This document shows positions 1 through 36,056 of a stretch of DNA of 36,056 bases, in pieces. This DNA comes from a bacterium (lineage in GTDB: Bacteria > Patescibacteriota > Minisyncoccia > Moranbacterales > UBA2206): assembly GCA_021779205.1 (NCBI GenBank), contig JAJYBE010000002.1:1-36056 (forward strand). The letters are read 5' to 3'. Made by a program: the position numbers and the translations under genes. Each line of letters starts with the position of its first letter. Positions within the stretch are counted from its first letter, which is position 1. The notes below the pieces were generated by a model. That model saw only the letters and a program-made list of their open reading frames with translations. It had not been told where the DNA came from and made no database searches.

Positions 1-2
1 GT

Positions 3-1841
3 CTTGATTGGCAATCTGTTGGCACAACTGCTTCGAGTTGTACGGCAGGAAGAAAATGCGAATATTATGTATCTGATGGAAAAACTAATCCAACAAAATA
101 TGTTTCACTAACGGGTGATTATGGTCGAGCAACTGCTGATAAAATTGATGTGCACGGAAGATACGCAATCAATATGTACAAGCCTGGTTATCTGCAATAT
201 TTTCGCTTTTTCATACCACCGGGAACCAGAGATATAGATGCCACTATTCTTGAATGGCAAGGTCAAAGTATCGTTGCTCGTCACCAAATTATTCCCACAA
301 ATGATTTTGGGCAATCATCTAAGCAGTCTTATTCTTTATCGGATTATGAATCTGTCGATCAAAGTATTAAGGGCATAGATCCTAGTCAAAATAATGGACG
401 AATACAAATCTTGAAAGATTCATTTGTCTCACCCTATCTTTCAAAAGATCGTGCCGGTTGGTTTTATGTGAAAGTAAATGGAGATCTCGGTTCGTCTTCC
501 TATTATAATTCAGTTTATATTACTGTTGATGCCACTACCTATAATAACTGGTATGATCATTCGGGATCAAATGCGGACGGATCTATTAATTGGGCAAAAG
601 ATGTGGAAAGTGTTGAAACTTATGGTTCAAACACGGCAGGAAGTTCTAGCATCTGTGCTTCTAGCTGTTCGGGTAGTGATCTAACTTGCCAAGCAATACA
701 ACCAACCAATTCAACAAAATCAACATCCGGTTCTTGTTGTGATGGAAAAAGTTGTTATCAATGTCCGTCTGGTTATTTTTGGAATACAACCAGTTGCTCA
801 AAGTTGAGTGATACTTGCGATCTTTCTGCCACGCTTTCAGCCACTCCGGTAAGTGGAAGCTCTCCATTGACGGTTGATGTAAAATCCAACATAAACGCAG
901 CTCACGGACCAATTTATTGTGATAATCAAGATTGCAATGGTGGAACAGTTTCTAATATTGACACCGCGACAACTCATGGGTGTAATTTTACTTGCGCATA
1001 TAATTCCAGTGGCACATATCAACCTACGGTGCATATTGCAAATTCTGCTTGTGCAAAAGATCCAACCGCAATAATTACTGCTTCTTCCGGTACATCTTCT
1101 TCTTGCGCCTCAACCACTTGTCTTGGCAATTCTTGCTGGAACGGTACAGAGTATGTCCAAGGCACCAAAACGGAAGGTTGCGCCACAGGCAGTGCTACCG
1201 TTACTCCCAATCCGTTAATTTTGCCAAACGCAACTGAAAAAATCACTTGGACCACCACTAACGCTTCCAAAGTAGATGCTCAATGTTATGGATTGAAAGA
1301 TGTCGCCAAAGGCGGTTGGTTTATCAATACTGCAGCTTGTCATACTGCTGGATATTGCGATAATGACGGCTATCAATTTAAATTTAATTCAACCACTCAA
1401 ACCGGACAAGAAGTTTGCGTTCTTTTTCCCTACAATAAATCTGATGGAAAATCCGGTACGCCGTTTTTTGCTATAATGAATATTAATGCATCCGCTTCTG
1501 CTAAAACAGATGGACAATGCGGAACGGCCAACAAAACCTATGACGCAACAGCCACAAGTTGGGGGAGCGATACTTTTTGCGCTCAAGGCACTGCCAGTTC
1601 AGCAAGTCCAACTTTCCCCACCGTATCCGCTCCCGCGACCTGGACTTGCCAGGGGACTAATGGTGGGGCGGATATCAATTGTGTTGCTCAAAAACAGATA
1701 AGTGTTAAAACTAGCACCGAATCTCAAAGCCCCAGTTATATTTGCCAACCGGATGATGCCAATTGTCCGGAGACAACTTGTGCCGGAACATATTGCAATA
1801 ATGGCTGTGCGTTAGTCCCGGGAAAAAAGAAATGCAAGTAA
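3..1841 (+). CDS. Secreted Cys/Ser/Thr-rich surface protein, 5'-partial (frame is open to the window edge), with a PKD-like domain and a four-Cys module
   Basis: Frame 3 has no stop from nt 3, so the ATG at 150 in the ORF track is probably internal. PKD-like stretch ATPVSGSSPLTVDV...AYNSSGTYQPTVHIAN lies at about nt 819-1082. The rest is Cys-rich low-complexity sequence. It shares a CC-x-G-x2-CY..PS..W motif with the ORF at 15239-17212. Confidence 0.7.
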   Translation, partial: LDWQSVGTTASSCTAGRKCEYYVSDGKTNPTKYVSLTGDYGRATADKIDVHGRYAINMYKPGYLQYFRFFIPPGTRDIDATILEWQGQSIVARHQIIPTNDFGQSSKQSYSLSDYESVDQSIKGIDPSQNNGRIQILKDSFVSPYLSKDRAGWFYVKVNGDLGSSSYYNSVYITVDATTYNNWYDHSGSNADGSINWAKDVESVETYGSNTAGSSSICASSCSGSDLTCQAIQPTNSTKSTSGSCCDGKSCYQCPSGYFWNTTSCSKLSDTCDLSATLSATPVSGSSPLTVDVKSNINAAHGPIYCDNQDCNGGTVSNIDTATTHGCNFTCAYNSSGTYQPTVHIANSACAKDPTAIITASSGTSSSCASTTCLGNSCWNGTEYVQGTKTEGCATGSATVTPNPLILPNATEKITWTTTNASKVDAQCYGLKDVAKGGWFINTAACHTAGYCDNDGYQFKFNSTTQTGQEVCVLFPYNKSDGKSGTPFFAIMNINASASAKTDGQCGTANKTYDATATSWGSDTFCAQGTASSASPTFPTVSAPATWTCQGTNGGADINCVAQKQISVKTSTESQSPSYICQPDDANCPETTCAGTYCNNGCALVPGKKKCK

Positions 1842-1866
1842 GAATAATCGGTTTAATTTAAATCGA

Positions 1867-2340
1867 ATGCCTGTTTTTGCTTTTGAAAAATCAATTGGAG
1901 CGGTGATTTTTATCATAGAAAAAGATGTTCCGCTCTTTTTGCTTTTGCATTATCCGGCGGGACATTGGGGTTTTGTGAAAGGGCATATTGAAAAAAAAGA
2001 AACAAATGAAGTGACTTTGCGTAGAGAGGCCGAAGAAGAAACGGGTTTGGTTGATTTAAAGATAATGCCAAATTTTTTGGCAAGCGAGGTATATTATTAT
2101 AAAGCAAGGGGTGAAGAAGAAAGAAAAAGAATCAAGGCCGGAAGAGGAACGAGAATTTTTAAAAGAGTTATCTATTATTTGGCTAAAGTTAATCGGACAA
2201 AAGTCAGATTATCGCATGAGCATCAAGGTTTTGCTTGGCTTGATTATAATCAAGCGCTTGAAAGAGTAAGTAATCAAAATTCCAAAAAAGTATTAGAAAA
2301 GGCACAAAGATTTTTGATTGAATATTTGCCAAAAAAATAA
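1867..2340 (+). CDS. Nudix hydrolase (Ap4A-hydrolase-like)
   Basis: Exact Nudix box G-x5-E-x7-REUxEExGU: GHIEKKETNEVTLRREAEEETGL, preceded by HYPAGHWGFVKGH, which is typical of the Ap4A-hydrolase-like subgroup. Confidence 0.85.
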   Translation: MPVFAFEKSIGAVIFIIEKDVPLFLLLHYPAGHWGFVKGHIEKKETNEVTLRREAEEETGLVDLKIMPNFLASEVYYYKARGEEERKRIKAGRGTRIFKRVIYYLAKVNRTKVRLSHEHQGFAWLDYNQALERVSNQNSKKVLEKAQRFLIEYLPKK

Positions 2341-2360
2341 ATTCAGTTAGAATAAAGATT

Positions 2361-4082
2361 ATGAGTATTGGAAAAAAGCTTAGACTAAAATTTATAGCGG
2401 TAGTTATTTTTGCCGTTTTGGTCGGATTGATTGCTTATCCGAAGGCGGTAATAAAAATACCGAAGCTTTTTAATGCTTTAAATAAGCCAAAAATTAACCT
2501 TGGTTTGGATTTGCAAGGAGGGATTCATCTTGAATATAAGGCTGATGTAAGCCAAATTGATAATTCAAAGGTTGCTGAAGCAATGCAGGCGGTGCAGGAT
2601 GTAATTGAGAGAAGAGTAAATGCTTTTGGTGTCGCCGAGCCGGTGGTATACACAACAAAATCAGGCAGGGAACAGCGCTTAGTTGTTGAATTAGCCGGGA
2701 TAAAAGATATAAATCAAGCGAAAAATTTAATTAGCGCAACGCCGCTTTTGGAATTTAAGACCGAAAAAACAGATGTTGGCGAGCAAATTCCCCAAGATGT
2801 GCTTGATAAGACAAATGAGGAAAATAAAGCTAAGGCGCAAGGCTTGCTTGACCAAATTAAAAATGGCGCTGATTTTGCAATATTGGCCAAAGAGAATAGT
2901 CAGGATCCGGGATCAAAAGATAGCGGTGGCGATCTGGGTTTTGTTAAAAAAGGAACATTTGTTCCTGAATTTGATAAAGTGCTTTTCGATGGAAATCTAA
3001 AGGATGGAGCTGTTTATCCCGATTTAGTGGAAACTCAATTTGGCTGGCATATTATAAAAAAAATAGAACAACGAGGCAGCGGGGATAATTTAGAAGTTCA
3101 TAGCGCACACATTTTAATTTCCAAGGCTACTCAGCCGGTACCAAAAACGACTTGGGTATTGACTGGTCTTTCGGGGAAAAATCTTAAAAGTGCCAGTGTT
3201 CAATTTAAAACTCAAGGGTTATCCGAGCCGGAAGTGGCGCTTAAATTTGATGATGCCGGCACTAAGCTTTTTGCTGACATAACTAAAAATAATATTGGTA
3301 AAAGAGTGGCAATTTTTTTGGATGGTTCAATCATTACTGCTCCGACAGTGCAGTCAGAAGTTTCCAACGGGGAAGCGGTGATAACCGGAAATTACACGCT
3401 TGATGAAGCGAAAAATTTGGTTAAAAGATTAAATGAAGGCGCTTTGCCCGTTCCGATAAGCTTGGTTGGACAACAATCAGTTGAGGCGACATTGGGGCAA
3501 TCTTCTTTGGAGAAAAGTTTGAGAGCGGGAGTAATCGGCTTAGCTTTAGTAATAATTTTTATGCTTTTTTATTACCGATTTTTAGGTTTAATCGCCTCTT
3601 TTGCTTTGCTTATTTATTCTGCATTAATGATTTCCATTTTTAAATTATCAGGATTCACTCCATGGCAAATTACACTGACACTTCCTGGTATTGCCGGATT
3701 TGTGTTGTCAATCGGAATGGCCGTGGATGCGAATATTTTAATTTTCGAAAGAACGAAAGAAGAAATATGCAAGGGACGCAACATTTTGAGTGCAATCGAG
3801 GAGGGCTTTAAAAGAGCATGGACATCAATTCGCGATGGAAATGTCTCCTCGATTATAACCGCGTTTATTTTAATGGAAATGGGCACGGGATTTGTCAAGG
3901 GTTTTGCTGTAACATTGATTATTGGAGTTTTAATGTCAATGTTTACCGCAGTCATTATCACTCGAACTATTTTGCGTTTTGTTCTGGGAGGTTGGATTGA
4001 AAATAAGTTGTGGTTAGTTGGCGCAAAGAAAGATGAAAATAACGAAATTCTTAAGAAAAATAATATTAAAAATAAGAATTGA
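2361..4082 (+). CDS. secD: Protein translocase subunit SecD with an inserted parvulin-type PPIase domain
   Basis: N-terminal TM followed by LGLDLQGGIHLEY. P1-head motifs are present (VAIFLDGSIITAPTVQSEV..GEAVITGNYTLDEAKNLVKRLNEGALPVP), followed by a C-terminal six-TM region. Sits directly upstream of secF. Confidence 0.9.
   Translation: MSIGKKLRLKFIAVVIFAVLVGLIAYPKAVIKIPKLFNALNKPKINLGLDLQGGIHLEYKADVSQIDNSKVAEAMQAVQDVIERRVNAFGVAEPVVYTTKSGREQRLVVELAGIKDINQAKNLISATPLLEFKTEKTDVGEQIPQDVLDKTNEENKAKAQGLLDQIKNGADFAILAKENSQDPGSKDSGGDLGFVKKGTFVPEFDKVLFDGNLKDGAVYPDLVETQFGWHIIKKIEQRGSGDNLEVHSAHILISKATQPVPKTTWVLTGLSGKNLKSASVQFKTQGLSEPEVALKFDDAGTKLFADITKNNIGKRVAIFLDGSIITAPTVQSEVSNGEAVITGNYTLDEAKNLVKRLNEGALPVPISLVGQQSVEATLGQSSLEKSLRAGVIGLALVIIFMLFYYRFLGLIASFALLIYSALMISIFKLSGFTPWQITLTLPGIAGFVLSIGMAVDANILIFERTKEEICKGRNILSAIEEGFKRAWTSIRDGNVSSIITAFILMEMGTGFVKGFAVTLIIGVLMSMFTAVIITRTILRFVLGGWIENKLWLVGAKKDENNEILKKNNIKNKN
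2808..3126 (+). other. Parvulin (PpiC/rotamase) domain embedded in the SecD periplasmic P1 region
   Basis: LLDQIKNGADFAILAKENSQDPGSKDSGGDLGFVKKGTFVPEFDKVLF...VETQFGWHIIKK closely resembles Par10/PrsA-type parvulins. The HILV-type strand (HSAHILIS) comes after this core rather than before it. Confidence 0.8.
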
Positions 4083-4091
4083 TTTTTTTAT

Positions 4092-5000
4092 ATGTCTAAT
4101 TTCAATATAATAGCCAAAACAAAATATGCTTATATTTTTTCCGGAGTATTGACTATTCTGAGTATTTTAGCGCTTTTTGTCTGGGGATTAAAATTCGGAA
4201 TTGATTTTACCGGAGGGACGCTTATGGAATTTAAGTTTGAAAAAAATATTCCGGCAAATCAAGAAATTGAAAATACGCTTAAAAATTTAAATTTAAAAAG
4301 TCTTACGCTTCAACAAACCGGCAGTGGTTCGGTATTGATTCGATATGCCTCTGAAGATGACAAAATCAATCAAGATGTGATAAAAGAAATCAGCGAAAAA
4401 TATACTGATGCAAAAAATCTTAGAACCGACTATGCTAATGCTTCAGTTTCTAGTGAATTAAAATCAAAATCGCTTTTGGCAATTTTTTGGGCAGTAGTTG
4501 GGATAATGACTTATATTGCAATTGTTTTTCGTCGAGTTTCCTATCCGGTGGCTTCTTGGAAATATGGCGCCGGAGCGGTGATTGCCTTAATTCATGATAT
4601 TTTGATTACTGTGGGAATTTTTTCCGTTTTAGGGCATTTTTTTGATATAGAAGTGGGCATTCCTTTTATTGCCGCATTGCTTACTATTTTAGGATTTTCG
4701 GTGCATGACACTATTGTGGTTTATGATCGAACGCGAGAAAATTTGCAACGCAATTCATCTGATAAAGGACAATTTCCTGAAATTGTTAATCGTAGTTTAA
4801 ATGAAACATTAATTCGCTCTATTAACACTTCATTTACGGTAATAATGACATTGCTTGCCATTTATATTTTTGGAGGCGATTCAATTAAATATTTTGCTTT
4901 GGCACTTTTGATTGGGGTGACTTTTGGAACATATTCATCGATTTTTATCGCTTCGGCGCTATTGGTAACAAGTTATAATTTACAAATTAAAAAGAAATAA
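4092..5000 (+). CDS. secF: Protein translocase subunit SecF
   Basis: FGIDFTGGTLMEF motif, six-TM architecture, HDILITVG and FSVHDTIVVYDRTRE motifs. Adjacent to secD. Confidence 0.9.
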   Translation: MSNFNIIAKTKYAYIFSGVLTILSILALFVWGLKFGIDFTGGTLMEFKFEKNIPANQEIENTLKNLNLKSLTLQQTGSGSVLIRYASEDDKINQDVIKEISEKYTDAKNLRTDYANASVSSELKSKSLLAIFWAVVGIMTYIAIVFRRVSYPVASWKYGAGAVIALIHDILITVGIFSVLGHFFDIEVGIPFIAALLTILGFSVHDTIVVYDRTRENLQRNSSDKGQFPEIVNRSLNETLIRSINTSFTVIMTLLAIYIFGGDSIKYFALALLIGVTFGTYSSIFIASALLVTSYNLQIKKK

Positions 5001-5004
5001 ATCT

Positions 5005-5337
5005 ATGTGGAATCCATTTGGAAAAAAAAAGAATCAAACTAATGTCTCACAAAATAATAGCGATGTGGATAATGACAAAAAAGACAATCCGCAAGCCGAT
5101 TCTTTGAAAATGAATATGCTTCAAAGATTGGCAATGAAAAAAATGGAAAAAATGAGCTCACAAGAAAAAGCCAAGTTAATGCAAGAGGTATTTAAGCCTG
5201 AAAACAGAAATAGTCTTTTGGCTGCAATGGAAATGATGCGAAAAAGCGGTCAAATTTCAGAAGAGCAATATCAAGCAGCCAAGCAAAATGGGAGTATGAT
5301 CATTGCGGCGCGTAAAAAGCATTATAAATCCAATTGA
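5005..5337 (+). CDS. Hypothetical small Met/Lys/Glu-rich soluble protein
   Basis: 110-aa ORF starting 4 nt after the secF stop. No TM segment and no family I recognise. Confidence 0.5.
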   Translation: MWNPFGKKKNQTNVSQNNSDVDNDKKDNPQADSLKMNMLQRLAMKKMEKMSSQEKAKLMQEVFKPENRNSLLAAMEMMRKSGQISEEQYQAAKQNGSMIIAARKKHYKSN

Positions 5338-5361
5338 CTGGCGAAATTGGGCAATAAAGAT

Positions 5362-6069
5362 ATGTTAAAAAAAGAACATAGAAAAAAGATTATTTTTTCT
5401 GCTGATGATTTTGGAGTAAACGAGTTGGCCAATGCTAATATTTTAAAGTTGGCGCAAGCCGGAAAATTAGATCGAGTGGAAATTATGATCAACAACCGTC
5501 TTCGAAAAGAGGATGCATTAAATTTGGCAAAGACAGGCGTCAAACTGGATATTCATTTGCATCTTATAGGATATGATTCTAATTATTGGCAGGGCGAGCG
5601 TAATCTAGAAAGAGGAATGGTGGAAAGAATCTGTCTTTTTGTTTGGAATTGCACTTTTGGAGAAAATAATCCACGAAAAGTGGTCTTAAAATGGGAAAAT
5701 CAAATTGAGAAGTTCAGAGAAATTTTTGGTCGGTATCCTGATGGGATCGGTTCTCATGAGCATATTCATTATTTTCCTTTTTATTTTAATATATTGCTTG
5801 GTTTAAGCGCGAAATATGAAATTTTTTATGTTCGTTTTGGAAGGCGCAATTTTAGAGGCACTTGTTTAATTGGAAAAATTTTAAATGGACTTAGGGTTAT
5901 TGATCAATGGCTGTTTAAAAAAACTAACTTTGAAACATCTGATTTTATGTTAAGTTTTGATTGGTTTACTGACTTGGATTTTTTAAGTGAAATTTCCGAG
6001 GGCAAAAATGCCGAGGTTGTTTTTCATCCGGAAAGAGTCGAAGAATTTTCTTTTTTAGAAAAAATGTAG
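5362..6069 (+). CDS. YdjC/ChbG-family carbohydrate deacetylase-like protein
   Basis: N-terminal IIFSADDFGVNELANANILKLAQAGKLDRVEIM matches the YdjC family signature (xxDDFG, then G-x-v-s/e-x-m). I use the ATG at 5362 in place of the TTG at 5347 in the track. Confidence 0.65.
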   Translation: MLKKEHRKKIIFSADDFGVNELANANILKLAQAGKLDRVEIMINNRLRKEDALNLAKTGVKLDIHLHLIGYDSNYWQGERNLERGMVERICLFVWNCTFGENNPRKVVLKWENQIEKFREIFGRYPDGIGSHEHIHYFPFYFNILLGLSAKYEIFYVRFGRRNFRGTCLIGKILNGLRVIDQWLFKKTNFETSDFMLSFDWFTDLDFLSEISEGKNAEVVFHPERVEEFSFLEKM

Positions 6070-6129
6070 AAAGTTGTTTTTTGGCTAAAAAAAGCAAAAA
6101 AATTGACAAGACTTGATCAAAAAGCTAAG

Positions 6130-6378
6130 ATGGAATGGATGAAAAGAATTGTTTTAATTCTCATCAAGTTATACCAAAAAACGCTTTCCCTTGATCAGGG
6201 GCTGTTTTCTTTTTTTATATCGGAGCGCATATGTCGGTTTCATCCACTATGCAGTCAATATACTTATGAAGCAATTGATCGATTTGGTGTTTTAAGGGGT
6301 GGGTGGCTGGGATTGAAAAGAGTCTCGCGTTGTCATCCATGGAGTGATGGCGGTTACGATCCTGTTCCAAAAAAATAA
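6130..6378 (+). CDS. yidD: Membrane protein insertion efficiency factor YidD
   Basis: [46 protein letters not shown] is the canonical YidD signature. The start is uncertain: ATG at 6130 or 6139, against the TTG at 6103 in the track. Confidence 0.85.
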
Positions 6379-6398
6379 TTGGTTAATAAATTAAAATT

Positions 6399-7364
6399 GT
6401 GTTTACCGATGAAGTTAGAATAAAGGTTATTGCCGGTCGCGGAGGCGATGGAGTGGTAGCTTTTAATAAAATTAAAATGAGCCTTGGTCCGACGGGCGGA
6501 AAGGGCGGTAATGGTGGAAGTGTTTATTTTGAGGGCGTATCCAATTTATCGGCATTGAATAAGTATAAGCATAAAAAGGAGTACTGTGCGGAAAATGGAC
6601 AGAACGGAAAAAAAGACAACTCTGAAGGCAAAGGTGGAAAAGATTTAGTACTAACTGTTCCGATTGGTAGTGTTTTGCATAATACACAAACAAGGGAAGA
6701 AATTGATATTACGCAGGTTGGCCAAAAAATACTTGTGGCAAAAGGTGGCATTGGCGGTCGAGGAAATTTCAGTTTTCGTTCTCCAATCAATACTTCGCCC
6801 AAAGAGAGAGAGCTGGGAAAGCCGGGAACGGAGTTTGATTTTTATATCGAATTAAGATTTATTGCCGACATTGGCTTAGTCGGCTTGCCTAATGCGGGAA
6901 AATCATCTTTGCTTAATGAACTTACGAAGGCCGATGCTAAAGTGGGAAACTATAATTTTACCACTTTGGAGCCTAATTTGGGTGTAATGGACCGGTTTAT
7001 TTTAGCCGATATTCCCGGGTTGATTGAAGGTGCTTCGCTGGGGAAGGGTTTGGGAATAAAATTCTTGCGCCACATTCAAAGAACAAAAATTTTAGCACAT
7101 TGCATCAGTCTCGAAACAAATGACTTGCTTGGCGATTATGAAATTATTAAAAAAGAATTACAAAATTATGATCAAAAATTAGCAGAAAAGAAAGAAATAA
7201 TTTTGCTTACAAAATCGGATATGCTTGATGAAAAATCAGTCAAAAAAAAGATCAAACAAATAAAAAAAGAAAAAGGCGATTTGGAAATATGCGCTGTGTC
7301 TGTTTATGATCAGGATAGCTTGGAATGTTTGAGAAAAAAATTTTTAACAATGCTAATAAAATAA
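6399..7364 (+). CDS. obg: GTPase Obg
   Basis: GTG start gives MFTDEVRIKVIAGRGGDGVVAF. Gly-rich Obg fold (GGKGGNGGSVYF, GGIGGRGN) and G domain motifs GLPNAGKSSL, DIPGLIEGA, TKSD. At 321 aa the protein is short and has no long C-terminal extension. Confidence 0.92.
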   Translation: MFTDEVRIKVIAGRGGDGVVAFNKIKMSLGPTGGKGGNGGSVYFEGVSNLSALNKYKHKKEYCAENGQNGKKDNSEGKGGKDLVLTVPIGSVLHNTQTREEIDITQVGQKILVAKGGIGGRGNFSFRSPINTSPKERELGKPGTEFDFYIELRFIADIGLVGLPNAGKSSLLNELTKADAKVGNYNFTTLEPNLGVMDRFILADIPGLIEGASLGKGLGIKFLRHIQRTKILAHCISLETNDLLGDYEIIKKELQNYDQKLAEKKEIILLTKSDMLDEKSVKKKIKQIKKEKGDLEICAVSVYDQDSLECLRKKFLTMLIK

Positions 7365-7367
7365 TTT

Positions 7368-8099
7368 ATGTATTGGATTTTTTCCATTTTATTTTTATTT
7401 GCGGTTATGATTCCGGATATTATTCGCGGACCGGTTTATTTTCTCAAAGAAGAGCGGGCAGAAGAAGTGATGATTTTTATTTTAGGTTCAATCGCTTTTC
7501 TGACTTTTATTCGCAATGAACGGCGCGTTGTGGCTCAAAAACAAGAAAAAGAAAATGCACAAAAGAGAATTGATCAAACAGTCAAAGATTTAGTGGATTC
7601 CTATAGCTATATCGGAGAAGTGAATCGCAAGATGGATATTTTAATGGAGGTGGCGCTGGGGTTGACGGATCGTTCATTATTGGATGCAAAAAAAGAAAAA
7701 GAAGTTTATGAATCAATTGTAAATGCTGCTAATTTTCTTTTGAAAGCTAATTCAACAATATTGCGTTTTGTTAATCTGGAAACAAAAAAAACCGAGCAAG
7801 AGTTTAAGGTTTTGGAAAATGTAAAGACGCATATCTCAAATAAAGACTTGATAGAAATGCCTGAAAATGTTAATATAAAAAAGCAAAAAAAATGTTTGAT
7901 TGTATCTTCTCCACAAAAAATCAATCAAATAAGAAGTTATTTTGTGATTGATGGTTATGATGAAAAAGAGGAGAAAAAACCAAAGAATTTGGAGATTTTG
8001 AAATTATTTGTTTCTCAAGCTATATTTTTATATGCATATGTGAAAAAAAACGAGATTGCTGATTGCGATTGTGCGAAAAGTGAAAATGTTAATAATTAA
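7368..8099 (+). CDS. Hypothetical membrane protein (two N-terminal TM helices plus a cytoplasmic domain)
   Basis: 243-aa ORF tightly packed after obg. Hydrophobic N-terminus. No family recognised. Confidence 0.55.
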   Translation: MYWIFSILFLFAVMIPDIIRGPVYFLKEERAEEVMIFILGSIAFLTFIRNERRVVAQKQEKENAQKRIDQTVKDLVDSYSYIGEVNRKMDILMEVALGLTDRSLLDAKKEKEVYESIVNAANFLLKANSTILRFVNLETKKTEQEFKVLENVKTHISNKDLIEMPENVNIKKQKKCLIVSSPQKINQIRSYFVIDGYDEKEEKKPKNLEILKLFVSQAIFLYAYVKKNEIADCDCAKSENVNN

Positions 8100-8114
8100 T
8101 TTTTTTATAAATAT

Positions 8115-8390
8115 ATGGAAAAAGAAAAAATTAAACCACTAGGTGAAAATTTATTAGTAAAATTAGCTAAGGCGGATAAAAAAACAAAATCAGGTATTTT
8201 TTTGCCTGACACGGCCAATGCCGATCGACCGCAAGAAGGATTGGTTATTGCAATTGGAGAGAGTGACAAAATTAAAGTTAAAAAGAATCAAACCGTGCTT
8301 TTTGCAAAATATTCCGGAACGGAAATTAAAATAAATGGAGATGACTTTTTGATTCTTAAAGCGGAAGATATTTTGGCAATAATTGAATAA
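8115..8390 (+). CDS. groES: Co-chaperonin GroES
   Basis: IKPLGENLLVK...KTKSGIFLPDTA...PQEGLVIAIGE...KYSGTEIKINGDDFLILKAEDILAII is the classical Cpn10 pattern. Confidence 0.92.
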   Translation: MEKEKIKPLGENLLVKLAKADKKTKSGIFLPDTANADRPQEGLVIAIGESDKIKVKKNQTVLFAKYSGTEIKINGDDFLILKAEDILAIIE

Positions 8391-8411
8391 TCGATTGATT
8401 AAAAAAACAAT

Positions 8412-9257
8412 TTATTTTATTGTTTCAAAGCCTTTCTGTTTCCATCCATCGATTCCATTTGAAAGTGAAAAGGCATTAAAAAATCCAAGATCGAAAAGCC
8501 TTACTGCGCCTTTGAATGAGTTGATGCCAGTTTTATCGTAAAGAATGATTTTTCTATTGGAATTTATTTCCAATCTTCTTTTTTCCAGCTCAGAAAGAGG
8601 AATGTTAATAGCAGTATTGAGATGTTCCGATGTGAAATCTTGGCTTGCCCGGACATCGATAATCAGAATATTTTTTTGATCGATTATTTTTTTCAAATCT
8701 TCCGGAGTGATGTATTTTACTTTTGCTTGATCGGAAAAAGAAGCCGGATTACCGGTGCTTACAGTGGGGCTGAAGCCATTTTTCCATTCGGCAAAACCGC
8801 CTTCAAGATAATAAATATTTTTGTAGCCATTGGAGGATAAGAAATTGGCGACAGAGTTGATAGTGGAGACATCCTCAGTATAATCAAGAAAAACATAAGG
8901 TTTGTTCTTGTCCAGTTTTGCAAGAGAAGCGGGTATGTCCGAAAAGGGAATATTTTGAGAATCTGCAATGTGTTCTGTTGCATAGTCAGTTCCATTGCGT
9001 AAATCAATAAGATTTATCGCTCCTTCAGTTTGGATCTTTTTCATCAAGCCTTGCGGTGTTATTTTGCTGATTTCGGATGTGTTGACAGTCTCGATTTTTG
9101 CTATTTGATTGATTTTTGTTGTTGTCTGGTTGGAATTTCTTGTGGCATAAAATTTAAAAATAGTGATTGCTGCGACAAAAACAATTAAAGCAAATCCGAT
9201 TGCTAAAATTTTGAGATTTTCTTTTTCTCCTTCTTTTTGGTAATGACTGTTTTGCAT
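8412..9257 (-). CDS. Membrane-anchored tandem rhodanese-homology-domain protein with no catalytic Cys
   Basis: One N-terminal TM helix. Two rhodanese-like modules (LIDLRNGTDYATEHIADSQNIP...YYLEGGFAEW and IIDVRASQDFTSEHLNTAINIP...LSNGIDGW). The active-site loop positions read FLDYTEDVS and LYDKTGINS. Confidence 0.75.
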   Translation of the reverse strand: MQNSHYQKEGEKENLKILAIGFALIVFVAAITIFKFYATRNSNQTTTKINQIAKIETVNTSEISKITPQGLMKKIQTEGAINLIDLRNGTDYATEHIADSQNIPFSDIPASLAKLDKNKPYVFLDYTEDVSTINSVANFLSSNGYKNIYYLEGGFAEWKNGFSPTVSTGNPASFSDQAKVKYITPEDLKKIIDQKNILIIDVRASQDFTSEHLNTAINIPLSELEKRRLEINSNRKIILYDKTGINSFKGAVRLFDLGFFNAFSLSNGIDGWKQKGFETIK

Positions 9258-9272
9258 AAATTAAATCAATAA

Positions 9273-10235
9273 TTATTTTAGAATACTTCCGATAAAATCA
9301 GCATTGCCGTTAATGAATTTTTTTATGTCCAGGTTATTTTTGCCTTCTTTTTGTATTTCTTGCGGAAAAATCAAACCTTCACCTGCTTGAATAGCAATTT
9401 TTTCTTCTATTTGAAAAACCTCTCCCAAATGTTTTTTTTCTGTTGTATTCGCGTTGGAAAAAGTAATTTTGTTTAATTTTATTCGTAAAATTGAACCATT
9501 CTTTTCCCAATAAGTAAAAATGCCAGGCCATGCAAAAAAAGCGCGATAGCGATTATAAATTGATTGAGCCGAGTCGGACCAAATTATTTTTCCATCACTT
9601 CTTTCGATTAATTGACAGAGGGTGGCTTGTTTTTCGTTTTGAGGAGTTGATTTTATTTTTCTTTCAATCCAGAGCGGCAAGCTTTCCAGTATTAGTTTGA
9701 CCGATAGTGCGGATAGTCTTTGAGATAATTCAGAGGCGGTTTCATTATCACCGATAGCGATTTCTTGTTGTTTGATTATTTCACCGGTATCGATTCCTTT
9801 GTCCATCAGCATAAGTGTTACGCCGGTTTTTTTTTCTCCGCTCAGCAGAGCATTTTGAATGGGTGCCGGTCCGCGATAACTCGGGAGTAGCGATGCGTGG
9901 ATATTGATTGCTCCAAATCCGGGAAATTTCAGAATTGATTCCGGCAATATTTTGCCATAAGCGGCGACAATCAACAGATCAGGCGTTTGCTCTTTTAGCT
10001 TTATAATTTCTTCTTCATCAAGTTTTGATGGTGAAAAAACGGGAATATTGTATTTTTCCGCTGTGATTTTTACCGCAGTTTTTTCCAGAGTTTGTTTTCG
10101 CCCGACTTTTTTATCCGGTTGGGTGTATACTCCGATTAAATTATAATTATTTTCAATAAGTGCAACCAGAATTGCGTTGGCAAATTCCGATGTTCCCATA
10201 AAAATTGTACGCAATTTAATCGATTTTTGTTGCAT
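9273..10235 (-). CDS. fmt: Methionyl-tRNA formyltransferase
   Basis: IFMGTSEFA, LLIVAAYGKILP, NIHASLLPSYRGPAPIQ motifs. Lies downstream of def in the conserved priA-def-fmt order. Confidence 0.92.
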   Translation of the reverse strand: MQQKSIKLRTIFMGTSEFANAILVALIENNYNLIGVYTQPDKKVGRKQTLEKTAVKITAEKYNIPVFSPSKLDEEEIIKLKEQTPDLLIVAAYGKILPESILKFPGFGAINIHASLLPSYRGPAPIQNALLSGEKKTGVTLMLMDKGIDTGEIIKQQEIAIGDNETASELSQRLSALSVKLILESLPLWIERKIKSTPQNEKQATLCQLIERSDGKIIWSDSAQSIYNRYRAFFAWPGIFTYWEKNGSILRIKLNKITFSNANTTEKKHLGEVFQIEEKIAIQAGEGLIFPQEIQKEGKNNLDIKKFINGNADFIGSILK

Positions 10236-10250
10236 ATTTTTTTGGTTTTA

Positions 10251-10703
10251 TTATTTTTTAGTTTTTAAGCGGTCAATATATAAAATACCATCAAGATGAT
10301 CTATTTCATGCTGAAAAGCTCTGGCTAGGATTCCGGTTGCTTCAAGGGTGATTTCTTTTGCGTTTTTTCCGATTGCTTCGACAACGACTTTTTTGGATCT
10401 TTTTATCGGAATAAATTGACCGGGAAAAGATAGGCAGCCTTCTTCAGCGGTTTCTTTGCTCCAGGATTTTAATTTAAATTGCGGATTAATGAGAACATAA
10501 ATTTTTCTTTCATATTTGACTATGCAAATGCGAAAAGATTTTCCTATCTGCGGAGCGGCTAAGCCCATGCCGTTATTTGCTTCCATCGTTTCTATCATAT
10601 CCAGAATCAACTCTTGGATTTGAGGATCGGCAGGGTTTTTAACTATTTCCGTTTTTTGCTTAAGAATAGGATCCGGGTAGATTTTTATTGGCAAAATTGT
10701 CAT
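10251..10703 (-). CDS. def: Peptide deformylase
   Basis: All three PDF motifs are present: GLAAPQIG, EGCLSFPG, QHEIDHLDG. Confidence 0.95.
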   Translation of the reverse strand: MTILPIKIYPDPILKQKTEIVKNPADPQIQELILDMIETMEANNGMGLAAPQIGKSFRICIVKYERKIYVLINPQFKLKSWSKETAEEGCLSFPGQFIPIKRSKKVVVEAIGKNAKEITLEATGILARAFQHEIDHLDGILYIDRLKTKK

Positions 10704-10714
10704 TTTTTTAAAAA

Positions 10715-12718
10715 TTAAATAATAGAAATTGGATCGATATCAACAATCCAACCGGAGGAAAGCGAGCCTAGAATAGCTGCAATTTTTTTTTCCAAAAAGG
10801 AATCGAATTTGATGATCAGCTGTTTGCGAAATTTTCCTTTTATTTTTGCGGAAAAACAATCTTGTGGGGCGGTTACTTTTAATCGGTTATCAGCAAAAAT
10901 GAGAAGTTGATAAACTTTTTCAGTTTCCAAATCAACCTTTTTTTTATTATAATCTTGAAAAATCAACTTGGCAATTTTATTAAAAGGAGGATAGGACAGT
11001 ATTTTCCGATCGGACAATTCTTGTTCATAGAAGTTTATGTAATTCTTTTCGGAAACGGATTTGAATAATTTATTTTCCGGATGATAGGTTTGAATAATAA
11101 CCGTTCCGGGAAATATTGCCCCCGGGCGAGAAACGCGCCCGGAAATTTGCATTAAATCTTGCCAAGCTTTTTCTTGTGTATTCCAAGACGGAAGCGCAAG
11201 CATATTATCGGCGTCAATGATTCCAATCAAAGACATTTTTGGAAAGCCCCAGCCTTTAGTGATCATTTGCGTTCCGACTACAATATCCGCTTCGCCTTGT
11301 GAAATTTTTTGATATATTTTTTTATGAAAATCTTTTTCTTTTGCATTTTCCGTATCAATACGAAAAATTTTGGCTGCTGGAAATAGCGCATTTATTTCTT
11401 TCTCTACTTTTTGCGTGCCTAATCCGATATTTTTGAAAATAATTTTTTTACATTTGGAACATTCCGGAATGACGGGAGAAATGTAGGAGCAAGAAGGGCA
11501 TTTATAATTTCCGAAATTATTATAGATTAGGGCGTGATCGCAGTTAGGACAGCGAAGCACTGTTTTGCAGTTATTGCAAATTGAAAAAGCGCTCATTCCT
11601 TGGCGATTGATGAATAAAATGCTTTGCAATCCGTTTTTAAGCGCATAGGCAATTTCTGCCTTTAGTTTTTTGGAAATGCAAGAATAATTTTTTATCCAAT
11701 GTTCTTTTCGCATATCAACGATAGTTGTTGTGAGCGGTGGTTTTTTAAGATTTTTCAATTCCAATTCCGGTAATTTCAATAGTTGGCGTTTATTGATTTG
11801 TGTTTGATAAAAAGAGGCTATGCTTGGCGTGGCTGATCCGAAGACTATTTTGCAATCATTGATTTTTGCCAATTTTTCTGCCACGGTTCTTGCATCATAG
11901 CGGGGAGTTTTCTCCCATTGTTTGAAAGACATGTCTTGTTCTTCATCAACTATAATTAGCGCTAATTGTTTAAAGGGGGCGAAGACAGACATTCGTGTTC
12001 CAATAATTATTTTTGCTTTTCCTGATTTTATGTTTTGCCAATTGGAATATAGATCGCTATTTTTCAGACTACTGCTAAAAAGGACGATTTCTGCCGGATT
12101 GAAATAGTCGCCATATCTTTCCATTGCCTGAGGAGTCAATGTTTTTTCCGGCACCAGAACCAGGAATTGATTTTGCGAGTCGTGTTTTTTTAGCTTAAGA
12201 ATGGAATGAATATACACTTCTGTTTTGCCCGATCCCGAAGGGCCATAAAGCAAGTAGGGAAGCGATTTGTTTTTTTCAGCGCCTTGCGTGATAGCGTTCA
12301 CTGCTTTTTTTTGGGCGAGAGTCAAATCAATGGTTGGCGGGTTAGGCGTTTTTTGTTTATTTTTTTCTGTTGTTTTGATTTTCGCCTTGGTTATTTTGAT
12401 GATGAAATTTTTAAGTACTGTTCCCAATGGAGCAAAATAATAAACAGAAAGATATTCCGCTAATGCGATTTGTTGAGAAGTTAAAAAATCTTTTTCCAGA
12501 ATTTTATCAATATTTTTTAGATTTTGTGTGGGTGAAATTTTTGTTCGAGCATTATTTTCAACGACAATGCCTTCGATAATTCTTGTGGAAAATGGTATTG
12601 AAACCAGCGATCCGACGGAAATATTTTCAGTTGAGAAGTAGCAAAAAAACGGCTCCCTATTAAGCGGAATTTTAGTTAACGGAACAATATTTAGGAGGTA
12701 TTTAGTTTTTTTTAGCAT
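10715..12718 (-). CDS. priA: Primosomal protein N' (PriA helicase)
   Basis: Walker A GPSGSGKTEVY, DEEQD box, Cys-rich zinc-binding insertion (CNNCKTVLRCPNCDHALIY...YKCPSCSY...CSKC), and C-terminal helicase lobe (GTQMITKGWGFP). Confidence 0.92.
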   Translation of the reverse strand: MLKKTKYLLNIVPLTKIPLNREPFFCYFSTENISVGSLVSIPFSTRIIEGIVVENNARTKISPTQNLKNIDKILEKDFLTSQQIALAEYLSVYYFAPLGTVLKNFIIKITKAKIKTTEKNKQKTPNPPTIDLTLAQKKAVNAITQGAEKNKSLPYLLYGPSGSGKTEVYIHSILKLKKHDSQNQFLVLVPEKTLTPQAMERYGDYFNPAEIVLFSSSLKNSDLYSNWQNIKSGKAKIIIGTRMSVFAPFKQLALIIVDEEQDMSFKQWEKTPRYDARTVAEKLAKINDCKIVFGSATPSIASFYQTQINKRQLLKLPELELKNLKKPPLTTTIVDMRKEHWIKNYSCISKKLKAEIAYALKNGLQSILFINRQGMSAFSICNNCKTVLRCPNCDHALIYNNFGNYKCPSCSYISPVIPECSKCKKIIFKNIGLGTQKVEKEINALFPAAKIFRIDTENAKEKDFHKKIYQKISQGEADIVVGTQMITKGWGFPKMSLIGIIDADNMLALPSWNTQEKAWQDLMQISGRVSRPGAIFPGTVIIQTYHPENKLFKSVSEKNYINFYEQELSDRKILSYPPFNKIAKLIFQDYNKKKVDLETEKVYQLLIFADNRLKVTAPQDCFSAKIKGKFRKQLIIKFDSFLEKKIAAILGSLSSGWIVDIDPISII

Positions 12719-12841
12719 GAGTTTATTTTAGGGCGGTTGTGTGATTTTAGCAAGCAAGTAAGAGTATTTTTTTGTGAATTTGCCATTTGCCGCAAACAAG
12801 CCAGTGGCTAAATTTATTTTTTTATGTTAAAATTAAAACAG

Positions 12842-12870
12842 TTGAAAAATAATCGGCAAGATGGAATAAT
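12842..12870 (+). promoter_or_regulatory. Putative sigma70-type promoter for the prepilin peptidase / pilin gene string
   Basis: TTGAAA (12842-12847), 17-nt spacer, then TGg-AATAAT (-10 at 12865-12870), about 55 nt upstream of the ATG at 12926. Confidence 0.4.
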
Positions 12871-12925
12871 CGCGCACCTGAAAAATAGAGTGCGATAATT
12901 GAAAAATTAAAAATAATTCAAATTT

Positions 12926-13717
12926 ATGTTGGCAATTTTTTTTGTTTTCGGTCTTATTATTGGCAGTTTTCTTAATGTGGTGGTTTATCGCACCAATTTG
13001 GCGGAAACGCTTTTGGGACGATCGCATTGTCCGAAATGCAAAAAAAAGATTCGCTGGTATGATAATATTCCGGTTTTGAGTTTTGTTTTTCTTGGAGCAA
13101 AATGCCGCGATTGCGGGAAAAAAATTTCTTGGATTTATCCGCTGGTTGAATTGCTAACCGGAGTAATTTTTGCTTTTTTGGGAACGAAGTTTTTTGTGCT
13201 TTCTGATCCGATAACTTGGTTTTCCGCTTCCTATTATCTGGCAATCGCGTCTATTTTGATTGTGATTTTTGTTTATGATTGGCTGTATATGGAAATTCCC
13301 GGCCTCGTGCTTTGGCTAGGTGTCGGAATTGCGATTTTTGGTAATTTGGTTATTGATTTGCAAAAAAACGTTTTTAGAGGGGGGATTTTAAACAGTCTAA
13401 CCTACTCCGGAGTATTAGCGGCTTTTTGCGCTTTTATTTTTTTCTTTACGCTTTCCAAAGTCTCTAAGGAAAAATGGATGGGAATGGGGGATGTTTTCTT
13501 AGTGATTCTTTTGGGTTTGGTTTTAGGCTGGCCAAAAATTCTTTTGGGGCTATTTTTAGCTTTTGCGATTGGCGCAATTTGTGGTATTATTTTGATAGTG
13601 ATAGGAAAAAAGAAAATGAGTAGTCAAATTCCTTTTGCACCTTTTTTGGTCTTGGGAACGATTGTTACAATGCTCTATTATGAGCCACTAATTGGTTGGT
13701 ATCTGCATTTTTTTTAG
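12926..13717 (+). CDS. pilD: Prepilin (type IV leader) peptidase, A24 family
   Basis: N-terminal CPKC...CRDC zinc-finger region, polytopic membrane protein, catalytic Asp contexts (VYDWLYMEIP and GMGDVFL). Confidence 0.9.
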   Translation: MLAIFFVFGLIIGSFLNVVVYRTNLAETLLGRSHCPKCKKKIRWYDNIPVLSFVFLGAKCRDCGKKISWIYPLVELLTGVIFAFLGTKFFVLSDPITWFSASYYLAIASILIVIFVYDWLYMEIPGLVLWLGVGIAIFGNLVIDLQKNVFRGGILNSLTYSGVLAAFCAFIFFFTLSKVSKEKWMGMGDVFLVILLGLVLGWPKILLGLFLAFAIGAICGIILIVIGKKKMSSQIPFAPFLVLGTIVTMLYYEPLIGWYLHFF

Positions 13718-13737
13718 GAAGTGATATTTTTTATTAT

Positions 13738-14166
13738 ATGTCAAAAAAAATAAAAGCATTTACCTTAATTGAAATACTGATTGTCGTCGCCATTTTGGCT
13801 GTTTTGAGTGCTGTTTCGTGGTTAAATTTGAACAATTCAAAAAAATCCGCTGATGTTGGGAATGCTTGTTCGCAAGTGGCGGCCTATATCAATAAAGCTC
13901 GAAATTATGCAGTTTCCGGCACTGTTAAATCGGCAACAGTAACCGTATCAGGAAAAGAAATCAACGTTTCAATTACGCCCAATAGCGGAACGGTTACTAG
14001 TGAGAGCTATATGCTCAAGGGTGATGTTTCTTGTTCATCATCATCATCATCATTTTCGTATTTAGCACCCAATGGAGTTGGCGTTAGCGGAACAATAAAA
14101 TGCTCATCATCCGATGGAAGCGTAAAAACTGTTATAGTTACACCATATCAAGCGGTTTGCAACTAG
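13738..14166 (+). CDS. Type IV pilin-like protein, module 1, GspH/FimU-like
   Basis: Class III signal MSKKIKA|FTLIEILIVVAILAVLSAV with Glu at +5. Contains a Ser6 run. I use the ATG at 13738 in place of the TTG at 13696 in the track. Confidence 0.8.
   Translation: MSKKIKAFTLIEILIVVAILAVLSAVSWLNLNNSKKSADVGNACSQVAAYINKARNYAVSGTVKSATVTVSGKEINVSITPNSGTVTSESYMLKGDVSCSSSSSSFSYLAPNGVGVSGTIKCSSSDGSVKTVIVTPYQAVCN
14035..14052 (+). repeat. (TCA)6 in-frame trinucleotide microsatellite encoding Ser6 within the pilin-like gene
   Basis: tcatcatcatcatcatca read directly from the sequence; it is in frame (C-SSSSSS-F). Confidence 0.95.
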
Positions 14167-14186
14167 AATGATTAAAATAGATTAAA

Positions 14187-14732
14187 ATGAGAAAAAAAAA
14201 TAAAAACAATAAGCAAAAAATGTTTGTCAGAAAAAAAGGCTTTATGATGATTGAAGCAGTTTTTTCTATTTTTATTACCGGAATCGCACTGGTAGCTTTC
14301 TTAAATGTTTTGGGAATTATGTATAAAGCTGAATTTAATAAAAGAGATTATGTTATTGCAACTAATTTGGCGCAGGAGGAAATTGAATTGGTACGAAATA
14401 TTAGGGATAATAATTGGAAAACATCAGGAAAGGCATTTGATTGTCCAGGAGATCCGCTTGGTTGTCATGTTTTTCCGTCAAATGGAAATTTATGCATAGA
14501 TTATTCTATGACAAATTCAATTTCTTGCGACACTAAAGATAAAAGGCAATTATATATTAACAACGATGAATTTTATCAGTATGACAGTTCCAACGCTCAC
14601 GCGACAAAGTTTTACAGATATTTTATTCTTTCCGGCAGTGGTGATTCGAGGATAATAACGGTTAGTGTGACTTGGGATAACAATGAAATTAAAGTTCAAG
14701 ATACTCTATATGCTTGGGCTGATGCTTCGTAA
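14187..14732 (+). CDS. Minor pilin, module 1, PilV/GspI-like
   Basis: Lys-rich leader ...RKKG|FMMIEAVFSIFITGIALVAF with Glu+5. Paralogous to 17748-18311 (ATNLAQEEIELVRNIRDNNW versus ADMLAQEGTELVQSLRDNNL). Confidence 0.75.
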   Translation: MRKKNKNNKQKMFVRKKGFMMIEAVFSIFITGIALVAFLNVLGIMYKAEFNKRDYVIATNLAQEEIELVRNIRDNNWKTSGKAFDCPGDPLGCHVFPSNGNLCIDYSMTNSISCDTKDKRQLYINNDEFYQYDSSNAHATKFYRYFILSGSGDSRIITVSVTWDNNEIKVQDTLYAWADAS

Positions 14733-14750
14733 TAAAATAAAAAAAGAAAA

Positions 14751-15221
14751 ATGCAGGAAATATTTAAAAAAAAAGGCGGACTGACTTTAATTGAAATGCT
14801 GGTGGCTATTTTTGTTTTTTCTATAACGATTGCCGCTAGCATGGCGGTGGCTGCTACATATCTCAAGAGTAGCTATGCTATTAAAAAATATCAAGAAAAT
14901 AGTGAAGAGTTATCATCAGCTTTAAATTATATTTCCAAAGATATTCGGATGAGCAATACCTTGTCTGATAGTAGTGGCAATGGAATAAATGCAAGCATTA
15001 ATTTGACACCCAATAGCGAAAGCGCTTCCGTGTCGTATGCTTTTGATAATAGTCAGAATATTTTAAGTAAAGAAGGAAACCCGATTATTAGTAATATTGG
15101 CGGTTATTTTTATATAAAAAATTATTCAGCCATTCCAAGCATTACAATTGTCATTTGGAAGAAGAATTTTCCTGGTTTTCCCGTTCAAACAACAGTCTCG
15201 ATGCGCAGTGGCTATAAATAG
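14751..15221 (+). CDS. Minor pilin, module 1, PilW/GspJ-like
   Basis: KKGG|LTLIEMLVAIFVFSITIAA with Glu+5. ISKDIRMSNTL parallels MAKNIRMSRKL in 18314-18862. Confidence 0.75.
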   Translation: MQEIFKKKGGLTLIEMLVAIFVFSITIAASMAVAATYLKSSYAIKKYQENSEELSSALNYISKDIRMSNTLSDSSGNGINASINLTPNSESASVSYAFDNSQNILSKEGNPIISNIGGYFYIKNYSAIPSITIVIWKKNFPGFPVQTTVSMRSGYK

Positions 15222-15238
15222 AAATAAAATAAAAAAGT

Positions 15239-17212
15239 ATGAAGAATGAGAGAATAATTTATCAAAAAGGTTCAATGCTTGTCGGCGTGTTGATCGTATT
15301 TTTAATGATTTCAATGGTGGCGATTGCCATCATTAATCGCTCGCTTCAAGGGACGGTTCTTACGGTAGATTCTAAAAAAGGTTATGCGACATATCAAAAT
15401 TCAGATTCAAGCGCGGAGAGTTTTTTGGATAAGTTTAAGAGTTTAGACAATGGAACATCCAATCAAATTCCGGAAAATACATCAGCCTTAAGTTTTTGCG
15501 GTGATACATTATGTTATAAAAAAGATGGGACAACTAAACTTGATTCTACTAAAAGCGTTAGCGATATTTTTAATTTTAAAACCAGCGCCACAGTGAATGA
15601 TGTTACCAGAACGATTTTTGCTCCTGTGCCTGATAGAATTGATGGAAAGTTGGGAGTGAGTGATTTGGAGGCGAAAAATTGCGATGGCATATATGCCCCT
15701 TGCAATGGATCATATAATAAATGTGATATAGGTATTAAGGTAGATGCTAGAGGTTTTGACTCAACGACAATGTTAAACTATGAAATCAGAAAATCAATCA
15801 ATTCGTCATTGGCATTTGGCGCGTCTAGTGGAGAGTATTATGGTTGGCAAAGAGTGCCTCAAGGAGATGCTACCTACGACCAATTTTTTGCAAAAGATGG
15901 AACGAAATTGCTTAAAAACGGTGATAGCTTGCTTAGTAATCAATATGGTCAGACATATTATTTCACTATCAAGGCCAGACACAAAAATCCTTTCAGTCTG
16001 GATTCGCTTTATTTGGATGATGGATCGGGAAAAGCTCCCCAAGAAGTTTTAATTGATAGCGCGCCAAAATGTAGCGGAACTGTAACTATCGGCACAACAA
16101 GCTATAATGCTCTTGATAAATTGGGATGTGTTACTTCGAATAATCAGCCGGCTGGAACAGAAACTTTCAAAAATTCCTATAATTGTTGTAACGGAACAGA
16201 GTGTTATATGCCTAGTCCGCATTGGACAAATAGTTCGGATAACACATGTGCTTTGGAGTTGTGTGACAATTCTGATCAAGAAGGTTTTCGTGATAATGTT
16301 GTTCCCGATGTTCCATCTGGTATTTTTGACGCACGAACTACTGGATTGGGTTGGTGTGGAACAGCAGTAATGTGCGTGCCAGGAAGAACATGCAAGGATC
16401 CTTATAGATATGTTGGGTATTGTAATTCTCCAAAAGATAAGAGCTCTCAATATGACGCTTTTCTCCCAGTCACAGACTGGAAATTTAATAATTTTGTAAA
16501 TGTAAATATGAATATTGTAGGAAATGCGCCAAACAGAACCGCAGGAGCTTTGGTAGAGCCTCGCTGTTCATATCACACTTGTCCAGCAGCTCCTTTGCAG
16601 AGTTGTGGAACTCCCACTGGTGGTTATGGATCTTTTAGCGCAAGTTTATCTTGTAACAATACGACAAATTGTGGACCATATACAGCTACGGTTTCATGCA
16701 ACCTATCTTGTGATTCCGGATATTATCCGGCAGTAGATAAGGCAAGCTCAACGACAGATCAAGTAACGATTAGTTATCCCAATAAATCATGTTGCTATAA
16801 GGATGCACCATCACCAGCTCCAACATGCGCAAGTGCCGGTTATAGTTGCGGATGGTTTCAAAGTTGGGTACCTATTTGTGGTAGTGGGTCGTGGAGTACT
16901 AGTTCATGCTGGAACCCTCATGGGTGCGGACCTGCTCCTACATGCTCTTGCGGCACGACAGGAAGTTGCACGGATACTTGCTCTGGAGTAGTTAGTGATA
17001 CGAGGAGTTGCACTGATCCGACCAATTTTGGCACTGCTTGTTATTCGGGAGCGAATAATTGTGGAGACACGAATACTGGAACAATTCAGTGCGATGGTAG
17101 TTGTAGCGCGTCAGTTCCTGCAGATATTGCTCCCACTACTTGTTGCGATGGAAGCACGGTGAGCTGTGGTGCTAGCTGTACTGTTACTTGTCCACCACCG
17201 GCTTTGCCTTAA
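15239..17212 (+). CDS. PilX/GspK-like pilus protein with a large Cys-rich C-terminal extension (putative tip adhesin)
   Basis: The N-terminal hydrophobic helix (GSMLVGVLIVFLMISMVAIAII) has no Glu+5, as in GspK/PilX. The PilX-like core ends near TRTIFAPV (about aa 130). The remaining ~525 aa are rich in Cys, Gly, Ser and Thr. Confidence 0.7.
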   Translation: MKNERIIYQKGSMLVGVLIVFLMISMVAIAIINRSLQGTVLTVDSKKGYATYQNSDSSAESFLDKFKSLDNGTSNQIPENTSALSFCGDTLCYKKDGTTKLDSTKSVSDIFNFKTSATVNDVTRTIFAPVPDRIDGKLGVSDLEAKNCDGIYAPCNGSYNKCDIGIKVDARGFDSTTMLNYEIRKSINSSLAFGASSGEYYGWQRVPQGDATYDQFFAKDGTKLLKNGDSLLSNQYGQTYYFTIKARHKNPFSLDSLYLDDGSGKAPQEVLIDSAPKCSGTVTIGTTSYNALDKLGCVTSNNQPAGTETFKNSYNCCNGTECYMPSPHWTNSSDNTCALELCDNSDQEGFRDNVVPDVPSGIFDARTTGLGWCGTAVMCVPGRTCKDPYRYVGYCNSPKDKSSQYDAFLPVTDWKFNNFVNVNMNIVGNAPNRTAGALVEPRCSYHTCPAAPLQSCGTPTGGYGSFSASLSCNNTTNCGPYTATVSCNLSCDSGYYPAVDKASSTTDQVTISYPNKSCCYKDAPSPAPTCASAGYSCGWFQSWVPICGSGSWSTSSCWNPHGCGPAPTCSCGTTGSCTDTCSGVVSDTRSCTDPTNFGTACYSGANNCGDTNTGTIQCDGSCSASVPADIAPTTCCDGSTVSCGASCTVTCPPPALP

Positions 17213-17249
17213 TTTTATTATATGAGGGTAGGGTTTTTAAGATTAAAGA

Positions 17250-17747
17250 ATGATCAAAAAAAAAGAAAAAAAAGAAAAAGGCTTTACACTCATAGAGATA
17301 TTGATTGTTGTGGCATTAATTGGTATTTTGAGTGTTGTTTCGATTACTTCAATGAAATCAGGGCAAGATCAAAATAAGCTTAAAGCAGCGCAGGCAGAAA
17401 CGGAATCGATTATAAAATTAGCGCAAAGTTATGCGCTTCAGGGTAAAAAGCAGGGAAATATTGTGCCAAAATATTATGGCGTTAAATTTTCAGTAGATGG
17501 AAAAAACTATTCTTTTTGCAGTAATTTGAATGATACCGATGTCGATTGCAACAATCTAATAGAAAACTATCAATTTAAAAATGGGGTGATGCTTAGTGCG
17601 GGACAGGGAACGCAAATATCTTTTGATATTCCTTATGGCAATTGTCGGTTAAGTTCAGCCAGCGATAACTTGACATTGACATTTAAATTTGACAATAATT
17701 CGCGAGGAATAATAGTCAACAAAGGCGGCGCAATTACGGAAAATTAA
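17250..17747 (+). CDS. Type IV pilin-like protein, module 2, GspH/FimU-like
   Basis: MIKKKEKKEKG|FTLIEILIVVALIGILSVV with Glu+5. Confidence 0.8.
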   Translation: MIKKKEKKEKGFTLIEILIVVALIGILSVVSITSMKSGQDQNKLKAAQAETESIIKLAQSYALQGKKQGNIVPKYYGVKFSVDGKNYSFCSNLNDTDVDCNNLIENYQFKNGVMLSAGQGTQISFDIPYGNCRLSSASDNLTLTFKFDNNSRGIIVNKGGAITEN

Positions 17748-18311
17748 ATGAAAACAAGATTTATAAAATTAAAAAAATATGCAGCTTTTTCTTTTGTTGA
17801 AGTGATGCTTTCCGTGACAATATTATCAATTGGCATAGTTGGTGTGATGCCTTTATTTATTTCCAATTTGAGGGTTTCTATGGATAGCCGCGATCAGATT
17901 ATTGCCGATATGTTGGCGCAGGAAGGAACGGAATTAGTGCAGAGTTTGCGAGATAATAATTTAGTGAATGGGGCAGTCGGGGGAATTTTTGATGGCGCAA
18001 CATTTCCCGGCTCAAGTTCAAGTAATTGCAGAATCAGTTATGATACGGATAAAATAATTTGCGATGGAACATATCAACTTAATTTAGATGCAAATAAATT
18101 TTATACTCACAAAGCAGATACGGGAGCGGTTGCTACAAAATTTAAACGAAAAATAAGTGTGGCATATAGTCCAAACTCAGATAATACGAGTGCCACGAAA
18201 GCGGAAATTATAAGTATGACAATTTGGGGAAATGTTTTTCCGGATATAGGCAGTTGCAACGCAGGCAATAAATGCGCTTATACCAAGTTAATTTTAACCA
18301 AATGGAATTAA
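17748..18311 (+). CDS. Minor pilin, module 2, PilV/GspI-like
   Basis: KKYAA|FSFVEVMLSVTILSIGIVGV with Glu+5. Paralogous to 14187-14732. Confidence 0.75.
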   Translation: MKTRFIKLKKYAAFSFVEVMLSVTILSIGIVGVMPLFISNLRVSMDSRDQIIADMLAQEGTELVQSLRDNNLVNGAVGGIFDGATFPGSSSSNCRISYDTDKIICDGTYQLNLDANKFYTHKADTGAVATKFKRKISVAYSPNSDNTSATKAEIISMTIWGNVFPDIGSCNAGNKCAYTKLILTKWN

Positions 18312-18313
18312 AG

Positions 18314-18862
18314 ATGCGAGAAAAAAATAAAAAGAAATATGCCGGTTTTTCTCTTTTGGAGATGGTTATCGCTATGAGTATTTTTGTTATAGTGGTAATG
18401 GTTGCGACGATTTCTTTTTCAAATGCTTTTTTTTCTGGACAAAAAACAGAAACAGTGCGAAAAAATTTGGAAAATGGCAGGGCGGCAATAGAAACAATGG
18501 CAAAAAATATTCGGATGAGCAGAAAACTTGTTGGAATAACGAATGGGATAAAGATGTTTAATAATTCTCAAGGAAAATGCATTGCGTATGTTTTTGGCAG
18601 TGGAAAATTGCAGAGTGTCGTTTATGCCCCTAGCGATATTGAAACAGACTCTACTTTTCCAACTTGCTCCGATCCTAATATGAGCAATGCTTCTGATTTG
18701 ATTTCATCCGGAGTCAGTGGTTCCTTTTCGATAGTCCAAACTTCAATAGTCACTCCTAAAAAAATAGGCAAGGCGACTATTTTGATAAAAATCGGAGCTG
18801 GCAGTAATATTCAGTATATGCAAACAACCGTTTCCTTTCGTGATTTTAGAGGTGTTTTATAA
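18314..18862 (+). CDS. Minor pilin, module 2, PilW/GspJ-like
   Basis: KKYAG|FSLLEMVIAMSIFVIVVMV with Glu+5. I use the ATG at 18314, just after the upstream stop at 18309-18311; the track start at 18272 overlaps the previous gene. Confidence 0.75.
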   Translation: MREKNKKKYAGFSLLEMVIAMSIFVIVVMVATISFSNAFFSGQKTETVRKNLENGRAAIETMAKNIRMSRKLVGITNGIKMFNNSQGKCIAYVFGSGKLQSVVYAPSDIETDSTFPTCSDPNMSNASDLISSGVSGSFSIVQTSIVTPKKIGKATILIKIGAGSNIQYMQTTVSFRDFRGVL

Positions 18863-18880
18863 AGGTGGTTCAATAAAATT

Positions 18881-19303
18881 ATGTCAAAAAAGATAAAATA
18901 TAAAGCATCGGCGCTTGTCATCACGATGATAATTTTAGGAATTATGCTGGTTGCAGCTCTTTCCACTTCCATTGTCTCGATTCGAGAAAAAAAAGCATCA
19001 ATGGGCGAAAATATTTCCGGACAAGCCTTTCAAGATGCTCAAAGCGGAGTGGAATTGGTAATGCGAAATATTCTAACCGGAGGACTCACAACAGTTAATC
19101 AACTTTCTAATTGTGAAAAAAATATTTCATCTTCAAATTACGGGTTTATTATTGATGCTAGTGTTCCATATAATGTTGAGCTTGAAGATATTAGCGGCAA
19201 CAAAATAAATTGTGATTCTACGGCTCTGATTTCCAGTATTGCTTCGCTTAAATCAGCGGGAACTTCCGGCGATAGCCAAAGGGCGATTCAAGCAATAAGG
19301 TGA
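18881..19303 (+). CDS. PilX/GspK-like small pilus protein, module 2
   Basis: Hydrophobic N-terminus ASALVITMIILGIMLVAALSTSIV without Glu+5. AFQDAQSGVELVM parallels TYQNSDSSAESFL in 15239-17212. Ends in QRAIQAIR, compared with TRTIFAPV. Confidence 0.65.
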   Translation: MSKKIKYKASALVITMIILGIMLVAALSTSIVSIREKKASMGENISGQAFQDAQSGVELVMRNILTGGLTTVNQLSNCEKNISSSNYGFIIDASVPYNVELEDISGNKINCDSTALISSIASLKSAGTSGDSQRAIQAIR

Positions 19304-19440
19304 TATAAAACGCCGATAATGCGTGCATATAATTCGGTAATTTTGAGTTATCGTTTTTTTTGATTTTTTTTATGCATTCTATCGCAGTTGTTTCTAGTAA
19401 AGTATTACAATTGATTATTGAACTTAGTGTAATCGGGCGT

Positions 19441-19469
19441 TTGACAAAAAGCGTGCTTAATGCTACAGT
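19441..19469 (+). promoter_or_regulatory. Putative promoter with extended -10
   Basis: TTGACA (19441-19446), 17-nt spacer ending in TGc, then TACAGT (19464-19469), about 37 nt upstream of the ATG at 19506. Confidence 0.55.
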
Positions 19470-19505
19470 TAGCTGTTGAATTTTAATTATATTTAATGGA
19501 AAAAT

Positions 19506-20246
19506 ATGACATTGGAAATTTTTTTTAGATTGCTTAAAAACAATTTTAAAAATATCTTTTTAGTCGGGATATTTTTAGCAGCGGCATCTTTTGTCGTTTT
19601 AGTCTTCACGCAAAAGAATTATCGCGCCAGCACCGATCTTTTGCTTGTGCAAAATCAACAAGCGACAAGTGATTATTACGCATTGTCAAAATCAACGGAT
19701 TATTTGAGTGGAATTTTAATGGAAGCGGTGTATAGTGAAAAATTCTTGGAAGAAATTAAAAATGCTAATCTTGTTTCAACTAATTTTTTACCGACCAATG
19801 AAGCTGATCGCTTAAAAGAATGGCAAAGAATTGTGAAGTTGAAAAAAAATGCCAATGTTGGAATTATTACAGTGGATGTTTACGCTGATTCGCAAAAACA
19901 AGGAACGGAAGTTTCTAATGCGATAGTGAGTGTGCTGACTAATAAATATTCTCTTTTTTTGGGACAAGGGCAGAATATTGAAATTCGAGTCCTTAGCGGT
20001 CCGATTGTGGAAAAAAATCCAAGCGTCATTCAAATTTTGGCAGTTGTTTTTGGCGGTTTTATTATCGGATTCATATTGGCATTCATGTTTTTTTATTATA
20101 AGTCCGAACAAGCTGAAAAAGGAAGCGGTTTTGATATTTTTGGTAAAAATACTTTTACGCGTAATTTTTCCGGTAATGATAAAAAAAATGATTATTTTGA
20201 TGAAAAGGGTGATTATTGGAAAAGTAAATTGGCAGAAAAAAACTAG
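19506..20246 (+). CDS. Wzz-like polysaccharide chain-length determinant family protein
   Basis: N-terminal TM followed by KNYRASTDLLLVQ, an extracytoplasmic domain, and a second TM near the C-terminus (ILAVVFGGFIIGFILAFMFFYY). This is Wzz/PCP-like topology. Confidence 0.55.
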   Translation: MTLEIFFRLLKNNFKNIFLVGIFLAAASFVVLVFTQKNYRASTDLLLVQNQQATSDYYALSKSTDYLSGILMEAVYSEKFLEEIKNANLVSTNFLPTNEADRLKEWQRIVKLKKNANVGIITVDVYADSQKQGTEVSNAIVSVLTNKYSLFLGQGQNIEIRVLSGPIVEKNPSVIQILAVVFGGFIIGFILAFMFFYYKSEQAEKGSGFDIFGKNTFTRNFSGNDKKNDYFDEKGDYWKSKLAEKN

Positions 20247-20353
20247 AAATAATTGTTTTTTGTCCAGTTTCGTTTTTTCGAAATTGGCATAAGATGGTTA
20301 TGGAATGTTCGTTAAAAATTAAATGATGTTAAGTTAAAAAGGAGGAATGGCAG

Positions 20354-21178
20354 ATGAGAAAAATTCAAGAAATAGTATCGGTTGTTGTGGTAGCTGCCAT
20401 TTTTTCAAGTTGTGCGGCTACGAATATGAGGTTTAATGGGAATTTCAGCCAAGCTAATTTAAATATCCCAAAGGAGTATATGAAAAATTATGCTAACAAG
20501 GATATTTCAAAGATTGTGCTCGGTGATTTACTCATTGAGCCTTTTGACTCGGTGGGAGTTAAGGAGACCCCCGCACTTTTGCGGGGTGAGTTTAGCGTAT
20601 ATAAAGTACCATTTCCATTTCCTGAGGAGCTTAAAAATGAACGGTACATACCAGAAAGAATTAAGTGGTATGCAATTGTTCTGTCTCAAGGATTTGAATA
20701 TTTGGGGCAGTTGGTGGCATTTGGCGATGGCGAAACGGAGCTTTTAGTTGATATTGCTAAGGCATTGAAAAATGCTAAGGCATTGCTTTTATCGACAATG
20801 GCTGAAAAAGTTTATAGCATTAAGTTGGATGCGAAAGGTGTTAATGTCGATCGCGGAAGGCTAATGGCAGATGTGGCTTATCGGAAAGATTTGATTGAGA
20901 AATATGGCACCAATCTTTCGGAATTTAGGCCTTCGAATAAGCTAATCAATGAGATTAGCAAGTGGAATCGATTTGATTCTCCACGGGGATATATCTTAAC
21001 TCCGCTTGATGAAAAACGATTTGACGAAATAGTTTCAATTAACCCAGGGTACACCTATTCTCAGAGATTGGTTGGGCAGCCTTGGGTAATTTCGACCAAT
21101 CCAATCGGTATGATTTTACAAGATGTTATTGCAAATAATGTTGGTGCCGCTATGGGATCGCCCAACATGAAATGGTGA
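20354..21178 (+). CDS. Hypothetical lipoprotein (island gene 1)
   Basis: Signal peptide with lipobox AAIFSS|C. Strong RBS AAGGAGG 7 nt upstream. No family recognised. Confidence 0.7.
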   Translation: MRKIQEIVSVVVVAAIFSSCAATNMRFNGNFSQANLNIPKEYMKNYANKDISKIVLGDLLIEPFDSVGVKETPALLRGEFSVYKVPFPFPEELKNERYIPERIKWYAIVLSQGFEYLGQLVAFGDGETELLVDIAKALKNAKALLLSTMAEKVYSIKLDAKGVNVDRGRLMADVAYRKDLIEKYGTNLSEFRPSNKLINEISKWNRFDSPRGYILTPLDEKRFDEIVSINPGYTYSQRLVGQPWVISTNPIGMILQDVIANNVGAAMGSPNMKW

Positions 21179-21218
21179 TCAAATCAAAAAACTAAACTAA
21201 TACAGCAGGAGGATAAGC

Positions 21219-22859
21219 ATGAAAAAAATTAAAAGTTTTCTGATTATGGCAATCCTGCTGTGTATCGCTTGGCCAGCTCAGGCTAAGATATATACAGTAG
21301 TGCCGGGAGATACGCTCGGCAGAATTGCCAAGGCTAATGGATCTTCCATTTTCGAGCTTGCTCGGATCAATGGAATCAAGAATGTTAATATTATTATGGT
21401 CGATCAAAAAATAGAGGTTCCTGAAAAGGGAACTGAAAAAAATGATCGACGGAAAGTGTTTGCCGTGGGTCTTGGATATGCTCATGTATATAGACATGAA
21501 ATGGGTAATCCGTTTGCGCCTCGAGTGAATGGGGTGCAGAAAAAGCTGACCGCAAAGGAATACGCTCGTCACATGAGTAATATCATGAGACATGGCGTTT
21601 CACAAGAAGGTGCGCGGTCTATTTTGGCCGCAAAAGAAAATAACCTCTGCGCAGGAGATATTTACTTGCCAGATGGAACGATTGTAAAATCCGTTTCGTT
21701 TAGAAAGAATAAAGTTTGGACGGGCGGAGTTTTGATTGAGGTTAAATCCGGCGGAATCCATGCCAAGTTATGGAGGGCATGGACAGGTGAGATTATATTG
21801 GACGCACTGAACTGCGGAAATTATATCAGTCCTCGCGAGGTTTATGTGCCCAAGGGCAATCAAACCGTAGAGCAACAGGTAGAAGCTCAGCAGGAAAAAT
21901 CAACACCTGTTATTTTTCCGGAAATGACAGAAGCAGAAACTGAGAAACCTCCTTGCTCCAAGTGTCATGATGATTTGGAAACTGACACTGGAGTTTATTT
22001 AAGCAGTGGATTAGGAGGAGGAAAAGGCTCTATTAGAGGAAAAGGGGTTTTCGGCGAAATGATTTATTGGAAAAATTTTGCAGAAGATTGTTCCTCTGAA
22101 TATTATTGGGGGCTTGGTATATTGGGAAGCCTCTATGAGTATAATCTTTCCGATCTTCCAAGTCAGGGAGACGGTGGTCGTTTTGCCGGTCAGTTCGGAA
22201 TCAAGAGAGTTTGGGCTGACAAGGAAACCGGATTAGCTCGTCAGTGGATAGTCAAAGGGCGAGCGGGGTTTGAGCGGTCGCATTGGGAAAATCCCGATCG
22301 CGACTGGCATATTAACCAAGTTGGACCGGTTATTGGTGAATATGCGGAGTATCGCCGAGAACTGGTCTATGACACACTGTGGGGATTTGTCACGGTGGAA
22401 AGTTGGTTAGGACTTGGCAATCAAAGCATCGGAAGTAGTTTTTCCGATACAAGTCCGTCATCAAGAACCTATACCGAAGCCTTGGTAGGGCTCGACTATA
22501 AATTTGCTCGCACTTGGGTGTTGCGCGGATATGCCGGTCTTGATTATGAAGGCTGGGATTATTGGATGCCGGGAGTGGCCGGTGCTGAAGTTCGCCATGA
22601 GTTAAAAAATGATTGGGGAACGGTAGCACTGGGTGTGCAGGCAAAAATATATTCTGCGATAAATCCGGTGGGGCTGTTGTGTGTCAAATGGGAAATTACC
22701 AAACCAATTGAAAAGTGGTATGACAACCATCGGCAAAATGAAGTGAAATTGGTTGGCTATGGAATCGGTGGAAATCAATTTCAAAAAACCACCAAACAAA
22801 AAACCAACCAAGCGGATCATATGAAGGAAGTTATGAACTCCATAAGTTGTAAAAGGTAG
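21219..22859 (+). CDS. Secreted LysM-domain protein with a beta-barrel-like C-terminal half (island gene 2)
   Basis: Signal peptide ...AWPAQA|K. LysM domain YTVVPGDTLGRIAKANGSSIFELARINGIKNVNIIMVDQKIEVP. RBS AGGAGG upstream. The C-terminal ~300 aa are rich in Gly and aromatic residues and form alternating amphipathic segments. Confidence 0.75.
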   Translation: MKKIKSFLIMAILLCIAWPAQAKIYTVVPGDTLGRIAKANGSSIFELARINGIKNVNIIMVDQKIEVPEKGTEKNDRRKVFAVGLGYAHVYRHEMGNPFAPRVNGVQKKLTAKEYARHMSNIMRHGVSQEGARSILAAKENNLCAGDIYLPDGTIVKSVSFRKNKVWTGGVLIEVKSGGIHAKLWRAWTGEIILDALNCGNYISPREVYVPKGNQTVEQQVEAQQEKSTPVIFPEMTEAETEKPPCSKCHDDLETDTGVYLSSGLGGGKGSIRGKGVFGEMIYWKNFAEDCSSEYYWGLGILGSLYEYNLSDLPSQGDGGRFAGQFGIKRVWADKETGLARQWIVKGRAGFERSHWENPDRDWHINQVGPVIGEYAEYRRELVYDTLWGFVTVESWLGLGNQSIGSSFSDTSPSSRTYTEALVGLDYKFARTWVLRGYAGLDYEGWDYWMPGVAGAEVRHELKNDWGTVALGVQAKIYSAINPVGLLCVKWEITKPIEKWYDNHRQNEVKLVGYGIGGNQFQKTTKQKTNQADHMKEVMNSISCKR

Positions 22860-23002
22860 TGGAATTTAATTTCCAAAACTTTAATTAGTTTTATTTAATT
22901 ATTCCACTGCCGAGAGGGTGGTTGAGCGTTCACACTGTCTGCAATATTTTGCAGGCTTTGAATGAATTGCGGGGATGATGAAGATAAAACGTATTAAATT
23001 TT

Positions 23003-23084
23003 TTGTGAAAAAATTCCTTGTGAAAAATTTATCCATCGTTTGAAAATATTTAGGTATTGACAAACGATGGCGAATTGATATATT
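23003..23084 (+). promoter_or_regulatory. Promoter with operator-like repeats upstream of the 138-aa secreted protein gene
   Basis: TTGACA (23057-23062), 16-nt spacer, TATATT (23079-23084). A perfect 10-bp inverted repeat CCATCGTTTG (23033-23042) / CAAACGATGG (23061-23070) overlaps the -35. Direct repeat TTGTGAAAAA occurs at 23003 and 23018. Confidence 0.6.
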
Positions 23085-23153
23085 ATGAAATGTTCGAGTA
23101 AGCATTGTGCTTCTCGACAAAAATAGAACCTTTAAAAAGGAAGGAGCGGAGTA

Positions 23154-23570
23154 ATGAAAAATATCATGATGAGTTTATTGATGGCAATTGCCATCACGGT
23201 AATCGCCGGTGTCGCTCACGCGACGCCAATTATGATTAACACGGATATAACCATCAGTGCCGATGATAACGCGGTTGTGACGGTTTCAGGGACAACGCGT
23301 CTTGTTAGAGCGGTTCAATATTGCTCGGATGAAGTAAATAATGAGATAGGGTGTCCCAAAAATGTTGTAACCCCATTGAAAAACAACAGCTTTCAATTGG
23401 ATATTGAAGGACTGCAGGCTAAACAGAATGTTTTCAACCTGCAGTATGAGAAATATAATGACTGGCTCTGGATTCCCAGCGCCAGAGTAAAAATCGGGAA
23501 AAACCTCAAGCTCATCAGGCTTGGGGGTGGTGCCGGAATTCAGTACACAGGGCCCATCCCCACCAAATGA
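23154..23570 (+). CDS. Small secreted protein (island gene 3)
   Basis: Signal peptide MKNIMMSLLMAIAITVIAGVAHA|T. RBS GGAAGGAG upstream. Two Cys residues (C-x9-C). Followed by a strong terminator. Confidence 0.7.
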   Translation: MKNIMMSLLMAIAITVIAGVAHATPIMINTDITISADDNAVVTVSGTTRLVRAVQYCSDEVNNEIGCPKNVVTPLKNNSFQLDIEGLQAKQNVFNLQYEKYNDWLWIPSARVKIGKNLKLIRLGGGAGIQYTGPIPTK

Positions 23571-23650
23571 AAACCCGGCCGGGTGCTGTTTCATGATCCG
23601 GCCATAACTTTCAATTTTTAACCCGGACTGTTCAGTGAATAGTTCGGTCC

Positions 23651-23692
23651 AAGCCCCAAAAACCTAATGGTTTTTGGGGCTTGATTTTTTTT
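23651..23692 (+). terminator. Rho-independent terminator
   Basis: Perfect 14-bp stem aagccccaaaaacc / ggtttttggggctt with loop taat, followed by gaTTTTTTTT. Confidence 0.9.
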
Positions 23693-23745
23693 GGGAAATA
23701 TGCTATGATAGCGAGTTGTGAAAATAACAAGAATAGCACGAATTT

Positions 23746-25197
23746 ATGCTTAGGTTTAACCAAAAAAACCCAATCCAACCCGAAACAATCAGTGCAATTT
23801 TCAGTATTATTTTTTTGAGCTTATTTATTTTAGCTAATTTTTTTGTTGGTTTTATTTTGCCACTTTATCTATTGGCAGTGGGGGTTGCTTTTGTTTTAGC
23901 AGTAGCCTATCCGGCAAGTGGATTGTTCGTGTTGGTTTTTTTGACATTGATTTTTGAGCGCTTTTTTACTCTTTCACCACTAGTGCTTGGCAAAATAGAA
24001 TATAAAATATTTTTGCCGGATATTATTATTTTGGGAATGTTTTTGGGTTTATTTTTTAAATATTTCAAAAAAAATGGAAAGTTGTCAGGAAAAATACAGG
24101 CAATTGACAGCATCTTTGTGGCTTTTATAGGGCTCAATATTTTATATTATTTTTTAAGCGTTTATATCTTTAGTTCTGATGCTTATTTGTCTTTCAGTTC
24201 GCTTAAAAATTATGTTTTTTATAGTTTGCTTTATTTTTTGACTTATTTTGCCATAGATAATCGCGAGCGATTGAAGTGTTTTTTTAAATTTTATTTTACC
24301 GGAGCAATTTTAATTTTGGGTTTCGTCGTGTTTGGAATTTTTAACGGAGAAGGGTTATGGACAGAGTTTACACCTCTTTCCACTGAAGGCGTGCGAATTT
24401 TAGCTTTTCCTCACGGGCTTTATCTTAGTTTAATTTTTATTCCAGTGCTACTTTTTGCGATTTTTTACAAAAAAAAATGGCCGATCGTTCTTAGCTTAGT
24501 GTTCGCGGTGGGAATTTTAGGCACGATGATGCGTCATCTTTGGGTGGCTTTGGCGTTAGCCCTCGGCTTAGTTTATTATTTTTTGGAAAAAGAACAAAAA
24601 ATTGCCGGCAAAAAATTGATCGGGAAAATATTTTTTTCGTTTGCGATTTTTGGTTTATTATTTTTCTATACAGCCTTAATGTCTCCACAATCAAAGCTAA
24701 ACGATTTATTTTCCGGTGTTGGACAGGCTCTCTCGCAAAGAGGTATTTCTATTGCCAATGCCAATCAAGATGACAGTTTTATTTGGCGTGCGATTGTGTG
24801 GAAAAGCGTCTGGGAGAAATATCAGAAAAATTTAATATTTGGTATTGGTACCGGACAAGTTGTTTCTATGGAAAATGGAACATATCATGCTTTTGTTGAA
24901 ATCAGAAATGCGCATAATTCTTTTCTGGCGATTCTTGTGCAATTTGGAATTTTAGGTTTTGGCTTATTTGCCACTTTTATTTGGATGCATTTTAGAATGC
25001 TGATACGGGCGGATGATTTTAGGCATAATTTTTATAAGTTAGCGTTATTTAGCGTTTTAGTGGTCTATTTGGTGGCGTTTGCATTTCAGCCATATTTAGA
25101 AACAAATTTATTATCAATGTTTTTTTGGATCGGACTCGGACTTATTCGATCTATGCAAAAAGAAGGAAAAAATTATGAAAATTTTGGAGATAAATAA
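23746..25197 (+). CDS. O-antigen ligase / polymerase family (Wzy_C-type) membrane protein
   Basis: Polytopic membrane protein with a large loop and the signature ...EIRNAHNSFLAILVQFGILGFGLF typical of O-antigen ligase-like proteins. Confidence 0.8.
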   Translation: MLRFNQKNPIQPETISAIFSIIFLSLFILANFFVGFILPLYLLAVGVAFVLAVAYPASGLFVLVFLTLIFERFFTLSPLVLGKIEYKIFLPDIIILGMFLGLFFKYFKKNGKLSGKIQAIDSIFVAFIGLNILYYFLSVYIFSSDAYLSFSSLKNYVFYSLLYFLTYFAIDNRERLKCFFKFYFTGAILILGFVVFGIFNGEGLWTEFTPLSTEGVRILAFPHGLYLSLIFIPVLLFAIFYKKKWPIVLSLVFAVGILGTMMRHLWVALALALGLVYYFLEKEQKIAGKKLIGKIFFSFAIFGLLFFYTALMSPQSKLNDLFSGVGQALSQRGISIANANQDDSFIWRAIVWKSVWEKYQKNLIFGIGTGQVVSMENGTYHAFVEIRNAHNSFLAILVQFGILGFGLFATFIWMHFRMLIRADDFRHNFYKLALFSVLVVYLVAFAFQPYLETNLLSMFFWIGLGLIRSMQKEGKNYENFGDK

Positions 25198-26365
25198 ATA
25201 TAATTATGCTAAAGGTGGCGCGGATCGGCATTTTCTGGATGTTGTTTCGTTGCTTGAATCGGCCGGACACAATGTGGCGATTTTTTCGATGGAAAGTTCA
25301 AAGAATATTTTTTCGCCTTGGCAAAAATATTTTGTCAGCTATGTCGGATATAATAAAAATGATTCAACACTTTGGCAAAAAATCAAAGGCATATTCAGAA
25401 TGTTTTATTCTTTCGAAGCGAAAAATAAAATAAAAAAAATATTAGCGGATTTTCAACCGGAAGTCGCGCATTTTCATAATATTTATCATCAACTTTCTTT
25501 TTCAATTATTGGAGAAATAAAAAAGAAAAAAATTCCCTTGATAATGACGGTCCATGATTATGCGCTTATTTCTCCTGATCGTGAAGAATATCTTGAGGCG
25601 GTTGGCGAAAAATATTGGAAATTTATTTTTTTGAGTAAAAAATATACCGTATTCAAAAGAATGGTTTTGGTTTCAAAAAGTTACTTCGAAGATTTTATTG
25701 ACTGGAAAAGCGCGGTGGATGTATTTATTTCTCCCAGTCGATTTATGGCGGAAAAATTAATAAAAGCGGGAATTGCAAAAGATAAAATTGTTGTTGTTCC
25801 GCATTTTATTTTAAATATTACTTCTGATAACCGCTTGGAAAAAGAAGAAATTGACAATACTTCGGAACGGTACGCTTTTTATTTTGGCAGAATTTCTAAA
25901 GAAAAAGGTGTGCCGGAAATGCTGGATATTTTTAGGAAAGTTGGTAGAATAAAATTACTTTTAGCTGGAGAGATAGAGGATGACACTGAAATACCTTCAG
26001 ATGATCGGATAGTTTATTTGGGTTATCTGAATCAAAAACAACTCAAGGTATATATAAATAGAGCTGATTTTTGTGTATCATTTTCTCATTTGTCGGAAAT
26101 TTTCGGGCTTATCGCCTTGGAATCCATAAGTGCGGGAAAACCCTTTTTCGGGCTAAATAGTGGTGCTTTTGCGGAGATAATTGAACAAGGAAAATCCGGT
26201 TTTATTTGTGAAAATGTTTTTGAACTTGAAGCTAAAATCAGAGAGATAATTGAGGGAAAAATCAGTTTTTCCAAAAAAACGATAAAAGAAGGGGCATATG
26301 AAAAGTTTGGTCAAAAAAAATATTTGGAAAAATTAATAAATTTATTTAATTCGTTTATAAAATAA
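25175..26365 (+). CDS. Glycosyltransferase, GT4 (GT-B fold) family
   Basis: MKILEINKYNYAKGGADRHF N-terminus, GRISKEKG, and the E-x7-E region (SEIFGLIALESISAGKPFFG). Overlaps the upstream gene by 23 nt. Confidence 0.85.
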   Translation: MKILEINKYNYAKGGADRHFLDVVSLLESAGHNVAIFSMESSKNIFSPWQKYFVSYVGYNKNDSTLWQKIKGIFRMFYSFEAKNKIKKILADFQPEVAHFHNIYHQLSFSIIGEIKKKKIPLIMTVHDYALISPDREEYLEAVGEKYWKFIFLSKKYTVFKRMVLVSKSYFEDFIDWKSAVDVFISPSRFMAEKLIKAGIAKDKIVVVPHFILNITSDNRLEKEEIDNTSERYAFYFGRISKEKGVPEMLDIFRKVGRIKLLLAGEIEDDTEIPSDDRIVYLGYLNQKQLKVYINRADFCVSFSHLSEIFGLIALESISAGKPFFGLNSGAFAEIIEQGKSGFICENVFELEAKIREIIEGKISFSKKTIKEGAYEKFGQKKYLEKLINLFNSFIK

Positions 26366-26369
26366 AAAT

Positions 26370-27422
26370 ATGCAGAGTAAAAAAAATATTATTTTAAGTA
26401 TAATCTTGAGTTGCTTATATTCTCCCGGGAAATTGGCAAATCTGCTTAAGGTTTTTTGTTTTCCCAAAAAAAATAAAGTAAACTTTTCCCCCATTTTCGC
26501 CGATATTGAATCTACAATCTCTTGTAATTTAAATTGTGTGATGTGTCATAGGAAAGAATTGGTCGCGGGAAGAAGCAGCCTTAATTTAACATTGGTTCAA
26601 TTTCGAAAAATTATAGATAAATTGCCTTATGTTCTCAAGCTTAATCTGCAAGGAATGGGCGAGCCACTTCTTTCAAGGGATCTTTTTGAAATGATTAAGT
26701 ATGCCAAAAAGAAACGCATTTATGTTTCAACCGTAACTAACGGGATGCTGATGACTGAAGATCGAGCGCGAAAAACAATAGAATCCGGCTTGGATCGAAT
26801 ATATTTTTCTATTGATTCGGCAGATTCAAAAAATTATGCGAAATATCGAGTGAATGGAAAGCTTGATCAAGTGATTGATAATTTAAAAAAACTCGTTGAA
26901 TTAAAGAATAAAAATAAAAGCAAATTGCATATTGGAGTTTGGATGTTGCTTTTTAATAATAATATTGACCAGCTTATCCCGGTATTGAAATTGGTTAAGG
27001 AGGCAGGAGCCGATGAATTGATTGTTCAGTCGCATATTTCCTATCGAGGAAAAAATAATTGGAAAGAAAAAATAAATAATTTAAAAATTAAAGATAAAAA
27101 TAATGATGTTTTTATAAAATTGGAAGAGGCTAAAAAATTTGCCAAAGAAATAAAATTAAAATTTTCAATTCAAGCCGGTATGGGTGTTTTGAAACCTGAT
27201 GCGAAAAGTCTTTGTCAATGGCCATGGAAATCGATCTATATTGCTTCAAACGGAGATGTTTCGTCTTGTTGCATTGTTGCCGATCCCAAGGTTGCATATA
27301 TGGGAAATATCCTTAACCAAGAATTTTCTCAAATATGGAATGGAACAATGTATCAAAATTTAAGAAAATCTTTGCTTGATAAGGAGATTCCCGACTATTG
27401 CAAGGAATGTTATGGAAAATAA
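26370..27422 (+). CDS. Radical SAM / SPASM-domain protein
   Basis: CNLNCVMCH (CxxxCxxC) radical SAM cluster motif. C-terminal Cys-rich SPASM-like region CQWPWKS...GDVSSCCIV...PDYCKECYG. Confidence 0.85.
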   Translation: MQSKKNIILSIILSCLYSPGKLANLLKVFCFPKKNKVNFSPIFADIESTISCNLNCVMCHRKELVAGRSSLNLTLVQFRKIIDKLPYVLKLNLQGMGEPLLSRDLFEMIKYAKKKRIYVSTVTNGMLMTEDRARKTIESGLDRIYFSIDSADSKNYAKYRVNGKLDQVIDNLKKLVELKNKNKSKLHIGVWMLLFNNNIDQLIPVLKLVKEAGADELIVQSHISYRGKNNWKEKINNLKIKDKNNDVFIKLEEAKKFAKEIKLKFSIQAGMGVLKPDAKSLCQWPWKSIYIASNGDVSSCCIVADPKVAYMGNILNQEFSQIWNGTMYQNLRKSLLDKEIPDYCKECYGK

Positions 27423-27458
27423 TACGAAGAATGTTTTTTATTATTTTAGTGCTTATCG

Positions 27459-27487
27459 TTTGACTAAAGCTTTTTTTGTGCTATGCT
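27459..27487 (+). promoter_or_regulatory. Putative promoter with extended -10
   Basis: TTGACT (27459-27464), 17-nt spacer ending in TGc, then TATGCT (27482-27487), about 40 nt upstream of the ATG at 27527. Confidence 0.45.
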
Positions 27488-27526
27488 GAATGGGTATTTT
27501 ATTTAGGGTTTATAAATTAAATAAAT

Positions 27527-27838
27527 ATGCTAAAAAAAAGAAAAAATTTAGATTTGGCGCTAAATTGCTCTGTTTGTTCATCTGTGTTTGATGATCAGCG
27601 AATTATTTTAGTTGGTGAGCGGGAAAATGGTACGATTTTTCATGCGACTTGTCAAAAATGTCTAACTTCGGCTTTGATTTTTCTTTCTCAGACGGAACAA
27701 GGCATGATGAGCATCGGAATGGTAACGGACATGAATGGTGTCGAGGTGCGTGATATATTTGGTAAAAAAGCGATTGATGCCGATGATGTATTGGAAATTT
27801 ATCGTATAACGCATAATAAAAAAACGGTTTTTGGGTAA
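27527..27838 (+). CDS. Hypothetical protein with a CxxC...CxxC zinc-ribbon-like N-terminus
   Basis: 103-aa ORF with CSVC...CQKC pairs. No family recognised. Confidence 0.5.
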   Translation: MLKKRKNLDLALNCSVCSSVFDDQRIILVGERENGTIFHATCQKCLTSALIFLSQTEQGMMSIGMVTDMNGVEVRDIFGKKAIDADDVLEIYRITHNKKTVFG

Positions 27839-27901
27839 TTAATTTTTTAATCCGCTTGAGAGGTTTCATGTAATAATTGAAGCAGGTAGAGCGAAAAAAT
27901 A

Positions 27902-28582
27902 ATGGAAAAAATTTTATTGGAAGCATCCGGAAGGGATGTTTTAGGTAGAAAGACAAATAAGGGTAGGCGAGAAGGATTAATTCCGGCTGTTGTATATGGG
28001 CGGGGAATTGAGTCAAAAAATATTTGGGTTAGTGCATTGGATTTTAAGCGACTGGTTAGAAAGTCCGGAGAAAGCACGATAATCGATCTTAAAATCGACA
28101 AAAAAGACGATCGAAATGTTTTAATTTATGATACGCAAAAAGATCCAATCAGAGACAATTATATTCATATCGATTTTTTTCAAGTGAAAATGGATGAAGA
28201 GATTGAAACTGAAGTCGAATTGGAATATATTGGAGAATCTTTGGCGGTGAAGGCGGCTGGTGGAGTTTTGGTTAAAAGCTTGGATATGATTGAAGTGAAA
28301 TGTTTACCAGCAAACTTGCCTTCAAGTATAGAGGTGGATATTTCAGCTTTAAACACTTTTGAAGATCATATTTGTATTAAAGATTTAAAGATTTCCAAGC
28401 AGGTTAAGGTTATGGCTGATCCGGATACCGTAGTGGCATTGGTTGCTCCTCCGCGGTCGGAAAATGAATTATCGCAATTGGAAGATAAGATTGATGCTGA
28501 TGTTACCAAAGTCGATGGTGTAGTTAAGGCTGTTGAGCCTGAAAATGCTTCCGGCACAAAGGAAGAAAAAAAGAACAAATAG
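27902..28582 (+). CDS. rplY: 50S ribosomal protein L25 / general stress protein Ctc
   Basis: GRKTNKGRREGLIPAVVYG..., two-domain length (226 aa) and an acidic C-terminal tail are typical of Ctc-form L25. Confidence 0.9.
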   Translation: MEKILLEASGRDVLGRKTNKGRREGLIPAVVYGRGIESKNIWVSALDFKRLVRKSGESTIIDLKIDKKDDRNVLIYDTQKDPIRDNYIHIDFFQVKMDEEIETEVELEYIGESLAVKAAGGVLVKSLDMIEVKCLPANLPSSIEVDISALNTFEDHICIKDLKISKQVKVMADPDTVVALVAPPRSENELSQLEDKIDADVTKVDGVVKAVEPENASGTKEEKKNK

Positions 28583-28611
28583 AAGTCGGAATTTTTAGAA
28601 TTTTTCAAAAA

Positions 28612-28639
28612 ACACTTCAAGAAACTGGAGTGTTTTTTT
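28612..28639 (+). terminator. Rho-independent terminator after rplY
   Basis: Stem acacttca / tggagtgt (one G-U pair), loop agaaac, followed by TTTTTT. Confidence 0.65.
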
Positions 28640-28679
28640 GATTGTGGATAACTCTGATTTTTCGCTTAAAATAAGTTGC

Positions 28680-28707
28680 TTGCCAAGTATTTTGCTTGTG
28701 GTATAAT
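28680..28707 (+). promoter_or_regulatory. Promoter of the nrdR-nrdD-nrdG operon
   Basis: TTGCCA (28680-28685), 16-nt spacer ending in TGg, then consensus TATAAT (28702-28707). Confidence 0.65.
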
Positions 28708-28718
28708 CACAATTAGTT

Positions 28719-28734
28719 ACACTATATATAGTAT
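28719..28734 (+). promoter_or_regulatory. NrdR box (operator)
   Basis: ACACTATATATAGTAT matches the published NrdR-box palindrome consensus acaCwAtATaTwGtgt at 15 of 16 positions. It lies just downstream of the -10, 16 nt before the nrdR ATG. Confidence 0.75.
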
Positions 28735-28749
28735 AAAATAATAAATATT

Positions 28750-29199
28750 ATGAATTGTCCTTTTTGCAACAATGCGGAAACGAAAGTCGTTGATTCGCGA
28801 GAAACCAACGAGGGAAAAATTACTCGGCGACGTCGCGAGTGTTTGAAATGTTCTTCTCGGTTTAGCACTTATGAAGAAATCGAACTTTTGCGCCTAAATG
28901 TCATTAAAAAAAATGGAACAAGAGCGGAGTATAATAAATTAAAGATTGAAACAGGAATAAGAAAGGCATTGGAAAAACGACCGATAAATGAAGAAAGAAT
29001 ATCTCAATTTATTGGAGAGATAGAGTATGAGATTCGCACAAAAGAAAAACCAGAGATAACTTCAAGAGAAATTGGAAAGATTATTCTTAAAAAGTTGCGG
29101 CTGTTGGATGAGGTGGCTTATGTGAGATTTGCCAGTGTCTACAAATCTTTCGGTAGCATTGAAAGTTTCAAAAAAGAATTAGATACATTTGATAAATAA
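28750..29199 (+). CDS. nrdR: Transcriptional repressor NrdR
   Basis: MNCPFCN...TKVVDSRE...RRRRECLKCSSRFSTYE zinc ribbon followed by an ATP-cone. Confidence 0.95.
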   Translation: MNCPFCNNAETKVVDSRETNEGKITRRRRECLKCSSRFSTYEEIELLRLNVIKKNGTRAEYNKLKIETGIRKALEKRPINEERISQFIGEIEYEIRTKEKPEITSREIGKIILKKLRLLDEVAYVRFASVYKSFGSIESFKKELDTFDK

Positions 29200-29217
29200 A
29201 TTTTTTAAAAAAACCGT

Positions 29218-31401
29218 ATGAAAATTAAAAAGAAAAACAACAAAAAGAAGCAATCCGAAACATCAAGAGTAAGCGAAGCCAAAATTAAAAAAGTGATCAA
29301 GCGCGATGGAAAAATGGCTAAGTTTGATCAGCGTAAAATAACCAGTGGCATTCTTAAGGCGTTAGTTTCGACAAAAGAAGGCAAAGCGGAAGATGCCAAA
29401 AAAATAACTGAGAAAGTGGTAAGGTTGCTTTCCCAAAAACACAAAGAGGGATATGTTCCGGAGATTGAAGAAATTCAAGATTTAGTGGAAAGAGTTTTGA
29501 TGATTTTGGATTTTGAAGAAACGGCCAAGGCATATATACTTTATCGCGAACAACACAGAAAAAATCGTGAAGCGGAACAATCATTGGATGAAGCGGTTAA
29601 TTTAGTGGATAAATATATTCAAGGAATGGATTGGAAGGTTAAAGAAAATGCCAATATGGCATACTCTCTCCAAGGACTTAATAACTACATATCTTCCATT
29701 GTGAGTGCTAAATATTGGATGAATAGAGTTTATACAAAAGAAATTCGCCAAGCGCATGAAGGCGGTGATTTTCATATTCATGATTTGCAACTTCTGGCGG
29801 CTTATTGTTGCGGTTGGGATTTGCAAGATTTGTTGCGTCGCGGTTTTACGGGAGTGTCGGGAAAGGTGGCGTGTAAGCCAGCTAAACATCTGGGAGCAAT
29901 TCTCGGGCAAATGGTTAATTTTACCTATACGACTCAAGGTGAAGTGGCGGGAGCGCAAGCTTTTTCTAACTTTGACACATTATTGGCGCCATTTATTCGC
30001 TATGATAAATTGAATTATGATCAAGTTAAACAAGAAATTCAATCATATGTTTTCAATATGAATGTTTCTACGCGCGTGGGATTTCAAACGCCATTTTCCA
30101 ATATCACTATGGACATTACTTGTCCGAAAAATTTAGCAAAAGAAGTGGCAATCATTGGTGGAGTTCCGCAAAAAGAAACCTATGGAGAATTTCAAGAAGA
30201 AATGAATATGATTAATCGTGCTTTTGCGGAAGTGATGACAGAGGGCGATGCTAATGGCAGGATTTTTACTTTTCCCATTCCAACCTATAACATCGGCAAG
30301 GATTTTGATTGGAAAGACAAGCGGTTTGATGCGATTTGGGAGATGACGGCAAAATACGGTATTCCATATTTTGCTAATTTTATCAATTCAGATATGGATC
30401 CGGACGATGCTCGTTCAATGTGTTGTCGTTTGCGTTTGGATAATCGCGAACTGCATAAGCGCGGCGGCGGTTTATTCGGGGCTAATCCCTTAACCGGTTC
30501 GATAGGTGTTGTAACAATTAATTTGCCTCGCCTGGGTTATGTGGCGAAAAATAAAAAAGAATTTATTGAAAAACTTAATCGCTTAATGGATTTGGCAAAG
30601 GAAAGTTTGGAAACAAAAAGAATAATGGTGGAAAAATTAACCGAAGGAGGACTATATCCCTATACTAAATTTTATTTAGCGCCGATCAAGTTGCGTCGCG
30701 GACAATATTGGGCGAATCATTTTTCCACAATCGGTTTGATTGGAATGAATGAGGCGTTGCTAAATTTAATTGGAAAAGACATTACTACTTCGGCAGGACA
30801 AAAATTAGCTGAAGAAATTTTGATACATATGCGGGAAAGAATTATCGGATATCAAAAAGAAACTGATAATCTATATAATCTGGAAGCTACACCGGCAGAA
30901 GGCACGGCATATCGCTTGGCGAGAATGGATCAAAAAGATTATCCCGGAATTATTTTTGCCAACAATAAAAATGTGAAAGAAGATGGTGCTGAGCCGTATT
31001 ATACTAATTCCTCGCAACTGCCGGTTAATTTTACCGAAGATATTTTTGAGGCGTTGGATTTGCAGGATAATTTGCAAACAAAATATACCGGAGGAACAGT
31101 ATTGCATGGTTTTTTGGGTGAACGAATCTGGGATATTGAGATGACTAAAAAATTGGTTCGCAAAATTGCCGAAAATTATGCATTGCCTTATTTCACACTT
31201 ACTCCGACTTTCAGTATTTGTCCGGTGCATGGTTATCTTGAGGGAGAGCATCAATTCTGTCCAAAATGCGTGGTAGAGCAAAGAACGGAAATATATTCGC
31301 GCGTAGTGGGTTATATCCGTCCAATAGCTCAATGGAATGATGGAAAGCAAGCGGAATTTTCTGATCGCAAAGAATTTAGAGTGAAAAATAATAGTCGTTA
31401 A
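29218..31401 (+). CDS. nrdD: Anaerobic ribonucleoside-triphosphate reductase (class III)
   Basis: N-terminal ATP-cone (VIKRDGKMAKFDQRKI...). C-terminal metal site CPVH...CPKC. Glycyl-radical motif YSRVVGYIRPIAQWNDGKQAEFSDRKEF. Confidence 0.93.
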   Translation: MKIKKKNNKKKQSETSRVSEAKIKKVIKRDGKMAKFDQRKITSGILKALVSTKEGKAEDAKKITEKVVRLLSQKHKEGYVPEIEEIQDLVERVLMILDFEETAKAYILYREQHRKNREAEQSLDEAVNLVDKYIQGMDWKVKENANMAYSLQGLNNYISSIVSAKYWMNRVYTKEIRQAHEGGDFHIHDLQLLAAYCCGWDLQDLLRRGFTGVSGKVACKPAKHLGAILGQMVNFTYTTQGEVAGAQAFSNFDTLLAPFIRYDKLNYDQVKQEIQSYVFNMNVSTRVGFQTPFSNITMDITCPKNLAKEVAIIGGVPQKETYGEFQEEMNMINRAFAEVMTEGDANGRIFTFPIPTYNIGKDFDWKDKRFDAIWEMTAKYGIPYFANFINSDMDPDDARSMCCRLRLDNRELHKRGGGLFGANPLTGSIGVVTINLPRLGYVAKNKKEFIEKLNRLMDLAKESLETKRIMVEKLTEGGLYPYTKFYLAPIKLRRGQYWANHFSTIGLIGMNEALLNLIGKDITTSAGQKLAEEILIHMRERIIGYQKETDNLYNLEATPAEGTAYRLARMDQKDYPGIIFANNKNVKEDGAEPYYTNSSQLPVNFTEDIFEALDLQDNLQTKYTGGTVLHGFLGERIWDIEMTKKLVRKIAENYALPYFTLTPTFSICPVHGYLEGEHQFCPKCVVEQRTEIYSRVVGYIRPIAQWNDGKQAEFSDRKEFRVKNNSR

Positions 31402-31415
31402 ATTTAAAAGATAGT

Positions 31416-31446
31416 AAGCCATTCCGCTTTCCAAGCGGAATGGCTT
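31416..31446 (+). other. Perfect 12-bp stem-loop between nrdD and nrdG
   Basis: aagccattccgc / gcggaatggctt with a 7-nt loop. It is followed by aattt rather than a long T tract. Confidence 0.7.
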
Positions 31447-31458
31447 AATTTAAATAAT

Positions 31459-32163
31459 ATGCATATTTCTGGTCAACAAAAATTAACATTAATTGATTTT
31501 CCTGGACATTTGGCAACTACAATTTTTACCTCTGGTTGTAATTTTCGTTGCCCTTTCTGCCATAATCCGGAATTGGCTATGGGAAAGATTGAAAAAATAT
31601 CATCATCTGAATCTAAAAGTGAAACGGATTTTTTTAAATTTTTATCGGCACGCAAAGGAAAAATAGACGGTGTTTGCATTACCGGAGGAGAACCGACACT
31701 GCAACCTGGCTTAGTTGATTTTATTAAAAAAATAAAAGCGTGTGAATTTTTTGTAAAACTGGACACTAATGGGACAAGACCCGACGTGCTGAAATGCTTG
31801 TTAGATTTAAAATTATTGGATTTTGTAGCAATGGATATTAAGAATAGTCCGGAAAAATATAGTGAAACAGTTGGTGTGAATGTTGATGTTGAGAAAATAA
31901 AAGCCAGTGTTGAATTGATCAGGAATAGTTTTATTGATTATGAGTTTCGCACGACAGTCGTCCCGGGAATTCACGATTACGTTGATTTTTTAGCGATTGC
32001 AAATTGGCTGTCCGGATCCAAAGCGTATTATTTGCAAGAATACAGAGATGCGGTTATTTTGGATAGTAATTTAAGAAAAAAAACAAAAAATCAAAAAATT
32101 GATTTGGAAAAAATAAAACAAACTATCGAACATCATTTTCAAAAAATGGGAATCAGAAGCTAA
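31459..32163 (+). CDS. nrdG: Anaerobic ribonucleotide reductase activating protein (radical SAM)
   Basis: LTLIDFPGHLATTIFTSGCNFRCPFCHNPEL (CxxxCxxC) and GVCITGGEPTL. Lies immediately downstream of nrdD. Confidence 0.88.
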   Translation: MHISGQQKLTLIDFPGHLATTIFTSGCNFRCPFCHNPELAMGKIEKISSSESKSETDFFKFLSARKGKIDGVCITGGEPTLQPGLVDFIKKIKACEFFVKLDTNGTRPDVLKCLLDLKLLDFVAMDIKNSPEKYSETVGVNVDVEKIKASVELIRNSFIDYEFRTTVVPGIHDYVDFLAIANWLSGSKAYYLQEYRDAVILDSNLRKKTKNQKIDLEKIKQTIEHHFQKMGIRS

Positions 32164-32175
32164 TCTTTTTTTATT

Positions 32176-32397
32176 ATGCGAATTTATCTTAAAGTTATTC
32201 CTCGCGCTTCCGTTAATAGTTTGGAAAAAATTAATGAAGGTGAGTATAAAGCGAAATTGACTGCTCCTCCAGTGGACGGGAAGGCTAATTTGGCTTTGAT
32301 CAAACTTTTGGCGGAATATTTCGGAGTTTCTAAAAGCGCCATAACAATTATCGGTGGAAAAACTGCTAGAATAAAAATAGTTGATGTGGATTTGTAA
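32176..32397 (+). CDS. DUF167 / YggU-family protein
   Basis: KVIPRAS...AKLTAPPVDGKANLALIKLLAEYFGVSKSAITIIGGKTARIK matches the YggU pattern (PvdGkAN..l...La......K....i..G..sr.K). Confidence 0.75.
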   Translation: MRIYLKVIPRASVNSLEKINEGEYKAKLTAPPVDGKANLALIKLLAEYFGVSKSAITIIGGKTARIKIVDVDL

Positions 32398-32445
32398 TTT
32401 TTTCTTGCAAGTGGCGTTATTTAGAAATTAAAGACGACGGGGCAC

Positions 32446-32474
32446 TTGTCAAAAAATAAAAAGAAGATTATACT
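32446..32474 (+). promoter_or_regulatory. Putative promoter of the hydrogenase-like operon
   Basis: TTGTCA (32446-32451), 17-nt spacer, TATACT (32469-32474). This leaves a leader of about 115 nt before the ATG at 32593. Confidence 0.5.
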
Positions 32475-32592
32475 AATGAAGTAACAGAATCTTTAATTTG
32501 ATATAGGTTTTGGTTAGCTCATATTCTCGCAAGAATCGCCCGAATGTGTTTTGGTGCGGTTTGTTGCGTTTTTTGTTTTATTCAGTAAAAAA

Positions 32593-33144
32593 ATGTTCAA
32601 ATTATACTCAAAAATTTTTTCTACGCCAAGAACCGTAATTGATGCGGATGAATTAATTGTCGATAATGACATAGAAATAGTCGGAAAGCGTTTGACAAAA
32701 AAAATAAAAGATATTTTTCAAGGATCATTAGCTATTCGTGAAGTTGATGCGGGATCAACTAACGCTTGCGAGCAAGAATTAACAGCTTTGAGCAATGCTT
32801 ATTATGATGTTGAGAGATTTGGAATTCATTTTGTCGCATCTCCCAGGCATGCCGATATGCTTATGGTTACCGGAGCTGTTTCGCGTAATATGCGGCAAGC
32901 GCTAATAAAAACATATGAAGCAACACCTAATCCAAAAATTGTAGTAGCGGTAGGGGATGATGCGATTGATGGTGGAATATTCAAAGGCTCATACGCGGTT
33001 ATGGATGGTGTGGATAAGGTTATTCCTGTTGATTTTAAGATTCCTGGCGATCCACCTTCTCCAAAAACAATTATCAAGCATCTTCTGAAAATTCTTGATT
33101 TAGTTGAAAAGAAAAATAAAGAAAGAGTAAAAAGCATAGAGTAA
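32593..33144 (+). CDS. NuoB/HycG/EchC-like small subunit of a group-4 hydrogenase-like complex, depleted in cysteine ligands
   Basis: ERFGIHFVASPRHADMLMVTGAVSRNMRQALIKTYEATPNPKIVVAVG...GGIF...VIPVDFKIPGDPPSP is clear NuoB-family sequence. I prefer the ATG at 32593 to the upstream TTG at 32551 in the track. Confidence 0.8.
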   Translation: MFKLYSKIFSTPRTVIDADELIVDNDIEIVGKRLTKKIKDIFQGSLAIREVDAGSTNACEQELTALSNAYYDVERFGIHFVASPRHADMLMVTGAVSRNMRQALIKTYEATPNPKIVVAVGDDAIDGGIFKGSYAVMDGVDKVIPVDFKIPGDPPSPKTIIKHLLKILDLVEKKNKERVKSIE

Positions 33145-33166
33145 GTTTTTTTTGTTTCAATATTAT

Positions 33167-35197
33167 ATGTTTAATTTCAGTTTTGTTCAAATGAATTTTT
33201 TTATGGCATTAGCGCTATTGTTTATTGGCGCATTCGGCTCATTATTAATGAGAAGAAATGATGTGTTAGCAAATTGGTGGAGTGGTGTAATGGCAATTTT
33301 TGCGGCTTGTTTTGGTTTGGTAGTGGCTATTTCGGTGCTATTCTTTGGAATGACTGCTAATTTTAGCGCCAATTCTACATTGCCGCTTTTGACTTTTTCT
33401 TTGAGAATTGACCCTCTTTCCGCCTTTTTTATTTTTATTATTTCATTGATTACAATCTTGGCGTCAGTTTATGGAATTGATTATGTAAGGCATTATTACG
33501 GAAAGTATAGCATCGGAACATTGGGATTTTTTTATAATTTATTTATTGCCGGAATGCTTCTTGTTGTAAGTGCTAACAATGCTTTATTTTTTTTGATTGC
33601 TTGGGAAATTATGTCTTGTGCTTCTTATTTTTTGGTTATTTTTGAAAACAAGGAGGTTGACAATGTGCGCGCCGGATCGCTTTATTTTATTATGACGCAT
33701 ATTGGCACAGCTTTTATCATGCTGGCATTTTTATTGCTTTATTCAGTTAGTGGTTCTTTTGATTTTACGATAATAAAAGAAAATTTAGTAACGATTTCAC
33801 CCGTAATGAAAAATATTATTTTTTTATTGATGCTGATCGGATTTGGTACTAAAGCAGGAATCATTCCCTTGCATATCTGGCTTCCTCGTGCCCATCCGGC
33901 TGCTCCGAGTCATGTCAGTGCTTTAATGTCCGGAGTCATGATTAAGACTGGAATTTATATGTTTATTCGTATTTTTATTGATACTTTGCCTGGCGTTCCA
34001 TTGTGGTGGGGCGAGTTGGTCTTGTTGATTGGCGCTATCTCTGCATTGGCGGGCGTCCTGTATGCGCTTACTGAACATGATATTAAAAGGCTTTTGGCAT
34101 ACCATAGTATTGAAAATATCGGAATCATTCTTTTGGGAGTGGGAAGTTCTTTGATTTTTTTAGCGCTTAACCTTAAGGAATTAGCGATATTAGCTTTAGC
34201 GGCGGCACTTTTCCATACACTGAATCATGCAATTTTTAAATCCCTACTTTTTATGGGTGCCGGTTCGGTTATTTCAAAAATGCATACTCGCAACATGGAA
34301 GAATATGGCGGCATAATTAAATATATGCCACAAACCGCCCTTTTCTTTTTAATTGGGTCATTAGCCATTTCCGCCTTACCTCCATTTAATGGATTTTTTA
34401 GCGAGTGGATGACATATCAATCTTTATTTTCCGGTATTGCTAATTTAAACAGTTCAGCTCAATGGATATTTATTTTGGCGGCTGGTTCGTTGGCTTTTAC
34501 TGGCGGATTGGCGGCGGCTTGTTTTGTTAAAGCTTTTGGAGCGATATTTTTGGCTCGTCCGCGCAATAAAAAGGTTGAACAAATAAAAGAATCCGGTGTG
34601 ATGTCGCGCATTGGCATGGGCATGTTGGCGATTTTTACTTTGATTTTTGGAGTTTTTGCCTATCCGATTTCAAGAACTATTTTAAACATTGCCGGTAGCT
34701 TGAATGTTTTTGACGCAAAAAAAATTGAAAACAGTTCAATTATTCAAAGAAAATTGGAAATCATTTCAATGCCGGTAATTTTTATAAGTATTGCGTGCGT
34801 GCTAATTTTGGTAATCGTTTTAATTTCTGCGTTAACGAAAAAAAGAAAAGTGCAAACTGGTTGCACATGGGATTGTGGGACTGAGCTTACTCCAAGAATG
34901 GAAATTACAGCAACCGGTTTTTCTCGCTCAATAGTGGTTATTTTTCGAGGAATTTTGCGTCCGACAAAGCAAAATACGATTGAATATCGTGATGCCGATA
35001 TGCGTTATTTTGCCAAGAAAAATCTAGTTAAATTGGAAGTTGAAGATTTTTGGGGAACACGCGTGTATTATCCGGCGCAAGCCTTGGTAACAAAAATATC
35101 TAATCGAGTTAAATTATTACAAAGTGGAAATATCAATACCTATATTTTATATATTTTTTTGACATTGTTATTATTGTTATTATTTTTAGTAATTTGA
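33167..35197 (+). CDS. HyfB/HycC-like (NuoL/M/N antiporter-family) membrane subunit
   Basis: Polytopic. Proton-antiporter-family core (LFFLIAWEIMSCASYFLV, GTKAGIIPLHIWLPRAHPAAPSHVSALMSGVMIKTGIY, LAYHSIENIGIILLG, HTLNHAIFKSLLFMGAG) plus a HyfB-type C-terminal extension (CTWDCGTELTPRMEITATGFS). The start is ambiguous: 33152 (TTG), 33167, 33191 or 33203. Confidence 0.85.
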   Translation: MFNFSFVQMNFFMALALLFIGAFGSLLMRRNDVLANWWSGVMAIFAACFGLVVAISVLFFGMTANFSANSTLPLLTFSLRIDPLSAFFIFIISLITILASVYGIDYVRHYYGKYSIGTLGFFYNLFIAGMLLVVSANNALFFLIAWEIMSCASYFLVIFENKEVDNVRAGSLYFIMTHIGTAFIMLAFLLLYSVSGSFDFTIIKENLVTISPVMKNIIFLLMLIGFGTKAGIIPLHIWLPRAHPAAPSHVSALMSGVMIKTGIYMFIRIFIDTLPGVPLWWGELVLLIGAISALAGVLYALTEHDIKRLLAYHSIENIGIILLGVGSSLIFLALNLKELAILALAAALFHTLNHAIFKSLLFMGAGSVISKMHTRNMEEYGGIIKYMPQTALFFLIGSLAISALPPFNGFFSEWMTYQSLFSGIANLNSSAQWIFILAAGSLAFTGGLAAACFVKAFGAIFLARPRNKKVEQIKESGVMSRIGMGMLAIFTLIFGVFAYPISRTILNIAGSLNVFDAKKIENSSIIQRKLEIISMPVIFISIACVLILVIVLISALTKKRKVQTGCTWDCGTELTPRMEITATGFSRSIVVIFRGILRPTKQNTIEYRDADMRYFAKKNLVKLEVEDFWGTRVYYPAQALVTKISNRVKLLQSGNINTYILYIFLTLLLLLLFLVI

Positions 35198-35198
35198 T

Positions 35199-36056
35199 AT
35201 GAATATTTTGACAATTATTATTTGGACAATTCAATTGATTTTAATTCCGGTTGCTTCGCCACTGTTTATCGGATTGGTGCGAAAAATTAAAGCGCGCTTG
35301 CAAAACAGGGTTGGCGCAAGTATTTTTCAACCTTATTTTGATCTTTGGAAATTATTTCATAAAGATGAAATTATCAGCACTGATGCTTCTCGGATTTTTC
35401 GTTTTGCGCCATATCTAATTTTTTCTATCACATTGATTATTGGAGCCAGTATTCCGCTTTTCAGCACGGTATTTTCAAATAATAGCATGAGTGATTTTTT
35501 GGTTATTGTATATTTAGTGGCATTAAGCACATTTTTTTTGGCGCTTGCAGGAATGGATGTCGGTAGTGGATTCGGTGGGTTTGGCGCAAGTCGTGAAATG
35601 ACGGTTTCCGCATTAACTGAAGGTGGCTTGATTCTTTCTATTTTGGCAGTAACTTTTATTGCTCACTCAACTAATCTTTTCACTATTTCCGGATTTATTT
35701 CGCAAATGTCTTTATTTTCGTTTGCTCCGATTTTTTTGGCTTTCTCCGCTTTTGTGATTGCAATGCTTGCGGAAGCCGGTCGCTTTCCTTTTGATAATCC
35801 TGCCACGCACTTGGAATTAACAATGATTCATGAAGCGATGATTTTGGAATATTCCGGCAAGCGCCTCGCATTAATTGAGTGGTCTGCTGCCAATAAGTTT
35901 TTAATTTTTTTGGCATTGGGGGTCAATTTATTTTTTCCATGGGGAATTTCCAGAACATTTGATTTGCAAAGTAGCATATTCGCGCTGGTAATATTTTTTA
36001 TAAAAATCTACGTGATGAGTTTGGCTGTGTCTGTTTTAGAATCAACAATTACTAAA
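35199..36056 (+). CDS. HycD/HyfC-like (NuoH-family) membrane subunit, 3'-partial
   Basis: Absent from the ORF track because it has no stop in the window. I translated it by hand from the ATG at 35199: MNILTIIIWTIQLILIPVASPLFIGLVRKIKARLQNRVGASIFQPYFDLWKLF...AEAGRFPFDNPATHLELTMIHEAMILEYSGKRLALIEW. The frame stays open to the window end (286 codons). Confidence 0.8.
   Translation, partial: MNILTIIIWTIQLILIPVASPLFIGLVRKIKARLQNRVGASIFQPYFDLWKLFHKDEIISTDASRIFRFAPYLIFSITLIIGASIPLFSTVFSNNSMSDFLVIVYLVALSTFFLALAGMDVGSGFGGFGASREMTVSALTEGGLILSILAVTFIAHSTNLFTISGFISQMSLFSFAPIFLAFSAFVIAMLAEAGRFPFDNPATHLELTMIHEAMILEYSGKRLALIEWSAANKFLIFLALGVNLFFPWGISRTFDLQSSIFALVIFFIKIYVMSLAVSVLESTITK

Follow-up and report, generated by a model that had tools for sequence, protein, structure and literature searches.

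Complexes of the Ehr type, such as EhrA-S of Geobacter sulfurreducens, combine Hyf-like membrane subunits with NuoB-like and NuoC/D-like subunits, and their large subunit carries no NiFe CxxC motifs. Their function is unknown, with ion translocation being suspected (PMC6349859), and functional data do not exist for any Ehr complex. In the classical form, found in this analysis in Methanoperedens and others, the genes run B-C-E-F-G-(ferredoxin)-S, the small subunit has four cluster cysteines, and a ferredoxin-like gene is present in 13 of 16 operons. The operon discussed here differs from this layout: its small-subunit gene comes first, cluster ligands and ferredoxin-like gene are lost, EhrS has gained an N-terminal extension, and the operon is often linked to atp genes. 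It is nevertheless a variant of a known complex, and Ehr large subunits of CPR bacteria have already been published and placed in the Ehr clade (Jaffe et al. 2020, PMC7304191). For comparison we surveyed 80 GTDB loci from 80 species genomes, which are called S-first or S-last by the position of the small-subunit gene.

The analysed stretch of DNA, referred to as the window, comes from an ultra-small bacterium of the Patescibacteria/CPR type. It comprises 36,056 nucleotides and contains ehrS, ehrB and ehrC, the opening three of the six genes that make up the operon (Table 1). The families proposed for them in a preliminary description are borne out by Pfam and NCBIfam matches. EhrS belongs to PF01058 (Oxidored_q6, 1.4e-26) and to NCBIfam NuoB, where it reaches 124 bits against a cutoff of 116 for subfamily NF005012; its gene call is identical on two ENA contigs. 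The ehrB product scores above the cutoff of NCBIfam 'hydrogenase 4 subunit B', its reading frame opening at a TTG at 33152, and ehrC, truncated where the window stops, has its match in PF00146 (NADHdh). Upstream of the operon lies nrdD-nrdG-DUF167, and no atp genes occur in the 32 kb upstream of ehrS. A promoter can be proposed only with caution, with 10 sigma-70-like consensus sites in the region where 4.9 are expected, and a search for RNA or protein evidence for the locus returned DNA runs only. As the window also encodes the FeS enzymes NrdG and a SPASM radical-SAM protein, the loss of FeS is specific to the Ehr complex.

The other three genes lie past the window end and their state is inferred from near relatives (88-92% identical), in which the operon is complete as S-B-C-E-F-G. 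They are ehrE (HyfE-like), ehrF (HyfF-like) and ehrG, which encodes a fused NuoC/NuoD-like large subunit. In the two closest relatives of the window (L003 and L006) a gene of the PF20393 'putative carbonic anhydrase' family is located directly 3' of ehrG.

Table 1. Features of the ehr locus, with positions counted along the window
Feature	Position	Strand	Basis
Possible operon promoter, sigma-70-like TTGTCA-17-TATACT, within the 195 bp that separate ehrS from the DUF167 gene	32446..32474	+	consensus match only
ehrS, small subunit of the NuoB/HycG/MbhJ family, 183 aa, 1 Cys in total, without [4Fe-4S] ligand set	32593..33144	+	Pfam, NCBIfam, PDB alignment, dN/dS 0.10
Conserved N-terminal extension of EhrS, MFKLYSKIFSTPRTVIDADE	32593..32652	+	alignment A1; S-first vs S-last consensus
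Former N-terminal ligand motif, VDAGSTNACEQE; ligand Cys 1 replaced by T56, ligand Cys 2 retained as C59	32743..32778	+	PDB alignment, locus survey
GIHFVASPRHAD, equivalent of the 'NDUFS7 loop' (HycG 69-80), SPRHAD coupling loop	32821..32856	+	alignment A1; HycG alignment; PMC9474812
Former G-x-C-x3-GG motif, now VGDDAIDGGIF, with D123 in place of ligand Cys 3	32950..32982	+	PDB alignment, homologs
Former PGCPP motif, now IPGDPPSP, with D153 in place of ligand Cys 4	33040..33063	+	PDB alignment, homologs, survey
ehrB, antiporter-like subunit of the HyfB/HycC/NuoL/MrpA type, 676 aa from ATG	33167..35197	+	NCBIfam 701 bits; alignment to 7z0s_C and 6cfw_H
ehrC, subunit of the NuoH/HycD/HyfC type, first 286 aa, rest beyond the window end	35199..36056	+	Pfam NADHdh 1.5e-43

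What is left of the cluster site in EhrS? HMMER matches the protein to the solved structures of HycG (7z0s_G, E 4e-32) and MbhJ (6cfw_J, E 2e-28), and in this alignment T56, C59, D123 and D153 take the four [4Fe-4S] ligand positions, opposite the cysteines of CxxC, GAC and PGCPP in HycG and of C-N-G-C, GAC and PGCPP in MbhJ. Cysteine ligands at shifted positions are impossible because the whole protein contains a single Cys. The alignment, which the preliminary description had itself proposed as a check, upholds its claim of a small subunit without FeS ligands. The three peptides that it quoted exist as given, although their coordinates (32755-32778, 32952-32975 and 33039-33056) were slightly off in all three cases and are replaced by those in Table 1. 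Of the 120 database homologs closest to EhrS, all have the second D of GDD and 118 have PGDPP, and among the four ligand replacements D153 is conserved best. Since so many homologs share the pattern and EhrS is under purifying selection (dN/dS of 0.10 against L006 and L003), the ligand loss is due neither to chance nor to sequencing error.

The survey connects this loss with gene order. S-first operons are all Cys-poor, with ATCDD, the ligand pattern of the window, in 22 loci, ASEGD in 16, ADCDD in 10 and others in the rest, whereas S-last small subunits read xCCCC and have their four Cys in 16 of 16 operons. The median number of cysteines per small subunit is 1 in S-first and 5 in S-last members. 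An N-terminal extension, in which K7, I8 and T11 are invariant (alignment A1), is common to the S-first proteins and missing from the Cys-containing S-last ones. The ferredoxin-like genes of S-last operons encode about 112 residues, and a regular-expression search detects two CxxCxxCxxxCP motifs in 8 of these ORFs and one in 5; in L075, L078 and L081 no such gene was found. No ORF with this motif lies inside any S-first operon, the two nearby ones being located outside, on the opposite strand in L022 and upstream in L027, and the full operons of L003, L004 and L006 contain no Fer4-type gene. In every scorable locus the S-first order coincides with the loss of both the cysteines and the ferredoxin gene. 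The small-subunit-first order, which had been noticed as unusual from the window alone, hence tracks cofactor loss; in L084, whose small subunit has four Cys, gene order could not be scored.

In a search of 1.84 billion proteins the Cys-less forms make up a compact group beside Cys4 relatives. Their large subunits share one clade with those of Cys4 Ehr operons, from which a true NiFe large subunit stands apart. When a neighbour-joining tree of large subunits is rooted on this NiFe subunit, the S-first operons form a single clade in 97 of 100 bootstraps and the S-last operons are paraphyletic, with no curated Ehr reference set included. We thus show a single origin of the Cys-less lineage, nested in Ehr complexes that still carry FeS.

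In relatives, the large subunit has been stripped of its metal ligands as well. The RVCGICGFAHS and DPCYSCTD of HycE correspond to RVSGDTSFTHS and ...NLSYSGNDL in L003 and L006, all four NiFe cysteines being lost, and both CxxC motifs are missing from the 52 S-first large subunits examined (52/52; RVSGDTSFTH, LSYSGNDL). The motifs now found at this site, SGD(T/S/N)S..H and LSYSGND, are conserved in FeS-containing and FeS-free Ehr alike, and a ligand or catalytic site could persist there. Aligned to Nqo4 of T. thermophilus, the large subunit has Gly and Ile at the positions of the quinone-binding Tyr87 and His38. The best PDB and NCBIfam matches, which are to FHL/Hyf subunits (besides HycG, HycE with 5e-68 and HycC with 4e-84; HyfB, HyfE and HyfF in NCBIfam), would suit a genuine [NiFe] hydrogenase of group 4 whose small subunit is unusual. 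With the CxxC motifs gone in all S-first relatives examined, an EhrS that cannot hold the proximal cluster, and no hyp maturation genes within the 36-kb window, this explanation has virtually no chance of being correct. The preliminary description would have given way to it if Cys ligands had turned up at shifted positions, or if hyp genes had accompanied a large subunit whose NiFe site is intact; within the limits of the data, neither is the case, its question about the NiFe CxxC motifs being answered from the relatives. The Ehr-type identity it had suspected is supported by the motifs of L003 and L006 and by the published placement of CPR large subunits (PMC7304191).

Could the complex still be a redox enzyme, either with a cofactor on non-Cys ligands (Asp, Glu or Thr together with C59) or with electrons passing via an unlinked partner? 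Asp is known to ligate [4Fe-4S] clusters in some proteins, and D123 and D153 are conserved in the 120 closest homologs. Across the whole S-first family, however, no common ligand set exists: T, S and D occur at position 56, C, E, A, V and P at 59, D, G and E at 123, and D, N and E at 153, while 17 of 64 small subunits contain no Cys at all. Because of this variation and of the Cys-free proteins, an Asp-ligated cluster is unlikely, so that of the two options considered from the window alone, a cluster that is absent or bound by Asp, the first is favoured. Furthermore, a NuoI/HycF-type gene is found neither within the operons nor next to them, the NiFe cysteines and the NuoD quinone Tyr/His are both missing from the large subunit, and a lone cluster would be left without donor and acceptor. 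A remaining redox function is therefore highly improbable.

A decaying, functionless relic of a hydrogenase or Ehr operon would explain why every catalytic metal ligand is lost. All six operon genes, however, are under strong purifying selection (dN/dS 0.035-0.10), dozens of lineages have kept the reading frames intact, the gene order is conserved, and protein identity across CPR classes amounts to 55-92%, comparable to AtpA. EhrS itself is as conserved as AtpA, and the peripheral subunits are conserved at least as well as the membrane subunits. The selection data effectively refute decay and leave hardly any room for it.

The residues for ion translocation are conserved in both antiporter-like subunits. 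Based on alignment to 7z0s_C and 6cfw_H, with conservation scored across 55 loci, ehrB keeps the TM5 Glu (AWEIMS), the TM7 Lys (GTKAG), the TM8 His..His...Lys (FHTLNHAIFK) and the TM12 Glu (GFFSEW), along with a TWDCG motif resembling the ND3 loop. In ehrC the AETGRFPFDNPATHLELTMIHEAMILEYSG loop is kept, which corresponds to the ND1 loop and the E-channel carboxylates (58 loci). Conservation extends to all four of the loops through which, in complex I and FHL, the peripheral arm is coupled to the membrane arm. One of these is the NDUFS7 loop (PMC9474812), and in the equivalent region of EhrS F80-D88 and G77 are invariant while I78 and H79 vary (alignment A1).

A further hint comes from the neighborhood. 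In 13 of 61 S-first loci atp genes lie no more than 4.4 kb away, in four different arrangements, compared to 0 of 16 S-last loci, and in L036 the ehr operon is found between atpG and atpD with gaps of only 6 and 25 nt; the counts are not phylogenetically independent. Another subclade carries DedA and Na+/H+ exchanger genes upstream of the operon. The recurrent atp synteny, including the insertion within the atp operon, would be compatible with a complex that has no transport of its own and instead supports the F1Fo ATP synthase structurally or regulates it, for example by contributing to the proton path or to assembly, by organising the membrane, or as a pH/ion sensor tuning the direction of the ATPase, and an acidic pocket at the former cluster site could sense pH. 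Against this, 48 of the 61 S-first loci, including the window, do not adjoin atp genes, and the Lys/Glu/His transport residues of both antiporter-like subunits and the NuoH-like E-channel are fully conserved, which speaks for real ion translocation. We consider such a purely auxiliary role improbable.

The complex has lost all redox metal sites, yet it is strongly conserved, and its operon is often found next to that of the ATP synthase or within it. Its most likely role is therefore to move ions without redox chemistry. Our best reading, to which we give about an even chance and in which the function is inferred, is that the cofactor-free Ehr variant is a redox-independent ion translocator. 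It would no longer transfer electrons and would act as a secondary cation/proton translocator similar to Mrp, using or reshaping the proton gradient of the F1Fo ATPase in organisms without an electron-transport chain. The c-ring of this ATPase is apparently of the H+ type, judged from the Na+ signature alone and hence only tentatively. The retained NuoB/NuoCD-like cap might then serve as a cytoplasmic gate or ion vestibule. The carboxylates that took the place of the cluster cysteines (D153 with D123, or E59 in another subclade) may line a pocket that can be protonated or bind cations, and the conserved loops would link this pocket to the membrane arm.

A plain antiporter role fails to explain the conservation of the periphery, EhrS above all, since Mrp works without NuoH, NuoB and NuoD homologues. 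An alternative is non-redox chemistry, with a substrate bound or converted in the former NiFe/quinone cavity, for example by a hydration, dehydration or decarboxylation such as CO2/bicarbonate interconversion, which would be driven by the proton gradient or drive ion pumping, in analogy to CO2-hydrating modules of the DAB/Cup type. In its favour, conservation is high for R-V/I-S-G-D-x-S..H and L-S-Y-S-G-N-D as well as for all coupling loops despite the Cys loss, the peripheral subunits match or exceed the membrane subunits in conservation, and the PF20393 gene follows ehrG in L003 and L006. This neighbour is absent from all other of the 61 distinct S-first loci, however, and apart from it no conserved accessory gene accompanies S-first operons. 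In addition, no candidate substrate or metal-binding motif is identifiable, and FeS-containing Ehr share the same motifs, presumably for redox chemistry there. From this analysis we regard such a reaction as unlikely.

Extending the ion-translocator reading, one may tentatively, and with considerable doubt, propose a new class of energy coupling: a non-redox ion translocator derived from complex I, which would be the dedicated partner of F1Fo in Patescibacteria and have the carboxylate pocket as its gate. If true, gradients (H+ versus Na+/K+, possibly derived from host or environment) would be interconverted to energise or protect the membrane, a pocket evolved from a [4Fe-4S] site would be the ion/proton gate that drives the conserved coupling loops, and Patescibacteria without an electron-transport chain would possess a partner for their F1Fo ATP synthase.

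How does this compare to known systems? E. coli hydrogenase 4 (HyfA-J) and FHL-1 (HycB-G and FdhF; PDB 7Z0S) provide the best match for every subunit and share the fused NuoC/D-type large subunit and the four coupling loops. The window type differs in having no NiFe site, proximal cluster, HycF/HyfH, HycB/HyfA, FdhF or HyfD, in its gene order and in the absence of hyp genes nearby. Complex I (Nuo) and MBH and MBS of P. furiosus likewise unite NuoB, NuoD and NuoH with an antiporter-like module and coupling loops, but here an N2-equivalent cluster, NuoI and the quinone-binding Tyr/His are missing, and no NuoA or NuoJ gene was recognised. Antiporter-like subunits also work in DAB (DabA/DabB) and in cyanobacterial NDH-1 Cup, where non-redox CO2 hydration is coupled to an ion gradient; a putative carbonic anhydrase gene follows ehrG in L003 and L006 only, and the Ehr variant has no DabA or Cup homologue. 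The Mrp Na+/H+ antiporter (e.g. PDB 7QRU) offers a working analogy, with MrpA/MrpD-type subunits that have the same Lys/Glu/His and no redox cofactors. While Mrp comprises MrpB, C, E, F and G and has no NuoH-, NuoB- or NuoC/D-like subunits, the complex of the window, with S-B-C-E-F-G as its only content, keeps the complete shell of a peripheral 'Q-module'. The Ehr variant is thus not a member of the Mrp family, though it may work like one.

The positions 32593–36056 are occupied by three co-directional genes, the first of which, ehrS, encodes a small subunit of the NuoB/HycG type. EhrS aligns to the solved HycG (7z0s_G, E = 4e-32), to MbhJ (6cfw_J, 2e-28) and to the PSST/NuoB chains of complex I. 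In the alignment with HycG and MbhJ the cluster cysteines lie opposite T56, C59, D123 and D153, which bears out the preliminary description of a subunit without its FeS ligand set; the three peptides quoted there do exist, but at coordinates that were slightly off. Because the whole protein contains a single Cys, ligands at shifted positions, which would have refuted this claim, are excluded. The 120 closest database homologs of EhrS (71–91% identity) come, where the source gives a name, from Parcubacteria, Kerfeldbacteria, Magasanikbacteria, Paceibacterota or the 'Patescibacteria group'; all of them keep the second Asp of GDD, and 118 keep PGDPP. Since the window also encodes FeS enzymes, namely an NrdG-like activase and a SPASM radical-SAM protein, the FeS loss is specific to the EhrS protein.

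An exact look-up of EhrS returns the identical gene, with the same ATG called, on two independent ENA contigs, both of about 5 kb and ending within the window. The exact sequence is also present in four DNA runs from mine drainage metagenomes, while RNA runs are missing among the sequencing runs that contain it and there are no expression data for the locus. A single-chain AlphaFold2 model of EhrS from a 25-sequence alignment was poor (mean pLDDT 45). The ehr operon follows the order nrdR-nrdD-nrdG-DUF167, and neither atp nor hyp genes were found in the 32 kb upstream of it. As the third gene is cut, everything past the window end is read from relatives, and the subunits E, F and G of this organism remain unseen.

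Features of the window and of related loci (positions refer to the window unless a locus is named)
Feature	Position	Remarks
EhrS	32593-33144	183 aa; PF01058 (Oxidored_q6) 1.4e-26; NCBIfam NuoB subfamily above cutoff
EhrS peptide VDAGSTNACEQE	32743-32778	corrected coordinates
EhrS peptide VGDDAIDGGIF	32950-32982	corrected coordinates
EhrS peptide IPGDPPSP	33040-33063	corrected coordinates
HyfB-like ORF	33152/33167-35197	NCBIfam 'hydrogenase 4 subunit B', 701 bits, above cutoff
NuoH-like ORF	from 35199	open at window end; PF00146 (NuoH family) 1.5e-43
nrd region	28750-32397	nrdR, anaerobic ribonucleotide reductase nrdD (727 aa, Lys-rich N-terminus), nrdG, DUF167 gene; L006 arranged alike
NrdG-like RNR activase gene	31459-32163	radical-SAM and 4Fe-4S single-cluster (Fer4_12) domains; just upstream of ehr operon
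SPASM radical-SAM gene	26370-27422	
SecD homologue	2361-4082	PPIC-type peptidyl-prolyl isomerase (rotamase) domain at residues 147-237
Type IV pilus cluster	12926-19303	prepilin peptidase (A24), at least five N-methyl-motif pseudopilin/pilin genes, PilX-like gene
ORF mid pilus cluster	15239-17212	657 aa; no Pfam match
Genes not on the + strand	8412-12718	rhodanese-domain gene, fmt, def, priA
ORF without Pfam match	150-1841	563 aa
ORF without Pfam match	7368-8099	243 aa
ORF without Pfam match	20354-21178	274 aa
ORF without Pfam match	23154-23570	138 aa
PF20393 'putative carbonic anhydrase' gene	L003:17323-18246; L006:17361-18290	~308 aa, match in two stretches; directly after ehrG
ehr operon within atp operon	L036:1-20507	uncultured Saccharibacteria, CAYHUB010000003.1
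FeS-containing Ehr operon beside group 4 hydrogenase cluster	L076:1-17766	Methanomassiliicoccus MAG

Elsewhere in the window (1–36056), GC ranges from 32 to 42%, GC skew is positive in all 2-kb bins, and nearly all genes lie on the + strand. The PPIC-type domain of the SecD homologue is inserted between the N-terminal part of P1 and the P1 head, which looks like an unusual fusion.

The complete operon is seen in close relatives. Among the loci surveyed in other genomes, L003 (a 43-kb JGI contig) and L006 (GTDB MAG BP9.bin89, with nrdD-nrdG-DUF167 upstream as in the window) have small subunits 91–92% and membrane subunits 86–91% identical to those of the window. Together with the Parcubacteria contig L004 they share a six-gene operon in the order small subunit, HyfB-like, NuoH-like, 219-aa HyfE-like, 481-aa HyfF-like antiporter subunit and fused NuoC+NuoD-like large subunit of about 525 residues, and no gene for a HycF/NuoI-type 2x[4Fe-4S] protein was found in the operon of these three loci. 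Aligned to HycE (7z0s_E, 5e-68), the large subunit of L003 and L006 reads RVSGDTSFTHS versus RVCGICGFAHS and, at its C-terminus, NLSYSGNDL versus DPCYSCTD; all four NiFe cysteines are absent. An alignment to Nqo4 of T. thermophilus places Gly and Ile at the positions of the quinone Tyr and His. The relatives thus speak for a non-hydrogenase, with the proviso that the window's own large-subunit gene lies beyond the contig end.

The former NiFe-site motifs are nevertheless still conserved in the large subunit, and they favor a rival explanation that remains live: a non-redox ligand or a catalytic role for the peripheral cap. The putative carbonic anhydrase gene that follows ehrG in L003 and L006, and probably also lies just past the window end, might be a further hint, but it is a neighbor in two loci only. 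A general partnership with carbonic anhydrase was rejected, as PF20393 was not detected after ehrG at any other locus with the small-subunit gene in first place.

Scanning one genome for each GTDB species gave 591 relatives or more, and the survey went on with the best 80 loci; their ORFs were labelled by BLASTP against the L003 genes, and ligand columns were taken from the alignment with HycG and MbhJ. Two architectures emerge. In the S-first type (S-B-C-E-F-G) no ferredoxin-like ORF lies within the operon among these best 80 loci, and the sole two CxxCxxCxxxCP ORFs in the vicinity, both external to the operon, belong to L022, where the ORF is on the opposite strand, and to L027, where it is upstream. 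The S-last type reads B-C-E-F-G-(ferredoxin-like ORF of about 112 aa)-S and is hosted by Methanoperedens and other archaea, Omnitrophota and Bacillota. All four ligand cysteines are present in 16 of 16 S-last loci, whereas S-first patterns (the preceding column plus the four positions) are ATCDD (22), ASEGD (16), ADCDD (10) and rarer others; S-last small subunits contain 5 Cys at the median, S-first ones 1. By regular expression, 13 of the 16 S-last loci have a ferredoxin-like ORF, with two CxxCxxCxxxCP motifs in eight and one in five, and none was detected in L075, L078 and L081. S-last large subunits are likewise without NiFe cysteines (RISGDNSVAH, LSYSGNDM), and these operons are classical Ehr complexes. 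A small-subunit gene in first place is indeed unusual, as had been remarked earlier, and architecture agrees with ligand state in every locus with scorable order (five had none). A HMMER search run exhaustively over 1.84 billion cluster representatives gives the same picture at another scale: Cys-less clusters are few and rank first, and the matches right after them are Cys4 proteins, which account for 97 of the best 150.

S-first operons are found mostly in Patescibacteria lineages, but also in bins labelled Dadabacteria, Thermoleophilia, Actinomycetes, Fibrobacteria and others. Operons 55–72% identical to those of CPR occur in L010, in L011 (Dadabacteria), L013, L020/L022 (Thermoleophilia), L031/L061 (Actinomycetes) and L085 (Gammaproteobacteria), which suggests that they were exchanged laterally between CPR and other phyla or, for the short contigs, that binning went wrong. 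The labels 'Bdellovibrionales', 'Syntrophus' and 'Raoultibacter' are unverified, and some of these may be mis-binned CPR contigs. Since L010 sits on a 2.79-Mb contig and L011 is labelled Dadabacteria, the S-first type probably occurs outside CPR as well.

How did this type arise? We built a simple neighbor-joining tree of large subunits, without curated reference groups, rooted on the genuine NiFe large subunit of L076 (RVCGICSYHH, DPCICCTDR). The S-first group is recovered as monophyletic by 97 of 100 bootstraps and is nested within a paraphyletic S-last grade, and therefore the loss of the FeS ligands, the loss of the ferredoxin-like subunit and the relocation of the small-subunit gene look like a single ancient event within Ehr. 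The Ehr-type reading of the preliminary description is thereby upheld, as the large subunits form one group with classical Ehr and the relatives have no NiFe cysteines. In L076 an FeS-containing Ehr operon without NiFe cysteines adjoins a genuine group 4 hydrogenase cluster. The family records an ordered series that starts with hydrogenase, passes through FeS-containing Ehr and ends with cofactor-free Ehr; its last step coincides with gene rearrangement and subunit loss.

Ehr complexes were reportedly defined in Geobacter by Coppi in 2005 and by Marreiros et al. in 2013, and their function is still given as unknown in the literature. Jaffe et al. 2020 (PMC7304191) placed CPR large subunits in their own clade within Ehr, without NiFe cysteines, and concluded that they 'likely cannot interact with H2'. 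Our literature search, which did not include the two founding papers, found no description of small-subunit FeS loss, a missing ferredoxin-like subunit or atp linkage in CPR Ehr. Within that literature, these three observations are new, while Ehr complexes and CPR large subunits without NiFe ligands were already known.

The genomic company of S-first operons points to the F1Fo ATP synthase. Of 61 distinct S-first loci, 13 have its genes no more than 4.4 kb away from the ehr operon. Four arrangements occur: atp genes just upstream of the operon (e.g. L003, L004, L014, L058), downstream (L030, L046), convergent (L019), and around it. This last case is L036, with the order atpB-E-F-H-A-G, ehrS-B-C-E-F-G, atpD-C, where the whole six-gene operon sits between atpG and atpD with junction gaps of 6 and 25 nt. 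No atp genes were found near any of the 16 S-last loci (Fisher's exact p = 0.036), and the excess over a chance expectation of about 2.5% is marked (binomial 3e-9), both values being uncorrected for shared ancestry. The linked ATPases have c subunits that read AFAEAVAIYAL and lack the Gln/Ser-Thr Na+ signature; they are probably H+-coupled. Such linkage could also reflect a regulatory partnership with ATP synthase, a reading we consider less likely than a ligand or catalytic role of the cap. In the 'ASEGD' subclade ehrS is directly preceded by a gene for a DedA/VTT membrane protein (L038, L045, L047, L049, L051, L053, L054, L060, L062, L063), and five of these loci have a 703-aa Na+/H+ exchanger (PF00999) slightly further upstream.

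What became of the cluster site itself? The earlier suggestion was that the cluster is either absent or bound by Asp. D123 and D153 are conserved inside the window's subclade, but across the S-first clade residue 56 varies between T, S and D, residue 59 among C, E, A, V and P, and residue 123 among D, G and E; residue 153 is D, with N or E in rare cases. An Asp-ligated cluster was rejected, as neither C59 nor D123 is constant beyond the closest subclade and Cys is missing altogether from many members (17 of 64 S-first small subunits). Judged from sequence, a [4Fe-4S] cluster in S-first small subunits is very unlikely because no ligand set is conserved across the clade, and it is the absence of the cluster that we favor. 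An exotic cofactor at so variable a site ranks lower still than a partnership with ATP synthase. The substitutions follow a pattern: C59 with D123 alternates with E59 with G123, and N153 is paired with D56 in four of five cases, so that nearly every member retains at least two carboxylates in the old pocket. Acidity is, on this alignment evidence, the conserved property of the former cluster pocket across S-first EhrS. The covariation was scored without phylogenetic correction and possibly reflects only one or two evolutionary events. S-first EhrS also has a conserved N-terminal extension of about 20 residues, missing from S-last small subunits, which may, by inference, stand in for contacts of the lost ferredoxin-like subunit.

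Simple decay would be another way to lose cofactors, and it is the least likely of the rivals listed here. Between the window, L003 and L006 all six genes have dN/dS of 0.035–0.10, with the values for ehrE, ehrF and ehrG taken from relatives as these genes lie beyond the window end. Across CPR classes EhrS is 55–80% identical, a conservation similar to that of AtpA and far above that of the ATP synthase gamma, delta, epsilon, a and b subunits at the same loci. In the two antiporter-like subunits the TM5 Glu, TM7 Lys, TM8 His..His...Lys and TM12 Glu all remain in place, and the NuoH-like subunit retains AExGRxPFDxxxxxxELxxxHExxxxEYSG. The FHL structure identified four loops as coupling elements common to FHL and complex I (PMC9474812), and all four are conserved in S-first Ehr: the NDUFS7 loop (GIHFVASPRHAD, with F80–D88 invariant in our alignment of EhrS homologues), the beta1-beta2 loop of the large subunit (VPVGPVHAGIIEPGHFRFS), the ND1 loop and the ND3-like loop (TWDCG).

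Taken together, we hold with high confidence that the locus encodes a cofactor-free, derived form of Ehr. Because there is no electron entry, relay or acceptor, because the ion-translocation and coupling machinery is intact, and because the tie to a H+-ATPase recurs, the complex most likely moves cations and protons without redox chemistry, a mechanism that is inferred. By analogy, translocation would be Mrp-like, and the peripheral cap would remain as a gate or vestibule, with a carboxylate pocket in place of the cluster.

Two open questions meet here, membrane energisation in CPR and the coupling of peripheral arms to ion translocation. How Patescibacteria, with F-type ATPases but without an electron-transport chain, energise their membrane is still treated as open (e.g. 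PMC12361377), and a complex-I-like ion machine that is strongly conserved and recurrently linked with the atp operon gives this process one tangible candidate component. The main weakness of the Mrp-like reading is that Mrp needs no NuoB/NuoCD-like peripheral cap, whereas cofactor-free Ehr keeps one. A structure or transport assay could reveal what the coupling apparatus does without electron transfer: with all redox centers gone and the four coupling loops and antiporter residues under strong selection, these complexes represent a natural experiment on coupling in complex I, MBH and FHL.
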